Below the pieces are notes generated by a model. It saw nothing but the letters and a program-made list of their open reading frames with translations, ran no database searches and had not been told where the DNA came from. From Minisyncoccota bacterium (GTDB taxonomy: Bacteria; Patescibacteriota; Minisyncoccia; Minisyncoccales; GCA-002788555), in contig JAQUPA010000001.1 in the NCBI GenBank assembly GCA_028716825.1, positions 13,071 to 77,070 of the forward strand: a stretch of DNA of 64,000 nucleotides, written 5' to 3'. Below, in pieces: positions 1-64,000 of this stretch. Every line of letters begins with the position of its first letter. Positions within the stretch are counted from its first letter, which is position 1. A program made the translations under genes and the position numbers.

Positions 1-609
1 TAATATCAGCGCCACTTTTTATCATTTTCCTTGCATCGCTAAAGGTACGAATCGCTCCTGCAGCTTTTATCAAAAGACCAGGAGCTGATTTTTTCATTAT
101 CTTTATGTGTTTTGCTTTCTCCTCCAGCTCAGAATTACCTAACGGATCTTTTTCTGTTGCGGTTTTAACACAAATAGCGCCTGCTTTTTTCACTATTTTT
201 GATGCTATTTCTATCTCCTGGTTTGTTAAATATCCACTTCCTATAATCACTTTTGTAGGAGCAATTTTACAAATTTCTTTCAAGTCTTTTAAAACTTTTC
301 CGTATTTTTCGTATTTTAAATCAACCAAATTCATAACAATATCCACTTCGTCTGTTCCGTCTTTTTTTGCCTTTTTTACCATCTTTATTCTTTCTTTGTG
401 ACTGGAAAGACCAATTGGCGGATCAATTAAAGTAACCACTTTTATTCCTCCCCCTTTTAATTCTTCTTTTGTTGTTTTTGTCCAAGCTAATCTGACACAA
501 AGGCCTCTAAATTTATATTTTATACATTCTTTGCAACTTTTTTTTATATCTTTTTTTGTCGCATTCTCTTTAATATTTGTATGATCAATATATTTCGCAA
601 TATTCATAG
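1..609 (-). CDS. deoC: deoxyribose-phosphate aldolase, C-terminus cut by window edge
   Basis: Reverse-strand translation begins MNIAKYIDHTNIKENATKKDIKKSC... and carries the DeoC C-terminal motif KAAGAIRTFSDARKMIKSGADI (equivalent to KASGGIRT..A..MI.AGA.RIG). The start codon is the complement of 607-609. The + strand ORF 105-401 is its shadow. Confidence 0.85.
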
Positions 610-623
610 ATAGTCTTTTATAG

Positions 624-1742
624 CTAAACTGTTTTTGGCATTAAAATATAAAAATAAGTATTATCTCCAACTGGCCTTATTATAATAGGAGAGGTCGCGT
701 CATTAACACCCACTAAAACTTCACTTGAATTCATAATAGAAAGTCCATCGATAAAATATTTCCAATTGAGATTAATTTCCATTTCTTCTCCTTTAATTTT
801 CCCCTTAAGTTGCGATTGGGATTCTCCAATATTAGAAGAAGAAGCTAAAATAGACAACTTGCTGCTTTTGGGATGAAATTTGAGTTTAATGTCTTGAATT
901 TTACTTGAAAAAAGACCTGCTATTTTAATTTTATTATAAATCTCGTCTTTTTTAAAAATAGATTCTGTTTTAATTTTCTTTGGTATGATTTCTTTATACT
1001 CAGGAAAACTTCCTTCTATTAATCTTGACACAATATTAATTTGTGGATCTTTTTTATTTTTTGGATTAAAATTAAAGCTTATTTGTGATTTATCAACAAT
1101 AATACCAACATCACCCTCATATTCTGAAAATATATATCCAATTTCTATTGTTGTTTTTTGAGGAATAATTACTGAAAAATCTTTAATTTTCCCCGAAAGA
1201 TTAATAGTTTTTTCAGCCAAACGTATACTATCTGTTCCACAAATTATTAATTTATCCTTTTTAAAATTCACTAAAATTCCTGAAATTTCAGTTCTTGTAT
1301 CTAAAGGAGAAACAATATTAGAAACTTTAGAAAAACCAGAGATTAAATCTTTACTTTTTATATTAGTAATGGTTTTTTCTTTAATTTCAGGTAAAACCGG
1401 AAAATCTTTCGGATCTTGGCCTAAAATTTTAGCATTATAATCACCGCACTTTAAATTTACAATAAAATTATCGGTATTAATTTCTACATCTTGTTTTGGT
1501 AGGGAGTTTACAAATTCAGAAAAGATTTTTCCAGGAATTGATATTTTTCCTTTTTCTTTAGAATTTACCGGAATAGTTATCAAAATACCAATTTCAAGAT
1601 TAGTTGAGAAAAATTGTAAATTACCATTTTCAAGAGTTAGTAAAATATTATTTAAAACTGGTAATGTTAAATTTACTCCACAAACTCTAGATGAAATAGA
1701 AACAATTTTTTTAAGTTCTTCAGATGATATTTTAAATTTCAT
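624..1742 (-). CDS. dnaN: DNA polymerase III beta subunit (sliding clamp)
   Basis: 372 aa with a three-domain beta-clamp-like sequence. Sits immediately downstream of dnaA in the canonical dnaA-dnaN order. Confidence 0.85.
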   Translation of the reverse strand: MKFKISSEELKKIVSISSRVCGVNLTLPVLNNILLTLENGNLQFFSTNLEIGILITIPVNSKEKGKISIPGKIFSEFVNSLPKQDVEINTDNFIVNLKCGDYNAKILGQDPKDFPVLPEIKEKTITNIKSKDLISGFSKVSNIVSPLDTRTEISGILVNFKKDKLIICGTDSIRLAEKTINLSGKIKDFSVIIPQKTTIEIGYIFSEYEGDVGIIVDKSQISFNFNPKNKKDPQINIVSRLIEGSFPEYKEIIPKKIKTESIFKKDEIYNKIKIAGLFSSKIQDIKLKFHPKSSKLSILASSSNIGESQSQLKGKIKGEEMEINLNWKYFIDGLSIMNSSEVLVGVNDATSPIIIRPVGDNTYFYILMPKTV

Positions 1743-1912
1743 ATTTTTTATTATTATATTATATTTATTAAATTATTATTACTATTATTATAGTTGGGGA
1801 AAAGTGATAAAACTTATTTTTTTCTTTTAATTTAAACGACTTTTTTTATTTTTTTAAATAAGGATTATTTGTGGAAAAACTACTGAAAAATATTAATTAC
1901 TTTGGGAAAAAA
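1743..1912. promoter_or_regulatory. dnaA-dnaN intergenic region: extreme AT-rich tract (candidate DNA-unwinding element) plus DnaA-box-like TGTGGAAAA
   Basis: Roughly 60 nt of almost pure A/T at 1743-1800, then GTTGGGGAAAAG, TTTGTGGAAAAACT and TTGGGAAAAAA motifs. This resembles a bipartite oriC split between upstream of dnaA and the dnaA-dnaN spacer. Confidence 0.45.
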
Positions 1913-3265
1913 TTAAGTACTATATATCCTTTCTTTTAAAACCTCTATATCTTTGATAAATTCCCCATCTTTTTTAATCTTATCCTCAATTTTTTCACAG
2001 GCGTAGCCAACGGTTGTGTGATCTTTATTTCCTATTTTAACGCCAATTGATGGTAATGATAAATTTATTTCTTCTCTTAAAAGATACATTATTGTTTGTC
2101 TTGGTAATACAACTTCTTTTTTCCTGGTTTTTGATAAGATTTCCCTTTGGGAAATATTATAGAAATCACAAACAGTCTGGATAATTTTATCCGCTGATAA
2201 TTTTTTTCTTGGCTCTAAAATAATATTTTCAAGAGCATTTTTAACCTTTTCAAAACTTCTTTCTTGTTCAAAAATTATCAAAGCCTTAGTTAAAGCCCCT
2301 TCCAATTCCCTTATGTTCTTTTTAATATTTTTGGCTATAAATTCTAAAATTTCCTGAGGTAAAATTCCTCCTCTTTCTTCAATTTTTTCTTCAAGGATAG
2401 CCAATCTTTCTTCATAATCAGGGAAACTTATATCTACTATCATTCCGCCTTCAAATCTTGACCTTAATCTTTCTTCAATATTTTCTATAGAATGAGGAGG
2501 CCTATCGGAAGATAAAATAATTTGTTTATCATTTTCTTTAACGTTATTAAAAACCCTAAAAAACACTTCTTGGGTTCTTTCTTTACCAGCTAAAAATTCA
2601 ATATCATCCACAATAAGAACATCGAAATTACTATACATATCAACAACCTTTTCTATGCCTTGGTTCCTTATCGCATTTATGATTTGGCTTGTAAAATTCG
2701 GGCAAGGAATATACTTTACTTTTTTCTTTTTTCTTTCATTGATAGTTTCATTCCCTATTGCTTCTAAAATATGAGTTTTGCCAAGCCCTACCCCGCTGTA
2801 AATAAATAAAGGATTTATAGATCCTGCTTTTTTTAAAATAGACAAGGCGCAGGCATGGGCTAATTGGTTAAATTGGCCGACAATAAAATTTTGGAAAGTA
2901 TATTTTGGGTTAAGACCCGAGATTCTGTTTTGATAAAATTCTATTTGGGGTTGTGAAATATCATCAATAAGAGTTTGAGTTTTATTATTTTTAGATCTTC
3001 GGAGGTCTAAGTGCCCCGAAGATTTTGATATAACATATTTAATGTTTTGTATGTCGGGAGAAAAATTTTGGAAAGTTTTAAGTAAGTCTTTTTCAAATTT
3101 ATTATGAAGCCATTCTTTGACAAAAATATTTGGGACAGCAATAGTAACTTGATTATCTTTTTGTTGTTTTATATCAACATCCCGAAACCAGGTTATTAAG
3201 TTGGTTTTTGAAAATTTTCGTTCAAGCGAATTAATAACAGAGTGCCACAAGTGTTGGTTGTCCAT
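1913..3265 (-). CDS. dnaA: chromosomal replication initiator DnaA
   Basis: 450 aa. Walker A GVGLGKTHIL, an AAA+ core and a C-terminal DNA-binding domain (VGYACEKI). Divergent from rpmH. Confidence 0.95.
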   Translation of the reverse strand: MDNQHLWHSVINSLERKFSKTNLITWFRDVDIKQQKDNQVTIAVPNIFVKEWLHNKFEKDLLKTFQNFSPDIQNIKYVISKSSGHLDLRRSKNNKTQTLIDDISQPQIEFYQNRISGLNPKYTFQNFIVGQFNQLAHACALSILKKAGSINPLFIYSGVGLGKTHILEAIGNETINERKKKKVKYIPCPNFTSQIINAIRNQGIEKVVDMYSNFDVLIVDDIEFLAGKERTQEVFFRVFNNVKENDKQIILSSDRPPHSIENIEERLRSRFEGGMIVDISFPDYEERLAILEEKIEERGGILPQEILEFIAKNIKKNIRELEGALTKALIIFEQERSFEKVKNALENIILEPRKKLSADKIIQTVCDFYNISQREILSKTRKKEVVLPRQTIMYLLREEINLSLPSIGVKIGNKDHTTVGYACEKIEDKIKKDGEFIKDIEVLKERIYST

Positions 3266-3517
3266 GGCTTTTTGTGTTTAAATTTAATTAAAGAAAATCG
3301 AGAGTTAATTTTAATTTTTCCCCAAAAATTAGTCAAGGTAAAAAGATGGGGAAAACTTGTGGAAATTGGGGATATTTTATTTAATCTAAAATTATAAAGA
3401 AGAAGAAACAAATTGCAAGTTTTGTATTTATAATTTTGACATTTACAAGAGAAAAAGATATACTAAAAAAGTTAAAATTCAAAAAAAAGATAAAATAAAA
3501 ACATTTAAATCGTTCTT
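3266..3517. promoter_or_regulatory. dnaA upstream region / candidate oriC half carrying the dnaA and rpmH promoters
   Basis: AT-rich. Contains the inverted repeat TTTTCCCCA...TGGGGAAAA (3318-3356) and CTTGTGGAAAT (a DnaA-box-like 9-mer). Lies between the divergent dnaA and rpmH genes. Confidence 0.4.
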
Positions 3518-3652
3518 ATGAGCATAACTTATCAACCCAAAAATAAAAAAAGAAAAAAGACGCACGGTTTTAGAAAGAGATCAAAAACAAAGCCAGGCAA
3601 GAAAGTTTTAAAAAGAAGACGAGCAAAAAAAAGAAAAAAATTAACTCATTAA
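3518..3652 (+). CDS. rpmH: 50S ribosomal protein L34
   Basis: Translates to [44 protein letters not shown], which matches the L34 consensus (KRT.QPS...R..THGFR.R). It is absent from the ORF track because it is under 60 aa. Confidence 0.9.
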
Positions 3653-3653
3653 A

Positions 3654-3992
3654 ATGCTCCCTTCTAAGAATCGTCTAAATAAAAAAGAAGTTGAAACCAT
3701 ATTTAAAAAAGGGGAAAGTTTTAAATCAGATTTTTTGCTTTTAAAGATTTCCAAGAGCAAAAAACAATCCCCTCTTCGCTTTTCGGTTATAGTGCCAATT
3801 AAAGTATCAAAGAAAAGCACAGAAAGAAACAAAATAAAACGTCGGATAAGAGAAAGCTTAAGAAAAAAAATTAAAAACACTAAAGAAGTAGATGGAATTA
3901 TAATGGCTTTTCCAGAGATATTAGGTAAGCCTTACCAAGAAATCGATGAAGAACTAGACAAGTTGTTAAAAGCCAGTAATCTTTTGTTATGA
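3654..3992 (+). CDS. rnpA: ribonuclease P protein component
   Basis: 112 aa, basic, beginning LPSKNRLNKKEVETIFKKGESF, directly after rpmH (the conserved rpmH-rnpA-yidC order). Confidence 0.85.
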   Translation: MLPSKNRLNKKEVETIFKKGESFKSDFLLLKISKSKKQSPLRFSVIVPIKVSKKSTERNKIKRRIRESLRKKIKNTKEVDGIIMAFPEILGKPYQEIDEELDKLLKASNLLL

Positions 3993-4046
3993 GACAAACA
4001 GATGATTAAATAAGGAATAATTTTAATTTATAATTTTTAGATAACT

Positions 4047-4811
4047 TTGAATATGAACCCTCTAACTTTTATTTTTCAGAAAGTTCTCTATCAGCCATTT
4101 TTGAATATATTGGTTGTTTTTTACAACCTTCCAATGATTGATTTTGGGCTGGCTATAATTTTATTAACGATTTTAGTAAAGGCAGCGACTTGGAGACTTG
4201 ATACACATGCTATTTTAAAGCAAAGGGAGGCTCAAATAAAAGGAGCAGAAGTTCAGGAAGAGATGAAAGAACTTCAGGAAAAATACAAAGATGATCCGAT
4301 GAAACAAAGCGAAGAGATTAGAAAACTTTGGAAAGAAAAGAAGTTTAATCCTTTCTCAAGTTTCGCACCGATGATAGTACAAATAGTTATTTTGATTGCT
4401 CTTTTCCAGATTTTAAGAACAAATATTGGCCCTGAGCAGTTAAAGTTACTTTATCCATTTGTAAAAAACCCAGGAGAGATTAATCCTATGTTTTTGGGAA
4501 TTATAAACTTAGCAAAGGCAAGCCCTGTTTTGGCCGTATTAACCGGCGTTGTGCAGTTTATTTATTCAAAGCTTACTTTTTCCATGCAAAAAAAATATAA
4601 GCCAAAAACAAAGAAGAAAGATAAGAAAAAGAAAGAAGGCACTTTCCAAAAAGTAATGCAGAATCAAATGATTTATTTTTTGCCAATATTTACTGTGATT
4701 ATTTGTCTTACCTTGCCTGCGGCGTTACCTCTTTATTGGTCTTTATCTACTGCGGTTGGTATTTTACAAACAAAAATTGTTTATCGCAAAATAGAAGCCG
4801 AAAACAAATAA
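4047..4811 (+). CDS. yidC: membrane protein insertase YidC (short Gram-positive/CPR form)
   Basis: 254 aa with several TM helices, a charged coiled region and a Lys-rich tail. Position after rnpA. Confidence 0.85.
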   Translation: MNMNPLTFIFQKVLYQPFLNILVVFYNLPMIDFGLAIILLTILVKAATWRLDTHAILKQREAQIKGAEVQEEMKELQEKYKDDPMKQSEEIRKLWKEKKFNPFSSFAPMIVQIVILIALFQILRTNIGPEQLKLLYPFVKNPGEINPMFLGIINLAKASPVLAVLTGVVQFIYSKLTFSMQKKYKPKTKKKDKKKKEGTFQKVMQNQMIYFLPIFTVIICLTLPAALPLYWSLSTAVGILQTKIVYRKIEAENK

Positions 4812-4937
4812 CTCTTGATTTTTTTTGTATATATTGTATACTATTTATAGTTTGAGTATTTTGTTTGCTCTTTAAAAAATAAAATCCTTTTGGATTTTAA
4901 TTATAAATATATACGATCCTATGGGGAGGTGTCGAAG

Positions 4938-5288
4938 ATGAAGATGTTTGTTTTGATCTTCGTTTGCGTCCTGATAGCTGTAGCAGCTATATTCGTGGCA
5001 GGCTGTGGGACGAAAACCTACTACGACAAGGGAGGGAAAGAAGTTCCTCCGCCGGTAAAGCCCACTGAAGACGACATACTAAAGGCCATTGACAAGTATG
5101 CCGAGAAGTCAGGTGACTCCTATCAAGTGGTGGACATAAGCGTAGAATGGGGAGACTATTCTCATCAATACACCGCTTACGTGACGGTAGATGCGTGGAT
5201 TCCAGAAGAAGGAGTTTTCCGCACACAAACAATGATCATAGATTACAATGGCCAGTACTGGTATGTAGAAGGATGTGGCAATATATAA
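4938..5288 (+). CDS. small lipoprotein (hypothetical); gene is high-GC relative to neighbours
   Basis: Signal peptide plus lipobox (IFVAGCG). RBS GGGGAGGTG lies before ATG 4938. Local GC is about 50% against about 30% for the flanks. Confidence 0.6.
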   Translation: MKMFVLIFVCVLIAVAAIFVAGCGTKTYYDKGGKEVPPPVKPTEDDILKAIDKYAEKSGDSYQVVDISVEWGDYSHQYTAYVTVDAWIPEEGVFRTQTMIIDYNGQYWYVEGCGNI

Positions 5289-5298
5289 GGAGGTGTAT

Positions 5299-5328
5299 GA
5301 GGCGACGAAAGTCGCCTCATTGCTTTTT
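5299..5328 (+). terminator. rho-independent terminator
   Basis: Perfect hairpin GAGGCGACGAAAGTCGCCTC followed by ATTGCTTTTT. Confidence 0.8.
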
Positions 5329-5352
5329 AATAAAGAAGTAGGTATTAAAAAT

Positions 5353-6348
5353 TTAAAAGGCGTTCATAATAACTCCCACTTCTTCTTCCCATTTTGAATT
5401 TCCATTTTTACATTCATAAGTTATTTGGCCACCATCAGAGAGAGTTACTGGTGGATTTTCTCCGAGGTCCCGTTCATAACCACACCACCTTAATCTAAAT
5501 TCTTTTATGCCAGTTAATCTCTTATACATTTCAGTTCCAGCGTTTTTTGTACACGCCCTTATTCCTTCTTCCCAGGAGCCATATCTTTTGCAAGGGAGAC
5601 AGGCTATGCCACAAGGATTATTTGTTCCATAAAGCCCATTGCCCGACTGTAGATTTTGAAGGCCCATACTAGTTTCAGCGTTAGCAATGCCAAGCATAAA
5701 AGTTGGGTTAACGCCGTATTCTTTGCCCGTTTCAACATAGACATTCCCCTTTCCTATTAATGGGCTTTTAGGAAAGTTTGTTTTTAGATAATTTTCAATT
5801 TCCTCAGTCGTGGCTGCATTTGTGTCCCAAATATCAGAAGAGTTCCCACTACTGCTTGAGGGGCTTCCAGAAGAAGGATAATATTTAGACATATATTCTT
5901 CCACCATTTCTTTTAAAGAAGGCCCTTCGTAAACATACTCTTTAACGTTTAGGTCTTTTAATGTTAAAAGATTTGGGTTAATTAGCGCTAAAATTGAAGC
6001 TGAAAACAATATAATTATAAGCCCTAAGATCGCATTTAATACTTGCTCCCTTCCCTTTTCTAGCTTTGTAGGATTTCCAGAAGATGTCATTAATCGAAGC
6101 CCTCCGATTATTAACATTAACATTGCTAAGGCTCCTGCGCTAACTACGGCAAATCTATAAATATAGACAATATAATCAGGAAGAGTAGTTGTTGGGGCCT
6201 TGCCAAAAGCTTCTGGGTACTCAACTTCTGGCTCTATTTGAGCATAGGTTGTTTTAGGAGAGGCTAATTCCAAGAAAGATATAATCGCGATTAAAATCAA
6301 AAAAAAGGTAAAAGTTTTAGTAACTTTTTTGTATATAGATTTTCGCAT
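5353..6348 (-). CDS. VirB2/TrbC-type pilin module fused to a peptidoglycan-hydrolase-like (glucosaminidase/lysozyme-like) domain
   Basis: Signal peptide, then two closely spaced TM helices (YRFAVVSAGALAMLMLIIGGLRL...ILGLIIILFSASILALINPNL), the VirB2/TrbC topology. A Ser-rich linker follows. The C-terminal domain contains GVNPTFMLGIANAETSMG (resembles the glucosaminidase motif) and 6 Cys. Confidence 0.55.
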   Translation of the reverse strand: MRKSIYKKVTKTFTFFLILIAIISFLELASPKTTYAQIEPEVEYPEAFGKAPTTTLPDYIVYIYRFAVVSAGALAMLMLIIGGLRLMTSSGNPTKLEKGREQVLNAILGLIIILFSASILALINPNLLTLKDLNVKEYVYEGPSLKEMVEEYMSKYYPSSGSPSSSSGNSSDIWDTNAATTEEIENYLKTNFPKSPLIGKGNVYVETGKEYGVNPTFMLGIANAETSMGLQNLQSGNGLYGTNNPCGIACLPCKRYGSWEEGIRACTKNAGTEMYKRLTGIKEFRLRWCGYERDLGENPPVTLSDGGQITYECKNGNSKWEEEVGVIMNAF

Positions 6349-6352
6349 TATT

Positions 6353-7540
6353 TTATTTAATACAGGTACATCTTGGCATTATGTCAAGGTGGTCTGGTGC
6401 CGTATAGTAGCCTTTTTCGTATGCATACTCTGCTTCGCAAGCAGAAGTATACCCAAATTTATATCCCTCTAATCTTTTGCAATAATCCATGCAAAAATCA
6501 TGGTTTCCGCTTCTGCATTCAGGAATATTTTCTAAATTATTCTGTCCTTTAAAATAAGCAGCTGTGGTGCCGTCATTCTTACATAGACAAAAAGCAGGGT
6601 TTTTGCCCGAAGCGCTTAATTGAAAAGTTTGCACTGAGCTGAACGAATCTTCATGGGCCTGATAGCAGCTGCAAGCGACTGGATCTCCTCCATCTACATG
6701 ATTAAGTTTGGTACATTCAGAAGGAAGCCCACCTAATGCTCTGTCTTTTGGCGCTATTACTCCGTATACATTTTTATTATCTTTATGGTATTTTTGACAG
6801 AGACCCATGCAAAAGTTACCACAACTATTTGAAAGTCCTCCTTCCCTACCCTGACACTCACAGGTTTCTAAAGGTAGTCCTTCTGTACATTTAAAGTTTT
6901 TAAATTCGTCTGCATCAGGAGGACTACAGAGTGCACGAGTTAATAATTTTGCATATGCGCCTGAACTATTAACAGGAAGATCAAAAGAATTCCCCATACT
7001 TCCTAATTTTCCGAGCATTATTGAATTTGCGATAGCAATACCATTCGCAGTATAGATAAAATTCCCAGCCATTAAATCTTTTTTTATTTTATCTTCTTCG
7101 CCAGCATTACTTAATGTAGGTTCTTTTATGACTACATCTTTCAATCTTACAAGATCCGGGTTGATTGTTCTTAGGACAATATAAATACTAAAAAGAGCAA
7201 GTAGGCCTATAATTGAACGTGTTATTTTATCTCTTGCCGCAGCCTTGAGCTGGGGATTGGCAGCTGCGCCTGACCATTCTATACCGCCGATTATTATCAT
7301 AATTACTGCTAAAAAAGCGCCAACCCAAAAAGAAAATTGATAAACATACTTTATATATTCTGGTAGATTTGGTTCAGGCGGATTCCATGGATAAGTTACC
7401 TCCCAGCCTCCCCAATCTGCTGCAAAAGATAAATTAAAAATAAAAAACAGTGCAAAAACAAAAAGAATAGATAAGGCAAAAATGATTTTATTTCTCTTTT
7501 TCATATTTTTTATTTTATCCCCTATTTTGTTGGAACGCAA
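6353..7540 (-). CDS. VirB2/TrbC-type pilin module fused to a Cys-rich extracytoplasmic domain (paralog of 5353-6348)
   Basis: Same N-terminal architecture (signal peptide, then YQFSFWVGAFLAVIMIIIGGIEW...IIGLLALFSIYIVLRTINPDL). The ~200 aa C-terminal domain has 18 Cys, including CEC, CSC, CLC and CTC pairs. Confidence 0.55.
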   Translation of the reverse strand: MRSNKIGDKIKNMKKRNKIIFALSILFVFALFFIFNLSFAADWGGWEVTYPWNPPEPNLPEYIKYVYQFSFWVGAFLAVIMIIIGGIEWSGAAANPQLKAAARDKITRSIIGLLALFSIYIVLRTINPDLVRLKDVVIKEPTLSNAGEEDKIKKDLMAGNFIYTANGIAIANSIMLGKLGSMGNSFDLPVNSSGAYAKLLTRALCSPPDADEFKNFKCTEGLPLETCECQGREGGLSNSCGNFCMGLCQKYHKDNKNVYGVIAPKDRALGGLPSECTKLNHVDGGDPVACSCYQAHEDSFSSVQTFQLSASGKNPAFCLCKNDGTTAAYFKGQNNLENIPECRSGNHDFCMDYCKRLEGYKFGYTSACEAEYAYEKGYYTAPDHLDIMPRCTCIK

Positions 7541-8172
7541 GAAGCATTGCCTTTATCTCCTTGGTACCAAATAATTTTTGTGCTTTTTATGTCAACATTA
7601 TTTGTTTCTAAATAATTAAGGGCTCTTTTTTTGGCCTGTTTGCAGTCTTTTGAATTAATTATAATTGCAAAAGCGTTTTTATCTTCTAAGAAAGTTAAGT
7701 CAAAATATTGGCTAAAAAAAGGGATTTTATTTTCCATTTTAAGCATTAAAGCAGAATCTTGTTTTAAGGAAGCTTCTGTTTCTTTTCCTGTTTTAAAATT
7801 AATAACAAACGGTAGCCCCTTGAGGGGCGGATTTTTTTGGTTTTTTGTATTTAGAGTTATCTTGTAATTCTTGTTTTCCTCAAGAAAATTTATTGGTTCT
7901 ATTTTTAATGTTTTGTTTTCAATAGATGTTTTAAATTCAAAGACAGGAGATGTTTCTATTACAATTCCCTTCATGCTTTTTATTTGCGAATTAAAATATA
8001 TAAAAACATTTTTATCTATCGGGGCATCGTTGCTGTTATTTGAGGGAGAGCTGTATAATATAGAAGTTTTTGTTTCTTTTGTGAAGGAAGTTCCGCCTAG
8101 CAACCAGAACATCACCACAAAAAATAATATAATAGTAAAAATTCCTAAAAAAATTAATAATTTTGTTTTCAT
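7522..8172 (-). CDS. secreted/membrane-anchored hypothetical protein (T4SS island)
   Basis: N-terminal TM/signal, no recognisable domain. Its 3' end overlaps the next gene's start, suggesting translational coupling. Confidence 0.5.
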   Translation of the reverse strand: MKTKLLIFLGIFTIILFFVVMFWLLGGTSFTKETKTSILYSSPSNNSNDAPIDKNVFIYFNSQIKSMKGIVIETSPVFEFKTSIENKTLKIEPINFLEENKNYKITLNTKNQKNPPLKGLPFVINFKTGKETEASLKQDSALMLKMENKIPFFSQYFDLTFLEDKNAFAIIINSKDCKQAKKRALNYLETNNVDIKSTKIIWYQGDKGNASCVPTK

Positions 8173-8867
8173 CTTTCTTTTTCGTTTTTAATAATAAAAT
8201 TTGCGGCTTCCAGAATTGTATTTTCCGGAGCATTAGAACTTATTAAATAATAATAAGTTTTTTCATCTCTTTTTGCGTAGCCAAGATAAATAGTGTACGA
8301 ATATTCTATATCTCTAGTAGACTCATCTATTTGGTTATACTTAAATAAAATCGCCTTTTTACCATTTATAAGGGTTTTTTCCTCTAGTTGATTCTTGGGT
8401 AGATAAAAATTATTTTCTAAAAAATAAGGCTTAATTATTGTGCCTTCTATTAAAATAGTTTTTTTGTCTTTATTAAGAACAATAAGCCCATGATCTGAAT
8501 ATGATTTTCCTCCTTTCTTTATAAACTTTGTATTTTTTTCTGATAAGCTTTCGTTATTAACATCGTAATAAATTTCTATTTTTTCAGGAGTTTTTTCTCC
8601 TCGCCATAAATTAACCTTAAAAAGTTTATATTCTTTCGGCAGTTTTATAGGATATTTTATAGGCAGATCTGTTAAATTTTGTGCTTTTTTAAAAATATTT
8701 ATATATTTTTCTTCTGAATTTAATGGATCAAGTCCGTCTTTAAATGATTGAGTAAAAATTAAACCTTCTGGCGCTTTTTCTTTTTTATAGAAAAAAGAAA
8801 AAGACAAGATACTTAATATTATTAAAATTAATCCTGTGATAATAAAAATCTTCTTTTTTATTTGCAT
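8169..8867 (-). CDS. secreted/membrane-anchored hypothetical protein (T4SS island)
   Basis: N-terminal TM helix. Overlapping start/stop with neighbours. Confidence 0.5.
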   Translation of the reverse strand: MQIKKKIFIITGLILIILSILSFSFFYKKEKAPEGLIFTQSFKDGLDPLNSEEKYINIFKKAQNLTDLPIKYPIKLPKEYKLFKVNLWRGEKTPEKIEIYYDVNNESLSEKNTKFIKKGGKSYSDHGLIVLNKDKKTILIEGTIIKPYFLENNFYLPKNQLEEKTLINGKKAILFKYNQIDESTRDIEYSYTIYLGYAKRDEKTYYYLISSNAPENTILEAANFIIKNEKER

Positions 8868-9388
8868 GTTTTACAATTAGAAACATTAGCAGGGCTATTT
8901 TCTTCAATGCTTATGTTTTTTGGGTCTTCTGGTTGCCACTCTATGTCTAATTTTTTATAGTCAACCCCTTTTGACTTTATCCATTCCAATGCTTCTATTT
9001 TATACTGAGCATAATCTTCTTTATAGTTTTCAAATTGGTCAGCGTCGTTTAAATAGGCGTGGAGTTTTATTTTATATGATGCTTTATTTTTGCCACTGAG
9101 ATAATATTTAATTTCAAAATGGTCATTATAATACGGTAAGTATTTAGTTAATGGATTTTTGCTATAAAAATTTTCTAATTGCTTGTCTGCTTTTTTATAA
9201 TTTACTTCTGATTCTGTGTTTTCTTCGGGGTTTGTGGTTTTCTCGTTTGTGTCTCCCGTGCTTTGTTTTTTTTCTCCAATACCCCCTTGATTTATAAAGA
9301 ATATAGCGAAAAGTGCAATGATTATAATTAATGCAAGAATTGCAAATAAGAAAGAGATTGTTTGTTTACGTGTATTAAATATGCTCAT
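8858..9388 (-). CDS. membrane-anchored hypothetical protein (T4SS island)
   Basis: N-terminal TM helix and a charged extracellular region. Overlaps the upstream gene. Confidence 0.5.
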   Translation of the reverse strand: MSIFNTRKQTISFLFAILALIIIIALFAIFFINQGGIGEKKQSTGDTNEKTTNPEENTESEVNYKKADKQLENFYSKNPLTKYLPYYNDHFEIKYYLSGKNKASYKIKLHAYLNDADQFENYKEDYAQYKIEALEWIKSKGVDYKKLDIEWQPEDPKNISIEENSPANVSNCKTCK

Positions 9389-9400
9389 GTTTTAATTCTT

Positions 9401-10594
9401 TTATTTCATTATTCCTGGCACCGATGGCTCTTGGGTAGAAAAATGCATTCCGTCGCAGAAGGTATTAAAGTCTCCCATCCCACATTGTTCCTTACAGAGC
9501 CCCCAAATTGGCCAGCCATGTTTTTCAAAAACCGTAGCTACTTCAGGAGTAACTTTATATGGTCCATTACCACAATCACCAAAATTATAATTTTCATTTA
9601 TATCACAAGCAATCCCAAAGCGATGAGCTGATATCGAAGATGAGTTGCCGGAACTAGCGCCTTGTGCTTCTCTGAAACAACCGAGGGTAACGATAGGGTA
9701 TTTCATCTTGGTAAGTTCTGAGAAAATTGATTTTAAACTACCAACAACCAATTTATGTGCTGTTATTTTTCTTTTTACTTCTGAAGTGCCATTCCAAACC
9801 GTAACCTCAAAAGTTTCTAAATATTTATTTACGGCGTTACCATTTCCTCCGTACGCACCAGAGCTTAACATTTCTTTTAGACTAGCATCTAGAGCAGCTT
9901 TATCAACGCTTTCTCCTGACACACAATCGTCATTTTTTAATAATTTATAAATTGTCATTGCGCCAATATTTGAATCAGCGTGAGTCATCCCACTGTCTAT
10001 GCAGCCGTTCCAAGTCATATTTTGGTGTTGTCCATCTAAAAGGTTTACCACATAAGGAGATTTGTCGTACGGAGTATTTTTTGGTTGTCCGGGGCAAGAA
10101 TTCCCGTTTTTATCTAGCCCATCTCTGTACATGTATCCTCTATTGTAAGCTAAAAATGCATATCCAATAGCATCATCGTTGGGGTTTTCATTCAACTCCA
10201 TTTTATATACTGATTTTGCTTTGTTTTTAAGAAAATTAGCAGCTGCTAAGGTTGCTTCTTCTAACGTGGTGTATACAGTGCCATTGTCGGGGTTTTTAGT
10301 TCCTAATTTTTCACCAGAGACTGGAGATTTTTCAGGACTGCAGCCTCCTTCTCTAAAATGAACCGCTGCTAACATTTGCCAAGGAATTCCTACTTGTTTT
10401 GCAGCTTCTTGATATATTGGTTTATTTTGTTCGATTTTTGCTTTAATATCAGAACTTATTTCTGCACCCGCTATTACTGTTTCAACACAATTTGCGTCTC
10501 CGCAATAATCTTGAGCAGAAGCCTTAATAAAAATTAGGATTGTTAGCATAGTAACAAAAAAAGTTAATAACTTAATTTTTGTTTTTCTCATCAT
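9401..10594 (-). CDS. secreted cell-wall hydrolase with a C-terminal M15 (VanY-like) peptidase domain
   Basis: Signal peptide. The C-terminus has SAHRFGIACDIN and HGWPIWG...DGMHFS, matching peptidase M15 zinc-ligand motifs (SxHxxGxAxD ... WGG...D.MHFE). The N-terminal region with GIPWQMLAAVHFREGG may be a second lytic domain. Confidence 0.6.
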   Translation of the reverse strand: MMRKTKIKLLTFFVTMLTILIFIKASAQDYCGDANCVETVIAGAEISSDIKAKIEQNKPIYQEAAKQVGIPWQMLAAVHFREGGCSPEKSPVSGEKLGTKNPDNGTVYTTLEEATLAAANFLKNKAKSVYKMELNENPNDDAIGYAFLAYNRGYMYRDGLDKNGNSCPGQPKNTPYDKSPYVVNLLDGQHQNMTWNGCIDSGMTHADSNIGAMTIYKLLKNDDCVSGESVDKAALDASLKEMLSSGAYGGNGNAVNKYLETFEVTVWNGTSEVKRKITAHKLVVGSLKSIFSELTKMKYPIVTLGCFREAQGASSGNSSSISAHRFGIACDINENYNFGDCGNGPYKVTPEVATVFEKHGWPIWGLCKEQCGMGDFNTFCDGMHFSTQEPSVPGIMK

Positions 10595-11685
10595 TTATTT
10601 AAAAGCGATCTTAAGAAGGTATGAGGTTCTAAAAGTTGGGTGGGTTTTTGGACGTCATTTCCATACCATTGTGTAGAATTGGTTGTTCCAGCTGTATAAA
10701 GCTCAAAATGGCACATCGCACTTCCTCCAGAGGTGTTTGCTATTATATTTCCAATGTGTTGGCCTGATTGTATTTCTTGCCCCATACTAACTAACGGAGT
10801 GATTTCTGTATAGTGCGCAACATAGTCTCCGTGGTTAATCATCACACTGTCAGTCCCTGCAAAAAAATTTTTTATTATCAAGACGACTTTTCCTTCTTTT
10901 ATGGCATAAACCCTACAAGCTTCGGGGGCAGAGGAGGGGTTTGTAATTATTGATCTTGGACAAGTGCCTCGGGGCACGGTTATATCTAAGCCCGCATGCC
11001 TTCTGCCGCCACTTCTTTGTGCTCCGAACATGCCTCCATCTGGGCAGCTGGCTCCCGAATTTTGAGAACTGCCTGGAGTATAGCAGGGAGGAGAGTTTAT
11101 TCTGTTAATTGCTTCTTGAGATGGATTTTTAACTGGGAATCCGTTTCCGCTTAAGTCAGTAGTTGCCCCGTTTGGAGTAGCACAGACTTCTGGCTTCATC
11201 ATTTCTCCAAAGCCCATTATAAACAGAGGAGCCATAATCATAGTGGCTGCGATTACCAAATAAAGTGTTCTTCTTTCTTTAAGAACAGAGATTACGTTTA
11301 TTGTCCACATTGGCAGGAGACCTCCTATAAAAGGTATTTGTTCTAAGATGAAAGAAACTATTATTTGTTTTAAGTAGGCTTTTGATTTTCCTAAGACGCC
11401 GCTTACCCTTTGTCCCTCGTCTTTTACCTTCTCTGCAGATTTTTTAACACTAGCAGGTCCTTTTGTTGGTGTAGCCCCATGACGTTTTAACCAAGTTCCA
11501 ATAACTATTGCAGCAATAAGATCTATAAAAACGCTTACGAAGGGTATTGATGCGCTTACAATTAGCTCAAAAAGATTCGCAAAAATATCTGCAAGGTCGC
11601 AGATTATTGCGAAAGTTAACATTATAAGAAAAATCGGGCTCAGAGAACTTACTTTATTTTCTTCTTGTTCCATAAAAGAAATCAA
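10591..11685 (-). CDS. membrane-anchored M23 (LytM-type) metallopeptidase
   Basis: Multi-TM N-terminus. M23 motifs RRHAGLDI, INHGDYVAHY and CHFELY (HxxxD, HxH). Confidence 0.7.
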   Translation of the reverse strand: MISFMEQEENKVSSLSPIFLIMLTFAIICDLADIFANLFELIVSASIPFVSVFIDLIAAIVIGTWLKRHGATPTKGPASVKKSAEKVKDEGQRVSGVLGKSKAYLKQIIVSFILEQIPFIGGLLPMWTINVISVLKERRTLYLVIAATMIMAPLFIMGFGEMMKPEVCATPNGATTDLSGNGFPVKNPSQEAINRINSPPCYTPGSSQNSGASCPDGGMFGAQRSGGRRHAGLDITVPRGTCPRSIITNPSSAPEACRVYAIKEGKVVLIIKNFFAGTDSVMINHGDYVAHYTEITPLVSMGQEIQSGQHIGNIIANTSGGSAMCHFELYTAGTTNSTQWYGNDVQKPTQLLEPHTFLRSLLNK

Positions 11686-11688
11686 GCT

Positions 11689-13524
11689 TTATTTATTTTC
11701 TGTTTTCCTTTCAACCCCTTCGATCCCTTCTTCTAACTCCTCTTTGGCTTTTCTTATCGCCAAAATTTGTTCTGGATTTGTAGTGATAATTTGGTCTTCT
11801 CCAAAAGAGGCAACTACTTTTATGGCGGCATGTTTTGCGCCTGCGAAAAAGAGTCCTTCGCCAACTCTTGCCTGCAAAAGTAAATATCTTTCTTCTTTTG
11901 TTAAATTAAAAGTTTGACTTACCGTGTCTATGGTCGCTGGTGATTGTTTTAAGAGCATTTGGAGAGAAGAGTTCGAGATAATTGATTTTCCATATTCAGA
12001 TATCATAAAATCATTAACGTCTTGGGTGATTGTTGAAACACCAAGATAATATTTTCTTGCACGCTTTGCTATTCCAAAAAGGAAAGAAGCAGCTTCTTCG
12101 TGTTTCATCATAACCCAAGCTTCATCCACAATAAGATATCTTTTTTTGAGTTCTGATCTTATGATGTTCCATATATAGTGCAAAATTAAATACATTGCGA
12201 CTGGTCTTAATTCTTCCTCAAGGTCTCTTATTGAAAAGACTACCATTTTACTTCCTTCTAATTCTACGCTTGTGTGCCGGTTTAAAAATCCAGAGTAAGC
12301 GCCTGTAGTGTATTTTTCAAGACGTTTTGCGATAGACTCCCCTCCCTCCATTCCTTCAAGGACTTTTTGCAAGTCAGATAAAAGCGGAGGAGTTTGATTA
12401 TAAAAGTCAGAATCAGCAGTAATATCTCTTGCAGAATAAGTAAGATTTATTGCTTGGTCTATAATTGCATCTTCCTCTGGAGTTAGGCCTCCGAGCATTA
12501 AACGCAAGAGTCCCACAAGGTTTATTATATTTGAACGGAAAGTTCCTTCTTTTGGTTCTCCCTCAACAGCAGGAGGCAGATCAAAAGGATTTATGTGGTG
12601 GCTTGAGCTCAAAGAAATATTAAAATAAGATCCTCCTACTGTTTCTGCAAGGTATTTATATTCGTTTTCAGGGTCAATTACGATAACATCGATATCTTGA
12701 ATTAAAGAGCGGAAGATTTCTAATTTTTGGAAATAGCTTTTTCCGCTACCGCTTTTTGCAAAAGTTACCATATTTGCATTTTCGAGAGAAAATCTGTCAA
12801 AGATAATAAGAGAATTATTATGACGGTTTATCCCATAAAGTATGCCTCTGTCTGAAGTGAGCTCAAACGAAACAAAAGGAAAAACGGTAGATAGAGGCGA
12901 GGTGTTCATTGAGGTATTTGTGTTTAACTGGTCCATTGAAAGGGGCGAGACAGAATAAAAACCCTCTTTTTGGCGGAAAACAGCAGATTTTGTGTAAATA
13001 AGACTTGATTCAAAAATTTGAGTTATACTTTTTTCTATTTTTTCAAGCTGGCTTTTCTTGTCCGCATATATTGAAAAATATACTCCAACTTTAAACATTT
13101 TTTCTTCAGCCCTTGTCAATTTGTCCCTCAGTTCTTCAATGTTTTGTTGAGCAGCTTGTAGCCCTGGGTCTCTAATTAATCCCTTCTCTTCTCTTTCCAT
13201 AATTAGTGCTTCAACTTCTGTAAGTTTTTTCTGTAGTTGTCTTATAATCTTTTCTGTTGATACGGGATAGACAAAAATTGAAATATCAATTATTTCGTCC
13301 AAATTTATGATTGGGGAAAGCCAGCCCGTGGCAACTGTTTGAGGGAATGTTAAAACAAAAAAAGTTTTTGCGATTTTTTCCCCTATTTTTATATAATTTT
13401 GGAAAACCCCAACAGCTGATGGCGCTATAATGTCGTAAATATTGATAAGCCGTTCTTCTTTTTCTACTTGAAGTTCTTTTTTTGTCTCTGGATTTTCTTC
13501 TTCTTGTTTTTTTGTTGGGAACAT
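11689..13524 (-). CDS. virB4: type IV secretion/conjugation ATPase VirB4/TrbE/PrgJ-like
   Basis: 611 aa. Walker A FAKSGSGKSYF, Walker B LIVDEAWVMM. Size and layout are typical of VirB4. Confidence 0.85.
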   Translation of the reverse strand: MFPTKKQEEENPETKKELQVEKEERLINIYDIIAPSAVGVFQNYIKIGEKIAKTFFVLTFPQTVATGWLSPIINLDEIIDISIFVYPVSTEKIIRQLQKKLTEVEALIMEREEKGLIRDPGLQAAQQNIEELRDKLTRAEEKMFKVGVYFSIYADKKSQLEKIEKSITQIFESSLIYTKSAVFRQKEGFYSVSPLSMDQLNTNTSMNTSPLSTVFPFVSFELTSDRGILYGINRHNNSLIIFDRFSLENANMVTFAKSGSGKSYFQKLEIFRSLIQDIDVIVIDPENEYKYLAETVGGSYFNISLSSSHHINPFDLPPAVEGEPKEGTFRSNIINLVGLLRLMLGGLTPEEDAIIDQAINLTYSARDITADSDFYNQTPPLLSDLQKVLEGMEGGESIAKRLEKYTTGAYSGFLNRHTSVELEGSKMVVFSIRDLEEELRPVAMYLILHYIWNIIRSELKKRYLIVDEAWVMMKHEEAASFLFGIAKRARKYYLGVSTITQDVNDFMISEYGKSIISNSSLQMLLKQSPATIDTVSQTFNLTKEERYLLLQARVGEGLFFAGAKHAAIKVVASFGEDQIITTNPEQILAIRKAKEELEEGIEGVERKTENK

Positions 13525-13531
13525 AAAAATA

Positions 13532-14125
13532 TTAGTCTATTTTCGGGAAAATTGGCATTGTTTCTTTGTCGGTTTTGTCGGGATTATAAAAACCCCAAAG
13601 TAGTTCTACAATTTCATCGCTTCCGAGCAAGAGAGCGCTTACGCCTGTCCCACGAAGACCATTTATTACATATTGAGACCTTAAGTTAATTTGACTTTTC
13701 CATCTTTTAAATTCTTTGTCTGACATTTCTTTTACTGGCGGGTAAAAAGGCACAACAATATAGAAATTTTTTGATATTAAATTTGCCATTGAAGAGAGCG
13801 ATCTTATAAATTCACGATATTCATTTGCTTGGATTTTTAAAAGCTCATTTTCTTGTTTTGCTTCAACTTCTTCCAATTGTTTTAAGTAGGGTTTTAAGTT
13901 TAATTTTCTTGATTGAATAAGTATTTGAATTTCAAAATCAAGAGAATTTAGGAAGCTCTGAAATTGATAAATAACAGCTTCTTTTTCTTCGTCAGACATT
14001 AAGTCAAAATTAATGGATGAGGCCATTAAAATATTTCTCCAGCCGCCTTGTTTTAAGATGACGACATCTTCTTTTATTTTTTTTATTGTCACAAAGTCCT
14101 GGGTTGTTGCTTTTGCTCCAATCAT
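13532..14125 (-). CDS. hypothetical T4SS-associated protein
   Basis: 197 aa with no clear motif. Its position between the VirB3-like gene and VirB4 suggests a system component. Confidence 0.4.
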   Translation of the reverse strand: MIGAKATTQDFVTIKKIKEDVVILKQGGWRNILMASSINFDLMSDEEKEAVIYQFQSFLNSLDFEIQILIQSRKLNLKPYLKQLEEVEAKQENELLKIQANEYREFIRSLSSMANLISKNFYIVVPFYPPVKEMSDKEFKRWKSQINLRSQYVINGLRGTGVSALLLGSDEIVELLWGFYNPDKTDKETMPIFPKID

Positions 14126-14136
14126 AATATTTAAAA

Positions 14137-14598
14137 TTATTCTTTATTTTTAATAATATTGTTCTCGGGCCGAAATTCTTCTTCTGTTTCGTTCTTTTTC
14201 GCTTCTAACATCCAAGCCATTTTCTTTAATTTACTTTCTTCTGCCCTTCTTTGGGGTACGGTTTCTTCTTTTTTTTCTATAACTTTTTCAACCTCTTTTA
14301 AGGATACCATTTCTTGGCCTTTTTTAAACCAAATATATTCTTTTGGGTTTAAAAAATAAGAAATACCGTATGAGAATATTGAAACTAAATCTTGCCCTTG
14401 ATATTTAAACAGGGCAAAGGCTGCTCCTCCTCCGATAAGCAGAATACCCAAAAGGAAAGAAATAAAAATATTTTTAAAAATCAAATATAAAACTATAACA
14501 AAAATTAATGGACCAGCCATTAAGAAAAATTGTCTCAGAGAAAGAGGTCCTATAATTTTTGATTCTGATTCTATAAATTGGGGAACGTAATATTGCAT
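14137..14598 (-). CDS. VirB3/PrgI-like small membrane protein (putative)
   Basis: 153 aa with two adjacent TM helices near the N-terminus, located just upstream of VirB4 as in Gram-positive T4SS loci. Confidence 0.45.
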   Translation of the reverse strand: MQYYVPQFIESESKIIGPLSLRQFFLMAGPLIFVIVLYLIFKNIFISFLLGILLIGGGAAFALFKYQGQDLVSIFSYGISYFLNPKEYIWFKKGQEMVSLKEVEKVIEKKEETVPQRRAEESKLKKMAWMLEAKKNETEEEFRPENNIIKNKE

Positions 14599-15183
14599 TT
14601 ATTCTTTTTTGATTTTTTTACCAAGCGTTTCTCCCTCTGTTTTTGCTGATTCTAGTTCTTCCGAAAGTCCTTTTAAAATCTCGTTAATTTCATCTCGATC
14701 AGTTTTTTTCCTTACTTGTATTTTTTTTTCTTTTTTAACCTCCGGTGTATTTTCTATTTGGGAAGTTTTTTCTTCGGTAGATATCTTTAATGACGGGAAT
14801 TCTGTTTTTGCTCTCTCTTCGGCTTTTCCAATGATTGTGTCAATTGTGTCTTCCCCTGGTATTGTGGGTTCCCCTTCTGTTTTTGGATAAAGCATATCAA
14901 GACCCTCTTTGTAGTTTGAGAAAATCTGCGTTTCCATTTCTTTTGCAATATCTCGGCTTAACTCCTCGCTAAAACCAAATTCTTTTTTAATTTCTCCTGC
15001 CACTTTATTTTGCGACAAACTTCCATTTAGAACTTTTTCAAATATTGTATCGAGCTTATCTATGCCTTCGTCGCCTTCGCCCTTAATTTGGAACCGTCTT
15101 GCTATGTCGCAAACTTTCTCAAAATTTTTTCTATCTTTAAGAGCATTTTCTATGTTCTCTGGCAATTGATTTTCATCATCCAT
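14599..15183 (-). CDS. acidic/Lys-rich hypothetical protein
   Basis: 194 aa, highly charged, no TM helix. Confidence 0.4.
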   Translation of the reverse strand: MDDENQLPENIENALKDRKNFEKVCDIARRFQIKGEGDEGIDKLDTIFEKVLNGSLSQNKVAGEIKKEFGFSEELSRDIAKEMETQIFSNYKEGLDMLYPKTEGEPTIPGEDTIDTIIGKAEERAKTEFPSLKISTEEKTSQIENTPEVKKEKKIQVRKKTDRDEINEILKGLSEELESAKTEGETLGKKIKKE

Positions 15184-15228
15184 ATTTTTAATGAGTATTT
15201 TGGTAAAAAATTAAAAGTTTATGGGCTG

Positions 15229-17496
15229 CTATGACGTAAGGTCGATACCAGACTTTCTTATTAGTTGCGCATTTGGTCGTCCTGTTCCTCCTTTTGCTCT
15301 TGGTCCGCCAAGTTTTTCAATTAATTCATTTGCCTGGGAAGGATTTTGAACAATGTTTTGTATATTTGCTTTAACCGTGGTTATATATCCTGTTGGGTCA
15401 GCTGCTCGGTCTGGTGCTCCTTCTGTTAATCGAGCATGAATAGCTTTTCCTTTTTCTGGGCTTGAAAGTATTGTGCTTAAATCTTTTATATCAGAGGACC
15501 TTATTGTGGCTTCTACAACAAGCCTATCTTTTATGCCGCCTGCGCCATTATTTAAACTATCATCCCAGTAACTCTTTTTGGATGCACTAGTTTTTTCGTG
15601 GCGCGTCATTTTGCTAAATAGTAAATCAAGATTTTCTCTTCTGTTTAATCCTCGTGATGGGTTTGTTGAAACAATATGAGGGTTTGCTATCTCGGTTTTT
15701 TCTAGTAACTTTTTATATTTCGGATTTTTCTCTAGCTTTCCTTTTAATTTACCCCAGGCTCCTTGATCAATGTCTATGCCTTGCTTTTGGGCGGCTTCAA
15801 GGATTGCCCAAGCTCTTGCTTCTCTTCTTTTGCCAATTGTTGAATATCCTCCTATTTCTTTTCCGGCAAGTTCTGTTGCTGCTGCCCCAAGTCTCTTTTC
15901 ATCAAGGTTTGCGTACCTTGGCTGCCATTTTTTGTGATGTTTTTCTACTTCTTCAGGGCGATGTCCAGTAAGTGCCCCTGGTTTTATAGGCGTCCATTTA
16001 CTATCCTCGAGCTTGCTCGCCCAATTATATAAACTTGTTCCTGGTTTGCCAAAAACGCCTTTCCCTTTTTCGGCTCCTTTCAAGGCAGTATATCCAATAG
16101 CAGCTCCTGTGCCTACAGCTGTTAATTTGCCAAGTTTTTTGACTCCACCGATAACTTTAGCACCAACCGTGCCGCCACTTTTTACTGCTGCAAAAAGGCC
16201 AATTACCATTACGATAACAGGAAAACCTACCGTGACCAATAAAGCAATAATATTTCCAAGAAGTTCGTCTCCCACGATCGAAGCCATATCTATTGAACTT
16301 GAAACTTCTAACATTTGAGTTGCAAGGTATAAAAAGAAAGAAGCAGCAACTCCGATAAAGGACCACTGGATAACATATTGCCACCATTTTTTAAAATAGT
16401 CCCTTGTTGCAGGAAGAATGTAAGCGGCAAATGCAAGCGGCGCTAAAATTACAAGTAGCCAAATTGCAAGGTTTCTTACTAAAAAGAGAGCTGTCATTGT
16501 CATTAAAGTCCCTATTGCCATTACCATTGCAACAGCTGCTCCTATAAGATAAATTGTTGGTGCTAAGATTCCCGGATTAGGTTGATTACTTGCCCCTGCA
16601 CATTCAGCTAATATTTTATTTGCCTCGTCTTCGCTATATTTTTCACTCAAACTTTCGAGAATTGCCCAACCAGTTTCTTCTGCGTTTGGAGCTTTATCTT
16701 TTATGCATGCTTCGAAATCTGACCACTCACCTCCTAAGTTTCCACGAGGACCAGAAAGTTCTCCGCATGAGCCGTATCTCTCCTCGCATTGAGCTTTTCC
16801 AAGTACTGCCCAAGTTAAATACTGAGAAAACGTTGCTGCTGGCATTACACCACTAAATCCTGCTGAAGCAGTGGAAATAAATAAGCTTATATAATCGTTA
16901 TCTGCGTCTACTAATTTTTCAAAGCCAATGCCCCGGACAAAATAATAAACAATAATATTTCCAGCATCTACAATAAGCCCTACAAAAACAGGCGCAAAGT
17001 TGACAAGTAAAGCCATAATAATTAATACCGGGAGTAATTTTTTAATGCCATAAGCCTCAATTCCTAAAATTGTAGCAATTGCAATAGTAACAAAAGCCAA
17101 AATGAAGATCATGTTTGCCAGGGGCATAGTAACGTCTAGTCCAGCTTTAATGAAAGGATTATCTGCTTTTGTGAGAGAGAATCCCCCGATTTTATTTGTT
17201 GCTGACCATATTAGAGTATCTGTAAGTGCTTTAATAAAAATTCCTGCTAAAGAGGATATAAAGAAAGCCATAAGAGCAATTGGTCCTACGACAAGCAGGA
17301 ATAACAAAAGAAGTATAGATTTTGGGATAAATTGGTCAGCACCGAAAAGAGCAAACGCAAAACGGAAAGGAATTATTAGGCCTATTAAAATTAAAAAGAG
17401 CGAAATAAATACTACTTTTTTGTTTTTAGGATTCTTGCAAAAAGACCAAGAACGATAATAGAGATTTTTTATTTTTTGTTTCAGAGGCTCCTCCAT
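15229..17496 (-). CDS. polytopic membrane protein, VirB6/TrbL-like
   Basis: 755 aa with at least 8 TM helices in two blocks, an extracytoplasmic Cys-containing loop and a long charged C-terminal tail. This architecture resembles VirB6/TrbL. Confidence 0.55.
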   Translation of the reverse strand: MEEPLKQKIKNLYYRSWSFCKNPKNKKVVFISLFLILIGLIIPFRFAFALFGADQFIPKSILLLLFLLVVGPIALMAFFISSLAGIFIKALTDTLIWSATNKIGGFSLTKADNPFIKAGLDVTMPLANMIFILAFVTIAIATILGIEAYGIKKLLPVLIIMALLVNFAPVFVGLIVDAGNIIVYYFVRGIGFEKLVDADNDYISLFISTASAGFSGVMPAATFSQYLTWAVLGKAQCEERYGSCGELSGPRGNLGGEWSDFEACIKDKAPNAEETGWAILESLSEKYSEDEANKILAECAGASNQPNPGILAPTIYLIGAAVAMVMAIGTLMTMTALFLVRNLAIWLLVILAPLAFAAYILPATRDYFKKWWQYVIQWSFIGVAASFFLYLATQMLEVSSSIDMASIVGDELLGNIIALLVTVGFPVIVMVIGLFAAVKSGGTVGAKVIGGVKKLGKLTAVGTGAAIGYTALKGAEKGKGVFGKPGTSLYNWASKLEDSKWTPIKPGALTGHRPEEVEKHHKKWQPRYANLDEKRLGAAATELAGKEIGGYSTIGKRREARAWAILEAAQKQGIDIDQGAWGKLKGKLEKNPKYKKLLEKTEIANPHIVSTNPSRGLNRRENLDLLFSKMTRHEKTSASKKSYWDDSLNNGAGGIKDRLVVEATIRSSDIKDLSTILSSPEKGKAIHARLTEGAPDRAADPTGYITTVKANIQNIVQNPSQANELIEKLGGPRAKGGTGRPNAQLIRKSGIDLTS

Positions 17497-17530
17497 AAAA
17501 AAAGGAAATTATTTTCTTATTTTATTCGTT

Positions 17531-18352
17531 TTATTTCTTTTTTGCAAGGGTTTTGTAAATTTTAGTCCATTCGTCTATCGACAAACTTTGGGCCCTTCTT
17601 GAAAGATCAAGACAATGTTTCACGTGAAACATTTCTTTTTTACTTAAAACTTTCTGGAAATTATTTTTAAGCTGTTTTCGGGGCGAAGAAAACCCTGCTT
17701 TTACAATTTTAAAGAATTGATTAGCATTCATTATTTCATTTTTAGCTTTAATTAGAGGGCTTATTTTCAAAATAGCGCTATCAACTTTTGGTTTTGGCCA
17801 AAAACTATCTTTTTTAACTATTTTTACTATCTTGGGCGTTGCATAAATCTGAACTGCCACAGAAAGAAGAGACATATTTGGCGGTTTTTGACATATTCTT
17901 TTTGCAACCTCTTTTTGGACCATAAATACCATTAAAAAAGGAGGATTTTCCATTTCTAAGAATTTTCTAATTACAGGAGAAGTAATATAATAGGGCAAAT
18001 TTGCTACTACTTTATATTTTGTTCCAAAATTTTCTATTTTAGATTTGAGAATATCCTCCGGTATTATTTTTACGTTTTTAATATTTTTTATATCAAATTC
18101 TTGATTTAAAATTCGAGCCAATTCTTTATCTTTTTCAAAGGCGATTACTTTTTTTACCCTTTTTGCCAATTCTTTTGTAAGGGTTCCAAGTCCTGACCCT
18201 ACTTCAAGAATAAAATCTTCTTTTTTAAGATCTGCAGTCTCTATAACTTGATTTAATATTCCTTTTTCAATTAAAAAATTCTGTCCAAAATATTTTTTCG
18301 GCTTTAAATTATTTTTTTCAAGAGTTTCTTTAATCTTTTTTTTTAAACTCAT
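17531..18352 (-). CDS. rsmA: 16S rRNA (adenine1518/1519-N6)-dimethyltransferase
   Basis: FGQNFL motif and the SAM-binding segment LEVGSGLGTLT. Confidence 0.9.
   Translation of the reverse strand: MSLKKKIKETLEKNNLKPKKYFGQNFLIEKGILNQVIETADLKKEDFILEVGSGLGTLTKELAKRVKKVIAFEKDKELARILNQEFDIKNIKNVKIIPEDILKSKIENFGTKYKVVANLPYYITSPVIRKFLEMENPPFLMVFMVQKEVAKRICQKPPNMSLLSVAVQIYATPKIVKIVKKDSFWPKPKVDSAILKISPLIKAKNEIMNANQFFKIVKAGFSSPRKQLKNNFQKVLSKKEMFHVKHCLDLSRRAQSLSIDEWTKIYKTLAKKK
17614..17633. repeat. 20-bp perfect palindrome AATGTTTCACGTGAAACATT (inside rsmA)
   Basis: Read directly from the sequence. Encodes MFHVKH in rsmA. Confidence 0.9.
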
Positions 18353-18392
18353 TACTTGTTGTGCTATTTGTTATTAGTTTTATGCCATTAGT

Positions 18393-18956
18393 TTATTTGG
18401 CGCGCTCAACGTATTCCCCCTTTTGGGTATTTACAACCACAATGTCCCCTTTTTTTATGAAAAACGGCGTTTTTATCTCAGCGCCAGTTTCGAGAATTAC
18501 TGGTTTTGTACCTCCCTGGGCTGTATCTCCCTTAAAAGAAGATGGAGCTTCTTTGACTTCCAGGTTTATTTTTATTGGTAGTGTTATATCAAGGACCTCA
18601 TTATTAAATTCAATTGTTTCAACCATTATATTTGGCTTTAAAAATCTTTTTTTATCCCCTATTTTCTCTTCCGGAAGAAAAAATCGCTTTGAAGGATTTT
18701 TAGGATTAGAGAAGAAATATTGTCCTCTATGGTTATAAATATATTTAAATGTTTCACGTGAAACATCCGCTTCTTCAAAGTTATCCCCGGGCTTAAAATT
18801 TCTTTTAAGAAAGGCTCCTGTTTTTAAATTTTTAATTTTTGTTTGTAAGATCGCTCCACCCCTTCCAAGGTGTAAGTGTTTTGCCTCAATTACTTCAAAC
18901 GGTTGCTTTCCTAAAATAAAAATTACACCAGGTTTTAGTTCTCCTATATTCAGCAT
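18393..18956 (-). CDS. efp: elongation factor P
   Basis: 187 aa with three OB-like domains, including LHLGRGGAILQTKIKNLKTG. Confidence 0.85.
   Translation of the reverse strand: MLNIGELKPGVIFILGKQPFEVIEAKHLHLGRGGAILQTKIKNLKTGAFLKRNFKPGDNFEEADVSRETFKYIYNHRGQYFFSNPKNPSKRFFLPEEKIGDKKRFLKPNIMVETIEFNNEVLDITLPIKINLEVKEAPSSFKGDTAQGGTKPVILETGAEIKTPFFIKKGDIVVVNTQKGEYVERAK
18749..18766. repeat. 18-bp perfect palindrome ATGTTTCACGTGAAACAT (inside efp)
   Basis: Read directly from the sequence. It falls in a different reading frame from the rsmA copy. Confidence 0.9.
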
Positions 18957-18959
18957 AAG

Positions 18960-20420
18960 TTATTTAATCCAAAATTTATTTTTGTCTTCTTGATCAACTT
19001 CAATTTTTTTCTCTTTCACTCTTTTTTCTTTAGCTTTTAGTTCTTTTTCATTAAGTTTTGCTAATTCTTTTGTTCGTTTTTTTAAGAATTCTTTTTTATT
19101 TTTCTTTGGATCGTCAAGCACTTCGGACAAAAGGGCATTTAAAACCAATCCTACTCTTGGTCCTGATTTTGTTTTAAGAATTTTCATTATTTCATTTCCG
19201 TTTATTTTTAACATTTGAACAGAAATTGGGTCTCGTGAGACCTTGGATACCATATATTCAAAATGACGCAACCTATATGGCCTTGCTTTTGGAACGCCAG
19301 AGCCTTTTCTATCAGTAATTCTTAACTGTACAAGTTCTTCCATGTTTTCCTTGCCTACTTTTTTGAGTAGTCTTCTTACGGAGGATTCTGTCACAACCTC
19401 GGGGTCGTAAAAAAACATATGATTTCTTATTAAAGTGCCTACCTTTTCTACGGTTTTTTTGGGGAACCTTAGTCTTTCTAAAATTCCCATTGCAATTTTT
19501 GCTCCAACAATATCATGGTTATAAAAAGTTGCATCCGGCCCCTCCCCGCTTTTTGTCTGGGGCTTTGCAATATCATGGAAAAGAGCTGCCAGCCTTACAT
19601 TTAAATTGTAATTGTATTTTACAGCATACTTTAGAGATAAAAGTGCGTGCTGGAAAATTGTATATATGTGATGGCGGTTCTGGGAAACTCCAAAACCTTT
19701 TTCAAGCTCAGGAATAATATATTTTAAAAGATTTGTTTTATGTAGGAGCATAAGGCCATCATAAGCATATTCAGACATTATAATTTTTTCAAATTCTTCT
19801 TTTATTCTTTCTTTTGATATTGCTTGTAACCATGGGGCGTTCTTTTTAATAGCGCTTAAGGTTTTTTGTTCTATTTTCCAATCAACACCAAGGGTTGTTG
19901 CAAACCTTACGGCGCGCAATAACCTTAATGCGTCTTCTGAAAATCTTTTTTTTGGCTCCCCCACTGCTTTTATAATTTTGTTTTTAAGGTCTTTCCGCCC
20001 TAAAAAAGGATCAGTAATTGTTATTTCTTTTTTCTTGCCATCTGTTAGCTTGAGCGCGATTGCATTTACCGTAAAATCACGTCTTGCAAGGTCTTCTTCT
20101 ATTGTTTTTGCCCAATTTACTTTATCTGGGTGTCTTTTGTCGGTATATTTTTCCTCGTTTCTATAAGTCGTAATTTCAACCTCAAAAATGTCTTTTTTAT
20201 TTGTAGGAATTTTTACGGTAACTGTTCCGAATTTATTTTTATAAAAGCTGTCTGGAAACACCTTTTGAATTTCTTTTGGGTTTGCGTTTGTTGCAACGTC
20301 CCAGTCTTTTGGGATAGCTTTCCTTAAAACGTCTCTAACACAGCCACCTACAATATAAGCTTCAAAATTAGCTTTCTTTAGGTTTTTTATTACTAATTTT
20401 ACTTCTTTTGGGATTTCCAT
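18960..20420 (-). CDS. cca: CCA-adding tRNA nucleotidyltransferase with HD domain
   Basis: GGCVRD motif and an HD domain (LAALFHDIAKP). Confidence 0.85.
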   Translation of the reverse strand: MEIPKEVKLVIKNLKKANFEAYIVGGCVRDVLRKAIPKDWDVATNANPKEIQKVFPDSFYKNKFGTVTVKIPTNKKDIFEVEITTYRNEEKYTDKRHPDKVNWAKTIEEDLARRDFTVNAIALKLTDGKKKEITITDPFLGRKDLKNKIIKAVGEPKKRFSEDALRLLRAVRFATTLGVDWKIEQKTLSAIKKNAPWLQAISKERIKEEFEKIIMSEYAYDGLMLLHKTNLLKYIIPELEKGFGVSQNRHHIYTIFQHALLSLKYAVKYNYNLNVRLAALFHDIAKPQTKSGEGPDATFYNHDIVGAKIAMGILERLRFPKKTVEKVGTLIRNHMFFYDPEVVTESSVRRLLKKVGKENMEELVQLRITDRKGSGVPKARPYRLRHFEYMVSKVSRDPISVQMLKINGNEIMKILKTKSGPRVGLVLNALLSEVLDDPKKNKKEFLKKRTKELAKLNEKELKAKEKRVKEKKIEVDQEDKNKFWIK

Positions 20421-20489
20421 AATTGTGAATTTTGAATAACGAATAATGAATTGCGCTTATTTTATTCTATCTTTTTGATGTTTAATTTT

Positions 20490-20538
20490 CAAATGTTTCA
20501 CGTGAAACATTTGATAGTATTGTTTCACGTGAAACAAT
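20490..20538. promoter_or_regulatory. two tandem perfect palindromes (24 bp CAAATGTTTCACGTGAAACATTTG and 20 bp ATTGTTTCACGTGAAACAAT) upstream of cca, candidate operator
   Basis: Read directly from the sequence, 70-120 nt upstream of the cca start. They share the core TGTTTCACGTGAAACA. Confidence 0.6.
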
Positions 20539-20610
20539 CTTTGACTATTTTTTTAATTTTATTTAAAATTTTATCAGTGATGGTAGAATTTTGCGTTGTT
20601 GTTTATTTTT

Positions 20611-20682
20611 GCCCTCTTGGTATAATGGATAACACGCGACGCTTCGGACGTCGAGTTGGGGGTTCGAATCCCTCAGAGGGCA
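20611..20682 (+). tRNA. tRNA-Arg (anticodon TCG), CCA not encoded
   Basis: Acceptor GCCCTCT/AGAGGGC, D-arm GGTATAATGGATAA, anticodon stem CGACG/CGTCG with loop CTTCGGA, T-arm GGGGGTTCGAATCCCTC. Confidence 0.8.
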
Positions 20683-20699
20683 CGAGATAGCTAAAAATA

Positions 20700-20880
20700 G
20701 ATTAAAGGATGCGGGTTTCCCGAAATTGTCTGCGAGTGAAGGGAGTAATTACAATTTCGAGGATCCCGTTATCTCGAAATTTCCCCAAATAGATTTATTT
20801 ACAGACAAACGGGATCGCGAAAATCTAACTTCGCTCTACTTCAGAGATTTTCGGGACAAATCCTGCCGGGCGCATAAAAA
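20700..20880 (+). ncRNA. GC-enriched structured leader or small RNA between tRNA-Arg and the pilin gene (three consecutive stem-loops)
   Basis: Three pairings: CCCGAAATTGT/ACAATTTCGAGG, GATCCCGTT/AACGGGATC and CGAAAATCT/AGATTTTCG. GC is well above the local background. Confidence 0.35.
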
Positions 20881-20888
20881 TTAAAAAT

Positions 20889-21290
20889 ATGAAAAAAAAT
20901 TATAAATTATTTCTTTTAATATTTATTTTTATTATTTCTCCATTTATTATTCAGGCAGCTGGCTTGGTGCCTTGTGGTGGAGATGGTGAGCCTAGCTGTG
21001 GTCTTTGTCATCTCTTTGTAATGATAAGAAGCGTAATTGTATTCTTAACTGGAATTGCTGCTGTTGTGCTTGCAATAATGCTTATTGTTGGGGGAATTAT
21101 GTTTGTTACAGCACATGGGAATCCTGAATGGGTGACAAAAGCAAGAAAGACCATTACAGGAGCGATAATTGGTTTTCTGATAGTTATTATGTCTTGGATT
21201 ATTGTAAATTCGGTCATAACGTTTGCTACTGGCAGTGAGAATATATTTCAAAACATGGGTCCTTGGCATAAAATCCAATGTAATCCTTAA
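20889..21290 (+). CDS. stand-alone VirB2/TrbC-type pilin
   Basis: 133 aa. Signal peptide, then two TM helices (VIVFLTGIAAVVLAIMLIVGGIMFV and GAIIGFLIVIMSWIIVNSVITF). Same module as the N-termini of 5353-6348 and 6353-7540. Confidence 0.55.
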   Translation: MKKNYKLFLLIFIFIISPFIIQAAGLVPCGGDGEPSCGLCHLFVMIRSVIVFLTGIAAVVLAIMLIVGGIMFVTAHGNPEWVTKARKTITGAIIGFLIVIMSWIIVNSVITFATGSENIFQNMGPWHKIQCNP

Positions 21291-21432
21291 GCCATTTAAA
21301 CTCTTCAAGATTTAGATTGTTTTTAGCGAATTTAATTTTTTAACGAATCTTTTTTATTAAACCAGGATGGTAATATTTTGATTTGAGTATTTGACCCTTG
21401 AAAAAAATAATTAAATTTTATATAAACAAGAT

Positions 21433-21461
21433 ACAGACAATATTTATTGTCTGTTTTTTTA
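21433..21461 (+). terminator. rho-independent terminator
   Basis: ACAGACAATATTTATTGTCTGT hairpin followed by a T7 run. Confidence 0.7.
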
Positions 21462-21556
21462 ACCAAGGATTGTATCCATCCCGATTTTCTTTAAATTTAT
21501 GGTTTAGAAAATCGTGAATCCTCGAGTTCTTAATAAAATTAAAATTTTAACGAATT

Positions 21557-21630
21557 CGGGATAGCTCAACTGGCACCTGCCCGCCAACGTCCTGATCCGT
21601 AGGTGATGGCAGGCGGGGGATAGGAGTCAG
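21557..21630 (+). other. tRNA-like / GC-rich hairpin element of unknown identity
   Basis: Starts with the tRNA-like 5' part GGGATAGCTCAACTGG, but no D-stem partner or T-arm can be found. Contains a strong hairpin CCTGCCCGCC...GGTGATGGCAGG. GGGATAG is repeated at both ends. Confidence 0.3.
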
Positions 21631-21637
21631 TTTAAAT

Positions 21638-21710
21638 TGCCCCGTTAGCTCAATTGGTAGAGCAGATCCCTCTTAAGGATAAGGTTGAGCGTTCGAGTCG
21701 CTCACGGGGC
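21638..21710 (+). tRNA. tRNA-Lys (anticodon CTT), CCA not encoded
   Basis: Acceptor GCCCCGT/ACGGGGC, D-arm GCTCAATTGGTAGAGC, anticodon loop CTCTTAA, T-arm GAGCGTTCGAGTCGCTC. Confidence 0.85.
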
Positions 21711-21768
21711 ATAAATTTGACGGGATAAAAGTCTTGCCGGATGCAATAAAATTAATATTATTAAAAAT

Positions 21769-23073
21769 ATGGAAGAAATAGATTTAAAAACATTGTCGCT
21801 TGCGATAATGCAAATAGCAGAAGAAAAAGGCATTGCCAAAGACAAAGTAATTGAAGTTATAGAGACTGCCCTTGCTGCTGCCTATAAAAAAGAGTATGGC
21901 AAGAAAGAGGAAAAATATCATGCTAAGTTTGATAAGGACAGCGGAAAGGTGAATTTTTGTTTAGTAAAGAAAGTAGTTGATGATGATATGATTTTAGATG
22001 AAGATGAGGTTGAAGAAGAGGAAGAAGAAAAAACAGAAGAAAACGAAGAAAGAGAGCAAGATTTTGAAGAAGGGGAAGGAGAGAGGAAGGTTAAGTTCAA
22101 TGAATTTCGTCATATCAAAATAGAAGAAGCCGTAAAGACAAAAAAAGATGTAAAGCCGGGGGACGAAATAGAATTTCCTTTAAAAAAACCAGAAAGATTT
22201 GGCAGAATTGCAGCACAGACAGCAAAGCAAGTGCTTTTGCAGCGGATTAGAGAAGCGGAAAGGGAAGCGATATACTCTGAGTTTGATCAGAAAAAAGATG
22301 AAGTTATTTCTGGTATAATACAAAGAAAAGAAGGAGATCAGGTTTTTGTTGACGTCGGAAAGACTATCGCTTTTTTGCCCAGAGAAGAACAAATTCCGGG
22401 AGAGTTTTATAAAGTTGGAGCAAGAATGCGTTTTTATTGTATCGCTGTCAAAGAAACCCCAAGGGGCCCTGAAATTGCGATTTCACGATCGCACCCTAAA
22501 TTCTTATCAAAACTTTTTAAAATTGAAGTGCCTGAAATTACTTCTGATATAGTTGAAATTAAGGCCGTTGCAAGAGAAGCGGGTTCTCGTTCTAAAATTG
22601 CAGTTGCTGCAAGTGAGGAAGGCGTTGATCCAGTTGGAAGCTGCGTTGGTCAGCGCGGCACGAGAGTTAACGCTGTCATGCAGGAGCTTGGGAGGGAAAA
22701 AATTGATATTATTCCTTGGGATGAGAGACCTGAAAAGTTTATTGAAAATGCTTTATCTCCAGCAAAAATTATTAGCGTAAAAGTAAAAGGAAATAAGGCA
22801 GAGGTAAGAGTTCCAGAGGATCAAATATCTTTGGCTATTGGCAGAGACGGTCAAAACGTGAGGCTTGCAAGCGATCTTACTGGTTGGAAGATAGATGTGA
22901 AAACTATTGAAAAGGGCGAGGAAGAAGAAAAAGAAGAAAAAGAAGAAAAAAGAGACGAAGAAGAGAAAAAGGCAAAGAAAAATGTAGAAAAAGAAGATAA
23001 AAAAACAACCAAAAATTCAGCAAAAAATAAAAAGGCCAAAAAAGAAGAAAAAACTAAAGAAAATAAAAAATAA
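21769..23073 (+). CDS. nusA: transcription termination/antitermination factor NusA
   Basis: N-terminal domain, S1 and two KH domains (GSCVGQRGTRVNAV). Has an acidic insertion and a Lys/Glu-rich C-terminal tail. Confidence 0.85.
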   Translation: MEEIDLKTLSLAIMQIAEEKGIAKDKVIEVIETALAAAYKKEYGKKEEKYHAKFDKDSGKVNFCLVKKVVDDDMILDEDEVEEEEEEKTEENEEREQDFEEGEGERKVKFNEFRHIKIEEAVKTKKDVKPGDEIEFPLKKPERFGRIAAQTAKQVLLQRIREAEREAIYSEFDQKKDEVISGIIQRKEGDQVFVDVGKTIAFLPREEQIPGEFYKVGARMRFYCIAVKETPRGPEIAISRSHPKFLSKLFKIEVPEITSDIVEIKAVAREAGSRSKIAVAASEEGVDPVGSCVGQRGTRVNAVMQELGREKIDIIPWDERPEKFIENALSPAKIISVKVKGNKAEVRVPEDQISLAIGRDGQNVRLASDLTGWKIDVKTIEKGEEEEKEEKEEKRDEEEKKAKKNVEKEDKKTTKNSAKNKKAKKEEKTKENKK

Positions 23074-23081
23074 CTACGCAT

Positions 23082-23582
23082 TTGAATGCGAAAAACATGG
23101 AAATAAAAGTTCTCGTAGAAATTCCAAAAGGTTCAAGGCAAAAATATGAATATGATGAAGAGCTTGGAGCAATAAAGTTAGATAGAACTCTTTATTCTGC
23201 GATGTATTTTCCATTTGAATATGGTTCAATTAAAGAAACTTTAGGGGAAGATGGGGATCCTTTAGATGTTGTTTTGATTTCTAGTTTTCCTACTTTTCCA
23301 GGGTGTATTGTCGAGTCAGAAGTTATAGGTTATTTAGAAATGGAGGATGAGGCAGGTATTGATACAAAAATTATTGCAGTGCCAAAAGAGAAAATCGACC
23401 CAAGAATCACAACAAGGAAGATCGAAGATGTCCCAGAGCATACAAAGAAAGAAATTAAAGAATTCTTTGAAAATTATAAAAATTTAGAACCAGAAAAATG
23501 GGTTAAATTGAAAGATTTTAAGTCAAAAGAAGGGGCCGAAAAGATGATTGAAGAGGCTCAGAAAAGATATAAGGGGAAATAA
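23082..23582 (+). CDS. ppa: inorganic pyrophosphatase (family I)
   Basis: KYEYDEELG...DGDPLDVVLIS, the family I PPase signature region. Confidence 0.85.
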   Translation: MNAKNMEIKVLVEIPKGSRQKYEYDEELGAIKLDRTLYSAMYFPFEYGSIKETLGEDGDPLDVVLISSFPTFPGCIVESEVIGYLEMEDEAGIDTKIIAVPKEKIDPRITTRKIEDVPEHTKKEIKEFFENYKNLEPEKWVKLKDFKSKEGAEKMIEEAQKRYKGK

Positions 23583-23707
23583 AAAAAGAAGGCTTGACAA
23601 TTAGTTTTAAAAATAATAAAATAGAAAAGTAGAAAAAATGCAAAAGAATATGAGAATAAAGTTAGTTTTTAAAAGAAGCGGCTAGAAGACCAAGTTTTTT
23701 GGTTGAA

Positions 23708-23731
23708 GGCGCCGCTTCTGCGGCGTTTTTT
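23708..23731 (+). terminator. rho-independent terminator
   Basis: GGCGCCGCTTCTGCGGCG hairpin followed by TTTTTT. Confidence 0.65.
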
Positions 23732-23849
23732 AATTGAGAAGATTGACAGGAAAGAACTTTAAAAATTGAATTTACCCTATTAAATCCCGCAAAGCGGGAG
23801 CGACAAAGTCGCTATTCAATAGGGTAAGATAAGAATTTCTTTGGTGCGA

Positions 23850-26836
<2,987 letters not shown>

Positions 26837-26847
26837 AAGAAGTTCTT

Positions 26848-26913
26848 ATTTCGAGCGAAGCGAGAAAATGCTTCAGCTCCATTTCGAGCGAAGCGAGAAA
26901 ATGCTTCAGCTCC
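26848..26913 (+). repeat. perfect tandem duplication (2 x 33 bp ATTTCGAGCGAAGCGAGAAAATGCTTCAGCTCC) in the 23S-5S spacer
   Basis: Read directly from the sequence. Confidence 0.9.
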
Positions 26914-26944
26914 ATTTAACAAGGTAAATTTTGAGCTCATTATC

Positions 26945-27051
26945 TTGGTGATAATACTGGGCGGGCAATACCTCTTTCCATCCCGAACAGAGAAGTTAAG
27001 TCGTCCAAGGCCGATGATATTGCTTTTGCGAGAAAGTAGGTCGTCGCCAAG
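26945..27051 (+). rRNA. rrf: 5S ribosomal RNA
   Basis: CTTGGTGATAATACTGGGCGGG...CCATCCCGAACAGAGAAGTTAAG...GTCGTCGCCAAG, flanked by the processing-stem inverted repeat GAGCTCATTATC / GATAATGAGCTC. Confidence 0.85.
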
Positions 27052-27073
27052 ATAATGAGCTCAAAGAAGAAAA

Positions 27074-27099
27074 CGCCTTTCAAAAAGGCGATTTTTTTT
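27074..27099 (+). terminator. rRNA operon terminator
   Basis: CGCCTTTCAAAAAGGCG hairpin followed by ATTTTTTTT. Confidence 0.75.
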
Positions 27100-27122
27100 A
27101 TAAACTATAAGTTGTATCTTAT

Positions 27123-28850
27123 ATGAAGGACTACAAAGTAAAAACACAATTTAAAGAAATCCTAGAGCCAGAAGAGATATTACTCGATACCAAAGAAAGA
27201 AAAAATAAAGAAAAAGGTAAACTAGAGTTGCCGATACAAAATGGCGTTTTTTTTGTTGTTTTTTCTGTTTTTATATTGCTATTTTTATTATTACTTTTTA
27301 GGACCGTTTATTTTGTATCTGCAAAAGGAGAAGAGATGAGCGAGGCGGCAGTGGAAAATTATTTAAGGAAAGTTTACACAGAAGCACCAAGGGGCATTAT
27401 ATATTCTAAAGACAAAAAAGTGCTTGTTAAGAATGCTAAAGATGAAGAGGCAAAAAGTACAGAAAAAAAGAAAGAAAAAAAATATTATAGAAATTATATA
27501 GATAGTTTTTATTTCTCTTTTATTCTTGGTTATGAGAGAGAAGCAACAGAAGAAGATCTAAAAGGAGATACTGATTATTATGAACCAGGTGATTGGGTTG
27601 GGAAAGATGGAGTTGAAAAAGAGTATGAAAAATATCTACGGGGCAAAAAAGGCGTTAGAGAAAAAGTGGTGAACGCCAAAGGGAAAATTGTCTCAGACAA
27701 GGTCAAAAAAGAGCCAGAGATAGGGGATAGTCTTGTTTTAAACATAGATGCTGGACTTCAGAAAAAAATTTACAGAGAATTAAAGAGAAAATCTTCTGGC
27801 AATGATGCTGTAGGTATTGCCCTAAATCCTCAAAATGGAGCGGTTCTCGCGCTTGTTTCAATACCTTCAAATGACAATAATGTATTTTCAAAAAAATCAT
27901 TATCCGCAAGTTATCTTCGCAATCTTCAAAAGAGGGGGAGTATTTATAATATAAATAAAGCCATAAGCGGAAGATTTCCTTCGGGCTCAATTATAAAACC
28001 ATTAATTGCTTCCGCCGCCTTAGAGGAAGAAGTTGTATCTTCTCAGACAACAATTAACTGTACTGGCGAAGTTATAATTCCAAACCCTTGGTATCCAGAA
28101 AAACCCACAATAAAAAAAGACAACAAAACTCATGGTTTGACGGATTTAGAAAAAGCCATTGCAGAATCTTGTAATGTTTTTTTCTTCACAGTTGGAGGAG
28201 GTTATCAAGATATTAAGGGGCTTGGAATGTCAAAGATTAAAAAATATTTAGATTTATTTTATATAGAAGACGAATTGGGGATTGATTTACCGGGTGAAAT
28301 TGCTGGGTTTGTGCCTTCTAAAGATTGGTTTGAAAAAAAAATGAAAAAACAAATGCGCAGGAATTGGTCAATTTCTGATGTTTATGACGCTTCAATTGGC
28401 CAGGGATTTTTTTCCTCCCCTCCGCTTCATATGGCAGTTGCACTATCTGCAATTGCAAATGGTGGTAAAATTTATCAACCCCAAGTTGCAGATAAAATTG
28501 AAACTTCCAAAGGAAAAGTTTTAAAAGACATAAAGCCAAAAATTTTACAAAAAGACTTTATAAGTAAAGAAAATATCAAAATAGTGAAAGATGCAATGAA
28601 GTCTTGTGTTACCTCTTCTTCCGGTTCTTGCCGTCAGTTAAATTCTCTACCAGTATCTTCGGCTGGCAAAACGGGTACTGCAGAATCAGATAGGGGAGAC
28701 TTAACGCATGCTTGGTTTGTGTCTTTTGCTCCATATGAAAAACCTGAAATTTTCCTTTTAATTTTTGTTGAATACGGCGGCGGAGGCTCTGATGTTGCAG
28801 AACCTATCGCGAGAGAGGTTTTGGAATGGTATTTTAAAGATAAGAAATAA
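27123..28850 (+). CDS. penicillin-binding protein 2 / FtsI-type transpeptidase
   Basis: N-terminal TM helix. SxxK (SGSIIK), SxN (ESCN) and KTG (AGKTGTAE) motifs. Confidence 0.85.
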   Translation: MKDYKVKTQFKEILEPEEILLDTKERKNKEKGKLELPIQNGVFFVVFSVFILLFLLLLFRTVYFVSAKGEEMSEAAVENYLRKVYTEAPRGIIYSKDKKVLVKNAKDEEAKSTEKKKEKKYYRNYIDSFYFSFILGYEREATEEDLKGDTDYYEPGDWVGKDGVEKEYEKYLRGKKGVREKVVNAKGKIVSDKVKKEPEIGDSLVLNIDAGLQKKIYRELKRKSSGNDAVGIALNPQNGAVLALVSIPSNDNNVFSKKSLSASYLRNLQKRGSIYNINKAISGRFPSGSIIKPLIASAALEEEVVSSQTTINCTGEVIIPNPWYPEKPTIKKDNKTHGLTDLEKAIAESCNVFFFTVGGGYQDIKGLGMSKIKKYLDLFYIEDELGIDLPGEIAGFVPSKDWFEKKMKKQMRRNWSISDVYDASIGQGFFSSPPLHMAVALSAIANGGKIYQPQVADKIETSKGKVLKDIKPKILQKDFISKENIKIVKDAMKSCVTSSSGSCRQLNSLPVSSAGKTGTAESDRGDLTHAWFVSFAPYEKPEIFLLIFVEYGGGGSDVAEPIAREVLEWYFKDKK

Positions 28851-28913
28851 TAATTAAATATAAATAATGTTAAGACTTCTCTTATGAGAAGTCTTAATTT
28901 AACCTTTAAACCA

Positions 28914-28943
28914 TTGACAAAAATATATATGATATGTTATAAT
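28914..28943 (+). promoter_or_regulatory. sigma70-type promoter (TTGACA, 18 nt, TATAAT)
   Basis: TTGACA at 28914-28919 and TATAAT at 28938-28943. Confidence 0.6.
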
Positions 28944-28949
28944 ATAGAT

Positions 28950-29430
28950 GGAAAGGATAAAGATAGCACATTAAGATAAAAAGTGAGGGGAAAGGTTAGA
29001 TTGCGATCTCTTCGGACCAAATGCTTACAAAAGGTTAGCTCACAAAAGCTTTCCGGGTGGCAAAGGTCTGAGGAGGTCGCAACCACTTTTTCTCTCATTC
29101 GAAACATTGAGGCTATTTCCCCTGGGTCTTCGGACCTACATGGATGGCCACGGAGAGGACGAATTCTTTCGTCCTCTCCCACCTATTTGAATTTGTTAAT
29201 AATATTAGTAACTTCAAATAGGTGAACGAAAGGAGGTGAAAATTGGATAATAAAAAACAAGCAACAAAAGGACGCAAAATTTATCTTTCGGCTTCATGTG
29301 AGGTATGTACTTCCCTCGAGGAAGCAAAGGCTCTCACAGAGGGCCGAAAGTAAACATACAAGGCGAGGCTATGGTAGTATTACCTAGCCTCCCTATCTCT
29401 GAATTTTTCACTTTAAAGTTGAAAATTCAG
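28950..29430 (+). ncRNA. candidate structured non-coding RNA(s) of unknown identity, GC-rich relative to the genome
   Basis: Nested long-range helices, including a 16-bp helix with 3 G-U pairs (29003-29018 with 29065-29080). UUCG-loop hairpin GGTC-TTCG-GACC. 10-bp hairpin GGAGAGGACG/CGTCCTCTCC at 29152-29179. A downstream second structured half contains an AGGAGGTG-TTG mini-ORF of 36 codons. Confidence 0.4.
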
Positions 29431-29538
29431 AAATAGGTAATGTTGTTGACAAAGTTATCTTTATTTCGTATAATAGTAAATGTAAAAGAATATTTAATAA
29501 AGTATTCAAAAAAGGTCAAAATAAAAAAAACCAAAAAA

Positions 29539-30852
29539 ATGAAAAATATTAAGAATTTTTTAATTCAGAAAGCAAAAATATTGTTTTTGGGAGCATGCGT
29601 ATTTCAGCTTGCTTTTTTGCCAATTGGTCTTGCACCAAAAACAGCTCTTGCTGCCAGTTCCAACGATGTAATATATGGTGGAACATACTCTCTTTCTGAT
29701 TTAGCTGCAAAAATTAACTCAGGAAGCGATGGTAGACATGGTGATATTGGTGTTATTTTCAAGACTCTTGGAATTTATCCAAATGAATTCAACGGAAACA
29801 TTGATGGCGCAAATCGTCAAACTGTTGATGGTTGGGTTTATAAAGATGGGAGAGTCGTTTTGGCGAATGGCACAGTTGTTGCTTCCGGAAATGTTATTTC
29901 TGCAGGAAGAAGTAATCTTTCAGGATCTACACCAGATGTTTTTGGATTGCCAATCTATTGGAGACATCCCTCTGTGAGTTTTAATTCCTCAAGACTATCT
30001 GCTTTTATTCATATTGTAAATGGTAGGTTTTCTTGGGCGGTAGTTAAGTCTTGTGGAAATCCAATCAAGGTTTGGGGTTCACCTTCTGCTACTTTACATA
30101 AAGAAATAAGAAACGTTACAAGAAATAGCGGTTGGTCAACAGGCACTGTTGAAGGAAGAAGGGGAGATACAGTTGAGTATAGGCTTACTTATGACGTTGG
30201 TGACGAATCCTTAAATAATGTCTGGCTTTATGATGCTTTGCTAGCAAATACTGCTGATGGCAAAAAAAGCTACAGAGAATATTTATCTAACCCATGGGGG
30301 CTTGAACCATCGCAATATTTTCTTTGGTACCCAAGTGGAGTAGATATTGCAGGATATAAAGTTTCAAGAATGCTTGCTTGGTATGCTCCAGGAAGAGCTC
30401 CAAGAGCGCATGGTATTGCAACTTTTAGAGCAAAAGTAGAAAGTAATACACCAAAAGATACTTATATCTGTAATGACGCGGCTTTAAGAGCAGATAGGTT
30501 AGGAGTTCGTTTTAGTAACAAAGTTTGTGTTAAAATTATTGTTCCTTCGGGACCAACTCCAACACCAACTCCTACTCCAACACCAACACCAACGCCAACT
30601 CCTACTCCGACACCTACTTCTACTCCAACTCCAACTCCAACTCCAACACCTGAAGGTGAGGTCCTTGGAGCGTATGTTGAGAAGGAACTTCCAAAAATTC
30701 CAATCACAGGTGCTTCTTCGGCAGTAGCTCTAACATTTGTTTCTTCCGCATTGGGTTATGGAGCAGTTGCAAGAAAGAAACTCAAAGAAAAACTTTTGGG
30801 TTCAAAACTCCAGAACGCAATGGATATTGCAAGAAGGAAGAAAGGACTCTAA
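29539..30852 (+). CDS. cell-surface protein with signal peptide, (PT)n linker and sortase-type C-terminal sorting signal
   Basis: Signal peptide MKNIKNFLIQKAKILFLGACVFQLAFLP. A 30-residue PTPTPT... repeat at 30553-30650. C-terminus KIPITGASS, then a hydrophobic segment and an RKKLKEK tail (LPxTG-like). Confidence 0.65.
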   Translation: MKNIKNFLIQKAKILFLGACVFQLAFLPIGLAPKTALAASSNDVIYGGTYSLSDLAAKINSGSDGRHGDIGVIFKTLGIYPNEFNGNIDGANRQTVDGWVYKDGRVVLANGTVVASGNVISAGRSNLSGSTPDVFGLPIYWRHPSVSFNSSRLSAFIHIVNGRFSWAVVKSCGNPIKVWGSPSATLHKEIRNVTRNSGWSTGTVEGRRGDTVEYRLTYDVGDESLNNVWLYDALLANTADGKKSYREYLSNPWGLEPSQYFLWYPSGVDIAGYKVSRMLAWYAPGRAPRAHGIATFRAKVESNTPKDTYICNDAALRADRLGVRFSNKVCVKIIVPSGPTPTPTPTPTPTPTPTPTPTPTSTPTPTPTPTPEGEVLGAYVEKELPKIPITGASSAVALTFVSSALGYGAVARKKLKEKLLGSKLQNAMDIARRKKGL

Positions 30853-30882
30853 AAGTTAATAGCTATTTTAGCTAATTTAAAA

Positions 30883-30910
30883 CAGCCCCGCGTCGCGGGG
30901 CTGTTTTTGT
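30883..30910 (+). terminator. rho-independent terminator
   Basis: CAGCCCCGCGTCGCGGGGCTG hairpin followed by TTTTT. Confidence 0.8.
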
Positions 30911-30922
30911 TCATAAAAACCC

Positions 30923-30950
30923 TTGACAACAATTTTTATTTCCTTAAAAT
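30923..30950 (+). promoter_or_regulatory. groESL promoter (TTGACA, 16 nt, TAAAAT)
   Basis: TTGACA at 30923-30928 and TAAAAT at 30945-30950. Confidence 0.6.
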
Positions 30951-30956
30951 ACTAGA

Positions 30957-30983
30957 TTAGCAGTCAAAGGTCGAGAGTGCTAA
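30957..30983 (+). promoter_or_regulatory. CIRCE element (HrcA operator)
   Basis: TTAGCAGTC-N9-GAGTGCTAA against the consensus TTAGCACTC-N9-GAGTGCTAA, directly upstream of groES. Confidence 0.85.
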
Positions 30984-31003
30984 TTTAATGAATAAAAATA
31001 ATT

Positions 31004-32931
<1,928 letters not shown>

Positions 32932-33007
32932 AGTTTGGCTAAGAAAAGAAAAAAAGCTATAATTTAAAAGGGTAATCTTAGGGTTACCCTTTTAAAGTAG
33001 AAAAATT

Positions 33008-33988
33008 ATGAAAAAAACAAAAAAAGAATCCTCTGAATTGAGATTTGATATTGTTTCTGAGGATTGGATAGTTATTGCAACCGGCAGAGCAAAAAGACCA
33101 GAGAGTTTTCAAAAAGAAAGACGTAAAGAAAATTGGGAGAAAGGCGAATGTCCATTTTGTAATTTAAAAAGTCAATTATCACCAGTTTATGAATCACAAA
33201 ATATTACTGTAATTCCTAATTTATATCCTGCTTTTTCTGAAGAAAGTAAATTAGACGAGAGAGAAGTTGGACCCTACAAAAGAATGAATGGGGTGGGGTA
33301 CCACGAAGTTATTATTACAAAAGACCACAAAAAGCAGATGGCAGAATTTTCTATTAAAGAGACAAGAGAAGTGATTGATTGTTATCATAAAAGATATGTT
33401 GACTTAATGGACAAGAAATTTGTTAGCTATATTTCTATTTTTCATAATCATGGTAAAGAGGCGGGCGCTTCCATATCTCATCCTCATTCCCAGCTCATCG
33501 CAATTCCAATAATTGACCCCGATATCAAAAGATCTCTTAAGGGTTCAAAAAGATATTGGGAAAAGTACGGCCAGTGTCCCCACTGTACAATGATGAGATG
33601 GGACATTAAAGATAAACAAAGAATTATTTTTGAAAACAAAGATTTTGTTGTTCTCTGCCCTTACGCTTCCACCATAGCATTTGAGATGAGAATCTATCCT
33701 AAAAAACACGAAGCTTACTTTGAAAGGTTTGAAGAAGAAGAAAAGACAAATTTCGCAGAAGCTTTAAATATTGCTTTAAAATCTTTATTTAAAGGGCTCC
33801 AAGATCCTTCTTATAATTTCTTTTTACATACAGCTCCTTGTGATGGAAAGGATTATAGTCACTATCATTGGCACTTTGAAATTTTACCAAAAACAGATAT
33901 CCCAGCTGGTTTTGAGTTGGGAACCGGAATTGAGATTTGTACGATTGAGCCGGAAAGAGCAGCTGAGCATTTAAGGAAATTTATCTAA
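33008..33988 (+). CDS. galactose-1-phosphate uridylyltransferase-family (GalT-like HIT) nucleotidyltransferase
   Basis: CPFC zinc motif and the active-site HPHSQL (equivalent to HPHGQ). Confidence 0.7.
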   Translation: MKKTKKESSELRFDIVSEDWIVIATGRAKRPESFQKERRKENWEKGECPFCNLKSQLSPVYESQNITVIPNLYPAFSEESKLDEREVGPYKRMNGVGYHEVIITKDHKKQMAEFSIKETREVIDCYHKRYVDLMDKKFVSYISIFHNHGKEAGASISHPHSQLIAIPIIDPDIKRSLKGSKRYWEKYGQCPHCTMMRWDIKDKQRIIFENKDFVVLCPYASTIAFEMRIYPKKHEAYFERFEEEEKTNFAEALNIALKSLFKGLQDPSYNFFLHTAPCDGKDYSHYHWHFEILPKTDIPAGFELGTGIEICTIEPERAAEHLRKFI

Positions 33989-33989
33989 A

Positions 33990-35879
33990 TTAAATATTTT
34001 TGTAGGTAGGGTCTGTTTTTAATTCGTAGTATTTTCTTATAATTCTTCTTGCTCCAACAGCAGACCAGAGCTGAACTTTACTCATTCTGTAGTAGGCTTC
34101 TGGTTGTTCGTTAAAAAATTTCGGTGTTCCCCTTTCGTCAAAATGAACCTCGGGGACTGCTTTTAGTTCCGCAAATGTTTTTATTGTGTCTTCACAAATA
34201 TTTAGGAGAGTTTTTTTGATCAATTTTTGTAAATCTTTTGGCCAGTTTTCAGTAAGAGCTTTTTTAAGATGACGACTTAGTCCTAAAACACAGAAAGCGG
34301 TTTGCTTTGTCCATATTACAAGCCCGTGGTATTCTTGAGTTGTATATCCATATTTGTTATTTTTTGCAATAACCATAGGTCCAGAAGGTGTGTAAAAATA
34401 TTCTTTTGAAAGCAATCTTTCGCAGAAACTTCTTATTTCTTTTTGTGTACCGTCAAGATAAGTATAAAGATAAGCTTCATCCAGATTATTAATTTTCATT
34501 TTATCAAAACTAACACCTCCTTTTTTCTTTTTTGTGCCATATAAACAAAGCGCATAACCTATTCTATCTCTTTTATTTTTATTTATAAATTTATAATCAA
34601 TTTTTTTGTCCGTCCATTTTTTAATCAGCCTATCTATTTCTTTTGCCCTTTTTTGTAATCCCAATTTTGATTGGAATTTTTTAATCGTTAAAAGTGCTGC
34701 AGGATAGAAAACACAATTTACATCAAAAGGAGCAATAATAGGGTCAATTTTCTTGAAGGCCCAATGAGAATCTCTCCAATTACCGAAAGGATAATATTCT
34801 TCTTCGTTTTTTCTTAATTTTTCTGGTATTTTTTTAAAAGTTATAAGGTCCTTATTTTTTGCCTCATCTAGGATATATTTCGCAACTTTTCTTATTTTTT
34901 TATTGTTATTTTCTTTAGCAAGGAATGTTTCTGGTAAGTAATTTAATCCGATTATATAATTTGGTTCGATATCTATCATCCTTCTGTCATAAATATCTTT
35001 TCCGGCGATTTCATGCTCATATTTATATTCGCCAATTAGTTCTTCGTGCCAACCTTCGCCTTTTTTATTCACGTGAGAGATTGATTTTTCATACATATAG
35101 TTTATAACCTCAGGCCTTAGGTCGTGAGTTCCAAGTACTGCGCTTTCCATCCAATCTCTTGGGAAAATAGTTCCAAACCGGTCTCCAGACGTTTTCCCCC
35201 ATGTTATTAAGTGTTTTATTTCGATTTCTGTTCTTTCCATTATTCCTTTAACAGTTTTTTTATGTTTTCCAAAGAATTCATAATTGAAATCTTTAGCAGA
35301 GTAGAGAAAAAACTTCCTAAAAATTTTGTAGTTTATTTCATTTGTTTTTGCCTGGATAACAAAAGGTATTTCTTTCCCTTCCGTTTTTAGCTCAAACCCC
35401 AAAAGGGGAGAGGTTATTTTTTTTATTTTGATTTTTTTTGGGAATAAAAAATCTACTTGATAACAATATTCTCCGTAAGTTCTTTTGAAGATTATCTTTG
35501 TTAGTTTTTTACTAGAGGTTTTTTTTATGATTCTTGGGTAAGCCTTGCTAAAAAATTTATATCTTAGTTGTAGAAAATTTCCTGTCTTTTCTACTAGTTT
35601 TCTTAATGTTCTAATATCATCCATTATGGGATAGTAAAGATTGATTTTGCCTGCGAGAAAACTTCCTTGAATTTCAAGGTGTTGATTTATATTTTCTACT
35701 TTTTTTATTTTTATTTTATGGAGGGGTATATCGACTAAACCACAATATAAATGATTATTTGGGCCGATAATTCTAAACTGATCTAGTTCGTCAAAATCAA
35801 CATAATAGCCATTTGCTATCCAGAGATTTTTTTCAATTTTTACGCTATTTTTTTTCTGCGTAGTATTTATTCTGTCCAT
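33990..35879 (-). CDS. large hypothetical protein, possibly six-hairpin glycosidase-like (amylo-alpha-1,6-glucosidase-type C-terminal domain)
   Basis: 629 aa. FGTIFPRDWMESA and GYTTQEYHGLVIWTKQTAF are reminiscent of GDE_C-like (alpha/alpha)6 domains. Weak call. Confidence 0.35.
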   Translation of the reverse strand: MDRINTTQKKNSVKIEKNLWIANGYYVDFDELDQFRIIGPNNHLYCGLVDIPLHKIKIKKVENINQHLEIQGSFLAGKINLYYPIMDDIRTLRKLVEKTGNFLQLRYKFFSKAYPRIIKKTSSKKLTKIIFKRTYGEYCYQVDFLFPKKIKIKKITSPLLGFELKTEGKEIPFVIQAKTNEINYKIFRKFFLYSAKDFNYEFFGKHKKTVKGIMERTEIEIKHLITWGKTSGDRFGTIFPRDWMESAVLGTHDLRPEVINYMYEKSISHVNKKGEGWHEELIGEYKYEHEIAGKDIYDRRMIDIEPNYIIGLNYLPETFLAKENNNKKIRKVAKYILDEAKNKDLITFKKIPEKLRKNEEEYYPFGNWRDSHWAFKKIDPIIAPFDVNCVFYPAALLTIKKFQSKLGLQKRAKEIDRLIKKWTDKKIDYKFINKNKRDRIGYALCLYGTKKKKGGVSFDKMKINNLDEAYLYTYLDGTQKEIRSFCERLLSKEYFYTPSGPMVIAKNNKYGYTTQEYHGLVIWTKQTAFCVLGLSRHLKKALTENWPKDLQKLIKKTLLNICEDTIKTFAELKAVPEVHFDERGTPKFFNEQPEAYYRMSKVQLWSAVGARRIIRKYYELKTDPTYKNI

Positions 35880-36003
35880 ATCCCTTTAGTATTTAAAATT
35901 TCCTTAATTATTTTTTTTGAATATCTCAATTGCTTTTTCTGTTCGGGCGTTATTTTTTCTTCTTCTCCGGGTATTTGAGGAATTTTTTCAACATTATTCA
36001 TTT

Positions 36004-37089
36004 TTATTTTTTAGCCACTCTATAATATATTTTTTCATATTCATCTATCATCTTTTCTACGCCAAATTTGTTTTCAACCCACTTTCTGCAATCACTTCTT
36101 TTAATTTGACCAATTTTTTCCACAGCATCTACTGCTTGTTTTAAATTATTTACTATAAATCCTGTTTTTTTATCCTTGATAATTTCTGGCACAGAACCAT
36201 GTCCGAATGCTATAACTGGTGTTCCACATGCCATCGCTTCTGTCATTACAAGCCCGAAAGGCTCTTCCCACTGAATAGGAAATAGAAAACATTTTGCTTT
36301 CTTGTAAAGTTGCGGCATTTTTTTATAAGGGACAACTCCGATATATTGAATATTTTTGTATTTTAGATTCGGCTTTATTTCTTTTTTAAAATATTCCTCG
36401 TCAGTTATTTGTCCAGCAATCTTTAGGGGTACTTTTGTTATTTTTGCTATTTTACAAGCGACATGAATTCCCTTTTCTTTAGTTAATCTTCCTGCTGTGA
36501 GAAAAAAATCCCCGTCCTTTTTATTGAATTTATATTTTGTCATTTCTATGCCGTTATAAACTGTTCCAGCATATCTAAGGTTCGGAGCAGCTTTTCTTTG
36601 TGCTTTTGAAATAGAGACAAAAAATAGTTGAGGGTATTTTTTATAATATTGGAATATAAATTTTCTAAAAGGATCGTCTAAGGGATCGTGTATAGTGATA
36701 ACAGTTGGTATTTTAATAAGGGGAGCAAGGTGGAAAGCTCGGCGATAAGGGTGGACATGAATTAAGTCAAACATTCCTTTTTGGGCCATTTGATACATTT
36801 TTCCAACTAAAATATTTTCATACATTCCCACCATGCTACTATGAGTTACATTGCTTTTTGAAAACTTTTTCGTATTTTTATATAGAGATTTTTTTTCTTC
36901 CGAAATAAGTTTTGCTTTTGTTTTAGAATCAGAAGATCCAAAAAGATAAACTTTATGACCCCTTTTTACCATTCCTTCTGCGATCCACGACGTTAACCAG
37001 AGAGGAGCATAAATAGATTCTCCTGGTGGGGGAGTTGAATATTCGTTGCTGCAAAACATTGCTATTTTGAGTTTCCTTTTTTTTACCAT
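36004..37089 (-). CDS. glycosyltransferase family 4
   Basis: EPFGLVMTEAMACGTPVIA motif (the GT4 E-x7-E region). Confidence 0.8.
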   Translation of the reverse strand: MVKKRKLKIAMFCSNEYSTPPPGESIYAPLWLTSWIAEGMVKRGHKVYLFGSSDSKTKAKLISEEKKSLYKNTKKFSKSNVTHSSMVGMYENILVGKMYQMAQKGMFDLIHVHPYRRAFHLAPLIKIPTVITIHDPLDDPFRKFIFQYYKKYPQLFFVSISKAQRKAAPNLRYAGTVYNGIEMTKYKFNKKDGDFFLTAGRLTKEKGIHVACKIAKITKVPLKIAGQITDEEYFKKEIKPNLKYKNIQYIGVVPYKKMPQLYKKAKCFLFPIQWEEPFGLVMTEAMACGTPVIAFGHGSVPEIIKDKKTGFIVNNLKQAVDAVEKIGQIKRSDCRKWVENKFGVEKMIDEYEKIYYRVAKK

Positions 37090-37101
37090 AATTTTTTAAA
37101 A

Positions 37102-38148
37102 TTATTTTTTAGGTTTTATTATTTTTCTGTAGATTTTTTCATATCCATCTACCATTTTCTCAACAGTAAATTTTTCCTCAACCCACTTTCTACAATTTTC
37201 TCTTTTTATTGTATCAATTTTTTTTACTGCTTTCACTGCTTCTTTTACGTTTTTTACTACAAAACCAGTCTTTCCATTTTTTACAACTTCTCTTGCAGAG
37301 CCACGGTCAAAAACGATTACTGGCGTTCCACAAGCCATAGCCTCTGGCATTACAAGACCAAAAGGCTCTTCCCAGTTTATAGGTAGGATTAAAGCTTTTG
37401 CATTTTTTAAAAGTTTAACTTTTTCTGTATGGGCGATTTCTCCAATGAACTTTATTTTTCTTCCGTCAATCAATGGTTTTACTCCTTTTTTAAAGTATGG
37501 TTCATCAACAACATCTATTTTTGATGCCATCTTCATGGGAAGATTTGCTCCTTTCGCGATTTTTATCGCTTCAATCGCTCCCTTTTCTTCTGACATTCTG
37601 CCGAGAAAAGCTAAATAATTCCCGCCCTTTTTTGAGAAATCAAATTTTTTAACTTCAATGCCATTATAAACCGTGGCCACAAAGTTTAATTCTGGTAAAA
37701 ATTTTCTTTGAGCATTGCTTATTGAGACATAATTTAAGTGCTTTAATTCTTTATATGCAGGTTTTCTAGGTTTGTCGTTAATTGGTCCATGTAGAGTGCT
37801 TACGGTTGGTGTGTTAAGTAGTTCTGCTACACAAATGAACCTCCAATTAAGATGGCTATGAATAATGTCGGGTTTTAATTCTTTTATTTTTTTTATTGCT
37901 TTGTTTATGCCAACCCATTTCATTGTTTCTCTAAATCTTGAATCTCTGCTTAAAGGATATTTTCTCATGGCTTTCGGTAATACCGGTACTAGTTTAGCGC
38001 TTGTTTTAGAATCTCCCGACGCAAAAAGATAAACTTCGTGCCCTCTATTTATAAGTTCTTCTGTTATGCTATAGACAACACGTTCAACGCCTCCATATTT
38101 TTTTGCAGGAACGGGTTCTTCAAAGGCAGAAATTTGAACTATTTTCAT
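37102..38148 (-). CDS. glycosyltransferase family 4 (paralog)
   Basis: EPFGLVMPEAMACGTPVIV. About 45% identity to the neighbour. Confidence 0.8.
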   Translation of the reverse strand: MKIVQISAFEEPVPAKKYGGVERVVYSITEELINRGHEVYLFASGDSKTSAKLVPVLPKAMRKYPLSRDSRFRETMKWVGINKAIKKIKELKPDIIHSHLNWRFICVAELLNTPTVSTLHGPINDKPRKPAYKELKHLNYVSISNAQRKFLPELNFVATVYNGIEVKKFDFSKKGGNYLAFLGRMSEEKGAIEAIKIAKGANLPMKMASKIDVVDEPYFKKGVKPLIDGRKIKFIGEIAHTEKVKLLKNAKALILPINWEEPFGLVMPEAMACGTPVIVFDRGSAREVVKNGKTGFVVKNVKEAVKAVKKIDTIKRENCRKWVEEKFTVEKMVDGYEKIYRKIIKPKK

Positions 38149-38154
38149 TGAATT

Positions 38155-39441
38155 TTATATATACTTTTTATATTCGTCGCTAATTTTTTTTGCGATAAAA
38201 GGCCAAGAGTGATTTTTTGATACGTATTTATAGCCATTTTTAATGAGTTTTTCTTGGAGTCTTTTTGAAGAATATAGCATTTGGACTTTGTTTTTTATGT
38301 CAACGGGACTACGTGCTTTAAATAAAAGGCCTGTTTTTTTATGAGAAATTATTTCTTTTAATCCGCCAACGGCAGATACAATAACAGGTATTTTTGTTGC
38401 CATTCCTTCGAGTGCTACAAGACCGAACGGTTCATAGTAAGAGGGGACAATCAAAGCATCTGCGGCAGAATAAAAATTTCTTAATCTTCTGTGATTTATC
38501 ATACCGGTAAATTTAATGAGATTTTCAACTTTTTCTTTTTTTGCTTTCTCGAGTAATCTTTCATATTCTTTAAAATCTAAAACATTTTTTTCTTTGCCAT
38601 GTATTTTCCCTCCAACAATAACAATTTTAATATTTGGAATTTTCTTTTTTAGAAGTTTGGTTGCGGTTATTAAAGATCCAATTCCTTTACGCCACTCAAG
38701 TCGGCCAACGTACAAAAGTACAAAGTTTTTTTGGTCTATTCGTAAGCTCTCTCTCGCTTTTTCTTTTGAAAGTGGCTTAAATTTCTGAAGATTTACGCCC
38801 CCAGGGATAACTTTTACTTTTCCTGGAATGGAATCATAGATTTTAACCAGCGATTCTTTTTCGCTTTTTGCAAGACTTACGACTGCGTCAGCTCTCTCTA
38901 CCGTTTCTTTTTCTACGTCAAATCTTTTCTGAAAATAATCAGTTTCGTTTTTGTTCGTTAAATATTTCTTTTTTGTGGCTTGCCTGATTTTTCCTAAAGA
39001 ATGAAAGTTTTCAATAAGCGGTTTTGAAAATTGGCATTTTGCTTTTAACGCCATCCATGCTCCATCCCAGTAATGCCCATGGAAAACATCGTAGTTATCT
39101 TTAACTTCAATGAATTTCAAGAAATTTAAATAAACTTCTGGCAATATATTAAAAAGTTCGGTTTTTTGGACATAACTTTTCTTACCGCCTCTTAACCTAA
39201 CCACTCTTGCGTTTTTGTTGATTTGAGAAATATGTTTTTTATTTGTGGAGTCCCAACGAGTAAAGACATCTACTTTATGTCCTAATTTGCCGAGTTCTTC
39301 GGCTAAAGATCTTACGTAGATGTTTTGTCCTCCAGTTTCTTGAGAACCAAGATGTGCGAGGGGGTCGGAGTGTATGCTGAACATCGCTATTTTCAGAACG
39401 TTTTCCTTCCCGTTTTTAGTATTTTTTCCCATTTTAAGCAA
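38155..39441 (-). CDS. glycosyltransferase family 4, MshA/sucrose-phosphate-synthase-like
   Basis: GGQNIYV near the N-terminus and EPFGLVALEGMA near the C-terminus. Confidence 0.7.
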   Translation of the reverse strand: MLKMGKNTKNGKENVLKIAMFSIHSDPLAHLGSQETGGQNIYVRSLAEELGKLGHKVDVFTRWDSTNKKHISQINKNARVVRLRGGKKSYVQKTELFNILPEVYLNFLKFIEVKDNYDVFHGHYWDGAWMALKAKCQFSKPLIENFHSLGKIRQATKKKYLTNKNETDYFQKRFDVEKETVERADAVVSLAKSEKESLVKIYDSIPGKVKVIPGGVNLQKFKPLSKEKARESLRIDQKNFVLLYVGRLEWRKGIGSLITATKLLKKKIPNIKIVIVGGKIHGKEKNVLDFKEYERLLEKAKKEKVENLIKFTGMINHRRLRNFYSAADALIVPSYYEPFGLVALEGMATKIPVIVSAVGGLKEIISHKKTGLLFKARSPVDIKNKVQMLYSSKRLQEKLIKNGYKYVSKNHSWPFIAKKISDEYKKYI

Positions 39442-39602
39442 ATAAAAGAGAAATCCCTGGAAACATCCCAGAAATTAATCCAATCATCTATTTTATGTTA
39501 AATATTGGAAATTTTCAAGAATAAGCTTTTTGCTTGATTTTGAGCAATCATTGAAAAAAAACAAGAAATATGTTAAAAGGAAAAGGTAATTTTATAAAAA
39601 AC

Positions 39603-39788
39603 ATGAGGAAATGTGAAATTTGCGGGAAAACATATACTGTAAAAACCGTTCGAAAGAAATTAAGAGGTAAATATAATCCCACAAGCAAACAAAGGAAGTA
39701 TCCAAATTTACAATGGGTGCGTTTGCCATCTGGCAAGCGCGTCAAAGCTTGCACAAAGTGTATCAAGACCCTTTCAAAAACGAAATAG
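39603..39788 (+). CDS. rpmB: 50S ribosomal protein L28
   Basis: MRKCEICGK...NPTSKQRKYPNLQWVRL...ACTKCIKTL matches the L28 core (N.TKRRF.PNLQ). ATG 39603 is preferred over the upstream ATG 39570. Confidence 0.75.
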   Translation: MRKCEICGKTYTVKTVRKKLRGKYNPTSKQRKYPNLQWVRLPSGKRVKACTKCIKTLSKTK

Positions 39789-39802
39789 TTTCAATCAGAA
39801 GC

Positions 39803-39874
39803 CGGGGCATAGTATAATGGTTATTATGCAGGGCTGGGGGTCTTGTGACCTGGGTTCGATTCCCAGTGCCCCGA
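39803..39874 (+). tRNA. tRNA (probably Pro, anticodon GGG; anticodon arm weak)
   Basis: Acceptor CGGGGCA/TGCCCCG (7/7 paired), T-arm CTGGGTTCGATTCCCAG, D-loop AATGGTTA. The anticodon stem needs G-U pairs around the loop CTGGGGG. No CCA encoded. Confidence 0.55.
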
Positions 39875-39906
39875 AACAAAGGTCTTTTTAAAAACTTATA
39901 AGAACC

Positions 39907-40299
39907 ATGGAAGGACCATTTTCAAATTTAGACCAACCACCAAATGGACAAGAAAATAATGAAAAGAATTTAGAAGACCAGTTAAAGAAAACAAGCGAAG
40001 TATTAGAAAAAGCTGAGCAGCCAATGATTAATAGAAAACGTATGAATATTATAGGAGAACAAATACGTAAACTTGGCTTTTCAGATCAAAAGCAAAAAGA
40101 GATGATGCCGGTCTTGATAAAAAATGAAGAAATTATAAAGATGTGCGATGAAATTTTAGAATTAGAATCCAAAACTACTCCACAAGTAAATGCAGAAACC
40201 GATTTGACGACAAAGGAAGAGATAGAAATTAAAGAGGGACAGTTAAGATCAAAAATTGAGGAAGGATCTTTTGACGCTGAAGAAGAAAAAGCGGCTTAA
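39907..40299 (+). CDS. acidic hypothetical protein
   Basis: 130 aa, Glu/Lys-rich. A terminator-like hairpin follows at 40322-40349. Confidence 0.45.
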   Translation: MEGPFSNLDQPPNGQENNEKNLEDQLKKTSEVLEKAEQPMINRKRMNIIGEQIRKLGFSDQKQKEMMPVLIKNEEIIKMCDEILELESKTTPQVNAETDLTTKEEIEIKEGQLRSKIEEGSFDAEEEKAA

Positions 40300-40356
40300 T
40301 TGTTTAATAAATAAATTCGTAAAAGCGGGGCTTTACACTCCGCTTTTATATTAAAC

Positions 40357-40384
40357 TTGAAAAATAAAGAATTTATTGTATAAT
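40357..40384 (+). promoter_or_regulatory. sigma70-type promoter (TTGAAA, 16 nt, TATAAT)
   Basis: TTGAAA at 40357-40362 and TATAAT at 40379-40384. Confidence 0.5.
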
Positions 40385-40432
40385 AAAAGGGTTAGTCTAG
40401 TATATAACATAAAGAGTTTAGGAGGTGCGAAG

Positions 40433-40693
40433 GTGGATAAAAATAGAGCTAACCAATTGCGAAAAGCTGTGGATTCAGCGCTTAATGAAGTGCTGGAAGC
40501 AAAGACTGAGATAGATGAAGCCAAGGAAGAATGGCGAGAAATTGTATCTAGTCATTCAGTAAACAAAGCTGAGAAGATCATCGCAGAAAGGAATATTTTC
40601 CAAAGGGCTAAAGAAGCCCGGAGAAGACGAGACGAGGCCTGGAAAAAGTATTATAACTTATCCGATGAGTTAACCAGAATATTAAGGTCTTAA
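40433..40693 (+). CDS. small helical hypothetical protein (island gene A)
   Basis: GTG start 5 nt after TAGGAGGTG. GC about 45%. 86 aa, coiled-coil-like. Confidence 0.5.
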   Translation: MDKNRANQLRKAVDSALNEVLEAKTEIDEAKEEWREIVSSHSVNKAEKIIAERNIFQRAKEARRRRDEAWKKYYNLSDELTRILRS

Positions 40694-40712
40694 GGAACAG
40701 GGGGGGATAAGA

Positions 40713-40964
40713 TTGAATTTCGCAGATTCGTTGGATGAGAGGCTTTTTTGGAACGAAGAAGAGCGAAAGAGTGTCTTGCGAGAGATAGAACAACTTTCCA
40801 AAAAAGCAGACGAAACTTCTTCCGCCCGTCGCAAGAAAAAGATACTCACAAATATAGATGAGATGTGGAAGAAGAATTTCGATCTGTTCGACGAGTGGCT
40901 AAACATAGTTTCATGCCAAGCCGAAGAATTAGATAATGACGTAGAGCATCGAGAAAGGAGGTGA
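40713..40964 (+). CDS. small hypothetical protein (island gene B)
   Basis: TTG start after a GGGGGGG run. Its stop overlaps the RBS of gene C. Confidence 0.45.
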   Translation: MNFADSLDERLFWNEEERKSVLREIEQLSKKADETSSARRKKKILTNIDEMWKKNFDLFDEWLNIVSCQAEELDNDVEHRERR

Positions 40965-40969
40965 AAGAG

Positions 40970-41269
40970 ATGAAGCTTTCCATAGGACCTTTAAGTGTTT
41001 GGGTTTACAAAAAGATCTCTGCAGGGGGCAGAAGCGTGGTAACTGCGGAGCTCGAAAAAGATGACGGAACCGTTGTCATAGTTTCTCCCGATCTTTCAGG
41101 GCAGAAGGCCAACATAAGAGAGCTCTGCATTATACCAAATTTTCCTTCCTTCGAGGTCGCCTTCGAGGACGGTAATGTCTTACGTATATTCATCCAGGAT
41201 GACGAGATCATGGTCGTGGATTTACGTAGAGAGGTTACCAGAATTCCTTTTTACAAGAAGGAAACCTAG
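40970..41269 (+). CDS. small hypothetical protein (island gene C)
   Basis: ATG 5 nt after AAAGGAGGTG. 99 aa. Followed by a hairpin and T-run terminator at 41303-41329. Confidence 0.5.
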   Translation: MKLSIGPLSVWVYKKISAGGRSVVTAELEKDDGTVVIVSPDLSGQKANIRELCIIPNFPSFEVAFEDGNVLRIFIQDDEIMVVDLRREVTRIPFYKKET

Positions 41270-41476
41270 GTCAAGTAAGAAAAGATAAAGGAGGTGGTTC
41301 ATGCGGTCTGAAATACGGCCGCTTTTTTATTTCTGTTTTCAAATATATCTTAGCATCTTATTGACTTTTCAGGAAAATCATTTTATAAAATAAAGTAAGC
41401 ATTTTTAAATTAGTTCCTTAAAATTAAGGGATTTTTATATGTTTTGTAAGGTTGTTCGGAGAAGGGAAAAGAGAAG

Positions 41477-42118
41477 GTGGTGAAAATGAAAAAGTTTTGG
41501 ATTTATTTTGCAATTATAATGTCCGTCCTTTTGATAGGGGGTATTATAATAACTGCTGTTCTTGGCATTCTTGATGATATCTATGCTTGGGCTTGGGTGG
41601 GCCTTGTTATGTTGCTAATAGCAGTATTATTTATAGCGGCATACGGCGAATATATTATATCAGCCATCGGCCTTGTCGATTTGTACTTCTTCTTTGCAAT
41701 GATTTTCAACTTCCAATGGAAATACTTTCTGTATTTCTTAGCAACAAGTGCTATTCTTGTTCTTGTAGCTATTATATACGTATTTCTTAAAGAAATTGGA
41801 TTGGTTGATTTTGAAGAATTCTTTAGTTCCTCTGAAGGAAAAAGTTCTTCAGGGGGTTCTTCAGGGGGTTCTTCAGGAGATTCCTTTATAGGAAGCTCAA
41901 AGAGCAGGAAAGAAAAGGAATATTGCAGAAAGTGTGGAAGCTTTAACCATAGTACCTTTGCACATGGTAGTCATGCAGAAAAGTCTCCAAGCGAATGCAG
42001 GGAATGTGGAAGTCAATACCACATAACTTTGGATCACAAAGAGTGTGGAGTTTGTGAGAGTACAGAGCATGATACTTCAGAACATATACCATTCAGCGGT
42101 AAATTAGAAGGAGATTGA
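41477..42118 (+). CDS. membrane protein with C-terminal triple Cys/His repeat (zinc-ribbon-like)
   Basis: Four to five TM helices, an SSGGSSGGSSG linker, then three repeats CRKCGSFNHSTFAH / CRECGSQYHITLDH / CGVCESTEHDTSEH. ATG 41486 is the likelier start. Confidence 0.55.
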   Translation: MVKMKKFWIYFAIIMSVLLIGGIIITAVLGILDDIYAWAWVGLVMLLIAVLFIAAYGEYIISAIGLVDLYFFFAMIFNFQWKYFLYFLATSAILVLVAIIYVFLKEIGLVDFEEFFSSSEGKSSSGGSSGGSSGDSFIGSSKSRKEKEYCRKCGSFNHSTFAHGSHAEKSPSECRECGSQYHITLDHKECGVCESTEHDTSEHIPFSGKLEGD

Positions 42119-42150
42119 GTCCCTTATGGGCCAAGAGACAATATTAAAAC

Positions 42151-42186
42151 GCGGGAAGTCTAAGGATTTCCCGCCTGTTTTATTTT
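42151..42186 (+). terminator. rho-independent terminator
   Basis: GCGGGAAGTCTAAGGATTTCCCGC hairpin followed by CTGTTTTATTTT. Confidence 0.7.
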
Positions 42187-42246
42187 CAAATATAAAAACA
42201 AGATTATTTATTCCTGAAAGATTTTCGAGATTTGATTTTTTCCGCC

Positions 42247-42275
42247 TTGTAAAGGGAAGTTTTTTATGTTATACT
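42247..42275 (+). promoter_or_regulatory. sigma70-type promoter (TTGTAA, 17 nt, TATACT with extended TG)
   Basis: TTGTAA at 42247-42252 and TATACT at 42270-42275. Confidence 0.5.
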
Positions 42276-42362
42276 GTCTTTGGTTTGAGTTAACTCTCGT
42301 GTTTCTTATTTAAAGTTATCTTTAAATTTTGTACTCCGAGGGGATCAAACGGGGTCGATTAG

Positions 42363-42414
42363 TCCTTTGAAACAGCGGTTTTTTACCGCTCCTGCTTGGC
42401 AGGGTTTCAAAGGA
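42363..42414 (+). promoter_or_regulatory. three-way-junction RNA structure in the 5' UTR of the RRM protein gene
   Basis: P1 TCCTTTGAAAC/GTTTCAAAGGA (11 bp) encloses P2 AGCGG-TTTTTT-ACCGCT and P3 CCTGC-TTG-GCAGG. Confidence 0.5.
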
Positions 42415-42456
42415 TAAATGCCTGTTATTAAACAGGATAAAATTTAGAGAAAACGT

Positions 42457-42723
42457 ATGGAAGAAGCAAAAAACAAGCTCTACGTTGGAAACTTGGCATA
42501 TGAAATCAACGATGAAAAGCTGAAAGAAATTTTTTCAGCTGCCGGTGAAGTAACAGAAGCCGTTGTTATCATGGACAAGATTTCCGGACGTTCAAAGGGT
42601 TTTGGCTTTGTTACAATGAAAGATGACGCTGCAGCTGAAAAAGCTATTGAGCAGCTAAACGAAACAGACCTCGAAGGAAGGAAAATCATTGTTAACGTTG
42701 CAAGACCAATGCGCGAAAGATAA
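42457..42723 (+). CDS. RRM-domain RNA-binding protein
   Basis: RNP-2 LYVGNL and RNP-1 KGFGFVTM. Confidence 0.85.
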   Translation: MEEAKNKLYVGNLAYEINDEKLKEIFSAAGEVTEAVVIMDKISGRSKGFGFVTMKDDAAAEKAIEQLNETDLEGRKIIVNVARPMRER

Positions 42724-42744
42724 AATTGATTATCTTAGCAGAAA

Positions 42745-42772
42745 AAGCGGATCTTATTGATCCGCTTTTTTA
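42745..42772 (+). terminator. rho-independent terminator
   Basis: AAGCGGATCTTATTGATCCGCTT hairpin followed by TTTTT. Confidence 0.8.
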
Positions 42773-43025
42773 TTGTTTTTCTATAACTTGGTTGAAGGAG
42801 AAGAGTAATGGGAGGAAGAGGGTCGGCTTTAAAAGACCGTTTTCCCCGAAAGTGTTCCTGTAAACGGAATTACACTTCCGAGAGCTCTCTATTTTATCAA
42901 TTGAGTTTATTCTTGAATAAAATCGGAATTTATTGTATACATCAGAATTAACCTATTTAGCACATAGTGCCAAAAGAGGTTTAAAATATATAAAAAAAGG
43001 AGGAAGTTGAGTTAAAGGAGGGGAG

Positions 43026-43817
43026 GTGATTTGCTTGTCATTTAACGATAACCACAAACTGGAGCTTGAAAACGATGAGGACTTGGTAAAGCTGGCTCAG
43101 CAAGGAAACGAAGAAGCCCAGCGAGTCTTGTTAGAGCGTTATAAATACATAGCAAGCACGAAAGCAAGTTTGTATTTTCTTCCCGGAGGAGATCAAGACG
43201 ATTTATTCCAGGAAGGGATGATTGGCCTTTTTAAGGCAATTCGCGGTTATCAAGAGGGGCGCGATTCTTCTTTTAAGAGCTTTGCTTTTTTGTGCGTTTC
43301 TCGAAGTATAGTCACAGCACTAATACTAGCAAATCGCCGGAAGCACAAAGCTCTTGATGGTTATTCCTCTTTAGATAAATACGTTAGCCCAGATGGGGAA
43401 GAAGGCAATAACCATTTGCCGGCCAGCTACTTGGAAGATCCAGAAGAGATTTTTATCAACAATATAGAAAGAGAGGAGATGGAGGTCTTCTTACGAGAGA
43501 AGTTGTCACCCTTTGAATTTGCGGTAGTTCAGCTATTTATTCAAGGATTTTCTTACAGGGAAATAGCCAAAAAGCTGGGCATATCCGAAAAGCAGGTTGA
43601 CAATGCTCTCTGTAGAGCGAGGGTTAAGACCAAGCGGTATGCAGAATACATGGACACAAAGGATAAAAAAAAGGAGGTGTTAAAGGTGCCAATTAGCGGA
43701 TACACCATCTTTATGAAAGAGCAGTACAGAAAAGGACTAACAATGGATCAAGCTCTTGAGGCCTATAGAGAGCTATCACCGGAGAAGAAGGAAGTGTTGT
43801 CAAACGAAGCAAAGTAG
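43026..43817 (+). CDS. sigma-70 family sigma factor, SigH (Spo0H)-like, with a ~60 aa C-terminal extension
   Basis: Region 2 DLFQEGMIGLFKAIRGY...SFKSFAFLCVSRSIVTAL and region 4 SYREIAKKLGISEKQVDNALCRARVK, co-linear with Bacillus SigH. GTG 43026 or TTG 43035 start after AGGAGGGGAGGTG. Confidence 0.75.
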   Translation: MICLSFNDNHKLELENDEDLVKLAQQGNEEAQRVLLERYKYIASTKASLYFLPGGDQDDLFQEGMIGLFKAIRGYQEGRDSSFKSFAFLCVSRSIVTALILANRRKHKALDGYSSLDKYVSPDGEEGNNHLPASYLEDPEEIFINNIEREEMEVFLREKLSPFEFAVVQLFIQGFSYREIAKKLGISEKQVDNALCRARVKTKRYAEYMDTKDKKKEVLKVPISGYTIFMKEQYRKGLTMDQALEAYRELSPEKKEVLSNEAK

Positions 43818-43871
43818 ATAAGGGACTCTAATAAGGTTTTTCCTGAAGCTGAAAGAGGAGGTTCAGAACCG

Positions 43872-43988
43872 GTGATACCAGCGTCTCTGGAGGGAGTCTT
43901 CAAATCATTGAAGGTTTTCCTCGAAGAGGAGCTCGAGAGTACCAGGCGCAAGGAGGCAATCCTTACAGGATTGATCGACCTACTTTAG
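43872..43988 (+). CDS. possible 38-aa small ORF
   Basis: GAGGAGG sits 10 nt before GTG. Followed by the terminator at 44012-44039 (GCGGG-A-GTC-GCAA-GAC-C-CCCGC then TTTTT). Weak. Confidence 0.2.
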   Translation: MIPASLEGVFKSLKVFLEEELESTRRKEAILTGLIDLL

Positions 43989-44286
43989 ACATACACAATC
44001 GCAACATGTGGGCGGGAGTCGCAAGACCCCCGCTTTTTCTATTTAAATTAGCAGTCTAAACACTTGACTGCTAAATTTATTTTTTTATAATTAAGTATAT
44101 TTAGTAATTAAACAATTAAAAAATCCTGCATGTAATCTTGATTGCTGGATTTTTAAGAAACCGTTTTTTCTTTAAGTTATCTCTTTTTAAAAGACAACCC
44201 TTAAACAACCTACGCTTTCCGAAAACCAGCAATAAAACGGCTGGTTTTTTTACAAAAGGCCGAATTTTTAAACTATTTCAAAATTT

Positions 44287-44517
44287 ATGATCAAGAAAAA
44301 TTTTCACAGCGTTCCTCAGGGTGATGCTTGGGCAATAAAAAAAGAGGGTGTTGATAGGCCGGTTTCAAAACACAGAACACAGGCCATTGCAGAAGAAAAA
44401 ACTCGTGTTCTTGCTAGAAGGGTTGAAGTAGAAGCAATCTATCATAACAAACAGGGGATTATTAAAGGCAGAGATAGTTATGGAAATGATCCATGTCCAC
44501 CAAAAGACAAAAATTAA
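44287..44517 (+). CDS. DUF2188-family small protein
   Basis: HSVPQGDAWAIKKEG...RDSYGNDPCPPKDK matches the DUF2188 pattern (HVVP..GW.VK.EG ... DSYGNDP.PP). Confidence 0.6.
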   Translation: MIKKNFHSVPQGDAWAIKKEGVDRPVSKHRTQAIAEEKTRVLARRVEVEAIYHNKQGIIKGRDSYGNDPCPPKDKN

Positions 44518-44550
44518 AGGTCACAATATAAACTAACTAAAAATCAAAAT

Positions 44551-44730
44551 ATGGATTTTAATAAGTTTCTTAGTGAAATAAGAAAGAAAGATGGGGAAGA
44601 AACTGCTCGGAGAGCAAATACTCTTGTTAATTTTGAAACCTTAAAAGAGTTGCTTATCCGGAAAGAAATTATTTCAGAAGGAGAATTTAGAAAAGTCAGA
44701 GAAGAAGTTTGTGAAAGGTATAAAAAGTAG
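44551..44730 (+). CDS. 59-aa hypothetical protein (preferred over the antisense ORF 44544-44792)
   Basis: Co-directional with its neighbours. Charged helical peptide MDFNKFLSEIRKKDGEETARRAN... Confidence 0.3.
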   Translation: MDFNKFLSEIRKKDGEETARRANTLVNFETLKELLIRKEIISEGEFRKVREEVCERYKK

Positions 44731-44757
44731 ACAAGATCAAGGATAAAAAACTTAGGC

Positions 44758-45441
44758 ATGAAATGTTTATTTATTGATGAGACAGAATGCAAACAAAGAG
44801 ATCCTAATTTTTTCGGAGTCGGTGGACTTTTTGTTGACTCCTTTTTCTATAAAACCCTAAAAAGATCTTTTAAATCTTGTTTTGAGAGTTTGGGGTGGGA
44901 TGAGAAAAAGGAGCTTAAAGGAAGCTATCTATTTTCTTCACGGAAAGGAGATAAAAATGTGCCGGTGGATAAAAGAATTAAGCTTGTAAGGGAAATTGTT
45001 GATTGTACAAGAGCGAAACAGCGATCACGAATTAATTTTTATTTTACAAGCAACGGGAAAAAGAGAAGTGAAAAAAATTATTTATTCTTATTAAAGAAAA
45101 TAATTAAATCACTTAAAAATTATCCTGATAAAAACGATAAAAATTTAGTAATTATAACAATACATCAGTGTTCTGAATTTAAAGAAAAGAATATCAAAAA
45201 AATAATTAATGAAAATTTGAAGGCAAGACTAGTTTTATTTGAAAAACCCTTTATAATCCACTCAGAAAACGAAGCATGCGGTATGATTATTGTCGATATT
45301 TTAAACTACCTAAAAATGTGGATTGTCCTTAATCCCGAGGAGAAAAGTCAATTAAAATTATTTCCGAGTGTTAACCAAAAAAAATTAGCACAAGTTACAG
45401 AAATATTAGCAACAATTAAAAACATCAAAGATGTAAAATAG
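44758..45441 (+). CDS. hypothetical protein with a DUF3800-like N-terminus
   Basis: N-terminal MKCLFIDETE (the hhhDESG-like start typical of DUF3800). 227 aa. Confidence 0.4.
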   Translation: MKCLFIDETECKQRDPNFFGVGGLFVDSFFYKTLKRSFKSCFESLGWDEKKELKGSYLFSSRKGDKNVPVDKRIKLVREIVDCTRAKQRSRINFYFTSNGKKRSEKNYLFLLKKIIKSLKNYPDKNDKNLVIITIHQCSEFKEKNIKKIINENLKARLVLFEKPFIIHSENEACGMIIVDILNYLKMWIVLNPEEKSQLKLFPSVNQKKLAQVTEILATIKNIKDVK

Positions 45442-45467
45442 GAAATCTAATTTATAAATAAAAATTT

Positions 45468-46091
45468 ATGTCAAAAAATAAAGTAGATAATCCAATAGTA
45501 AAAGTAGACTACGAAGAAGCTAAAAAACTTGCAGATTTAGGTGCTATTGTTCAAGATTTAAGTTTTGTAATGAAAACGTGTTCGCGTCTTGAGAGACTAT
45601 TAAAAGAAAAATCCAAAGACAGTTTGTTAATCGAAAATATGTGGACTGCTGTATTAATAAGATATGCTAGATGTTTCGCAGACGGGAAAAGATTTGGTTT
45701 GTCAGAATCAATATTTGACAATTTAAATGGTGAGCCACATAAAGCGCACAAATTTTATCTTGATTTGAGAGACAAACATATTGCTCATTCTGTAAATCCA
45801 TTTGAGCAAGTGGCGGTAGGACTAATATTGTCTCCGCAGAACATTGAAAGTAAGAAGATAATTAAGGTTGTAACAATGACTATGAGGCATATGATAACAG
45901 ACATTGAGGGAGTTCATCAGCTTGGATGTTTAGCAAAGGTTTTATTAGAGGAAGCATGCAACATAGCCAAGCAATACGAAAAAGAGATATTAAAGAAAGC
46001 TAAAAGTATTCCTATTGATGGTTTATACAATTATCCCAGACTTCGTATGATTGCGCCTGGGCCTGAATCGGCAGATAAACCAAGGTCATAG
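45468..46091 (+). CDS. hypothetical protein
   Basis: 207 aa, no recognisable motif. Adjacent to the DUF3800-like gene. Confidence 0.4.
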   Translation: MSKNKVDNPIVKVDYEEAKKLADLGAIVQDLSFVMKTCSRLERLLKEKSKDSLLIENMWTAVLIRYARCFADGKRFGLSESIFDNLNGEPHKAHKFYLDLRDKHIAHSVNPFEQVAVGLILSPQNIESKKIIKVVTMTMRHMITDIEGVHQLGCLAKVLLEEACNIAKQYEKEILKKAKSIPIDGLYNYPRLRMIAPGPESADKPRS

Positions 46092-46134
46092 TGCAAAAAA
46101 CTAGAAAATTTATTTAATTAAGGAGTAAAAATTT

Positions 46135-46539
46135 ATGAATCAAGATGATTATAATGCAAGAAAAAGAAAAGAAGAATTATTTCATTTATTTAAAGAATCG
46201 GTATTAGGTCGTTTGAATTTCTCAATAATTGTTAGTACATTGTCAGCAACCTTGCTTATAGTTGCAACTTTTAACAAAGAGTTAATTCCGGTTAATGATT
46301 TTACAAAAACTCTTCTTACAATTTTATTATTGCTTATACCGAGTGGATTATTTCTATATCTTTATGAATTAAATCAGACTGGTGTTGATTCAGCAAAAGC
46401 CTTGAAAAAAGAAATTAATGAAGATTTGAAGCAAAGAAAAAAGAATATATTTCTTTGGTTTAGCGTCTATTTTCCGTGGATCGGCCTTGCCATTATATCG
46501 TTTGTTATTTTCTCAATAATTTGGATAATTTGGCGATAG
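46135..46539 (+). CDS. small membrane protein (3 TM helices)
   Basis: Hydrophobicity pattern. RBS AAGGAG before the ATG. Confidence 0.45.
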   Translation: MNQDDYNARKRKEELFHLFKESVLGRLNFSIIVSTLSATLLIVATFNKELIPVNDFTKTLLTILLLLIPSGLFLYLYELNQTGVDSAKALKKEINEDLKQRKKNIFLWFSVYFPWIGLAIISFVIFSIIWIIWR

Positions 46540-46686
46540 GTAAAGGCAAGGATTGCTGAAAATTGAAAAAATAAAATTAGACAGCCAATTTACAAATTTT
46601 TGTTTAAATATTTCCGCGATTTTGTTAGAATGAGTGGGTTAGGAGAATGATGAATCATGAATCACGAATAAAGCGAAAATAAATCT

Positions 46687-46917
46687 ATGAGAAGACAAAA
46701 AATTGGTATTATAATGATTGTTATAGGAGTATTGGGATATATTTATAATCCTTTAATGGATGCCGGGAGTAACTGTGTTCTTGATGGTGGTTGTGGTTTT
46801 GGTTCGGCTATGCCAAGAATACCTTATTTTTTAATTCCGATTTTCTTGATTATTTTAATCATCGGGATTATTCTTGCCGTCATTAAAGAGAAAAACCATG
46901 GCAAAAATGAAAACTAA
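46687..46917 (+). CDS. small membrane protein (2 TM helices) with a GGCGFG motif
   Basis: Hydrophobicity pattern. Confidence 0.4.
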   Translation: MRRQKIGIIMIVIGVLGYIYNPLMDAGSNCVLDGGCGFGSAMPRIPYFLIPIFLIILIIGIILAVIKEKNHGKNEN

Positions 46918-47302
46918 ACTCATTGCGCCGTGCGGGATGAATTGCAATATTTGTATGGCATATTTGCGAGAAAAAAATAAATGCCTTGGCTGTAGATATA
47001 TTACCCCAAAAAATTCTATTTCCCGCGTAAAGTGCAGGATTAAAAATTGCAAAAAGCTTAAAGAGACAAGCTCTGGCTTTTGTTTTTTGTGCAAAGATTT
47101 TCCCTGCAAGAGAATAAAGCATTTGGATAAAAGATACAGAACAAAATACAATATGAGCGAGATTGAAAACCTTTTATATATTAAAAAATTTGGAGTAAGA
47201 AAATTTATACAAAAAGAAAAGAAAAAATGGACCTGCAAAAAATGCGGTGGTACAATCTGTTGTCATAGAGGAGTATGCTTTAGCTGTGGTTCTAAGAAAT
47301 AA
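46898..47302 (+). CDS. Cys-rich DUF3795-like protein
   Basis: MAKMKTKLIAPCGMNCNICMAYLREKNKCLGCR...CRIKNC...CFLCKDFPCKR...CKKCGGTICCHRGVCFSCG. The CG.NC..C.AY...C.GC pattern is typical of DUF3795. Confidence 0.5.
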   Translation: MAKMKTKLIAPCGMNCNICMAYLREKNKCLGCRYITPKNSISRVKCRIKNCKKLKETSSGFCFLCKDFPCKRIKHLDKRYRTKYNMSEIENLLYIKKFGVRKFIQKEKKKWTCKKCGGTICCHRGVCFSCGSKK

Positions 47303-47407
47303 CTTTTTTAATACGAATTTTTATTTGACAATCTTAGGTTTTTTTGTTAATAATATATATAGCGATTTTGGGAAATTCCCAAAATCTTTTTATTTAAGGA
47401 GGCAAAG

Positions 47408-47641
47408 ATGGATAGGTATTTCTATACTTTCCGTTACCAGACAATTCCCAGCTGTAAAGATTTTCACCTGTCTGATATTTCTGTCAGAAGTATAAGGGCG
47501 GAAAACGAAGAAGCAGCAATCCAAAGGGCCAAGAAAATGGTCAAGGCCCAGGAAAGAAAGCTGAATAGCGGGTGTAAAATCTTTGAGTGCGATCTTATAC
47601 TGGTCGCCAAAGAGGTCTGGAGAAATCCAGATAATATCTAA
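47408..47641 (+). CDS. small hypothetical protein (high-GC)
   Basis: RBS AAGGAGG before the ATG. Followed by a terminator at 47667-47686 (CCCT-GCAA-AGGG then TTTTTT). Confidence 0.45.
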   Translation: MDRYFYTFRYQTIPSCKDFHLSDISVRSIRAENEEAAIQRAKKMVKAQERKLNSGCKIFECDLILVAKEVWRNPDNI

Positions 47642-47848
47642 TAAGGAGGTGAGCTCATCATTGAAAAACCCTGCAAAGGGTTTTTTCAATATAAATTACT
47701 TTTCTTTATTTTATAGAAAGAAATTGACAGAAGATTATTTTGTGCTATATTCTAAAATCCAAACAATGTTCTTTGATTTTGGTCTTTAAGTGGACCTTTA
47801 TATATTTCCCGTAAAGCCGTAGAAGAATAAGATATTTAGGAGGTTAAA

Positions 47849-49225
47849 ATGAGATCAAGAGACATTTTTGACAGTCTTTCGCCGATTGACTATCGATACT
47901 GGGACGAGGAAGTGGCGAGGTATCTCTCCGAGAATGGGTTCACCACTTACAAACTTCTAGTAGAGCTTGCGCTTGCAAAGGTGCTTCATCGTCAAGGTAT
48001 CTGCTCAAAAGCCGCTGTCCAAGAAATCGAGTCGGCTTGTAGTAAGGTGAGGACCGCTGAGGTGTATGACGAAGAAGATCGAATTCGTCACGACATCCGT
48101 GCCCTCGTAAACTGTATCCGCGCCAAGGTGAGCGAGAAAACGAAGCCATACGTTCATATGACGGCAACCTCGTATGACATCGTTGATTCAGCAAACGCTG
48201 TTCGTTACCAGGAGGTCGTTAAGGACGTACTTCTTCCAACACTCATGAACTTGGAAGAGGTTCTCATCGCGATTGCACTTCGCGAAGCCGAGACAGTACA
48301 GGTTGGTAGGACGCACGGCCAGCATGCAGTTCCGATTACTTTCGGATTCGCGATCGCCGGCTATGTGAGTCGCCTGGGCGGGTCAATTGAGAAGTTGAAA
48401 AAGCTTTCTTCTGAGCTTCCTGGGAAGTTCTCGGGAGCAGTCGGAGCATATAATGCTTCGTCGCTTTTCTTCGATGACCCCGAGGACTTTGAGGCCAAAG
48501 TGCTCGCCGAGTTAGACCTTAAGCCAGCTGGGCACTCAACGCAGATTGTGCCACCCGAACCTCTGACTCGGCTTTTCTGCGAAGTTACGATCGCGGCAGG
48601 AGTACTGGCCAACTTGGCCGATGATATGCGGCATCTCCAGCGGACGGAGATCGGAGAGGTGGGTGAGGAGTTTGAAGCGGCGCAGGTTGGATCTTCCACC
48701 ATGCCGCAGAAACGCAATCCCATCAACTTCGAGAACGTTAAGAGCTTATGGGAGATTGTTATGCCCCGCATCGTGACGGTGTTTATGGATCAGATCAGTG
48801 AGCATCAGCGCGACCTTACCAACTCTGCGTCTGCACGGACTTATGGCGAGGTTATCACCTACGTGGTTTCAATGGCAAAGCGCCTGACGCGCACGATGAA
48901 AAAGCTTACAGTTGATCGTGCTAACCTGGAGCGAAACCTTGCCATACAGGAAGGGTTGGTGGTTGCAGAGCCTCTCTATATCATCCTTGCAGCGTTGGGA
49001 CATCCTGATGCCCATGAGAAAGTGAGGATACTCACACTGCAGGCTCAAAGCGAGAAACGGCCGCTCCAAGAGGTTTTTGCCGATGACACAGAGATGAAAG
49101 TGTATCTTGAGAAGATGACGCCATATCAACGGCAGATCCTTTCAGATCCGTCTCTCTACATCGGCATTGCTGCAAAGAAAGCAAGAGATGTCGCAGAACA
49201 TTGGAAGCAAAGGTTAGGAGGTTGA
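47849..49225 (+). CDS. purB: adenylosuccinate lyase
   Basis: 458 aa, fumarate-lyase superfamily (GSSTMPQKRNP). GC about 52%, far above the background. RBS TAGGAGG. Confidence 0.85.
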   Translation: MRSRDIFDSLSPIDYRYWDEEVARYLSENGFTTYKLLVELALAKVLHRQGICSKAAVQEIESACSKVRTAEVYDEEDRIRHDIRALVNCIRAKVSEKTKPYVHMTATSYDIVDSANAVRYQEVVKDVLLPTLMNLEEVLIAIALREAETVQVGRTHGQHAVPITFGFAIAGYVSRLGGSIEKLKKLSSELPGKFSGAVGAYNASSLFFDDPEDFEAKVLAELDLKPAGHSTQIVPPEPLTRLFCEVTIAAGVLANLADDMRHLQRTEIGEVGEEFEAAQVGSSTMPQKRNPINFENVKSLWEIVMPRIVTVFMDQISEHQRDLTNSASARTYGEVITYVVSMAKRLTRTMKKLTVDRANLERNLAIQEGLVVAEPLYIILAALGHPDAHEKVRILTLQAQSEKRPLQEVFADDTEMKVYLEKMTPYQRQILSDPSLYIGIAAKKARDVAEHWKQRLGG

Positions 49226-49247
49226 ACTTCGAGGTATTTATGCCCGT

Positions 49248-49280
49248 GGGCGCTACTGTCAATTCAGTGGCGCCCTTTTC
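49248..49280. terminator. hairpin terminator between the convergent purB and porB genes
   Basis: GGGCGCTACTG...CAGTGGCGCCC followed by TTTTC. Confidence 0.6.
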
Positions 49281-49307
49281 ATTTAAGAAAATTTCTCTTT
49301 ATGAGTT

Positions 49308-50276
49308 TTATTTTTTTTCTTCAAGCTTTAATAGTCTCTTCCATTCTTTATTTACGATTTTTTGGAGTTCTTCTATTTTTTCAGGATAATCTTTCAAGTG
49401 AGCAAATCTTTTTTGCTGGTTTATAAATTCTTTAATTGGTTTTTCTTTTGCTGGTTTTATATTTACTATATATTTTCCATTTTCAACTTCATATAAAGGC
49501 CAGAAGTTTGTTTCTGTTGCAAGTTTTGAAATTTCAAGCGTTTTTGCGGGTGGGAATCCCCAGATTGTTGTGCAGGGGGCAAGTATAATTAATGCTGTTG
49601 GCCCTTTGGTCTCAATTGCTTTTTTTGCTTTTTTCTTTAAATCCTCAAGGTCATGGATTGCGGCCTGCGCAACATAAGGGCTTCTGTGTGCGACCAAGAT
49701 TTCTGTTAAATTTTTTCTTTGTTCTTCTTTGCCCTTTTTTACTTTTCCGGCTGGCGTTGTAGTTGTGTCAGCCCCCAGGGGGGTGGCCCCTGATCTTTGC
49801 CCGCCAGTATTTTGGTACCCTTCGTTATCATAAACTACCAAGGTAAAATCATGGCCCCGTTCAAATGCTCCCGAGATTGCCTGAAAGCCAATATCATATG
49901 CGCCCCCATCCCCGGCAAAAGCAACAAACTTTATTTTCTCTTCAAAGCCATTTTTCTTTCTGTATTTAAAAGCACTTTCAACACCTGCAATAGTTGAGGC
50001 AACATTTTCAAAGGCGTTATGTATGCAGGGGATATTCCAGGCATTATATGGATATATGGTTGAGGTAACTTCAAGGCACCCTGTTGCGACGCCAGCGACA
50101 ATGGGTTTTTCTGTTTGGGATAAAACATTATTTACAATTAAAGGGATTGCGCATCCCGCACAAGTTCTTCCTCCTGGTGAATATTTTGGATTATTCTTTT
50201 TTACTTCAGCCATGTTATTAGTTATTTGTTTTATGCTATTAGTTTTTTTACTTGATCCATTTGATTTTGTTATCAA
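49308..50276 (-). CDS. porB: 2-oxoacid:ferredoxin oxidoreductase beta subunit (TPP-binding)
   Basis: GDGG TPP motif (FAGDGGAYDIGF) and Cys ligands for the 4Fe-4S cluster. Confidence 0.8.
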   Translation of the reverse strand: MITKSNGSSKKTNSIKQITNNMAEVKKNNPKYSPGGRTCAGCAIPLIVNNVLSQTEKPIVAGVATGCLEVTSTIYPYNAWNIPCIHNAFENVASTIAGVESAFKYRKKNGFEEKIKFVAFAGDGGAYDIGFQAISGAFERGHDFTLVVYDNEGYQNTGGQRSGATPLGADTTTTPAGKVKKGKEEQRKNLTEILVAHRSPYVAQAAIHDLEDLKKKAKKAIETKGPTALIILAPCTTIWGFPPAKTLEISKLATETNFWPLYEVENGKYIVNIKPAKEKPIKEFINQQKRFAHLKDYPEKIEELQKIVNKEWKRLLKLEEKK

Positions 50277-51393
50277 CCTTCCCTTCTTTTAATTCTTTAA
50301 AAACTTTTTTAATATCTTTATCGTAAATATTTCTTCCTCCAAGACCAAAGACATATTTTTGCATTGGGATTTTATTTCCAAGTGCTTGTTTTATCTCTGC
50401 ATAAAGCGGGGGATTAGCTCCAAAAGAAAGGGACCTATCAAGAACTGCTATTGCTTTCTTGCCAGTTAAAGCTTTTTTTATTTCTTCGTATGGGAAAGGC
50501 CTGAAAATACGTGGTTTTAAAAGTCCTACTTTTTCTCCCTTTTTTCTTAATTTATCTATTTGTGCTTTTGCAGTTCCTGCAGTGGAGGACATTACAACAA
50601 TTGCATATTCTGCATCATCAAGCTGGTATTTTTCAAAATAATTATAGCTATTTCCCGTTATCTTTTTTAACTCTTCTCCTTCTTTTACTAAAATTTCTCT
50701 TGCATTTTCCATTGCTTCTTCCTGTGAAATTTTGAATTCAAAATATGAATCTGGCATTGAAAAAGGACCTACTAATGTTGGATTTTTAATATCAAGCAGA
50801 TTATAAGGCGGTTTATAACTTCCAAGAAAGTTTTTTATTACGCTATCTTCAAATAATTTTACCCTTTCTATTTGGTGAGTTGTTATAAAGCCGTCAATCA
50901 TTACCATGGCTGGCAATAAAACATTTTCATTTTTTGCAACTTTAAACGCCAAAATTAAATTTTCGTAAAATTCCTGAGCGCTTTCTGCATATATTTGAAT
51001 CCACCCAGAATCTCTTACCATCATTGTATCTGAATGATCGCAGTGAATGTTAATTGGAGCGGATAAGGCCCTGTTTGCAACTGGCATTAGGATTGGTAGG
51101 CGAAGACCCGAGGCGACATAAACAATTTCTGACATTAAAGCAAGACCTTGAGAAGAGGTTGCTGTCGCAGTTTTTACTCCCGCTGCCGCTGCACCCACTG
51201 CCGCTGACATTGCAGAGTGCTCGGATTCTACATTAATAAGCTCAGCGTCTGAATCTCCGTTTGCTACTATTTTTGCAAAGCCTTCTGCAATCGGAGATTG
51301 GGGAGTTATGGGATATACTGGAAAAACTTCAATTCCAATTTGACGCAAAGCCTCAGCACCAGCTTGTGCTCCAGATAAAGGTTTAATATTCAT
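50248..51393 (-). CDS. porA: 2-oxoacid:ferredoxin oxidoreductase alpha subunit
   Basis: 381 aa with a transketolase-like fold. Overlaps porB. Confidence 0.8.
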   Translation of the reverse strand: MNIKPLSGAQAGAEALRQIGIEVFPVYPITPQSPIAEGFAKIVANGDSDAELINVESEHSAMSAAVGAAAAGVKTATATSSQGLALMSEIVYVASGLRLPILMPVANRALSAPINIHCDHSDTMMVRDSGWIQIYAESAQEFYENLILAFKVAKNENVLLPAMVMIDGFITTHQIERVKLFEDSVIKNFLGSYKPPYNLLDIKNPTLVGPFSMPDSYFEFKISQEEAMENAREILVKEGEELKKITGNSYNYFEKYQLDDAEYAIVVMSSTAGTAKAQIDKLRKKGEKVGLLKPRIFRPFPYEEIKKALTGKKAIAVLDRSLSFGANPPLYAEIKQALGNKIPMQKYVFGLGGRNIYDKDIKKVFKELKEGKVDNKIKWIK

Positions 51394-51447
51394 AAATATG
51401 TTAAATGTTAAATCCTATAACTTAAAACTAAATCTTAAATGTTAAAT
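51394..51447. repeat. AT-rich repeat (AAATGTTAAATC units) flanking the four-helix-bundle gene, left arm
   Basis: TGTTAAATCCTATAACTTAAAACTAAATCTTAAATGTTAAATC is about 85% identical to 60880-60923. Confidence 0.6.
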
Positions 51448-51810
51448 CTATTTTTTGCCTCTTATAGTTATTAAGCTCGAGGCGATCATCTTGCTAATTT
51501 CGTTTGATTCTTTTATTAATGGTTCTAATTTTTTCTCAGTTATTAATTTACCATCTCTTAGAAGACAAAGCCAGTAAATTGTCTCGTTACAGCTTCTTAG
51601 AGCAATTTCGTAAAATCTTGAAAAATCTTTCTTAGAGCTTGCAGATTTTGCTTCAATTAAATTTGCTCCTATTGATGTAGCACTCCTCAATAATTGATCT
51701 GTAAAAATTAAATAAACTTTGTTTTTGGGAAAATCTTTTACAAAATTGATAATATCCAATGAAAATTTGTATGATCGGTAACGAATATTATTAGATTTCG
51801 GATTTGACAT
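51448..51810 (-). CDS. four-helix-bundle protein (23S rRNA intervening-sequence protein family)
   Basis: FPKNKVYLIFTDQLLRSATSIGANLIEAKSASSKKDFSRFYEIALRSCNETIYWLCLL matches the family pattern (FPK.E.Y.L..Q..RAA.SI..NIAEG..R.S.K.F..F..IA.GS..E). Confidence 0.75.
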   Translation of the reverse strand: MSNPKSNNIRYRSYKFSLDIINFVKDFPKNKVYLIFTDQLLRSATSIGANLIEAKSASSKKDFSRFYEIALRSCNETIYWLCLLRDGKLITEKKLEPLIKESNEISKMIASSLITIRGKK

Positions 51811-51842
51811 GTGGATATTGGATATAGGATTTGAGTTCTGAG
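51811..51842. repeat. AT-rich repeat, right arm (GGATATTGGATATAGGATTTGAG)
   Basis: Inverted orientation relative to the left arm. Confidence 0.45.
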
Positions 51843-52100
51843 TTATTCTTCAATCATTTTAATTGCTCCAGCGGGACATTTTTCAGAGCAAATTCCGCAG
51901 CCCTTGCAAAAGTCAGGATTAAATTTTATCTCATTTTTTTCTTTATCCAAAGAAAGGGAATTTTCAGGACAGGATTTTACGCATTGTTGGCAACGGATGC
52001 ATTTTTCATTGTCTATTTCCGGTCTTTGCGATTTCCAGGAACCTGTTTTGAATTTTTTGCTTGTGCCTGCTGGCAAAATTGGTAAATTTGGTTTTTCCAT
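51843..52100 (-). CDS. porD: 2-oxoacid:ferredoxin oxidoreductase delta subunit (2x[4Fe-4S] ferredoxin)
   Basis: CIRCQQCVKSCP and CKGCGICSEKCP. Confidence 0.8.
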   Translation of the reverse strand: MEKPNLPILPAGTSKKFKTGSWKSQRPEIDNEKCIRCQQCVKSCPENSLSLDKEKNEIKFNPDFCKGCGICSEKCPAGAIKMIEE

Positions 52101-52103
52101 ATT

Positions 52104-52493
52104 TTATTTTACAGCTTTAAAGATTTTTTTTCGATCTAAAAGCAGAAAGGTAATGGGAATAAGATATATAACTAAAAAAGATAGTAAGATAATTTTTATA
52201 GCTATAGAATTTTTTAAATAGTCTTTTAATATATAGAAGAAGTTCAATAAAAGAAATAACCCTATTGTTAGAACATAAAATAATGTTCCATACCACGCTA
52301 TTTTTTTCTTTTTTAATAAGAAAATACCACAAATTAAAGATATAATAAAATAAATAAGGCCCGCGATTATTGTTAATTCTCCTTTTAAAATTAAGGCAAG
52401 GAAAAAAAATCCATATATTATAGTTATCCACGCGGCAATTTTTGTTTTTATCGGTAAAGGATTTTCAGATTTTTTTATTTTTTGTTTTTCCAT
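52104..52493 (-). CDS. small polytopic membrane protein
   Basis: 129 aa with four hydrophobic helices. Confidence 0.45.
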   Translation of the reverse strand: MEKQKIKKSENPLPIKTKIAAWITIIYGFFFLALILKGELTIIAGLIYFIISLICGIFLLKKKKIAWYGTLFYVLTIGLFLLLNFFYILKDYLKNSIAIKIILLSFLVIYLIPITFLLLDRKKIFKAVK

Positions 52494-52547
52494 TTTTTAG
52501 ATTTCTTTACCCCGTTAAATCCCGCGGAGCGGGAACTGCTAAAACAA

Positions 52548-53162
52548 TTATTTAATGGGGTGAATTTGGTTATAACCCTTCTCAAGGGCTTTTATATTTT
52601 TTTCTAATATATCTTCTGGCAGAAATGAAAATTTTTCTTTAACTTCTTCTTTTATTGTATCAAGATCCAAAACATTTGTTGCCTTTAATATAGATCCAAG
52701 CATAGGAACGTTTGGAAGGTTTTTTTGGAAAAGGTCAAAAGAAATTTTTGTCGCGTCCACAACAAAAATTTTATATTTTCCGAAATTTTCTTTGATTTTT
52801 TCCTCTGGCATTGAAGAATTAAAAACTAAAATACCTTTTTCTTTGAGTCCATCTGTAAAATTAACAAGCCCAATTAAGGTATCGTCCAAAACTACAACAA
52901 CATCAGGATCTATTATTGGCTGGTTGCTTTTTATTTCCTCATTAGATATTTTTGTATAGTATTGGACAGGAGCGCCGGTTCTCTCGGGGCCGAATTCAGG
53001 GAAACTTTTTGCATATTTATCTGATCTTATTGCCCCGGTAGCTAAAATCTCAGCTGCGGTTTTACCACCCTGTCCTCCTCTTCCATGTATTCTTATTTGG
53101 AGCATAAATATAATTCTGATATAATGATTTATAATTTTAATATTTAAAAAGTCGCAAGTCAA
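52548..53162 (-). CDS. porG: 2-oxoacid:ferredoxin oxidoreductase gamma subunit
   Basis: HGRGGQGGKTAAEILA, as at the POR gamma N-terminus. Confidence 0.8.
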   Translation of the reverse strand: MTCDFLNIKIINHYIRIIFMLQIRIHGRGGQGGKTAAEILATGAIRSDKYAKSFPEFGPERTGAPVQYYTKISNEEIKSNQPIIDPDVVVVLDDTLIGLVNFTDGLKEKGILVFNSSMPEEKIKENFGKYKIFVVDATKISFDLFQKNLPNVPMLGSILKATNVLDLDTIKEEVKEKFSFLPEDILEKNIKALEKGYNQIHPIK

Positions 53163-53192
53163 ACCTTAATTTTAAATAATAAACAAAAAAAT

Positions 53193-55139
53193 ATGTTAAC
53201 AAAGAAGGGCGGTCTCTATTTTCCAAGTTCTGATTTTAAAAAAAGAGCGATTATCAAAAACAAAGAAATTTATAAAAAGTCATTAAAAAATCCGATTAAA
53301 TTTTGGGAAGAAGCAGCAAATGAAATTTTATGGCAGAAAAAATGGAATAAAACTTTCTCGCACAAGCCCCCTTATTTTAGCTGGTTCTCGGGCGGGAAAT
53401 TAAACATTACAGAAAATGCACTGGATAGAAATCTTGCAGAAAGAAGAAATAAGGTTGCATTAATCTGGGAGCCCGAGCCCTTTGAAGAAACACCAAGAAT
53501 TCTTACTTATTATGAACTTTATAGGGCGGTAAACAGGTGCGCCAATGCCTTAAGAAAAATGGGGGTTAAGAAGGGAGATAGGGTTGGAATTTATTTGCCA
53601 ATGATACCCGAGGTTTTAATTTCAATGCTTGCTTGCGCAAGAATTGGAGCTGTACACACAGTTGTTTTTTCGGCTTTTTCCTCCCAGGCCTTACAGGTGA
53701 GATTACAAGACACAGGAGCGAAGTTATTAATTACCGCTGATGGATATTATAGATCAGGCCAAGTTATAGATTTAAAAAAGAATGCTGATGAAGGAATTAA
53801 AAAAACAAAAGTTAAAAAAGTAATAGTAGTAAAAAGAGCAGGCAATAATGTTTCTATAAAGAAAGGAAAAGATTATTGGTGGAAGGATCTTATGAAAGGG
53901 GAGAGTGACTATTGCGAACCGGTTCAAATGGATAGCGAGGATTTGCAGTTTATTCTTTATACTTCAGGTTCAACCGGTAAGCCAAAAGGAATAGTTCATA
54001 CTTGCGGTGGCTTTACCGTTCAGGCTTATCTTACTTCAAAATTGATTTTTGACCTAAGGGATGATGATATTTTTTGGTCAACAGCAGACATTGGCTGGAT
54101 TACAGGGCATACATATTCATGCTATGGACCGTTATTAAATGGTGCAACTTTTGTTTTATTTGAAGGTTTGCCCAACTGGCCTTATCCAGAAAGGTGGTGT
54201 GATGTGATTGAAGAGCATGGAGTTACAACTTTCTATACTGCTCCTACCGCAATAAGAATGTTTCAGAAACAAATAAAAAAGATAAAACAAAAATTACAAA
54301 CTCTGCAAATTATAGTTTCAGTAGGTGAACCAATTAACGAAAAGGCATGGAATTGGTATTTTGAAGAAGTTGGCAAGAAGAATTGTCCTTTACTTGATAC
54401 TTGGTGGCAGACAGAGACAGGTGGAATTTTAGTAACTTCTTTACCGGGCATTGGACCCTTCAAGCCCACCTTTACAGGACTTCCATTGCCAGGCGTTAAA
54501 ATTGATATTTTAGACGATAAAGGAAAATCTTTACCCAAAAACAAAGAGGGTAATCTTGTTATCTTACCGCCCTTTACACCAGGTATGTTGCGAGGAGTTT
54601 ATAAGAATCACAAAAAATATGTTGAAACTTATTGGGCAGAGTATGGAGATAAAATTTACTTTACAAGCGATGGAGCGTATCGTGACAAAGATGGTCTTGT
54701 GAGAATTGTTGGCAGAGTGGATGATGTTATTAAGGTTGCAGGACATAGAGTCTCAACCGGAGAGATAGAAAATGCGATTACAAAAAACAAACACTTTATT
54801 GAATGTGCGGTTGTGGGTATGCCAGACGAGATTAAAGGTGAGGTTCCTGTAGCATTTGTTGTTTTATCCTCCAAGGGCGGACCAGCCTTGGGCTGGAAAG
54901 ATATAAAGGTGAGTGAAGAACTTAAAAAGGAAGTTACGGGCGAGGTAATGAAAAGTATTGGTCCTATCTCGCTGCCCAAAGAAATTTATTTTGTTCCTGA
55001 TTTGCCAAAAACAAGGAGCGGTAAAATAATGAGAAGAATTCTAAAGAGATTTTTTACAGGCGAGGAACTTGGAGATCTTTCAACTCTTGCAAATCCAGAA
55101 ATTGTTGCCACCATTAAAAAAATTGTCGGGATTAAATAA
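53193..55139 (+). CDS. acs: acetyl-CoA synthetase (AMP-forming)
   Basis: YTSGSTGKPKG, and 648 aa in length. Confidence 0.9.
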   Translation: MLTKKGGLYFPSSDFKKRAIIKNKEIYKKSLKNPIKFWEEAANEILWQKKWNKTFSHKPPYFSWFSGGKLNITENALDRNLAERRNKVALIWEPEPFEETPRILTYYELYRAVNRCANALRKMGVKKGDRVGIYLPMIPEVLISMLACARIGAVHTVVFSAFSSQALQVRLQDTGAKLLITADGYYRSGQVIDLKKNADEGIKKTKVKKVIVVKRAGNNVSIKKGKDYWWKDLMKGESDYCEPVQMDSEDLQFILYTSGSTGKPKGIVHTCGGFTVQAYLTSKLIFDLRDDDIFWSTADIGWITGHTYSCYGPLLNGATFVLFEGLPNWPYPERWCDVIEEHGVTTFYTAPTAIRMFQKQIKKIKQKLQTLQIIVSVGEPINEKAWNWYFEEVGKKNCPLLDTWWQTETGGILVTSLPGIGPFKPTFTGLPLPGVKIDILDDKGKSLPKNKEGNLVILPPFTPGMLRGVYKNHKKYVETYWAEYGDKIYFTSDGAYRDKDGLVRIVGRVDDVIKVAGHRVSTGEIENAITKNKHFIECAVVGMPDEIKGEVPVAFVVLSSKGGPALGWKDIKVSEELKKEVTGEVMKSIGPISLPKEIYFVPDLPKTRSGKIMRRILKRFFTGEELGDLSTLANPEIVATIKKIVGIK

Positions 55140-55143
55140 TTTT

Positions 55144-55692
55144 ATGATTTTCCCTCCAGAGTTTTTAGTTTTTCTTTTAGCGATGGCGCCAATTTCGGAA
55201 CTTAGAGGAGCTATTCCAACTGGCGTTGCAATTTTTGGTCTTTCTTTTTGGAAAGTTTTTTGCATTGCTTTTTTTGGAAATTTAATTCCCGTTGCCTTGA
55301 TCTTATTATTTTTAGAACCTGTTTCTAAATTTTTGCGAAAGAATTCAAAGTTTTTTGATAGATTTTTCAATTGGCTTTTTGAAAAAACTAGAAAAAAAGT
55401 TTCCCCCAAAATTAAAAATTACGAGAAGTTAGGGCTTACTTTGTTTGTCGCAATACCACTTCCAATAACTGGTGGTTGGACAGGAGCGGTCGCTGCTTTT
55501 TTATTAGGGTTACCTTTTAAAGTCGCTTTTCCTTTGATTACAATTGGCGTTTTTATAGCAGGTGTTATTGTTTCTATATTAACTTTGTCAGGCGTTGCTA
55601 TTGGAGAAGTTTTTGGATGGGTTACTTTTGTTCTAGCTATTTTGGTTATCTTATTTTTTTATTTTTTGTATAAGTTAATAACAAAGAAATAG
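55144..55692 (+). CDS. polytopic membrane protein (COG2426-like)
   Basis: ATG 55144 is preferred. Four to five TM helices. Confidence 0.5.
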   Translation: MIFPPEFLVFLLAMAPISELRGAIPTGVAIFGLSFWKVFCIAFFGNLIPVALILLFLEPVSKFLRKNSKFFDRFFNWLFEKTRKKVSPKIKNYEKLGLTLFVAIPLPITGGWTGAVAAFLLGLPFKVAFPLITIGVFIAGVIVSILTLSGVAIGEVFGWVTFVLAILVILFFYFLYKLITKK

Positions 55693-55697
55693 TAAAA

Positions 55698-56825
55698 ATG
55701 AAAATTTGTTTTGTTTCTGCTCATCCAATGACATATCCCGGGGGCGTTCAAAATCATATTTTAGCTTTAAAAAAAGAATATGAAAAAAGAGGGCATGAAG
55801 TAAAAATAATTTATGCCAAAGATAAATCATCTAAGAATGGAAAGAAAGACGAAATTTTATTTGGTAGGTCAGTTTATCTTCCTGGTAATGCTTCAAAAGC
55901 GAATCTAAGCTTAGAGTTTAACACCAGAAATATTAAAAAAAACTTAGAAAAAGAGGATTTTGATGTTTTACATTTTCAAAACTTTGGGATTTTTTTGCCT
56001 TGGCAGGTATTAAGGGCTTCAAGAAAAATAAAAGGAAAAAGGGCTTTGAACGTTTTAACTTTGCATGCTTTTTGGGATGCTTCAAGAATGCTCAAGATAT
56101 TATCAGGATTTTTTAGTAGTTATTTTTTGCCAAAGTTTGACGCGTTAATTACTGTATCTGAGCCAGTTTCAAAGCAAATAAGGTATAATGGTATATCTGA
56201 AATTATACCAAACGGCATCGACCTTAAAAATTTTTCTCCAGAGGGCGAGAAAATAAAAAAATTCTGCGATGATAAAATAAACATTCTTTTTGTTGGCAGA
56301 ATTGAAGAGAGGAAGGGATTGATTTATCTTTTAAAAGCTTTTGAAATTTTGAAAGCAAAATATAAAGACATAAGATTAATAGTTGTGGGTGATGGTTTTG
56401 ATAGGAAAAAAATGGAGAGATTTGCAGAGTATAGAAAAATTCAGGATGTTTTTTTTGAGGGCGAGGCTACAAACGAAGAGTTACCAAGATATTACAGGAC
56501 AGCTGATATTTGTTGTTTTCCTGCGATATTCGGAGAAGCTTTTGGAATAGTTTTACTTGAGGCTATGGCCTCAGGAAAACCGGTAGTGGCTTTTTCCAAT
56601 GCGGGCTATAAAGAAGTTTTAGTTGCAAAAGGAAAGGATTTTCTTGTAGAACCAAAGAATATTAAAGGATTATCAGAAAAGTTAGAGAGATTAATTCAGA
56701 ATAAAGAATTAAGAGAAAGCCTTGGTAATTGGGGTAGAATAGAGGCGGAGAAATATTCCTGGCTCAAGATTGCCTCTAAATCTTTAAATTTTTATGATAA
56801 GGTGATAAAATCAAAATCACAATAA
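55698..56825 (+). CDS. glycosyltransferase family 4
   Basis: EAFGIVLLEAMASGKPVVA. Confidence 0.8.
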   Translation: MKICFVSAHPMTYPGGVQNHILALKKEYEKRGHEVKIIYAKDKSSKNGKKDEILFGRSVYLPGNASKANLSLEFNTRNIKKNLEKEDFDVLHFQNFGIFLPWQVLRASRKIKGKRALNVLTLHAFWDASRMLKILSGFFSSYFLPKFDALITVSEPVSKQIRYNGISEIIPNGIDLKNFSPEGEKIKKFCDDKINILFVGRIEERKGLIYLLKAFEILKAKYKDIRLIVVGDGFDRKKMERFAEYRKIQDVFFEGEATNEELPRYYRTADICCFPAIFGEAFGIVLLEAMASGKPVVAFSNAGYKEVLVAKGKDFLVEPKNIKGLSEKLERLIQNKELRESLGNWGRIEAEKYSWLKIASKSLNFYDKVIKSKSQ

Positions 56826-56832
56826 AATTTTT

Positions 56833-58626
56833 ATGGATAATATTACAAAAAAAGAGTTAAGGAAGATGATATTTTTTTCCCAGGAAAGAATTGAAAAAAA
56901 CAAAGAAAAAATTAACAAGATTAATGTTTTTCCCGTACCGGATCAGGACACGGGTGGCAACTTAGCAAAGACGCTTGGAGGAATTAAAGAATCAATTGAA
57001 AATAAAAAATTTAAAGATTTAGATGAACTTGCAAATGCCGCACTTGATGGTGCGCTTGAGGCAGCTCAAGGGAATGCCGGTGTAATTTATACCGGATTTT
57101 TGGCCGGATTTTTGCCGGCTTTTCAGAACAGAAATCCAATCAATGCTGAAAAATTATCAACAGCCATGAGAGAAGGAGCCATTAAAGCGAGGCAGTCAAT
57201 TCAAGATCCAAAAGACGGCACAATTCTTGATGTAATTGACGCTGCCGCAGAGACCATTGAAAAAGAATCAAAGAAAGATAAAGACATAGTATCTCTTTTT
57301 AAGAAGGCAACAAAAATGGCAAATGAAGCTTTACTTGCGACCCGTGATAAAATGGAAGTTTTTAAAAAAGCAAATGTAGTTGATGCAGGTGGACTTGGAT
57401 ATCTTATAATACTTGAAAGCTATGTTGATGCTCTTGAGGGTAGCGAGCTTAGAGAAGAAGAAGAGAGATCGTCCGAAAAAGTAAGAAAGTTTGTACAAAC
57501 AATCTCTTTTAGGTACGAAGTTGTTTTTTTAATTAAGAACCAGAGAATAAAAAGAGAAGAATTAGCAAATAGGCTTGAAAAAATTGGTGATTCCATTGAA
57601 ATTTTGGAAGTACAAGACAAAACAAAAGTTCATGTTCATACTGATGATCCGGATGAAGTAAAGAAAATAGCAAGGGATGCGGGAGAAATTCAGAACTTAA
57701 GAACAGAAGACATAGCAAAGGAAGTTGCAGGAGAGATTTCCGTAAAAGAAAGTTCGATTGGTATTGTTGTTGAAGAAACTTCTGATATGCCACAAAAGAT
57801 AATTGATAAATACAGGCTTGGTTTTGTAAATCACATTATAGATTGGCCAGAGGGAGAAAAATTATCTGGAGATAATATTTATCAAAAAATGAGAGAAGCT
57901 GACAAAAAAGGAATTAAGTCTCTTCCAAAAACATCTCAGGCTTCTCCTAAAAAATTTCGGGATATTTTTCAGAAGGAGTTTAAAAAATTGCCAAAAAACG
58001 CAGAAATTATTTCGATTTCACTATCCTCAAAGCTCTCGGGCGCATTTAATTCTGCTAATCAAGCAAAACAAATAATGCCAAATCCCGCAAAGGTTTTCAT
58101 TTTTGATTCTTTAAATGTTAGTGCGGGGCTTGCTCTTTTTATTTTAAGAGCGATAGAGCTAAACGGAGAAAAAAGAGATTGTGGCGAAATTATAAAGAAA
58201 CTAAAAAATTTAATTCCCAATATTTATTTGTATGGCGTTGTTGAAGATCCGAAATGGTTAGAATCTGGCGGGAGAATGAGTCATTCTCAGGCTGTTTGGG
58301 TAAAAAGAATGCAAAAAATAGGTATTCGTCCTTTAATCACGGTGAAGAAAGGAAAGATTGAAAAAGGAGGAATTTGTTTTGGAGTTAAGGATTTATCAAC
58401 AGCTGTTTTTAAGAAAATAAAAAGAACCTCAAGAAAAGCAAGAAGTTCGGGTAAGAAGATAAGAGTAATCATTAATCACTGCGATAACAAAGAAGAGGCA
58501 GAAAAGTTGAGGAAGAAACTAAAAGAGATTAAAGCAGAAGTTCCGTATATAAATTTGGTAAGTCCTGTTATCGGGGTTCATGTAGGACCGGGTACTTTAA
58601 TTGCTGCATGGACAATCATTAATTAA
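56833..58626 (+). CDS. DAK2-domain fatty-acid kinase subunit (FakA-like) with a C-terminal DegV-like domain
   Basis: DAK2 motif VFPVPDQDTGGNL. C-terminal SSKLSGAFNSANQAK. Confidence 0.7.
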   Translation: MDNITKKELRKMIFFSQERIEKNKEKINKINVFPVPDQDTGGNLAKTLGGIKESIENKKFKDLDELANAALDGALEAAQGNAGVIYTGFLAGFLPAFQNRNPINAEKLSTAMREGAIKARQSIQDPKDGTILDVIDAAAETIEKESKKDKDIVSLFKKATKMANEALLATRDKMEVFKKANVVDAGGLGYLIILESYVDALEGSELREEEERSSEKVRKFVQTISFRYEVVFLIKNQRIKREELANRLEKIGDSIEILEVQDKTKVHVHTDDPDEVKKIARDAGEIQNLRTEDIAKEVAGEISVKESSIGIVVEETSDMPQKIIDKYRLGFVNHIIDWPEGEKLSGDNIYQKMREADKKGIKSLPKTSQASPKKFRDIFQKEFKKLPKNAEIISISLSSKLSGAFNSANQAKQIMPNPAKVFIFDSLNVSAGLALFILRAIELNGEKRDCGEIIKKLKNLIPNIYLYGVVEDPKWLESGGRMSHSQAVWVKRMQKIGIRPLITVKKGKIEKGGICFGVKDLSTAVFKKIKRTSRKARSSGKKIRVIINHCDNKEEAEKLRKKLKEIKAEVPYINLVSPVIGVHVGPGTLIAAWTIIN

Positions 58627-58631
58627 AAATT

Positions 58632-59333
58632 ATGAAAAGCAAAATAAATCACATTGTAATTATCCCAGACGGCAACAGAAGGTGGGCAAGGAGGAGAGGT
58701 ATTTCGCCGCAAAGAGGTCACAGGAGAGGCATTAAAACGTTAGAGAAAATTTTAGAGAAAGCCAGAGATATGGGCATTAAATATTTTACTTTCTGGACCG
58801 CTTCCTGGGATAATTTAACTAAGAGGTCGGAGAAAGAAATTGATTATTTATTTAATGTTTTGGAAGAGCAATTTAGAAGAGTGCTTGATGATGAAAGGAC
58901 TTTTCAAAATAAAGTAAGGGTTAATGTTTTTGGCAGATGGATAGACATTACCCCAGGGAAAACTCAAGCAGTAATAAAAGAACTTATAGCAAAAACCCGT
59001 ACCTTCAACAAACATGTTCTAACTTTCCTCCTAGCTTACAATGGAACAGATGAAATGATAAACTGCGTAGAAGAGATATCAAAGAAAGGTATAAAAAAAA
59101 TAAACAAAGATACAATAAAAAACCATCTTTGGACAAAAGATCTTCCACCGGTAGATCTTGTAATACGCACAGGATGTGAAGAAGATCCACACATGTCAGC
59201 AGGATTTATGATGTGGGATACAGCATACTCCCAGCTTTACTTTACAAAAACCCTTTTTCCTGCATTCACCCCAAAAGAGTTTGAGAAAATCATAAAGAAC
59301 TTCTCAAAAAGAGAAAGGAGGATGGGGAAGTAG
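58632..59333 (+). CDS. uppS: undecaprenyl-diphosphate synthase
   Basis: HIVIIPDGNRRWA. Confidence 0.9.
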   Translation: MKSKINHIVIIPDGNRRWARRRGISPQRGHRRGIKTLEKILEKARDMGIKYFTFWTASWDNLTKRSEKEIDYLFNVLEEQFRRVLDDERTFQNKVRVNVFGRWIDITPGKTQAVIKELIAKTRTFNKHVLTFLLAYNGTDEMINCVEEISKKGIKKINKDTIKNHLWTKDLPPVDLVIRTGCEEDPHMSAGFMMWDTAYSQLYFTKTLFPAFTPKEFEKIIKNFSKRERRMGK

Positions 59334-59358
59334 AGAGAGTTAATAACAAACAAAAAAC

Positions 59359-59988
59359 ATGATTGAAATAATTTATTTATTTATAATTTTTTTATTATCG
59401 TATTTTATCGGTTCTTTCCCGACGGCTTATTTTGTGACAAAGAAATTTACAGACAAGGATATAAGAAAAGAGGGAACTGGTAATGTTGGGGCTATGAACA
59501 CTTCCAGAGCTACAGGGAAGTTTTATTTATTCTTTTTAGTTCTTCTGGGAGATGTTTTAAAAGGAGCATTGCCTGTATATATTGTTAAAAATTTAAATCT
59601 TGGCGATTATTCTATTTTAGCAATCACTTTTTGTGGTTTTGGTGTTGTTTTGGGTCACTGTTATTCTGCTTATTTTAAAATCAAAGATGGAAGTTTCGCG
59701 GGCGGGAAAGCAATTGCTTCAATGAGCGGGATTTTGGGTGTTTTGAATTTTTATTATTTATTTTTACCCTGGGTTTCTGTTTGTATTCTCTATATAATTT
59801 TTTCGGGCTATTTATTTTTGGGTCAGTTTATGGCTAATTTATTTTTACCAATTATAAGCTATATTTTAGTTCCTCAATATTTTTGGTTATGTTTTTTGTC
59901 TGCGATTCCGATTTTCTTTAAGCAAAAATCAAGATTTATCCCAATGTTAAAAGGGAGAGAACCTAAATGGTATTGGAAAAAAAGATAA
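59359..59988 (+). CDS. plsY: glycerol-3-phosphate acyltransferase PlsY
   Basis: GTGNVGAMN motif. Polytopic. Confidence 0.8.
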   Translation: MIEIIYLFIIFLLSYFIGSFPTAYFVTKKFTDKDIRKEGTGNVGAMNTSRATGKFYLFFLVLLGDVLKGALPVYIVKNLNLGDYSILAITFCGFGVVLGHCYSAYFKIKDGSFAGGKAIASMSGILGVLNFYYLFLPWVSVCILYIIFSGYLFLGQFMANLFLPIISYILVPQYFWLCFLSAIPIFFKQKSRFIPMLKGREPKWYWKKR

Positions 59989-60869
59989 AAAAAGAATTAA
60001 GAAATAAAAAATCCCAAAACAAAATTGGAGTTGTTGCAGATGATGTTTGTTCTTTACCAGAAGAATTTTTGAAAAAAAACAGAATAGAGATCGTAAAAAT
60101 GAGATTGTTTTTTGAAGAACTTAAAAAACAACCCGAAAAGGATATATATCAAATAATGAAAGAAACGAAAGCTTATCCTAAAACTTCAGCACCCTCGCCT
60201 GGGCAGTTTCTTAAGTCTTATAATAAAGCCCTTAAGATAAATGAGAAAATTGTTGTAATTACAATAAGCTCTAAGCTTTCCGGCGCTTTTAATACCGCGA
60301 ATCAAGCAAAAAAATTAATATCCATTCCTTCTAAAATTAATATAGTAGATTCATTTTCAGCCGTTGCCGCAGAGGGGCTTCTTGTTATAAAAGCAATTAA
60401 TCTAATTAAAGAAAAAAAAGATTTAAAGAAAATTAAAAATGAATTAGAGACTGTAAAAAAAAGAATAAAAATGTTTGCTTTTCTTGAAACAACTTATTGG
60501 GTAGAAAAGATAGGAAGAATTTCTAAAAAAAGAGCTTTCGGATTTAAATTTTTGAAATTATTTGGAGTGATGCCGATTATCGGCATAAAAAGAGAAGAGG
60601 TAGGTCTTGTGGGATTTAATTTCTGGACTACAAAAAATTATAAAGCAGTTTTTCATCAATTAAAAAAAGAAACTAAAAGGGCAAAAAAGCAATCAAAAAG
60701 ATTGATAGTTGGAATAAATTATACAGATAATAAGGACACAGCTTTTTGGTTAAAAGAAAAAATAGAAAGAAAACTTCAGGCAAGAGTCATTTTTGTGAGT
60801 ATGGTACCTTTAATTGTCGGCGCAAATTCTGGTCCCGGAACATTAATTGCAGCAAGTTATATAGAATAA
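59967..60869 (+). CDS. DegV-family fatty-acid-binding protein (FakB-like)
   Basis: SSKLSGAFNTANQAKK. Confidence 0.75.
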   Translation: MVLEKKIKKELRNKKSQNKIGVVADDVCSLPEEFLKKNRIEIVKMRLFFEELKKQPEKDIYQIMKETKAYPKTSAPSPGQFLKSYNKALKINEKIVVITISSKLSGAFNTANQAKKLISIPSKINIVDSFSAVAAEGLLVIKAINLIKEKKDLKKIKNELETVKKRIKMFAFLETTYWVEKIGRISKKRAFGFKFLKLFGVMPIIGIKREEVGLVGFNFWTTKNYKAVFHQLKKETKRAKKQSKRLIVGINYTDNKDTAFWLKEKIERKLQARVIFVSMVPLIVGANSGPGTLIAASYIE

Positions 60870-60870
60870 T

Positions 60871-60990
60871 AATCTCAAATGTTATATCCTATAACTCAAA
60901 ACCATATCCGAAATGTTAAATGTAACAATTGTAAAAAGATTTAAGATTTAACATTTGGATTTAAGATAAAGGATTTAAGTTTTAAGATAT
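60871..60990. repeat. cargo-less copy of the same inverted-repeat element
   Basis: AAATGTTATATCCTATAACTCAAAACCATATCCGAAATGTTAAATG ... GATTTAACATTTGGATTTAAGATAAAGGATTTAAGTTTTAAG. The inverted arms lie adjacent to each other with no ORF between them. Confidence 0.55.
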
Positions 60991-60995
60991 TTTTT

Positions 60996-62516
60996 ATGGC
61001 TATAAAATTATTTTCATCAGCGATAATTGGACTGGAGGCTATTCCAATTGAAGTTGAAGTTGATTTTTCTCCCGGTCTCCATAGTTTTTCTATTGTTGGC
61101 TTAGGAGATAAAGCAGTTGAGGAATCAAAAGAAAGAGTGTCTTCAGCTGTTAAAAATACAGGCGCAAAACCACCTCAGCATCATAATAGGAGAATTACTG
61201 TAAACTTGGCCCCTGCTGATATAAAAAAACAAGGGCCAGGATATGATCTTGCAATTGCAGTTGGTTTTCTTCTGGCCTCTGGTCAAATGAAAAATATTGA
61301 TGTATCTGATAAATTATTTATCGGTGAACTTTCTTTGGACGGCACTTTGCGTAAAACAAATGGCATTTTACCCATTGCTTCTTTGGCAAAAGAAAAATTA
61401 AAAACACTGGTCTTACCAAAGGAAAATGAAAAAGAAGCAGAGTTGGTTGAAGGGCTTAAAATTTTGTCAGTAAATAATTTGGACGAACTTTTAAAAACTT
61501 TAGAAAAAGAAGAAAAAGAATATATAAAAATAGGGAATGGCGCAGAAGAAATTAATCCTGTTTTAAAAACCGACATAGATTTTGCTTATATTAAAGGGCA
61601 GGATCGTGCAAAAAGAGCTTTTGAGATTGCAGCGGCTGGAGGGCATAATATCTTTTTGTCAGGGCCTCCAGGAGGAGGGAAAACTCTTTTATCTCGCGCC
61701 CTACCGTCGATTCTTCCTCGTTTAGACAAAAACGAAATTTTAGAGATAACAAAAATTTATAGCGTTGCAGGACTTTTATCTTCAAAACAACCAATCTTAG
61801 AAGAAAGACCCTTTAGGGCTCCACACCATTCTTCGTCAACAGCGGCTTTAATCGGCGGTGGCTCGAAGATTAAGCCGGGGGAAATTACTTTAGCCCATCG
61901 TGGAGTTTTGTTTTTAGATGAATTCCCAGAATTTCATAGAGACGTGATTGAAGCTTTGCGCCAGCCCATGGAAGATGGAATTGTTCAGGTGTCTCGTGCT
62001 ACAGAAACTCTTTTATTCCCTGCAAATTTTACTTTAGTTGCAGCCTCAAACCCTTGTCCTTGCGGATTTTTAAATGATTCGCAAAAAGAATGTAATTGTA
62101 CTTCTTCTCAAATATTACGATACCAGCGAAAGTTGTCAGGGCCAATTTTAGATAGGATTGATATTAAAATTGAAGTTCCACGAATTGGTTTTGATAAATT
62201 GTCTTCAGGAAAAGTTGCAGAAGAGAGCAAAAAAATAAGAGAAAGAGTTGAACTCGCCAGAGAAATTCAACAAAAAAGAGGTTTTATAAATAGTGATATT
62301 AGTATCCCAAAAATAAAAGAATATTGTAAAATAGATAATGCCTCAGAAGATCTTTTAAGAATGGCGATGCAAAAATTAAATTTATCGCCAAGAAGTTATC
62401 ATAAAGTGTTGAAAGTTTCTCGTACTATTGCAGACCTTGATGGTAAAGATAATATCGCAAAAGAACATCTTGCAGAGGCAATTAGTTATCAGGATAAAAA
62501 AGAAAATTATGTATGA
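60996..62516 (+). CDS. Mg-chelatase-like AAA+ ATPase YifB/ComM
   Basis: GPPGGGKT Walker A. 506 aa. Confidence 0.85.
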   Translation: MAIKLFSSAIIGLEAIPIEVEVDFSPGLHSFSIVGLGDKAVEESKERVSSAVKNTGAKPPQHHNRRITVNLAPADIKKQGPGYDLAIAVGFLLASGQMKNIDVSDKLFIGELSLDGTLRKTNGILPIASLAKEKLKTLVLPKENEKEAELVEGLKILSVNNLDELLKTLEKEEKEYIKIGNGAEEINPVLKTDIDFAYIKGQDRAKRAFEIAAAGGHNIFLSGPPGGGKTLLSRALPSILPRLDKNEILEITKIYSVAGLLSSKQPILEERPFRAPHHSSSTAALIGGGSKIKPGEITLAHRGVLFLDEFPEFHRDVIEALRQPMEDGIVQVSRATETLLFPANFTLVAASNPCPCGFLNDSQKECNCTSSQILRYQRKLSGPILDRIDIKIEVPRIGFDKLSSGKVAEESKKIRERVELAREIQQKRGFINSDISIPKIKEYCKIDNASEDLLRMAMQKLNLSPRSYHKVLKVSRTIADLDGKDNIAKEHLAEAISYQDKKENYV

Positions 62517-63435
62517 TGTAATTATTATCGGTGGCGGACCTGCTGGCGTTGCAGCAGGAATATATTGCGCAAGAAAAAACTTGAAAGTAATTTTGTTAAC
62601 AAAAGATCTTGAGGGTCAAATTTTTGACTCACCCAAAGTTGAAAATTATCCGGGCTTTAAAGAAATTTCCGGCATTAATCTTTCCGCAAAATTAAAAGAA
62701 CATTTATTAAATTTTTCTTCGAATATTGAAATTAAAGAAGGGTTTTTTGTAAAGAAAATAGAGAGGATAGAAGATAATAATTTCCAAATTGCAACAGAAG
62801 ACGGAAAAAAGTTTATTTCAAAAGTTATTATTATTGCTAGTGGTGCAAGCCCTAGAAAGTTAGATGTTCCGGGCGCTAAAGAATTTGAAGGGAAAGGAGT
62901 TTCTTTCTGTGAAACTTGCGATGGACCTTTTTTAAAAGAGAAGGATGTTGTTGTTGTTGGAAGCGGAAATGCAGGCCTTGAAGCCGCAGAAGAACTTGCG
63001 AGCTATACAAATAAAGTTTGTGTTTTGGAAATTAAAAACAAATTAGTTGGAGATGAATTTTTAGCAAAAAGATTAGAAAAAAAAGGAAATGTAGAAATTA
63101 TTTTTAATGTTGAATTAAAAAAGATAAAAGGAGAGAATTTTGTTGAAAAAATTATATATTTTGATAAAAAGGAAGGGCAAGAGAAACAATTAAATGTTTC
63201 TGGAATATTTGTGAAAGTAGGACAGTTCCCAAATAGTGATTTCGCAGAAGACTCTTTAGAGATAAATGAGCGGAAAGAAATCATAATAAATCCAAAGACA
63301 TTAGAGACCTCAGAAGAAGGAATCTTTGCAGCGGGGGATGTTACTGATATTTCTTATAAACAATATATTATAGCAGCGGGTGAGGGAGCGAAAGCCGCTT
63401 TATCAGCTTATAATTATTTAAAAAATAAAAAGTAA
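62509..63435 (+). CDS. trxB: thioredoxin-disulfide reductase
   Basis: GGGPAGVAAG FAD motif and CETCDG redox motif. Start at ATG 62509. Confidence 0.8.
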   Translation: MYDVIIIGGGPAGVAAGIYCARKNLKVILLTKDLEGQIFDSPKVENYPGFKEISGINLSAKLKEHLLNFSSNIEIKEGFFVKKIERIEDNNFQIATEDGKKFISKVIIIASGASPRKLDVPGAKEFEGKGVSFCETCDGPFLKEKDVVVVGSGNAGLEAAEELASYTNKVCVLEIKNKLVGDEFLAKRLEKKGNVEIIFNVELKKIKGENFVEKIIYFDKKEGQEKQLNVSGIFVKVGQFPNSDFAEDSLEINERKEIIINPKTLETSEEGIFAAGDVTDISYKQYIIAAGEGAKAALSAYNYLKNKK

Positions 63436-63436
63436 A

Positions 63437-64000
63437 ATGATGAATTTTTCACAACTTATATCTGAGGTTTTAAAATATATTGAAAAAATTCCAATGTTGA
63501 AGATTGGATTTATTATTGTTGGAGGCATTATTGCTTATATTTTAATAAAGACTTTTGGCGAAATCTGGATAATGAAAATGATGAAAAGAAAATATAGGAA
63601 AAGAGATAAAGAAGCTCTTCAAAAAAGAACACAAACACTACATCAGACATTAACCACTGCTTTAAAAATCGTTATTATCTTTACTGGGTTTTTATTGATT
63701 TTAGATGAAATCGGTATTAATCTTGCTCCTTTTGTTGCGGGTGCTGGAATTGTGGGTCTTGCTGTTGGATTTGGTTCGCAGAGCTTGGTAAAAGATTTTG
63801 TCTCTGGTACTTTTATTTTAGTAGAAGATCAATTTAGGAAGGGGGATAAAGTTAAGATAGGAGGTTTCGAGGGCAAGGTTGAGAATTTCACTTTACGGAG
63901 AACTTTGCTAAGAGACGATAAAGACAATTTGCATTATATTCCGAATAACCAAATAAATTTTGTATCAAACCTAACAAAAGGGAAAGAAGGGAAAACCAAA
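63437..64000 (+). CDS. mechanosensitive channel MscS family (3' end outside window)
   Basis: GIVGLAVGFGSQSLVKDFVSG. Confidence 0.75.
   Translation, partial: MMNFSQLISEVLKYIEKIPMLKIGFIIVGGIIAYILIKTFGEIWIMKMMKRKYRKRDKEALQKRTQTLHQTLTTALKIVIIFTGFLLILDEIGINLAPFVAGAGIVGLAVGFGSQSLVKDFVSGTFILVEDQFRKGDKVKIGGFEGKVENFTLRRTLLRDDKDNLHYIPNNQINFVSNLTKGKEGKTK

Follow-up and report, generated by a model that had tools for sequence, protein, structure and literature searches.

The question raised by this locus is what is made from positions 28950–29440 of the window (the whole 64-kb stretch of DNA analysed here). This interval had been read in the initial annotation as a single structured, GC-rich non-coding region upstream of a surface-protein gene. 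Our analysis resolved it into two parts, a structured RNA on the 5' side and a small-protein gene on the 3' side, rather than one non-coding RNA. We read the whole as a composite, lineage-specific accessory transcription unit of an uncultured Candidatus Pacebacteria genome, in which a structured RNA, more likely a small RNA than a leader, is followed by a small protein reached through read-through, and give this reading a probability of about one half.

The locus lies between the PBP2 gene and groES and is an island that varies among strains, with genes for NusA, pyrophosphatase, rRNA, PBP2, GroES/EL and GalT in the neighbourhood; in the relatives carrying the RNA element described below (H), the order is 23S-5S-PBP2-island-groES/EL. 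A scan of genome contigs with PBP2 returned two distant Firmicutes PBPs and nothing else. The promoter claimed at the 5' end, TTGACA and TATAAT separated by 18 nt, was borne out: P1 (28914–28943, + strand) matched the consensus at 12 of 12 positions and carried a TG before the −10 hexamer (extended −10), and transcription would start near 28948–28950. Exact TTGACA-N16-18-TATAAT sequences occurred at two sites in the 64-kb window (expected 0.08), both at this locus. P1 was 94.6% identical in the closest homologue, contig L004, and was also kept in the related contigs L003, L008, L052, L055, L056 and L057. The second exact match, P2 (29446–29474, + strand; TTGACA, 17 nt, TATAAT), serves the surface-protein gene and bounds the unit on its 3' side; the equivalent of P2 in L008 is a nearly exact duplicate of the P1 of that contig. 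The gene itself (29539–30852, + strand) would code, as judged from its translation, for a secreted or anchored protein of 437 aa with a signal peptide, a PT-rich linker and a C-terminal membrane anchor, for which Pfam and PHROGs gave low-complexity matches only. Because this gene owns a perfect promoter, the region upstream is not its leader in any simple sense.

A promoter drives the unit, which is strongly structured and strand-specific. The + strand of 28950–29440 folded at −190.3 kcal/mol, compared to −119.7 ± 6.4 kcal/mol for shuffled sequences (z = −11.0), and the − strand at −164.9 kcal/mol (z = −8.7). The + strand was favoured because of its G-U pairs, which made up 19 of the 163 pairs in the fold of the region, 7 of them in a long hairpin. 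The GC content, first given as 45–50% against 30% for the genome, had to be corrected to 41% overall, with 100-nt peaks of 46–52%, against a window average of 35%.

The long hairpin (28983–29098, + strand) had 33 pairs in the minimum-energy fold, spread over about 36 nt per arm with small internal loops only. It comprised an outer stem (28983–28997 with 29084–29098), the helices S1 (29001–29018 with 29065–29082), S2 (29022–29028 with 29057–29062) and S3 (29033–29040 with 29047–29054), and the apical loop CACAAA (29041–29046). The 16-bp helix with G-U pairs described earlier is real and measures 18 bp within this hairpin (28983–29018 with 29065–29098). The outer helix proposed for 28986–93 with 29116–23 was not upheld: eight perfect pairs can be drawn, but they were not part of the minimum-energy fold and their 3' partner was missing in L004, where the alternative outer pairing of 28983–28997 with 29084–29098 was kept, with changes from G-U to G-C. 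The hairpin was 94.1% identical to L004, compared to 75–80% for the flanking genes. A 1-nt indel between the two sequences throws ORFs on either strand out of frame, which ruled out a protein-coding 5' half. The statement that the region holds no convincing ORF was accordingly correct for this half; it failed for the 3' half, where a 36-codon ORF is conserved as protein.

The 86-nt core of the hairpin, element H (28999–29084, + strand), was common to other Pacebacteria contigs. At least four further contigs of related Pacebacteria had homologues at the same locus (L004/L005, L057, L052/L053 and, in part, L056), and only about five lineages carry H. A covariance model (R1) built from the window, L004 and L057 scored the window at 102 bits and found L052, which had been left out of model building, at an E value of about 0.001–0.002; the match to the partial L056 sequence had E = 6.6. 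In the model-fitted alignment of four sequences, 92.5% of the cells were paired and five pairs had changed on both sides, values matched by at most 11 of 500 shuffles, and the pairing collapsed once the partners were slid. These compensatory changes indicate that H is a real RNA element with its pairing preserved in related genomes. H changes slowly in one comparison, that of the window with L004, where its DNA was 94% identical against 75–80% for PBP2, groES and the surface-protein gene and about 54% for the spacers. Its identity to the window was uneven (L004 94%, L057 66%, L052 54%) at similar PBP2 divergence (70–75%), so that recent exchange of a module fits these values as well as selection does.

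No relatives were obtained in viral scans with a 20-mer of the stem or with the hairpin read as a pseudo-protein, in a blastn search against phage records, or in a metagenome scan with the pseudo-protein (six tiled peptides). The apical motif CACAAANGCTTTCYGGGTGG occurred in three viral contigs; it was rejected as a chance match because it lay inside one long phage ORF, without the hairpin or a covariance-model match. A viral scan with a promoter-and-start 18-mer gave 41 matches, all unrelated and attributable to chance. The region had no similarity elsewhere in the window, which ruled out an rRNA-derived pseudogene or repeat, and the element had no second copy there.

Three hairpins follow H before the small ORF. 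The UUCG-loop hairpin reported initially (UGGGUC-UUCG-GACCUA; 29123–29138, + strand) was present in the fold; it is specific to the window and absent from L004, to which the spacer 29101–29151 was only 55% identical. The 10-bp GC hairpin reported at 29152–29179 (+ strand) was also found, with a stem of 12 bp instead of 10 (GGAGAGGACGAA/UUCGUCCUCUCC). L004 retained this hairpin, hp3, and both partners differed there in two of its pairs (C-G to U-A and G-C to A-U). The AU-rich hp4 (29180–29224, + strand; 20 pairs), directly upstream of the ribosome-binding site of the small ORF, likewise had two pairs changed on both sides, so that 4 of the 30 pairs of hp3 and hp4 showed compensatory changes. 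With its GC-rich stem, hp3 resembles a terminator; its tail CACCUAUUUGAAUUUG is not a clean U-tract and the terminator scan was silent, which suggests that the transcript may run on through the small ORF. The transcript may even continue into the gene for the surface protein, and H would then be a leader. A canonical stem and U-tract follow H in L052 and L057, which makes a free-standing sRNA gene plausible.

The 3' half had been described as non-coding RNA with an embedded 36-codon mini-ORF behind AGGAGGTG. The ORF is present, but the non-coding assignment was wrong, this half being a small-protein gene cassette. The gene (29243–29353, + strand; 36 codons, TTG start; (M)DNKKQATKGRKIYLSASCEVCTSLEEAKALTEGRK) is preceded at a distance of 4 nt by the Shine-Dalgarno sequence AGGAGGUG (29231–29238, + strand). 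Its homologue in L006 (6112–6225), preceded by AAGGAGAG, encodes a protein with 53% identity. Between the two, codon positions 1, 2 and 3 differed in 11, 10 and 27 of 37 codons, respectively; 13 codons had only synonymous differences, and the core EVCTSLEEA was identical despite five silent changes. The reading frame and the Shine-Dalgarno sequence were kept in both, the other frames held stops, and the RNA folds of the two genes differed. This pattern marks 29243–29353 as a genuine small-protein gene. The 36-residue peptide is hydrophilic, charged and Cys-containing, with no membrane helix. Pfam, PHROGs, PADLOC and 1.84 billion representative proteins contained no relative of it, scans of metagenomes and viral sequences with the alignment of the small ORF were equally negative, and the other island ORFs gave nothing against Pfam, PHROGs and PADLOC.

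Both pairings reported for the 3' half were present: CTTTCGGC/GCCGAAAG inside 29280–29304 with 29330–29354, and GAGGCTA/TAGCCTC at 29365–29391, the position of hp7 (+ strand; 11 pairs, GAGGCUAUGGUA/UACCUAGCCUC) on the 3' side of the ORF. A different GC-rich hairpin stood at the hp7 position in L006. The cassette is closed by hp8 (29392–29437, + strand; AU-rich, 19 pairs), which was homologous to the hairpin 3' of the L006 ORF (alignment score 59); hp4 aligned to hp8 with a score of 33, compared to 20.4 ± 3.8 for shuffles. In L004, the cassette was missing as a block, with the deletion or insertion boundary inside hp8. Because L004 retains H, hp3 and hp4 without the small ORF, H is independent of it.

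Upstream of the long hairpin, a boxA-like motif (AGCACAUUAAGAUAA; 28965–28979, + strand) forms a conserved leader motif and a candidate Nus-factor antitermination site. Scored with a weight matrix derived from six leaders of other islands, this motif came 3rd among the 127,976 positions of the window, the 23S rRNA leader site (23753) 10th of 127,976, and the 23S-leader site of L006 (AGCUCAUUAACAA) 4th of 19,432. By these ranks, the leader motif resembles sites upstream of the 23S rRNA of the same organism, a comparison that follows the approach of PMC7665894. The only Nus-factor gene found in the window was nusA.

Island content differed in every related contig, and so did the cargo downstream at every locus. 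Since L009, L010 and L054 had no island at the same locus, the element is dispensable; L006 and L008 had different content. Hairpins of roughly 110 nt in L008 and L057 may be longer relatives of H, and a structured block of roughly 200 nt was common to L008 and L052; a viral scan with a motif of this block gave no match. An integron-like cassette array was considered for the pattern of promoter, small ORFs and hairpins; there was no integrase among the annotated neighbours.

Taken as an accessory transcription unit, the locus would work as follows. P1, with its consensus and extended −10 sequence, would start a transcript near 28950, and the boxA-like motif within its first 30 nt would recruit Nus factors, which would enable RNA polymerase to cross a long RNA that is rich in hairpins and untranslated. 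The hairpin of roughly 116 nt, with its 86-nt core H kept in relatives, would form the transcript body. The H transcript would be a stable small RNA of about 230–280 nt with its predicted end at least partly at hp3/hp4, and would probably act in trans through the conserved apical region (loop CACAAA, GCUUUCYGGGUGG) or by binding protein. Read-through of hp3/hp4 would then lead into the cassette, with its ribosome-binding site, the gene for a Cys-containing protein of 36 codons, and hp7/hp8. The last of the options first listed for this DNA, a novel leader or sRNA, agrees with these findings.

Alternatively, H could be a cis-acting leader, with 28950–29440 forming the folded 5' portion of a single long mRNA from P1 that would cover the small ORF and perhaps the surface-protein gene, and in which H and hp3/hp4 would serve as an attenuator, an antitermination module, or an RNase III processing or stability element. 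RNase III cuts long, nearly perfect duplexes, and the hairpin is a candidate substrate. The window had no canonical terminator between P1 and P2, the boxA-like motif would fit read-through of the hairpins, and the succession of promoter, motif, H, GC hairpin, AU hairpin, ribosome-binding site and variable ORF recurred in L052 and, loosely, in L006. However, no ORF followed H before P2 in L004, H in L057 ended its own unit and was followed directly by a U-tract and a new promoter, and a canonical terminator stood between H and the ORF in L052. Because the cargo is locus-specific, there is no common gene to regulate, and P2 is itself a perfect promoter. On balance, we regard a cis-acting leader as possible, though on the unlikely side.

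The variability of the island could also mean that the interval is a horizontally exchanged cassette of foreign DNA or the remnant of a mobile element at a PBP2-groES recombination hot spot, its hairpins being terminators or recombination structures with no RNA function. This would agree with the absence of the island from three relatives, with modules GC-richer than the genome, and with the clean presence or absence of the small-ORF block between the similar hairpins hp4 and hp8. It would also agree with a promoter-to-H block that was 88–95% identical to L004 amid DNA of about 54% identity, while H was far more diverged in L057 and L052. Yet no integrase, transposase or phage gene was present nearby, and no relative was found in phage records or viral contigs, nor a second copy in the window. 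In addition, the G-U-rich, strand-asymmetric pairing and the changes from G-U to G-C or on both sides point to selection on RNA rather than to a DNA palindrome, and we consider this explanation rather improbable. A broader proposal, that H, the L008/L057 hairpins and the L008/L052 block together form a new strain-variable class of accessory stable RNAs in the Candidate Phyla Radiation (CPR), transcribed in the manner of rRNA (consensus promoters, boxA-type leaders, a position beside 23S-5S), is speculative and slightly more doubtful still. The stems of H and its relatives have Shine-Dalgarno-like (GGAGG) and anti-Shine-Dalgarno-like (CCUCC) arms, through which they might act on the ribosome, on the transcription machinery, or in host or phage conflict.

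Type I toxin-antitoxin modules combine a small hydrophobic toxin with an antisense RNA. A similar module, with the small ORF as toxin and its structured mRNA under RNA control, would suit the strong promoter, the very structured mRNA with its small ORF, and the cassette-like presence or absence of that ORF. It is nevertheless very improbable, given that the peptide, charged and hydrophilic, lacks a membrane helix, that the sole antisense promoter-like site was weak (9 of 12 at 29226–29199), and that PADLOC, Pfam and PHROGs were all negative.

RNase P RNA, essential, single-copy and conserved among close relatives, has a P4 core with CR-I and CR-V; in 6S RNA, the 5' end pairs with the 3' end to give a rod, and a large bubble in its centre mimics an open promoter; tmRNA combines a tRNA-like domain with a tag reading frame, and SRP RNA has a conserved domain IV motif. 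The Rfam check proposed for these four families gave no match at E ≤ 10 over the 751-nt region 28800–29550. In the whole window, their models gave none at E ≤ 0.05 or at gathering score, and a permissive scan of five related loci was equally negative. Rfam searches over the region, 39400–49500, five related loci and the window returned only rRNA, tRNA and chance-level matches (such as SSRC38, at 31 bits against a cut-off of 80), cis-regulatory and riboswitch families gave only chance-level matches on the region, and ARAGORN found no tmRNA in the window. The initial annotation had proposed a divergent RNase P RNA, citing rnpA in the window. As read from translations, rnpA is indeed present (3654–3992, between rpmH and yidC), so that the genome must encode an RNase P RNA at some position, but the element of this locus had no model match and was absent or variable at the same position in close relatives, which is not the behaviour of a housekeeping RNA. 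The 6S-like RNA also proposed does not agree with the hairpin, an almost continuous duplex without a central bubble, or with the transcript form in L052, H plus terminator and not a rod. A divergent housekeeping RNA is effectively refuted by these results, despite the strong promoter, the GC-rich structure and a visual, loose resemblance of GAGGGGAAAGG, a stem missing in L057 and L052, to the CR-I of RNase P RNA.

To our knowledge, almost nothing is known about regulatory RNAs and small proteins of the CPR, and our search of the literature on ncRNAs of CPR or Patescibacteria found nothing relevant. The accessory unit provides two candidates, a structured RNA family unrepresented in Rfam, with a usable covariance model, and a conserved protein of 36 residues, for which none of the libraries searched contained a relative. 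The promoter matches ahead of these two are the best of the 64 kb, and both candidates belong to a variable island adjoining the gene of a cell-surface protein. Should the boxA-like leader prove real, the CPR would join the groups with Nus-type antitermination of transcripts other than rRNA. Highly folded, GC-rich 'non-coding' DNA in AT-rich genomes can conceal real small genes. The present importance is modest, because no more than a handful of metagenomic contigs are known to carry the element.

Among known systems, 6S RNA (RF00013) is similarly promoter-driven, roughly 200 nt long and largely double-stranded, but the RNA of this locus differs from it in having no model match, central bubble, end-closing stem or conservation across relatives. 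With RNase P RNA (RF00010/RF00011) it shares a GC-rich structure in an AT-rich genome that encodes rnpA, whereas it has no model match or P4/CR-I/CR-V core, is too short and varies between relatives. Dual-function sRNA loci that encode a small protein (RNAIII/hld, SgrS/SgrT, SR1/SR1P) likewise combine one promoter, a structured RNA and an ORF of <50 codons on one strand; in contrast to these, the ORF studied here is a separable cassette, absent from L004 and in another context in L006, and the RNA has no homology to RNAIII, SgrS or SR1 and no evidenced target pairing. The RNAs of processive antitermination that follow promoters, phage HK022 put and Bacillus EAR, are alike by layout alone, with a conserved stem-loop after a strong promoter and before terminator-like hairpins and variable cargo; unlike them, H in L057 stands at the end of a unit and not beside the promoter. 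Leaders for antitermination by boxA and Nus factors occur at rRNA operons and CRISPR arrays (PMC7665894). The motif described here departs from the E. coli boxA consensus and is a putative NusB/NusE site, and the RNA behind it is neither rRNA nor a CRISPR array. As in those leaders (PMC7665894), however, a short motif lies 15–30 nt into the transcript of a strong promoter, before a long untranslated structured RNA, and resembles the 23S leader site of the same organism.

The interval between the PBP2 gene and its downstream neighbor comprises two features behind one promoter: a clade-specific structured RNA (leader, long hairpin core, and hairpins hp3 and hp4) and a small-protein cassette. The gene order is nusA, pyrophosphatase, 23S rRNA (23845–26835), 5S rRNA, PBP2, the region itself, a 437-aa secreted/anchored protein (29539–30852), groES, groEL, and galT. 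The 5′ neighbor (27123–28850) encodes a PBP2-type transpeptidase with 100% identity to a protein of a Candidatus Pacebacteria MAG, which places the window in a CPR/Patescibacteria genome. The promoter proposed in the initial annotation was borne out (TTGACA-18-TATAAT, 28914–28943, with TG ahead of the −10 element). Exact TTGACA-N16–18-TATAAT sites occurred twice in the 64-kb window vs. 0.08 times expected. As the second (29446–29474) lies just 5′ of the next gene, two perfect same-strand promoters bracket the interval, and the downstream surface-protein gene can therefore do without the first. The stretch at 30923–30983 (+) combines the groES promoter (TTGACA ... TAAAAT) with a CIRCE-like inverted repeat 3′ of it (TTAGCAGTC-N9-GAGTGCTAA), and every related locus is arranged in this way. 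Farther upstream, the window encodes a type IV secretion pilin-like protein (PF18895; 20889–21290, +) and a PrgI-like protein (PF12666; 14137–14598, −).

The + strand RNA of 28950–29440 folded at −190.3 kcal/mol vs. −119.7 ± 6.4 kcal/mol for shuffled sequences (z = −11.0), and the reverse strand at −164.9 kcal/mol (z = −8.7). Of 163 pairs in the minimum-energy fold, 19 were G-U. This fold consisted, on the + strand, of the long hairpin (28983–29018 with 29065–29098; 33 pairs, 7 G-U, two apical helices), a UUCG hairpin (29123–29138), the GC hairpin hp3 (29152–29179; 12 bp), the AU-rich hairpin hp4 (29180–29224; 20 pairs), a 22-pair hairpin within a small ORF, hp7 (29365–29391), and hp8 (29392–29437). 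An outer helix suggested earlier (28986–93 with 29116–23) can be drawn but does not belong to the minimum-energy structure, and the nearest homologue lacks its 3′ partner. The GC content had also been put too high, at 45–50%: it is 41% overall with 100-nt peaks of 46–52%, the window mean being 35%. In the stems 29001–29018/29065–29082 and hp3, the pyrimidine arm is anti-Shine-Dalgarno-like (GAUCUCUUC; GACCUCCUCC in contig L057) and the purine arm resembles a strong Shine-Dalgarno sequence (GAGGAGGU), with no start codon 3′ of them; such arms also occur in most island hairpins of related loci.

RNase P RNA and 6S RNA, both put forward initially, are effectively excluded as identities: the region matched Rfam at E ≤ 10 by chance hairpins alone. 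Neither these nor SRP RNA or tmRNA were found in the whole window (Rfam, E ≤ 0.05), ARAGORN detected no tmRNA, and Rfam searches of five related loci returned rRNA only. The rnpA gene was indeed present, as identified from translations (3654–3992, adjoining rpmH and yidC). Between the terminator of a small RRM-type RNA-binding protein gene (42458–42724, judged by translation; strongly folding 5′ region at 42330–42420) and a sigma-70 family gene (43026–43817), Rfam matches the ylbH leader below threshold (42740–42849, +; E = 0.00036 for the window, 36.8 bits against a cut-off of 50). RRM proteins are uncommon in bacteria. The adenylosuccinate lyase gene (47849–49225, +), with a GC content of 53–59% vs. 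35% in the window, also folds strongly and may have been horizontally acquired.

The locus was compared among contigs encoding PBP2 homologues (59–89% identity), all metagenomic and several ending inside the variable stretch between PBP2 and groES, hereafter the island. The order 23S-5S-PBP2 ... groES-groEL was common to all retrieved contigs, and the content of the PBP2–groES interval was highly variable. Three contigs (L009, L010, L054) had no island, the CIRCE operator standing alone between the two genes. The nearest homologue, L004 (72% PBP2 protein identity), kept the promoter, leader, long hairpin, hp3, and hp4, and was without the small ORF, hp7, and most of hp8. In the islands of L006, L008, L052/L053, L055, L056, and L057, GC-rich hairpins were combined in other ways with small orphan ORFs, many of which were Cys-rich; the same promoter and start ATGGAAAG opened all of these except that of L006, where the match was looser. 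A GC-rich multi-hairpin block of ~200 nt (CCGCGGGUCCCCCGUCUGACCGCGG ... GGGGGGCAUGGGG ... CCCCAUGC ...) was shared by L008 (5733–5946) and L052 (3158–3348), 3′ of each locus's own, different GC-rich ORF. The two copies are 76% identical over 215 nt, pairing visibly survives changes in several stems, and Rfam gives no match. The block may represent another structured RNA of unrecognised type in the same island. An AT-rich small ORF pair (MELYENLF.../VEVYEDLF...) lies directly 3′ of PBP2 in L007 (4757–5180) and L052/L053 (2129–2526).

Within the long hairpin, an 86-nt core (H, 28999–29084) aligns clearly with a homologue in L057. There, the stem GACCUCCUCCGGCC/GGUUCGGGGGAGGUC, the apical loop CACAAA, and GCUUUCUGGGUGG are retained, and a U-tract follows. 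The L056 copy is partial, cut by the contig end, and the L052 copy is more diverged. A covariance model trained on the window, L004, and L057 found L052, outside the training set, at E of about 0.001–0.002, with no additional copy recovered from the window or the other loci. In a four-sequence alignment fitted to the model, 92.5% of cells were paired and 5 pairs showed double-sided changes, 4 of which fall in the main stem; only 5–11 of 500 shuffles equalled these values, and sliding the partners lowered pairing to 38–60%. With four sequences and an alignment fitted to the model, support for conserved pairing is modest; the three-sequence version was not significant. Compared with L004, hp3 and hp4 differ by four double-sided changes that leave their pairing intact. 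The earlier non-coding call holds for this 5′ half, since a 1-nt indel relative to L004 within the long hairpin breaks the frame of ORFs on both strands. Identity to L004 reaches 94% in the long hairpin, compared with 75–80% in the DNA of the PBP2, groES, and surface-protein genes and about 54% in spacers. As H is far less similar in L057 (66%) and L052 (54%) at similar PBP2 divergence, the close match with L004 may reflect recent module exchange rather than uniform constraint. Only about five lineages carry H, and two metagenome scans and one genome scan yielded no further relatives. A ~110-nt hairpin conserved between L008 (about 4940–5060) and L057 (about 2535–2660), with outer arms GAGAAGGG.../...CCCUUCUCUC, has an H-like inner stem (GGAUCUCUCGGG/CCCGAGAGACC), which suggests a related hairpin family evolving by duplication.

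The 3′ half, previously also read as non-coding, instead contains a small-protein gene (36 codons, 29243–29353, +) with a TTG start behind AGGAGGUG and the predicted product DNKKQATKGRKIYLSASCEVCTSLEEAKALTEGRK. Its L006 homologue encodes MKTTEQPVRKGRILYLSSCGEVCTSLEEAVALSRERN and has its own ribosome-binding site upstream. Over 37 codons the two differ at codon positions 1/2/3 by 11/10/27, 13 codons differ only synonymously, and the EVCTSLEEA core is the same despite five silent changes; the remaining reading frames contain stops, and the two genes fold differently as RNA. Judged from these comparisons, the ORF is under selection as a protein and not as an RNA structure. Searches of Pfam, PHROGs, PADLOC, and a set of 1.84 billion representative proteins detected no relatives. 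One small ORF of L007 includes ISLSPCMDCLVERAKG, which appears faintly like the IYLSASCEVCTSLEEAKA core of the window protein. The hairpin after the L006 gene is homologous to hp8, which also resembles hp4, so the block absent from L004 is bracketed by two similar hairpins.

We favor a reading in which H would be a stable sRNA, with read-through yielding the small protein. The main rival, that H is a purely cis-acting leader, fits the P1–P2 interval of the window (between the promoters at 28914–28943 and 29446–29474), which has no canonical terminator. The stable sRNA is preferred because L004 has H without the ORF, canonical terminators end H in L052 and L057, and the cargo 3′ of H differs at every locus. 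In a third reading, the DNA would be exchanged or foreign and its hairpins would play no role as RNA. This fits the island variability and uneven conservation of H, but not the strand-asymmetric G-U pairing, the compensatory changes, or the lack of any mobile-element or phage signal.

All islands sharing the ATGGAAAG start carry the motif AG[CUA]AC[AC]UU[ACGU].A.. about 15–30 nt past the inferred start, matched in the window by AGCACAUUAAGAUAA (28965–28979, +). A weight matrix built on six other loci, leaving out the window's own site, ranked that site 3rd of 127,976 positions. It also ranked highly a site about 90 nt 5′ of the 23S rRNA (AGAACUUUAAAAA, 23753–23765; 10th of 127,976) and one in the 23S leader of L006 (AGCUCAUUAACAA, 636–648; 4th of 19,432). 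The L006 site has one mismatch to the E. coli boxA, GCUCUUUAACAA. Both candidate 23S-leader sites lie just 5′ of the 23S processing stem. The rRNA genes are unlinked, as the window has no 16S gene beside 23S-5S. Aligned to the bacterial model, the 23S rRNA shows several insertions, one containing a sub-threshold RAGATH-32 match (24169–24233, +; 30.4 bits, cut-off 41.8). Far from the 23S gene, the gene at 51448–51810 (−) encodes a member of the 23S rRNA intervening-sequence family (PF05635, E = 2e-28). Because the leader matrix ranks the 23S-leader sites of the window and L006 high, we infer that the island motif is a candidate boxA-like element for Nus antitermination; such an element would make sense in a transcript that is long, untranslated, and rich in hairpins. 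Comparing candidate boxA sites against an organism's own rRNA leaders is an approach already applied to CRISPR-array leaders (PMC7665894).

Follow-up and report, generated by a model that had tools for sequence, protein, structure and literature searches.

A SigH-family sigma factor with a predicted HMG-box-like tail in a probably acquired transcription block of a narrow Paceibacteria clade

Layout of the locus and its support in other assemblies

Within the window, by which we mean the whole 64,000-nt stretch of DNA analysed, two conserved units appear to have been inserted between gene A, beside tRNA-Pro, and the genes for pyruvate:ferredoxin oxidoreductase (POR): an operon of three small genes, B, C and D, and the gene for a SigH-family sigma factor (Table 1). 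The host is the NCBI MAG 'Candidatus Pacebacteria bacterium' (Paceibacterota), as expected from the CPR-like character originally ascribed to the genome, and its sigma protein is MDD5551596.1. In the databases searched, the block is confined to a small clade of ultra-small CPR Paceibacteria, of which four lineages are known, and it occupies the same genomic site in all four.

Table 1. Features of the sigma block and its neighbours, numbered from the first nucleotide of the window
Feature	Position	Strand	Remarks
tRNA-Pro(GGG)	39803-39874		upstream of gene A
Gene A	39907-40299	+	130 aa, acidic, no family; conserved left neighbour, native composition
Sigma-70-type promoter-like site of the B-C-D operon	40357-40384	+	TTGAAA-16-TATAAT; 11/12 consensus positions
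Gene B	40433-40693	+	86 aa, predicted coiled-coil; GTG start behind AGGAGGTG
Gene C	40713-40964	+	83 aa, helical; TTG start behind G-rich Shine-Dalgarno sequence (SD)
Gene D	40970-41269	+	99 aa, predicted all-beta; ATG start behind AGGAGGTG
Orphan AGGAGGTG and ATG, running into the B-C-D intrinsic terminator	41289-41322	+	
Strain-specific insert	41333-42216	+	membrane-protein gene with own promoter-like site and terminator
RRM unit	42247-42771	+	promoter-like site, ~180-nt leader, gene 42457-42723, terminator
Sigma promoter-like site and 5' leader	42913-43034	+	TTGAAT-17-TATACA; leader contains palindrome GCACATAGTGC
SigH-family sigma gene	43035-43817	+	ends at in-frame TAG
Sigma region 2	~43182-43322	+	
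Sigma region 4	~43497-43628	+	
Internal AAGGAGGTG, 6 nt, GTG 43686, then HMG-box-like domain	43672-43814	+	PISGYTIFMKEQ...KKEVLSNEAK
TAG stop	43815-43817	+	GAG in L001, GAA in L002
In-frame continuation of the ancestral 320-aa protein	43818-43988	+	variable linker, conserved amphipathic C-terminal helix
38-aa ORF	43872-43988	+	own SD, GTG start
Intrinsic terminator, GCAA tetraloop	44012-44038	+	right edge of island

The junctions of the island and its gene order recur in four independent assemblies from other runs: L001 (Logan, SRR27370448), L002 (SRR28640815), L003 (SRR22315506) and L117 (ENA, ERZ27247346), the last 98.0% identical to the window. At 94-99% identity, L001 runs unbroken across both borders. 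The shift in composition described below is the sole support for a fragment of a Firmicutes-like genome having been joined into a CPR contig by mis-assembly or contamination, as the original prediction had allowed; because independent assemblies cross both borders, we reject a chimera, and regard the chance of one as negligible.

Genes B, C and D are an operon of their own. The sigma gene had been predicted to be co-transcribed with them, which we reject because the two are separate units, each with its own promoter-like site and terminator. The further proposal that the small proteins include an anti-sigma factor found no support: none of the three has a match in Pfam, NCBIfam, PHROGs, PADLOC or PDB. 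The promoter-like site of the operon is kept in L001, L002 and L003, where gene A likewise adjoins gene B, and it has the 14-mer GAATTTATTGTATA in common with the sigma promoter-like site. Of the genes in the block, D is conserved best, with 80% identity in L002 and L003; only three homologues were found, all within the clade, and its AF2 model (pLDDT 50) is unusable. Gene B is ~75% identical in L003, and gene C has shorter forms in L002 and L003.

The genes between the operon and the sigma gene are later, strain-variable inserts and lie outside the conserved block. One encodes a 210-aa membrane protein with three C-x2-C...H...H knuckles (gene 41486-42118, GC3 0.31) and is absent from L002, L003 and the otherwise 94-99% identical L001. 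The other encodes an RRM-type RNA-binding protein (RRM_1, E 8e-23; Rbp_regulator, 105.8 bits), present in L001 and L117 and absent in L002 and L003. Directly after the island comes a hyper-variable stretch (44.1-49.3 kb); in L002 the right-edge terminator is joined directly to the POR genes, which in the window lie at 49.2 kb. The window also holds a T4SS-like cluster at 5-17 kb.

The sigma factor and its C-terminal tail

Of the possible starts of the sigma gene, TTG 43035 has the best SD spacing, while PGAP chose GTG 43026. Its 5' leader is almost invariant, near-identical even in L003, where the sigma protein is only ~60% identical (59-61%). Promoters and sigma leader are more strongly conserved than the coding sequence, which we count as a sign of function, as we do the conserved SD and start codon inside the sigma gene.

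The protein is of the SigH type, as originally predicted. It shares the region 2 and region 4 architecture of SigH/Spo0H of Firmicutes (TIGR02859, NF006145-NF006148, including the SigH/ComX-type competence sigmas of non-sporulating Firmicutes) and contains the motifs quoted in the original prediction. With these models it is co-linear over the whole length, at residues 10-210. The best NCBIfam match is SigH, at 173 bits (E 4.5e-51), far above other sigma families: the next best, the generic TIGR02937 superfamily, scores 81 bits. The score is nonetheless below every NCBIfam SigH equivalog cutoff (at least 208). The closest solved structure, and best PDB sequence match, is 3mzy, 'RNA polymerase sigma-H factor' (E 7e-25). 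Annotated SigH proteins are 40-47% identical, and Bacillus sigH genes, both plasmid and chromosomal, 40-45%. The label 'Firmicutes-like' proved too narrow, as SigH-like homologues are equally close in Firmicutes, Actinomycetes and Armatimonadota.

In other respects the factor departs from this family. Its host is a CPR bacterium without sporulation machinery, three orphan small genes accompany it, and it has a C-terminal extension, ~110 aa long in the relatives. Whereas B. subtilis sigH adjoins rpmG-secE-nusG, the present gene lies between tRNA-Pro/gene A and the POR genes. The window gives no sign of Bacillus-type SigH promoters: the B. subtilis consensus is not enriched (1 found, 1.37 expected) and so points to no target promoter.

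An extension of ~60 aa past region 4 had been noted originally. The extension is real, but its length reflects a truncation: in the relatives the sigma factor reaches 320 aa, about 110 of them beyond region 4. Three of the four lineages have the tail; the sigma of L003 is without all of it, and the terminator that follows the L003 gene is homologous to the one at the right edge of the island. In the window a G-to-T change (GAG to TAG) removes the linker and the terminal helix, and the 263-aa product keeps the HMG box as well as sigma regions 2 and 4. The identical TAG is found in L117.

The first half of the tail is probably an HMG-box-like domain, a reading supported by a chain of profile searches together with Foldseek. 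The AF2 model, which draws on three sequences, has three helices (pLDDT 84-89) followed by a linker and a long helix. Among its 35 best Foldseek matches in the PDB, about 30 are HMG boxes, with individual E-values of 0.6-4, and box B of TFAM aligns to the tail model with an rmsd of 2.8 Å over 60 columns. Searched against 1.84 billion proteins, the tail profile leads to short HMG boxes repeated in tandem in topoisomerase-IA-like proteins of eukaryotes (E 4e-9 to 8e-5). The joint profile matches TFAM box B (E 7.5e-7), NHP6A (2.5e-3) and HMGB3 (5.6e-3). Aligned directly, the tail and TFAM box B are 36% identical over 45 columns (E 1.8e-4). The tail alone scores under the Pfam cutoff (18.4 vs 25.4 bits) and matched no PDB sequence.

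In addition to the predicted three-helix fold, the tail shares the signature P-x-S-x-Y-x-x-[FY]-x-x-E ... [WY]-[KR]-x-L-x-x-x-x-[KQ] ... K-A with TFAM box B and with the short tandem C-terminal boxes of eukaryotic topoisomerase IA of the bacterial type. It differs from such HMG-box proteins in that the stretch from helix 1 to helix 2 is ~6-8 residues shorter, Tyr replaces the core Trp, and the domain sits in a bacterium, joined to a sigma factor. Extra domains directly after compact regions 2 and 4, with no separate anti-sigma, are known from ECF sigmas of groups ECF41, ECF42 and ECF56 (PMC3426412, PMC8999054). However, the present factor is not an ECF member, its match to TIGR02937 being generic only, and the domains fused in those groups are SnoaL-like, TPR or similar rather than a DNA-binding-type HMG box with a helix.

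Does the TAG mean that the gene is decaying? When L001 is compared with L002, 8 codons of the HMG part differ non-synonymously and 6 synonymously; in the C-terminal helix there are 7 of each kind. Because non-synonymous sites outnumber synonymous ones about three to one, these raw counts suggest purifying selection on the tail, as a rough reading and not a computed dN/dS. Between the window and L001 the sigma core differs by 12 non-synonymous and 8 synonymous codons, and the RRM-sigma segment is 93.9% identical, compared with 98.6-98.9% for the flanks; frequent non-synonymous changes, together with a stop codon where relatives have Glu, could indicate relaxed constraint. Nevertheless, a sigma gene on its way to becoming a functionless pseudogene, at least in this genome, seems very unlikely. 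Only the linker and terminal helix are lost, the frame after the TAG is still open with one amino-acid change relative to L001, the TAG allele persists in a strain 2% diverged, and the promoter and leader are almost invariant. Moreover, since the sigma of L003 has no tail at all, a tail-less form can evidently be maintained.

Composition, translation signals and origin of the block

As originally predicted, the island has a distinct composition: the span 40357-44040 has 39.5% GC, against 34.4% for the window minus rRNA. The 45% claimed for the whole of 40.4-44.0 kb is an overstatement, being reached only in one 300-nt segment (41.0-41.3 kb), and the tetranucleotide profile deviates moderately, ranking only 10th to 17th among 114 windows. 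The contrast is clearer at third codon positions. GC3 reaches 0.37 in B, 0.46 in C, 0.51 in D and 0.44-0.50 in sigma (island range 0.36-0.52), and averages 0.27 over 60 other ORFs. The same four genes have 0.37-0.54 in all four lineages, while gene A and the flanks have 0.18-0.30.

Translation signals differ in the same way. The motif AGGAGGTG occurs nine times in the window where 1.1 are expected, four of the nine within 40.4-43.7 kb. The mean best Shine-Dalgarno duplex energy is -12.4 kcal/mol for seven island starts and -2.8 for 54 outside genes (Mann-Whitney p = 1.6e-4), almost all other genes in the window having no SD. The native GroES/GroEL genes have neither an SD nor a high GC3 (0.23-0.27), so high expression does not account for the island signal. 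Gene A (GC3 0.25, no SD) marks the left edge: both contrasts begin abruptly between it and gene B. Strong ribosome-binding sites were predicted for nearly every gene, and this holds except for the RRM gene, which lacks one. GTG and TTG starts do occur, but the set is mixed (GTG, TTG, ATG, ATG, ATG, TTG), and GNRA loops are not general to the terminators: one has GCAA (44012-44033), the other four non-GNRA loops of 4-8 nt. A purB-like gene absent from L001, demonstrably a recent insert, likewise has high GC3 and an SD.

Among 5.8 billion proteins only the four clade members were found, the next match being at most 47% identical; GTDB species representatives, JGI metagenomes and viral contigs contain no close relative. 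A neighbour-joining tree groups the clade members together, as a monophyletic branch with a long stem. The nearest outside relatives lie on non-CPR contigs of higher GC; the outside contigs checked, those of two of these relatives and of GTDB and metagenome matches, have 48-73% GC.

We take an ancient horizontal acquisition of the block to be the best reading, in agreement with the original prediction. It is suggested by raised GC3 and strong SDs in a genome otherwise without SDs, by the four related sequences being the only ones in the searched databases, and by outside relatives that are distant and lie on contigs of higher GC. No donor was found (best outside identity 47%), so that only composition and distribution indicate where the block came from and which way it moved, and with B, C and D lacking homologues, their foreign origin is argued from composition. 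Raised GC3 persists across divergence down to ~60% sigma identity, which selection on the genes fits as well as incomplete amelioration does.

Such selection would also be needed if the sigma factor were an old Terrabacteria/CPR trait, inherited vertically, lost by most CPR, and given its composition and SDs by selection. The spread of SigH-like homologues over Firmicutes, Actinomycetes and Armatimonadota, with 3mzy as best PDB match, would agree with such a heritage, as would the one fixed site in all four lineages, the high GC3 kept in each despite divergence, and the lack of a donor above 47%. We nonetheless hold it to be quite unlikely: neither the named relatives nor the GTDB scan gave a further CPR match, the GC3/SD contrast sets in abruptly, highly expressed native genes lack both features, and the recent purB-like insert shows both.

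If the block was acquired, it could have come with a mobile element (plasmid, ICE or phage), as its cargo or remnant; the sigma factor would first have driven the genes of that element and would now be stranded beside the tRNA gene. The block lies downstream of tRNA-Pro, 30 nt and one gene away; plasmids of Firmicutes often carry SigH paralogues (57 records), which also occur in phage-labelled records and match PHROGs phage sigma families; the hyper-variable stretch follows the block, and the window holds the T4SS-like cluster. However, we found no integrase, att-like repeat of the tRNA end or structural phage genes, and no IMG/VR match, and the core block is fixed at one site even at ~60% sigma identity instead of being variably present. 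A mobile-element origin is therefore unlikely.

A possible mode of action

Taken together, the region is probably a horizontally acquired transcription block, since inherited vertically in a narrow Paceibacteria clade, whose sigma factor is of the SigH family with an HMG-box-like domain in its tail. Judging from its family, the sigma factor would bind core RNA polymerase via regions 2 and 4 and direct it to a promoter set of its own. In three of the four lineages, sequence and predicted structure place a short domain resembling an HMG box directly after region 4, followed by a flexible linker and an amphipathic helix. With region 4 seated on the -35 element, the HMG box may contact and bend AT-rich DNA just upstream of it, much as the alpha-CTD does at UP elements or TFAM does at promoters of mitochondria; TFAM bends DNA just upstream of the promoter. 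The terminal helix would serve in regulation or oligomerisation. The HMG part may also be translated alone and may once have been a separate downstream gene, as suggested by the strong SD and start codon conserved within the sigma gene (GTG in the window and L001, ATG in L002).

In the literature searched we found no report of a sigma factor fused to an HMG box. The HMG box is otherwise typical of eukaryotes; here a domain resembling it would belong to a CPR sigma factor in three of four lineages.

Composition and translation signals of the block

The original prediction described nts 40357-44040 of the window as a compositionally distinct, Firmicutes-like island with a SigH-type sigma factor. 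The strongest signal lies in translation initiation, where the claim of canonical ribosome-binding sites holds: AGGAGGTG occurs nine times in the window against 1.1 expected, four of the nine inside 40.4-43.7 kb, and the best duplex with the anti-Shine-Dalgarno sequence has a mean energy of -12.4 kcal/mol at the seven island starts versus -2.8 (sd 3.5) for 54 genes elsewhere (p = 1.6e-4). The GC content of third codon positions (GC3) is 0.37, 0.46 and 0.51 in B, C and D, the small operon genes to the left of the sigma gene, and 0.44-0.50 in the sigma gene itself, compared with a mean of 0.27 for 60 other ORFs and 0.18-0.30 for the left neighbour, gene A, and the flanking GT4, POR (pyruvate:ferredoxin oxidoreductase), acetyl-CoA synthetase and DegV genes. 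The composition steps up between genes A and B, where the left border had been placed. Most native genes, GroES and GroEL included, have no recognizable Shine-Dalgarno (SD) site and low GC3, so the island signals are not due to high expression.

This contrast at synonymous sites is much clearer than that of bulk GC, which is 39.5% for the block against 34.4% for the window minus rRNA. The composition is distinct, but the predicted level of about 45% is reached solely at 41.0-41.3 kb, the 300-nt windows of the island ranging from 32% to 45%. A check of tetranucleotide usage gave a moderately raised distance only, the island windows ranking 10th-17th among 114. The GTG and TTG starts turned out to be mixed with ATG (GTG, TTG, ATG, ATG, ATG and TTG), and just one of the terminators carries the expected GNRA loop (GCAA, at 44012-44033), the remaining island terminators being non-GNRA.

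Elsewhere in the window the combination of a strong SD site and high GC3 is found only in a lipoprotein gene and in an adenylosuccinate-lyase-like gene (Lyase_1 and ASL_C domains; 51% GC, GC3 0.55). The latter is demonstrably a recent insert, because it is missing from the near-identical locus L001, an independent assembly (SRR27370448). Since this insert shows the same strong SD and high GC3, the signature can credibly be used to recognize acquired genes in this genome, and it marks foreign genes here more sharply than bulk GC or tetranucleotides do. The segment not present in L001, which is otherwise 96-99% identical, runs from 47707 to 49314; it is the top tetranucleotide outlier of the window, in a genome of 34% GC. 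The lipoprotein gene encodes a signal peptide followed by Cys, has the SD GGGGAGGTG, a GC3 of 0.49 and a promoter with ATTGTATA, and is followed by an orphan AGGAGGTG-T-ATG; this ATG belongs to the hairpin of a GAAA-tetraloop terminator (5297-5320). The B-C-D operon closes in the same way (41289-41322), with an orphan SD, an ATG and a terminator.

Distribution, assembly and anatomy of the locus

The host contig (84,474 bp) is from an NCBI MAG of the Paceibacterota (CPR) with the name 'Candidatus Pacebacteria bacterium'. The clade of this sigma factor has four members among 5.8 billion protein clusters: its own cluster (99-100% identity), which takes in an ENA and a Logan contig, and the homologues P0002 (94%), P0003 (89%) and P0004 (61%); all other matches in these clusters are at most 47% identical. 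GTDB species representatives, JGI metagenomes and IMG/VR yielded no further clade members, their best matches (41-46% identical) coming from Actinomycetes, Clostridia and gut Firmicutes, so that the label 'Firmicutes-like' is too narrow. The four sigmas group as one clade on a long stem in a neighbour-joining tree. The contigs of outside relatives that were checked (two of the nearest plus GTDB and metagenome ones) have 48-73% GC and ordinary large-genome contexts, e.g., Ku/LigD or DnaK-GrpE-DnaJ. The central idea, a SigH-type regulatory module acquired by a CPR genome, is thus supported by GC3, SD usage and distribution. SigH paralogues are frequent on Firmicutes plasmids, which makes such plasmids a plausible vehicle for the transfer. 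One Priestia plasmid match that seemed to reach into the C-terminal tail of the sigma factor is spurious, as its alignment overruns an annotated stop into non-coding DNA.

The original prediction allowed for a chimeric assembly as the alternative. This is refuted, since independent assemblies carry the same junctions: L001 aligns with the window over 37883-41332 (98.9% identity) and 42217-44301 (93.9%), crossing both island borders, the related locus L002 (SRR28640815) aligns at 39982-41326 and 42912-44021 and then continues straight to 49189 onward, in the POR genes, and the gene order A-B-C-D-sigma is the same in L003 (SRR22315506). These alignments and the shared order exclude mis-assembly. 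The common ancestor of these lineages already had the block, whose site is the same in each of them, and GC3 of B, C, D and sigma is high in all four. Divergence from L001 is uneven, with 98.6-98.9% identity in the flanks and genes A-D and 93.9% in the segment from the RRM gene to the sigma gene, which may point to recombination with a more distant allele, or to the sigma gene evolving faster.

With respect to the usual marks of a genomic island, the composition deviates in GC3 and SD usage and moderately in tetranucleotides. Variable presence in relatives is not shown by the core, as B, C, D and sigma stand at the same site in all four lineages; the only variable parts are the membrane-protein gene, the RRM gene and the stretch at 44.1-49.3 kb. 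Family and phage-library searches found no integrase or recombinase gene, and no att-like repeat of the tRNA-Pro 3' end was found.

Features of the block and of the rest of the window
Feature	Position (nt)	Remarks
Lipoprotein gene	4938-5288	within 4938-5330
Type IV secretion-like cluster	5353-17496 (-)	T4SS pilin, TrbL/VirB6-like, TraG/VirB4-type ATPase, M23 and M15 peptidases
23S and 5S rRNA	23845-27052	no preceding 16S
tRNA-Pro(GGG)	39803-39874	just upstream of block
Gene A	39907-40299	native composition, conserved left neighbour
Operon B-C-D	40433-41269	strong promoter-like site TTGAAA-16-TATAAT, own terminator
210-aa membrane-protein gene	41486-42118	between operon and sigma gene; not in L001, L002, L003
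RRM gene leader	42276-42456	about 180 nt, nested hairpins
RRM-type RNA-binding protein gene	42457-42723	between operon and sigma gene; in L001 and L117; not in L002, L003
Sigma 5' leader	42946-43034	
Sigma gene		own promoter-like site TTGAAT-17-TATACA, leader, terminator
TAG ending the sigma ORF	43815-43817	
Hyper-variable stretch	44100-47700	DUF2188 gene and several orphan genes
Adenylosuccinate-lyase-like gene	47849-49225	

The sigma gene had been predicted to be co-transcribed with three small genes. It has its own promoter-like site and terminator, separate from those of the operon, and is therefore not co-transcribed with B-C-D. No homologues of B, C and D were found outside the clade, nor matches in family, phage (PHROGs), defence (PADLOC) and PDB libraries, the PDB matches being chance-level only. 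Gene D keeps 80% identity between lineages in which sigma identity is down to about 60%; its AF2 model (pLDDT 50) is too poor for a fold search. The suggestion of an anti-sigma factor among the neighbours likewise finds no support, as B, C, D and the membrane protein are without anti-sigma family matches and stand in separate transcription units. The membrane protein, with its Zn knuckles, was considered for this role and rejected, its gene not being present in any relative.

For the membrane protein itself four membrane helices are predicted; it also has a Ser/Gly-rich linker and three C-x2-C-[GE]-S-x2-H-x4-H knuckles, and no family match; the whole 884-bp unit is missing in L001, L002 and L003. 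In the leader of the RRM gene, 42358-42373 is among the segments that pair (with 42404-42419); the leader, which has no Rfam match, may be autoregulatory. A perfect 20-nt inverted repeat has one arm in the coding sequence of gene D (41139-41158) and the other in that of the RRM gene (42667-42686). By a rough estimate very few are expected by chance, but the repeat is not kept in L001 or L117, so it is probably without function, having arisen by chance or recently.

The stretch that directly follows the sigma terminator is hyper-variable among close relatives and looks like a recombination or insertion hot-spot. Its counterpart in L001 (5540-8475) holds a 212-aa gene, a DUF2130 gene and a 308-aa gene, and L002, without the stretch, joins directly to the POR genes. 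The rRNA and tRNA genes of the window are 23S, 5S and three tRNA genes. Because no 16S precedes 23S and 5S and other genes (tRNA-Lys, nusA and an inorganic pyrophosphatase gene) lie upstream, the rRNA operon appears split.

The sigma factor and its C-terminal tail

The sigma ORF is MDD5551596.1, named by NCBI just 'sigma-70 family RNA polymerase sigma factor'. Its five best NCBIfam matches are all SigH models, with NF006148 on top (173.2 bits, E 4.5e-51, residues 10-210 against model positions 13-215 of 218) and the next non-SigH model at 80.7 bits. Pfam places Sigma70_r2 at residues 53-99 and Sigma70_r4_2 at 158-201, which is the SigH-type layout of regions 2 and 4 without regions 1.1 and 3; for Sigma70_r3 there is just a chance-level Pfam match (0.056) within region 4. 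Of solved proteins the nearest is 3mzy, deposited under the name 'RNA polymerase sigma-H factor' (E 7e-25), and genes annotated as sigH in Bacillus, Priestia, Peribacillus and Monoglobus show 40-45% identity. The scores nevertheless fall below every SigH equivalog cut-off (173.2 versus 208 for NF006148, 164.2 versus 294.8 for TIGR02859). On sequence grounds, the protein therefore belongs to the SigH family as a divergent member rather than as an orthologue by NCBI criteria. As such it would work like that family, from which it differs in missing the curated equivalog threshold and in having no Firmicutes genomic context. Membership of the ECF group was ruled out, because the SigH models score more than 90 bits above any ECF model; the Pfam Sigma70_ECF match (22.8 bits) covers the region 4 HTH only, as does a CARF3 match from the PHROGs/PADLOC screening. 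ECF sigma factors with C-terminal regulatory extensions exist and likewise have an extra domain after region 4 (PMC3426412, PMC8999054). The present sigma differs from them in not being ECF and in that its fused domain is of a DNA-binding type.

The extra C-terminal tail, originally put at about 60 aa, is longer in the relatives: full-length P0002 and P0003 have 320 aa, and the window ORF is cut short by a TAG where the aligned codon is GAG in L001 and GAA in L002. Past the TAG the frame stays open for 56 further codons, as far as 43988, and its translation differs from that of L001 in one amino acid. The TAG is a real allele, because L117, an independent ENA assembly (ERZ27247346) that differs at 28 of 1489 positions, carries the same one. 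TAG also serves as an ordinary stop for gene D, at its conserved C-terminus. The tail-less sigma of L003 ends with AAGGAGGTAA, and the homologous terminator follows about 50 nt further on. A perfect AAGGAGGTG stands 6 nt upstream of codon 221, which reads GTG in both the window and L001, and ATG in L002. This internal SD and start codon suggest either that the tail may be translated separately or that it may once have been a separate downstream gene.

In the AF2 model the tail comprises three helices (pLDDT 84-89), after which a disordered linker leads to a long amphipathic helix. For the three-helix part, several comparisons speak for an HMG box. Of the top 35 Foldseek matches in the PDB, about 30 are HMG boxes (SOX2, SRY, UBF, LEF1, TFAM box B), each non-significant singly (E 0.6-4). 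The Pfam HMG_box model matches the P0003 tail with 18.4 bits, under the gathering cut-off of 25.4 (E 0.0029), and does not match the window and P0002 tails; a PDB sequence search with the tail alone gave chance-level matches only. A tail profile run by full HMMER scan over 1.84 billion representative proteins matched five proteins besides P0003, here P0138-P0142 (E 4e-9 to 8e-5), with three to five matched repeats in each. These tandem repeats of about 45 aa (KRPxSGYQxYVSEVMKNGxKMGEAAxxWKxL...YKxKA) exceed both Pfam cut-offs in P0138 (HMG_box_2 40.9 versus 22.4, HMG_box 27.8 versus 25.4) and that for HMG_box_2 in P0139 (29.7), P0140-P0142 being under the cut-offs. With a joint profile of tails and repeats, TFAM HMG box B is matched at E 7.5e-7, NHP6A at 2.5e-3 and HMGB3 at 5.6e-3, and the tail alone is 36% identical to TFAM box B over 45 columns (E 1.8e-4). 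Profile homology of the tail to solved HMG boxes is significant; the gathering score of the Pfam families (PF00505, PF09011) is not reached. Given these profiles and the AF2 model, we consider it quite probable that sigma residues 221-263 are a short HMG-box-like domain.

The closest relatives of the tail domain are the five repeat proteins, all of them predicted from eukaryote-like contigs. Four have a bacterial-type topoisomerase-IA C-terminal repeat ahead of the HMG repeats; none was seen in P0138. The only two contigs with informative neighbours, those of P0138 and P0141, carry eukaryotic genes, Aph-1 being found on two contigs and a protein kinase gene also on one (loci L116, L119 and L120).

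Promoters, proposed mechanism and significance

SigH promoters of B. subtilis follow the consensus RNAGGAWWW, 11-12 nt, RNNGAATWW. The window holds one match against 1.37 expected, although the specificity of a divergent sigma may differ. Autoregulation through a Bacillus-type promoter was rejected, as the partial match that overlaps the sigma promoter is not shared by L002 or L003. Likewise, ATTGTATA recurs in three promoters, those of the B-C-D operon, of the sigma gene and of the lipoprotein gene at 4.8 kb, but it fits ordinary sigma-70-type promoters and was not retained as a regulon mark. The sigma 5' leader is near-invariant in the four lineages, including L003, whose protein is only about 60% identical. 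Within it, immediately past the -10 element, lies the palindrome GCACATAGTGC. The leader RNA does not fold better than shuffled sequences (z-score 0.17, no evidence of structure), which makes a protein operator the more likely explanation.

Sigma regions 2 and 4 are intact, the HMG-box-like domain is fused behind them, and both the promoter-like sites and the linkage to B-C-D are conserved. With these parts the protein would act as an alternative sigma factor, whose HMG box, tethered behind region 4, would contact and bend the DNA upstream of the -35 element. The terminal helix, which the window genome has lost through the TAG, may be regulatory.

A more far-reaching proposal, which we put forward tentatively and consider rather doubtful as a whole, is that this is the first sigma factor with a eukaryote-type HMG box: the tail would be functional, bending upstream promoter DNA in the manner of TFAM, would also be made as a free small HMG protein from the conserved internal SD and start codon, and would derive from a eukaryote. 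The eukaryotic source is proposed because the nearest relatives are HMG repeats on a eukaryotic organellar-type topoisomerase IA. A symbiotic ultra-small bacterium would then have combined one bacterial and one eukaryotic acquired part into a new promoter-recognition device. Literature searches found no report of an HMG-box/sigma fusion and nothing relevant on SigH in CPR.

CPR bacteria have very small regulatory repertoires, and to our knowledge little is known about how they switch gene expression. An acquired, lineage-specific alternative sigma with conserved promoters, leader and partner genes gives rare access to the regulation of CPR bacteria. The HMG box counts as an essentially eukaryotic module for bending DNA; if functional, the fusion would give sigma factors a new means of reading promoter architecture, and would be a clear case of a eukaryote-like domain recruited to the core bacterial transcription machinery.

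Follow-up and report, generated by a model that had tools for sequence, protein, structure and literature searches.

RRM proteins have newly come to be recognised in bacteria as general post-transcriptional regulators and as cold-adaptation factors, and how their own levels are controlled is at issue. In CPR bacteria, whose genomes are tiny, hardly any regulatory RNAs are known; in their rbp leaders they offer a defined RNA-protein pair, an 88-aa RRM protein and an RNA element of about 75 nt. The rbp gene considered here lies in a 64-kb stretch of DNA from a CPR/Patescibacteria genome, which we call the window. The most eye-catching structure of its leader is a three-way junction, which a preliminary description had taken for riboswitch or protein-binding aptamer architecture. 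We asked whether the junction, or some other part of the leader, is the likely site of control.

The rbp transcription unit

The rbp gene (42457-42723, + strand) encodes an 88-aa protein with a single RRM (PF00076), whose RNP motifs read LYVGNL and KGFGFVTM; the element thus belongs, as first described, to the 5' UTR of such a gene. The protein is 100% identical to the NCBI entry 'RNA-binding protein [Candidatus Pacebacteria bacterium]', and the rbp host is a 'Candidatus Pacebacteria' MAG. Alignment to orthologs begins at residue 1 of the N-terminus, MEEAKNKLYVGNL. The following signals surround the gene.

42247-42275, + strand: promoter-like site, with -35 TTGTAA, a 17-nt spacer and an extended -10 TG-n-TATACT
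42446-42449, + strand: weak Shine-Dalgarno-like AGAG (sequence reading)
42457-42459, + strand: start codon ATG (sequence reading)
42741-42771, + strand: intrinsic-terminator-like hairpin and T run, closing the rbp transcript

Because of the position of the -10 box, we place the 5' end of the rbp mRNA near 42282/42283. This start site, obtained by consensus match, would give a leader of about 175 nt, and the homologs have similar -35 and -10 boxes at an equal distance from the conserved core described below. The element had been given as 42247-42456, in a leader of about 180 nt; position 42247 belongs to the -35 box and not to the RNA. On the upstream side, a terminator-like hairpin (42151-42174) follows the end of an ORF at 42118. 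With its own promoter-like site and terminator-like hairpins on both sides, the rbp gene looks monocistronic.

In the upstream ORF (41477-42118, + strand, 213 aa) the N-terminal half is hydrophobic and resembles predicted transmembrane segments, 12-nt units in roughly tandem array (TCTTCAGGGGGT) encode a Gly/Ser repeat near 41848-41880, and the C-terminus is rich in Cys and His (CRKCGS..H..H, CRECGS..H..H, CGVCES..H..H). A sigma-70-family gene (43026-43817, + strand) comes after rbp, and the same gene order is found in L163 (646-1428; PF04542/PF08281). Elsewhere the window carries an unlinked rRNA operon, with a 23S gene (23845-26835) and a 5S gene (26944-27052) but no 16S gene in all 64 kb, and three tRNA genes (20611-20682, 21639-21711 and 39803-39874).

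A stable three-way junction in the leader

The junction and the hairpin that follows it are composed as follows.

42362-42415, + strand: three-way junction formed by P3, hairpin 1 and hairpin 2 (fold and sequence positions)
42363-42373, + strand: 5' strand of the closing helix P3, TCCTTTGAAAC
42374-42390, + strand: hairpin 1, AGCGG-TTTTTT-ACCGCT
42391-42403, + strand: hairpin 2, CCTGC-TTG-GCAGG
42404-42414, + strand: 3' strand of P3, GTTTCAAAGGA
42421-42436, + strand: hairpin P4, CCUGUU-AUUA-AACAGG, then AUAAAAU

All the strings originally quoted for the junction are present in 42363-42414, and the segment 42360-42420, folded alone, gives exactly this structure, which accounts for 73% of the ensemble. 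Its MFE is -30.5 kcal/mol, as against -12.2 +/- 2.8 kcal/mol for 200 dinucleotide shuffles, none of which was as good (z -6.59); the folding z score of the whole leader is -4.76. Two details differ from the preliminary description. The closing helix has the 11 bp reported, with a possible twelfth pair (G42362-U42415), and hairpin 1 has the sequence reported but forms 6 bp (AGCGGU/ACCGCU) closing a loop of 5 nt instead of six U residues. There are no unpaired nucleotides at the junction itself, and no loop nucleotides are conserved. Even with up to three mismatches allowed, the 64-kb window contains a single copy of the junction sequence, and on this ground we rejected a dispersed repeat, whether MITE, REP or mobile element.

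P4 is a fourth hairpin, 3' of the junction; in the closest subclade, each of the eight leaders has a hairpin at this position with A-rich sequence after it. A 9-codon uORF (42418-42447: ATG CCT GTT ATT AAA CAG GAT AAA ATT TAG) overlaps this region. It probably does not encode a functional peptide, because a 2-nt difference in L163 alters its frame and length and because P3 engages its SD-like AAGGA (42410-42414) as part of the 3' strand.

The junction has a narrow distribution

Orthologous loci were taken from three sources: 80 from one-genome-per-species contigs, a further 80 from metagenomes, found with an alignment of the closest proteins, and those encoding the closest database homologs. 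In L161 and L162, whose proteins are 95% identical to that of the window, the junction is present with three substitutions. Two of these fall in stems, a C to U change in hairpin 1 and an A to G change in hairpin 2, and both pairs are kept as G-U; the third falls in a loop. The L163 sequence (89% identity) is cut inside the junction, of which it contains the 3' strand of P3 as well as hairpin 2. At 82-85% identity (L164-L172) the junction is absent, and one or two simple, unrelated hairpins stand at the same position. It is likewise absent from every other homolog examined, including those of other CPR lineages.

The space in question, from a conserved GGUCGA to the start codon, is referred to below as the slot. 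It measures 20-98 nt across 29 distinct leaders, that of the window being the longest, and it holds up to two stem-loops of unrelated sequence; about nine of the 29 leaders lack stable structure there. Within the closest subclade, strong structure is common to all the slot stems (z -2 to -6), which could reflect a function of the slot. P3 is homologous to the plain long hairpins of L166 (CUUUGUUAAG/CUUAACAAAG, with a 9-nt loop) and L169 (CUCUGUUAAA.../...UUUAACAGAG, with 16 apical nt), and compensatory changes separate the window from these two (CUUUG/CAAAG to CUCUG/CAGAG, and AAAC/GUUU to UUAAG/CUUAA). The apical part is 30 nt long in the window, where it comprises both hairpins, versus 9 or 16 nt in L166 and L169. 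Since P3 is homologous to simple hairpins, the two inner hairpins represent an apical insertion. Sequence comparison thus indicates that the junction is a two-hairpin insertion at the tip of a variable stem, confined to roughly the species or genus level.

These findings bear on the proposal that the junction itself is a ligand- or protein-binding, riboswitch-like aptamer controlling rbp. Such a role would suit its very stable and well-defined fold and its place 3' of the conserved core and 5' of the ribosome-binding site (RBS), and would agree with the retention of pairing at both L161 stem substitutions and with the compensatory change of P3 within the subclade. Two pairing-preserving transitions would, however, arise by chance about once in four times, and L161, with its three substitutions in the junction, one of which makes a hairpin loop differ, has none in its 80-nt core match (238-317). 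An aptamer conserved across orthologs was not found, the junction being missing at 82-85% protein identity and in all other lineages; nor did we find conserved unpaired pocket nucleotides, unpaired nucleotides at the junction, conserved loops, an Rfam match, or an expression platform in the form of a terminator or an anti-RBS partner. We therefore regard the aptamer proposal as very improbable; the leader was rightly singled out, but the junction is the wrong part of it.

A conserved core lies upstream of the junction

The same leader contains, directly upstream of the junction, a segment with a quite different distribution. Its elements in the window are these.

42282-42359, + strand: conserved core, about 75-80 nt
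42283-42288, + strand: H1 5' strand, GUUUGA, at or no more than 1-2 nt from the predicted mRNA 5' end (core MFE)
42294-42299, + strand: P1 5' strand, CUCUCG (CUCG in relatives), partner of CGAGGG at 42337-42342 (core MFE)
42308-42327, + strand: Pvar, a variable hairpin, AUUUAAAG-UUAU-CUUUAAAU (fold)
42333-42337, + strand: P2 5' strand, ACUCC, overlapping the P1 3' strand CGAGGG (42337-42342) in the conserved CCCCGAG block
42345-42350, + strand: H1 3' strand, UCAAAC, partner of 42283-42288 (core MFE and the A5 alignment)
42351-42359, + strand: GGGGUCGAU, composed of the P2 3' strand (GGGGU) and the conserved tail (nearly invariant columns)

From the inferred transcription start, the consensus reads (G)GUUUG-AAAGUA-CUCG-UGU up to the variable hairpin, and (A)CCCC-GAG-GAAAnn-CAAAC-GGGGUCGA(U/A) after it. 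GGGGUCGA, which follows H1 and carries GGGG, is a nearly invariant tail, and the GGGGUCGAU block of the window is the most conserved part of the leader. At the position of Pvar, the homologs have hairpins of differing sequence and length, or none (L081, L128). About 29 distinct leaders keep the core. They come from MAGs that bear the labels Pacebacteria, Berkelbacteria, Saccharibacteria or 'Patescibacteria group', and their RRM proteins are just 60-85% identical to that of the window. The long blocks GUACUCGUGU, CCCCGAG and GGGGUCGA persist across lineages in which the proteins are 60-70% identical. The window itself has H1, P1, CCCCGAG and GGGGUCGA in this order 5' of its RRM gene.

A covariance model (R1) was built from a seed of 17 cores, that of the window included. 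R1 has a single match in the 64-kb window (42280-42359, 60.9 bits, E 2e-13), and a second model, R2, scores the window core at 60.0 bits; both matches arise by construction, since the window is in the seed. Eight matches outside the seed are independent (L001, L003, L005, L007, L082, L161, L173 and L184), and all the R1 matches in 172 loci lie immediately 5' of RRM genes. The models are escaped by the divergent leaders L083, L085, L104 and L127. R2, which was built to capture L085, L104, L127 and L033, recovered none of these and gave a weak partial match to L083 alone. In viral contigs, the pattern CCCGAG-N6-12-CGGGGTCGA was matched 120 times by chance, for the most part where the G+C content is high, and no match scored as the motif. 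In L001 (Berkelbacteria), the 3' part of the core is internally duplicated (2940-2975, GGGGTCCCGCTAAACGGGATCGGGGTCGAT), and this leader therefore has two GGGGTC blocks.

The preliminary description had made its case depend on a leader conserved upstream of orthologous rbp genes. With a core of about 80 nt conserved there in several CPR lineages, that point holds, and the comparison of sequences supports the view that the leader is under selection.

Predicted fold of the core

Three pairs of complementary blocks can be recognised in the core: H1 (GUUUG/CAAAC), P1 (CUCG/CGAG) and P2 ((A)CCCC/GGGG(U)). In alignment-free folding, the MFE structure of 18 of the 26 distinct cores is an extended hairpin in which an internal loop separates H1 from P1 and the variable hairpin forms the top, and six cores favour P2; the MFE of the isolated window core is -20.1 kcal/mol. 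H1 is kept in several sequence variants: GGUUA/UAACC (L005), CGGUUG/CGACCG (L173), UGAAAG/CUUUCA (L104), GAAG/UUUC (L085) and GCUAGUUUG/CAAACGUUAGC (L033). P1 of the window is extended to 6 bp (CUCUCG/CGAGGG), a UC insertion unique to this lineage being matched by an AA to GG change opposite. G-U pairs point to selection on the + strand RNA and not on a DNA site.

Covariation across rbp leaders, which had been proposed as a check, gave a divided answer. Computed column by column on a structure-blind MAFFT alignment, it did not reach significance, because of register shifts and a misaligned 5' block; we therefore relied on partner-swap and shuffle tests and on single-sequence folds. When cognate 5' and 3' segments were compared with swapped ones, the summed energies were -130.8 versus -106.8 +/- 7.8 (p 0.002), and cognate partners remained better when only the 13 non-canonical variants were used (p 0.006). 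Against shuffled loops, 4 of 2000 were as good as the cognate partners. In an alignment fitted to the model (A5), 94.3% of cells are paired, as compared with at most 55.7% when the partners are slid (H1 92.5%, P1 97% and P2 94%, P2 having been left out of the covariance model), and four pairs show double changes. Independent compensatory events are few because the core helices are short and highly conserved. Altogether the support for the core fold is moderate: thermodynamic folds and the partner-swap tests are positive, and column-wise covariation is weak.

A geometric argument suggests how P2 may relate to the other helices. C62 would be placed at the upper end of the stem and its partner G77 comes directly after the lower end, without any linker, and a full P2 together with H1 and P1 would need a sharp bend of the internal loop. 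H1 with P2, or P1 with P2, would each be an ordinary H-type pseudoknot. P2 would accordingly be either an alternative to the extended hairpin or a pseudoknot with it. A sarcin-ricin-like AGUA/GAA internal loop was also considered and was dropped because AGUA is not conserved in the subclade of the window, which has UUAA.

Comparison with known classes of regulatory RNA

The Rfam search that had been suggested for the junction gave no match to a riboswitch or thermometer family. At gathering score, a scan of the whole window shows no Rfam 15 family in 42247-42456 and Chlorobi-RRM (RF01697) nowhere, and neither RF01697 nor any other relevant family matches the 20 homologous loci. A search of 42100-42800 at E<=10 gave 22 matches, none of them relevant and RF01697 not among them. 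Over 42247-42456, the best sub-threshold scores were 18.5 bits for Avashort_thermometer (gathering 88) and 18.4 bits for RUF1 (gathering 70); higher-scoring sub-threshold matches sit over the terminator downstream of rbp. No terminator-like site was found on the + strand between 42175 and 42740, and an attenuator was rejected on this account.

Predicted accessibility of the RBS was also considered. In the window, the mean P(unpaired) from -15 to +3 goes from 0.29 at 37 C to 0.27 at 15 C; among the homologs, it ranges from 0.24 to 0.82 and barely shifts between these temperatures. Consistent masking of the RBS across homologs is not predicted, the partners being different, and no simple translational mechanism emerges from these predictions.

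This bears on the proposal that the leader is a cspA-like cold-sensing mRNA, in which alternative folds would alter translation or stability with temperature. Two competing folds (H1 and P1 versus P2) are indeed predicted across homologs, and in the full-leader MFE of the window positions 42320-42334, with the 3' strand of Pvar, pair with the RBS region, a structure favoured over the modular fold by about 10 kcal/mol. The RRM proteins of Bacteroides are cold-induced, and the authors of the work on them ask about a thermosensor in the rbp 5' UTRs (PMC13370968). Against a cold sensor, the RBS pairing of the Pvar strand is found in the window alone and is not conserved, accessibility is spread over 0.24-0.82 and predicted to be nearly the same at 37 and 15 C, and the thermoregulator families of Rfam do not rise above noise. 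No conserved temperature-labile pairing of the SD or AUG, of the ROSE, fourU or cspA type, is predicted. A cold sensor is in our judgement improbable.

A small-molecule riboswitch formed by the core, for its part, would be consistent with a compact conserved fold, a possible pseudoknot and invariant unpaired nucleotides. The core, however, precedes RRM genes only and never metabolic or transport genes, it has neither a terminator nor consistent sequestration of the RBS, and it matches no Rfam family; we give this explanation next to no weight. As expected of an autoregulatory leader, a conserved and structured element does stand directly upstream of the regulator's own gene.

Other leaders of RRM genes

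Several further types of leader were seen among the loci. Leaders of family A' (L091, L097, L102, L116, L135 and L037), which precede more distant RRM genes, have UCUC(G)/(C)GAGA and GGUCG in common with the core, and their 5' end pairs with a segment just 3' of GGUCG. This 5' helix differs at every locus (GUAGG/CCUAC, AAGUAGA/UCUACUU, UCGG/CCGA and others). Family B (L009-L012, L015-L018, L028, L030 and L038) has the form AGTTAGCCTAGA-[covarying hairpin]-CTTCTTAGGAAATATTCTCAAAATCAAAAGGAGGTG. Together with family D (L088, L092 and L094, and L090, L093, L095 and L098), it makes up two or three conserved types of RRM leader in other CPR groups (Roizmanbacteria/Microgenomates-labelled and others). 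Family C, about 150 nt ahead of the RRM start, is very strongly conserved and comes from numerous metagenome contigs of soil and peat, with the consensus GATAGCTTGTC..CAAGGCATGG.GAATCTTCAGGTGAAC...GTTCAGTGATGATTT.A.ACCCGG..GTCGGGAACAGTCTGG and a GTGAAC...GTTCAG hairpin; its loci are L099, L101, L105, L107, L109, L113-L125, L129-L131, L133, L138-L141, L145, L147, L148, L150, L151, L153, L154, L156, L157, L159 and L160. At gathering score, neither the family C representatives L131 and L139 nor the A', B and D leaders among the loci scanned match Rfam. A 5'-terminal helix is the common theme of families A', B, C and D.

The slot is also expanded independently in other lineages, at L184 (276-347) and L089 (1406-1500), to 72-95 nt with quite different multi-stem structures, and is a hotspot for structured insertions.

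A model for the rbp leader

The reading we favour, with a probability of roughly 60%, is that the core provides cis control of the rbp mRNA and that the junction is a stem specific to this lineage in the slot. The leader would accordingly consist of a conserved 5' core and, separating it from the RBS, a hypervariable slot. The core would form an extended irregular hairpin, in which H1 engages the very start of the mRNA and is followed by an internal loop, by P1 and by a variable apical hairpin, and the apical CCCC, complementary to the GGGGUCGA tail, would allow P2 to compete with this hairpin or to form a pseudoknot. By analogy with the RRM-1 genes of Bacteroides and with Chlorobi-RRM, the control is most likely post-transcriptional, through autoregulation, stabilisation of the 5' end, or both. 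The RRM protein may bind conserved single-stranded blocks such as GGGGUCGA in a negative feedback, shifting the balance between H1/P1 and P2, and the 5'-terminal H1 may shield the mRNA against 5'-end-dependent decay. The junction would be the first slot stem of this lineage (P3) with two small hairpins inserted at its tip, a tolerated, structure-preserving expansion that may serve as a spacer or stabiliser, and no sensor. The autoregulation or thermosensing suggested in the preliminary description would, by this hypothesis, belong to the core rather than to the junction, if either applies. The case carries a caution, in that the most stable and eye-catching structure of a leader can be a fast-evolving expansion, with the functional signal in a weaker-looking neighbour.

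Could the leader be a mere mRNA stabiliser, with H1 and the downstream stems blocking 5'-end-dependent RNases and no specific regulator? It is established that 5' stem-loops stabilise the mRNAs of ompA, ermC and aprE, with no conserved sequence required. In family A, H1 begins 0-4 nt from the inferred 5' end, the related types of rbp leader also have a 5'-terminal helix in spite of very different sequences, and the slot stems are stable and have no conserved sequence. For stabilisation, however, a helix alone would suffice, yet GUACUCGUGU, CCCCGAG and GGGGUCGA are conserved in sequence and CCCC/GGGG provides a competing pairing. The conserved blocks and the competing pairing suggest specific recognition or switching, and we regard a stabiliser of this simple kind as unlikely.

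A bolder form of the favoured reading is that the core of about 75 nt (H1, P1, CCCC/GGGG and GGGGUCGA) represents a new class of cis-regulatory RNA, Patescibacteria/CPR-wide, which switches and is read by the RRM protein. An extended hairpin, with the 5' end sequestered in it, would alternate with a CCCC/GGGG-paired, pseudoknotted state, and the protein would in this way set its own level. We put this forward tentatively, as possible rather than probable. If true, it would be the first class of regulatory RNA described for the reduced-genome CPR, with a built-in hypervariable slot for expansion, and families A', B, C and D, related yet different RRM leaders of other phyla, would make structured autoregulatory leaders general for bacterial RRM genes.

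Relation to known leaders

Surveys of ncRNAs in 26 and 50 bacterial genomes mention no RRM-associated motif, and our search for literature linking Patescibacteria, RRM and UTRs found none. The closest parallels are leaders of other genes for nucleic-acid-binding proteins. The E. coli cspA 5' UTR is a cold-box, thermosensing mRNA that can adopt alternative folds, responds to feedback from the protein it encodes and is controlled through mRNA stability. The rbp leader resembles it in preceding the gene of a small, abundant nucleic-acid-binding protein and in its alternative folds; it differs in that the protein is an RRM and not a CSD protein, in having no match to the Rfam cspA family and in the lack of any predicted dependence on temperature. 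With the stabilising leaders of ompA, ermC and aprE it shares a helix on the first nucleotides of the transcript (here H1), but the core of the window has, in addition, a competing pairing and extensive unpaired blocks whose sequence is conserved.

The Chlorobi-RRM motif, found in the leader of RRM-protein genes in one bacterial group, is presumably autoregulatory. It is, like the core, a structured cis-regulatory candidate in RRM-gene leaders of one bacterial group; unlike the core, it belongs to another phylum and has another fold, and the leader of the window has no detectable similarity to it. It is tabulated as a cis-regulatory candidate (RF01697; Weinberg et al. 2010, PMC2864571). [quoted passage not shown] As far as that description goes, they are like the rbp gene of the window in encoding small single-RRM proteins behind long leaders (122-155 versus about 175 nt), and unlike it in belonging to another phylum and showing no apparent kinship of sequence or structure. 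These two sources provide precedents for the earlier statement that rbp and csp genes often have structured, feedback-regulated leaders (PMC13370968, PMC2864571). Since the core matches neither Chlorobi-RRM, nor the cspA family, nor any other Rfam family, it is a credible candidate for a new motif that works like other leaders of RNA-binding-protein genes.

Follow-up and report, generated by a model that had tools for sequence, protein, structure and literature searches.

A strain-variable slot with probable defence-type cargo in the chromosome of a Candidatus Pacebacteria bacterium

Defence islands and variable hot spots, set between conserved core genes, are known from the genomes of enterobacteria and Pseudomonas as well as from phage satellites. 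The CPR bacteria, or Patescibacteria, have very small genomes, in which few anti-phage systems have been recognised.

Some of the protein families concerned are well described. DUF3800 (PF12686) is known as the RNase H2-like effector of type VII retrons, in the TPR-DUF3800 partners of Cas12a2/a3 and as Csx32 of the Cas13 CASK loci; an N-terminal D-E and a C-terminal QxxD motif are described for it (PMC7736814). HEPN proteins are recognised by an Rx4-6H motif, a polar residue after the arginine and a four-helix up-down core, in which the motif closes helix 3 or opens the loop behind it and an insert separates helices 2 and 3 (PMC3710099). They may be fused to RNase H-fold domains or encoded beside them (PMC3710099). 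DUF2188 is tied to defence operons in the literature. Its single-gene representative in PADLOC, PDC-S16, has the status of a candidate only, and we found no published test of it.

The locus considered here, positions 44287-47302 on the plus strand, belongs to a 64,000-nucleotide stretch of a Candidatus Pacebacteria MAG, the whole of which is called the window. As the initial annotation of this DNA had stated, it comprises seven co-directional ORFs; all of them are annotated genes of the MAG (PHI88_00310 to PHI88_00340). Its GC content, which that annotation had put at 35-40%, is 31.2% and thus lies below the window mean of 35.1%. We consider the locus to be probably, though by no means certainly, a defence-type variable slot that carries independently mobile genes acting separately.

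The variability of the slot became evident from the comparison of strains. In blastn, the homology between the window and a near-identical strain (L140), whose flank proteins are 94-100% identical, stops at 44301, which is 15 nt into the DUF2188 ORF, and resumes at 46903; alignments span both junctions. The stretch in between (44302-46902) is without a counterpart in L140. There, the slot holds 2,936 bp with three unrelated genes, encoding a 212-aa protein, a DUF2130 protein and a 308-aa protein. A more distant relative (L141) has a third set in the same place: an RNase_H/RVT_3 protein, a 54-aa zinc-ribbon protein and a DUF4145 protein, followed by DUF3795. Different cargo between the same conserved flanks makes this a variable slot, of which the alleles of the window and of these two relatives have been seen, and the earlier view of the cluster as accessory is strongly supported for 44302-46902. 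The DUF4145 protein of L141 matches PD-T7-4 of PADLOC with an E value of 5e-12. A homologue of a named defence system thereby occurs in the slot only in L141, the window allele having only the candidate PDC-S16. The scans assigned no family to the 308-aa and 212-aa proteins of L140 and gave no statistical support for any; the 308-aa protein displays a DES...D...D pattern. Independent assemblies also break at the slot borders, since the Logan contig L001 corresponds to window positions 43980-46996 and L142 ends just after the sigma-factor gene. Boundary repeats or att sites amounted to AT-rich noise only, and no integrase, transposase or phage structural gene was found in or beside the window cargo. 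Because neither an integrase nor boundary repeats were found, the cargo has likely been swapped by homologous recombination in the flanks.

On its left, the slot is bordered by a conserved promoter-like site and leader downstream of a gene for a SigH-like sigma factor. The terminator hairpin of this gene (GGGCGGGAGTC-GCAA-GACCCCCGC, followed by a T-run) was found at about 44009-44040 on the plus strand, where a terminator at 44.04 kb had been proposed. The fold of 43985-44050 amounts to -17.6 kcal/mol (z = -3.07), and the hairpin lies within a stretch of the conserved left flank that is common to L140 with 93.9% identity. A promoter-like site follows in the same flank at 44064-44091 on the plus strand (TTGACT-16-TATAAT, 11/12 matches); in L140 as well as L141, its counterpart is a promoter-plus-hairpin unit that is repeated. 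The leader of about 165 nt (44092-44258, plus strand) has three predicted hairpins, the last one being terminator-like (CCAGC...GCUGG, then U7). Its fold has a free energy of -31.6 kcal/mol (z = -3.17), and 0 of 200 shuffles were equally stable. The leader is kept in the L140 flank. It has no match in Rfam, is not conserved near other DUF3800-like genes, and no DUF3800-associated RNA motif was found in Rfam at the gathering threshold or at E ≤ 1. Standing ahead of the cargo, it is possibly an attenuator or a small RNA.

The right border is made by the gene of a 131-aa, Cys-rich DUF3795 protein (PHI88_00340; 46907-47302, plus strand), with its annotated start at 46907, not at 46874. The protein matches PF12675 with 31.7 bits (cut-off 22.6; E 2e-7), and NCBI calls it a DUF3795 domain-containing protein. 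The initial annotation was right about the family, not about its membership in the cluster. As the protein is 94.7% identical in L140 and 83% identical in L141, despite the differing cargo upstream, it has to be regarded as backbone instead of cargo. In relatives it is paired with a 77-aa backbone protein (PHI88_00345; 47408-47641, plus strand); the 90% clusters of the two have contigs in common, the pair was seen in L143, and the DNA of the 77-aa gene is conserved in L140.

The window cargo is a mosaic of six small genes that, judging from their spacing, would be transcribed together. Eight local proteins were scanned by HMM against Pfam, PADLOC, NCBIfam and PHROGs, and the sole matches were DUF2188/PDC-S16, DUF3795 and phrog_3220. 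The first cargo gene encodes a 76-aa protein (PHI88_00310; 44287-44517, plus strand) that, in agreement with its earlier assignment, belongs to DUF2188 (PF09954; 48.5 bits, cut-off 22, E 1e-12). It matches PDC-S16 over its full length (E 7e-23), which is all that PADLOC, suggested as a check on the cluster, recognised among these local proteins. It also matches phrog_3220 (E 6e-17); DUF2188 occurs in phage protein families as well. The second gene (PHI88_00315; 44551-44730, plus strand) encodes a 59-aa protein and the fifth (PHI88_00330; 46135-46539, plus strand) a 134-aa protein with about three transmembrane segments; both are singletons of their 90% clusters and have no match in any of the four collections. 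The sixth (PHI88_00335; 46687-46917, plus strand), likewise a singleton, encodes a 76-aa protein with about two transmembrane segments, overlaps the DUF3795 start by 11 nt and is absent from L140 and L141. By hydropathy, the three small membrane proteins previously listed are thus reduced to two, the 59-aa protein being charged and soluble. This leaves three orphans among the six cargo proteins; every cargo ORF is intact. The Shine-Dalgarno sequences once credited to every gene are scarce: a clear one (AAGGAG) precedes the 134-aa gene and a weak one the gene for the 227-aa protein described next, and the remaining five of the seven genes have none within 20 nt upstream. Backbone genes carry AAGGAGG.

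The third cargo gene (PHI88_00320; 44758-45441, plus strand) encodes a 227-aa protein of a divergent DUF3800 clade. Its earlier description as DUF3800-like stands by transitivity only. The protein itself does not match PF12686 at E ≤ 0.1 or at E ≤ 1; 15 of the 46 aligned members of its family, which has about 134 representatives, do so, the best with an E value of 7e-8. Matches of the family profile also carry precomputed PF12686 assignments, and one of them (P0128) is named a DUF3800 domain protein in UniRef. D7, E8, E52, K54 and D180 are invariant in the family alignment; in the predicted structure, D7 and E8 belong to strand 1 and D180 to a late helix. The AF2 model (pLDDT 84, pTM 0.85) indicates an RNase H2-like or RNase HII-like fold: the top PDB matches in Foldseek were the RNases HII 2dff (E 2e-4) and 1eke (E 6e-4), with a probability of 0.99-1.0, followed by human RNase H2 (3puf). 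The predicted fold agrees with the DUF3800 literature (PMC7736814, PMC10910872, PMC13594972). The QxxD motif lacks its Q in this protein, which reads MIIVD at this place; the same is reported for the DUF3800 protein of type VII retrons. The D-E and D180 are invariant. Residue 136, however, is a His (codon CAT), where 45 of 46 relatives have an Asp. From its place at the end of strand 4 in the model, this position would be a catalytic one. The set of catalytic carboxylates would then be incomplete, and the window protein may be inactive because H136 replaces a near-invariant Asp. As to its surroundings, DUF3800-like genes often lie in restriction-modification operons; of the 45 loci with at least 2 kb of flank, no fewer than 13 have restriction-modification genes at a distance of up to 3 kb. 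The family was not found in phage collections, nor did plasmids yield a match to the protein.

The fourth cargo gene (PHI88_00325; 45468-46091, plus strand) encodes a HEPN-like protein of 207 aa. It belongs to a family of more than 299 homologues with 45-76% identity, which is spread over many phyla including archaea and has no Pfam model. Its motif reads R101-[D/N]-K-H-x-A-H107. R101 and H107 are the same in all 58 sequences, 31 of which carry D and 26 N at position 102; this corresponds to the Rx4-6H motif and its polar residue behind the arginine. Across phyla, 10 columns of the family alignment are invariant and a further 37 nearly so. In the predicted structure, an insert separates the second from the third of four long helices, and the motif closes helix 3 and is followed by a beta-hairpin insert. 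The protein of the window matches no HEPN family of Pfam. Among its relatives, HEPN_AbiU2 (PF18734) is the only repeated and biologically coherent weak match, with 4 of 58 at E 0.045 and 1 of 20 at E 0.004, all below the threshold; hhalign paired the motif with that of AbiU2, single-sequence runs being otherwise uninformative. Foldseek of the model against PDB and BFVD gave no significant match, and a PDB profile search of the protein found nothing. The neighbours of the family are mostly housekeeping genes and transposases, the latter being most frequent, not defence genes; in L029 the gene is flanked on both sides by two identical transposase genes. The family was not found in phage collections, and the plasmid search gave three weak matches on actinobacterial plasmids.

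How might such cargo work? At least three of its genes, those for the DUF2188, the DUF3800-like and the 207-aa protein, come from families with links to toxin functions or anti-phage defence. The defence-like character ascribed to the locus at the outset is supported only by association, through PDC-S16, the restriction-modification genes near DUF3800-like loci and the PD-T7-4 homologue of L141. The most likely working model is that each of them acts on its own as a nuclease of the abortive-infection or toxin type. Of these, the HEPN-like protein would be a metal-independent RNase. The DUF3800-like protein, with its presumed D-E...D...D site and a His in place of the third carboxylate, would, unless it has lost its activity, cut RNA or RNA-DNA hybrids.

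The cargo could also have nothing to do with defence. It would then be horizontally acquired selfish or junk DNA, for instance remnants of a mobile element or solitary toxin-like genes spread by transposons, that drifts, does not help the host and has decayed in part. We regard this as unlikely, but to be reckoned with. The His at position 136, the five genes lacking a Shine-Dalgarno sequence next to a backbone that has one, the low GC (31% versus 35%), the three orphans, the transposases as top neighbours of the 207-aa family, including the pair around the L029 gene, and the phage relatives of DUF2188 are consistent with it. The intact state of all six ORFs, however, does not fit decay, nor does the strong purifying selection on the 207-aa family that its invariant and near-invariant columns imply. 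The slot of a relative, moreover, holds the homologue of a validated system, PD-T7-4, the DUF3800-like family is embedded in restriction-modification operons, and integrase, transposase and phage structural genes are absent from the window cargo and its borders. A slot for separately acting defence-type genes is the reading we prefer.

Rather less probable is a cooperation of two nucleases, by which an RNase H-fold protein and a HEPN RNase would act together and the slot would exchange non-orthologous versions of the couple. The proposed pairs are the DUF3800-like and the 207-aa protein in the window, RNase H and DUF4145 in L141, and a DUF3800-like protein with AbiU2 in L054. The two genes are indeed adjacent in the window; the slot of L141 has RNase_H/RVT_3, the 54-aa protein and DUF4145, which is a HEPN family; in L054/L055 a DUF3800-like gene is followed by HEPN_AbiU2, and in L002 a HEPN-like fragment lies beside one. 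The fusions and gene neighbours known from the HEPN literature (PMC3710099) and the DES...D...D pattern, in the same order, of the 308-aa protein of L140 point in the same direction. Yet these are about four cases only, and adjacency by chance is plausible because HEPN genes are common in defence islands. Most DUF3800-like loci are without a Pfam-detectable HEPN neighbour, the 207-aa family normally occurs solo, the assignments in L140 are statistically unsupported, and the RNase H-fold partner of the window may have lost its activity through H136. No relatives of the L054 AbiU2 protein were found among plasmids or viral contigs.

A wider reading, to which we would give a small but real chance, takes the 207-aa proteins as an unnamed family of solitary HEPN-like nucleases and, at the same time, has the slot exchange non-orthologous RNase H-fold and HEPN pairs. 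Such a family would be unusually well conserved and would have spread through bacterial phyla as well as archaea, sometimes on transposons; the 308-aa and 212-aa proteins of L140 are perhaps a further pair.

The trio at 44758-46539 had been put forward as one defence or abortive-infection module. Neighbourhoods were clustered for 83 DUF3800-like loci and for 51 genome loci of the 207-aa family. No neighbour in the 83 loci matches the 207-aa profile, the 134-aa protein or any other window neighbour, and the 51 loci have neither a conserved neighbour nor a DUF3800-like gene. The module thereby does not pass the refuting check on co-occurrence that came with the proposal. As each family occurs elsewhere without the others, the cargo genes do not form a conserved multi-gene defence system. 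That the DUF3800-like, the 207-aa and the 134-aa membrane gene are one abortive-infection unit, with sensor or nuclease parts and a membrane effector, is therefore very unlikely, despite their tight co-directional spacing (gaps of 26 and 43 nt), the HEPN_AbiU2 gene directly downstream of the DUF3800-like one in L054/L055 and the Ymh-like HEPN fragment upstream in L002, considering also that HEPN is not among the top neighbour families of DUF3800-like genes and that the 134-aa protein is a singleton.

A sharply bounded slot with defence-type nucleases that differs between near-identical strains is a place to seek immune genes of the CPR. The 207-aa family is large and uncurated and occurs in many phyla; should it prove to be a HEPN RNase, it would be a new solitary toxin or abortive-infection family. 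If the reading with paired nucleases is true, a two-nuclease defence design would recur in CPR bacteria, in which few immune systems are otherwise known. Tightly spaced small genes in such a slot, finally, need not be one system, and this matters for the automated discovery of defence systems.

How does the locus compare with what is known? The DUF2188 protein resembles the candidate PDC-S16 over its full length. With the DUF3800 proteins of PF12686, the 227-aa protein has in common the N-terminal D-E, the C-terminal Asp, the predicted RNase HII-like fold and the association with defence loci. It differs by falling below the Pfam model, by belonging to a small clade, by the missing Q of QxxD and by the His at the third carboxylate position. 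Unlike its retron- or Cas-linked relatives, it stands alone, without a reverse transcriptase, a TPR domain or a Cas partner.

The 207-aa protein shares with the solitary HEPN abortive-infection families, e.g., AbiU2, the Rx5H motif with its polar residue, the single-gene lifestyle and the weak AbiU2 matches, and it may also share their topology, the motif closing helix 3 and an insert parting helices 2 and 3 of four long ones in the prediction. In contrast to them, it has no significant match in sequence or structure to any HEPN family; its beta-hairpin after the motif is reported only for Csx1, its context is one of transposases and housekeeping genes instead of restriction-modification, and it is unusually well conserved across phyla. 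The side-by-side genes for RNase H-fold and HEPN-like proteins in the window, L054 and L141 resemble the pairings in RNase LS/RnlA and NamA-HEPN (PMC3710099), but they are of other families, are not fused and do not form a conserved pairing in either family.

The slot as a whole differs from the described defence hot spots in several respects. It is tiny (2.6-2.9 kb) and known from three alleles only, its host is a small-genome member of the CPR/Patescibacteria, and its cargo genes are candidates, which stand behind a conserved promoter and leader, with break points at start codons. What it shares with the hot spots are the conserved flanks, the sharply delimited, non-homologous cargo in near-identical strains, the lack of a dedicated integrase and a cargo drawn from families linked to restriction-modification or abortive infection.

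Two relatives carry other genes at the position of 44302-46902, so this segment is cargo in a variable slot. In L140, a near-identical strain from another sample, the flanking proteins are 94-100% identical to those of the window, and the two sequences are collinear apart from three places. On the left, homology covers the sigma-factor gene, its terminator, a promoter-like site and a 165-nt leader, and ends at 44301, 15 nt inside the DUF2188 ORF; it returns at 46903, 4 nt ahead of the DUF3795 start codon. Between these borders L140 has a 212-aa protein (5528-6166) with a weak, sub-threshold DUF5677 match, a DUF2130 protein and a 308-aa protein (7510-8436). The last of these contains IYHDES...YFDG...FIDNIISAW, an order that mirrors the D-E/D/D positions of DUF3800-like proteins; no search supported homology to their family. 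L141, a more distant relative (61-83% protein identity), fills the slot with an RNase H (RVT_3/RNase_H), a zinc-ribbon-like protein of 54 aa and a DUF4145 protein. The last matches PADLOC PD-T7-4 (E 5e-12), and DUF4145 is one of the HEPN families.

The DUF3795 gene and its downstream neighbour, the 77-aa gene, are backbone. The initial annotation had counted the former among the accessory genes; relatives of its product at the 90% identity level lie on other contigs. In L140 and in another contig, L143, the pair adjoins pyruvate:ferredoxin oxidoreductase genes. In independent assemblies of the source sample, contigs end at the borders of the slot (contig L001 equals window 43980-46996, L142 ends just past the sigma gene), which fits co-existing variants. 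The slot has no integrase, transposase or boundary repeat. Exchange of cargo by recombination in the flanks would be the simplest route.

In this Candidatus Pacebacteria (CPR/Patescibacteria) MAG, 44287-47302 holds seven ORFs, all on the plus strand and all annotated (PHI88_00310 to 00340). They encode a 76-aa DUF2188 protein (44287-44517, PHI88_00310), a 59-aa protein (44551-44730, PHI88_00315), a 227-aa protein (44758-45441, PHI88_00320), a 207-aa protein (45468-46091, PHI88_00325), a 134-aa membrane protein (46135-46539, PHI88_00330), a second 76-aa protein, also membrane-bound (46687-46917, PHI88_00335), and the 131-aa DUF3795 protein (46907-47302, PHI88_00340). The DUF2188 and DUF3795 assignments proved right: the first protein matches PF09954 (E 1e-12), the last DUF3795 in Pfam. 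Other early statements need amendment. The GC content is 31.2% (window 35.1%), not 35-40%; a clear Shine-Dalgarno sequence precedes the 134-aa gene and none of the others; of three supposed membrane proteins two remain, the 59-aa protein being charged and soluble; and the terminator near 44.02 kb is real and belongs to the upstream sigma-factor gene. Along its full length the DUF2188 protein also matches the PADLOC single-gene candidate PDC-S16 (E 7e-23); a further match is phrog_3220. Scans of Pfam, PADLOC, NCBIfam and PHROGs gave no family for three proteins, the 59-aa, the 134-aa and the second 76-aa one, and each is a singleton in clusters at 90% identity. The start context AAAATTTATG, common to the DUF2188, 207-aa and 134-aa genes (44277-44289, 45458-45470, 46125-46137), may have arisen by chance in AT-rich DNA or reflect a common initiation context.

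Upstream of the cargo lies a promoter-like site, TTGACT-16-TATAAT (44064-44091, plus strand), followed on the same strand by the leader (44092-44258), with three predicted hairpins (z = -3.2), the last one terminator-like. The leader has no Rfam match and is kept in L140, but it is not conserved in the neighbourhood of other DUF3800-like genes; it may act as an attenuator or small RNA. A repeat of about 63 bp, TTGACA-17-TAAAAT and then a hairpin ATTAGCA...TGCTAAT, occurs at 30922-30984 in the window, 5301-5362 in L140 and 1-30 in L141. In both relatives it stands directly upstream of the slot; the window's slot copy (~44064-44124) has diverged. The SigH-like sigma-factor ORF has 263 aa and ends at an in-frame TAG (43815-43817). 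Its L140 orthologue continues to 320 aa; in a single reading frame it aligns with window 43026-43985 at 94% identity. The TAG is a nonsense change or strain difference that cuts off the C-terminal tail.

Other segments are strain-specific, too. A lyase-family, adenylosuccinate-lyase-like gene (47849-49225, within 47707-49314) has 51% GC, against 35% for the window; it is missing from L140 and L143 and looks like a separate recent insertion. A third insertion within 8 kb is 41333-42216 (884 bp), absent from L140; its gene (41477-42118) encodes a 213-aa protein with several transmembrane segments and a Cys/His-rich tail. Further away, a 23S-5S rRNA pair occupies 23845-27052; no 16S gene adjoins it within the window, and the match to the 23S model of 2,925 positions is 2,991 nt long.

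The 227-aa protein had been called DUF3800-like. By direct HMM scan it has no Pfam match of its own; 15 of 46 aligned relatives, however, match PF12686/DUF3800 (best E 7e-8). A word-indexed search found only one homologue, an exhaustive profile search 134 representatives; proteins carrying PF12686 were among the hits of a profile search. D7, E8, E52, K54 and D180 are invariant. The AlphaFold model (pLDDT 84, pTM 0.85; beta-beta-alpha-beta-alpha-beta-alpha) best matches archaeal RNase HII in the PDB (2dff, 1eke; E 2e-4, 6e-4; probability 0.99-1.0), followed by human RNase H2. Published work likewise describes DUF3800 as RNase H2-like (PMC7736814, PMC10910872, PMC13594972); the domain is reported in type VII retrons, beside Cas12a2/a3 and in Cas13 CASK loci, with a mechanism known for none. 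Structured RNAs that have been described close to DUF3800 genes were not detected in the window. Residue 136, at the end of strand 4, is His (CAT) and in 45 of 46 family members Asp, so the window copy is possibly impaired or altered.

The 207-aa protein matches nothing in Pfam, NCBIfam or PADLOC, and nothing significantly in PHROGs. Its family is large: more than 299 homologues (45-76% identity) in Patescibacteria, Desulfuromonadales, Gallionella, Planctomycetota, Stahlbacteria, Dehalococcoidia and Bathyarchaeia, with more distant ones in many actinomycetes. Ten columns are invariant, R75, H94, R101 and H107 among them, and the motif region reads L-R-[D/N]-K-H-[I/V]-A-H-S-V-N-P. The model (pLDDT 90.7) has four long helices, of which helices 2 and 3 are separated by a short insert; the R101-H107 motif closes helix 3, and a beta-hairpin stands ahead of helix 4. 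These resemble the features that Anantharaman et al. (PMC3710099) list for HEPN domains; a hairpin after the motif is reported for Csx1. HEPN_AbiU2 gave sub-threshold Pfam matches in 4 of 58 members (E ~0.045) and in 1 of 20 (E 0.004), and is the only biologically coherent one among the repeated matches of this kind. Hhalign with an AbiU2 protein paired the motifs alone (FRHKYIGH with LRDKHIAH). Whether the protein belongs to HEPN is an even call.

Neighbouring ORFs were clustered at 51 genome loci of the 207-aa family and at 83 of the DUF3800-like family (80 from metagenomes, 3 others). Genes of the 207-aa family are solitary in unrelated contexts, most commonly beside DDE transposases. In a Desulfatiglandales MAG (L029, 6191-10879) a relative and a 119-aa membrane protein lie between two identical 516-aa transposase genes, an arrangement like a composite transposon. 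The DUF3800-like genes recurrently neighbour type I restriction-modification subunits (HsdM, HsdS, HsdR), Eco57I/MmeI-type enzymes, DpnI and Schlafen/AlbA_2; such restriction-modification-type genes lie within 3 kb in at least 13 of the 45 loci with at least 2 kb of flank. Neither family was found in the viral or phage collections searched.

What the slot carries here is a mosaic of genes that move independently. The resident promoter and the leader with its terminator-like last hairpin would drive whatever cargo is present. Single-gene abortive-infection-type nucleases are the best-supported roles for two of the proteins: the 207-aa protein would act as a HEPN-like RNase, the 227-aa protein as a DUF3800/RNase HII-fold enzyme, possibly degenerate here, with the DUF2188 defence candidate alongside the two putative nucleases. 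That the cargo is selfish or decaying DNA is unlikely, though the most serious competitor. Somewhat less probable still is a pairing of RNase H-fold and HEPN proteins in non-orthologous versions, which has literature precedent (PMC3710099) and about four supporting cases. As a side observation, DUF2130 stands twice beside RNase H-fold candidates: in the Pacebacteria slot of L140 (6197-7462) and in locus L056 (4055-11403), where it comes after an N6_N4 methylase and has a DUF3800-like gene on one side and a ResIII/restriction endonuclease gene on the other. The originally suggested module, a trio (44758-46539) conserved as one unit, is very improbable, since no window protein except the query recurs in the 51 or 83 related loci.

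The kinds themselves are known, be it variable defence slots or DUF3800, DUF2188 and HEPN proteins. What goes beyond routine is the 207-aa HEPN-like family, large, uncurated and without a detectable structural relative, the location in a CPR genome, and a clean three-allele slot downstream of a conserved promoter and leader.
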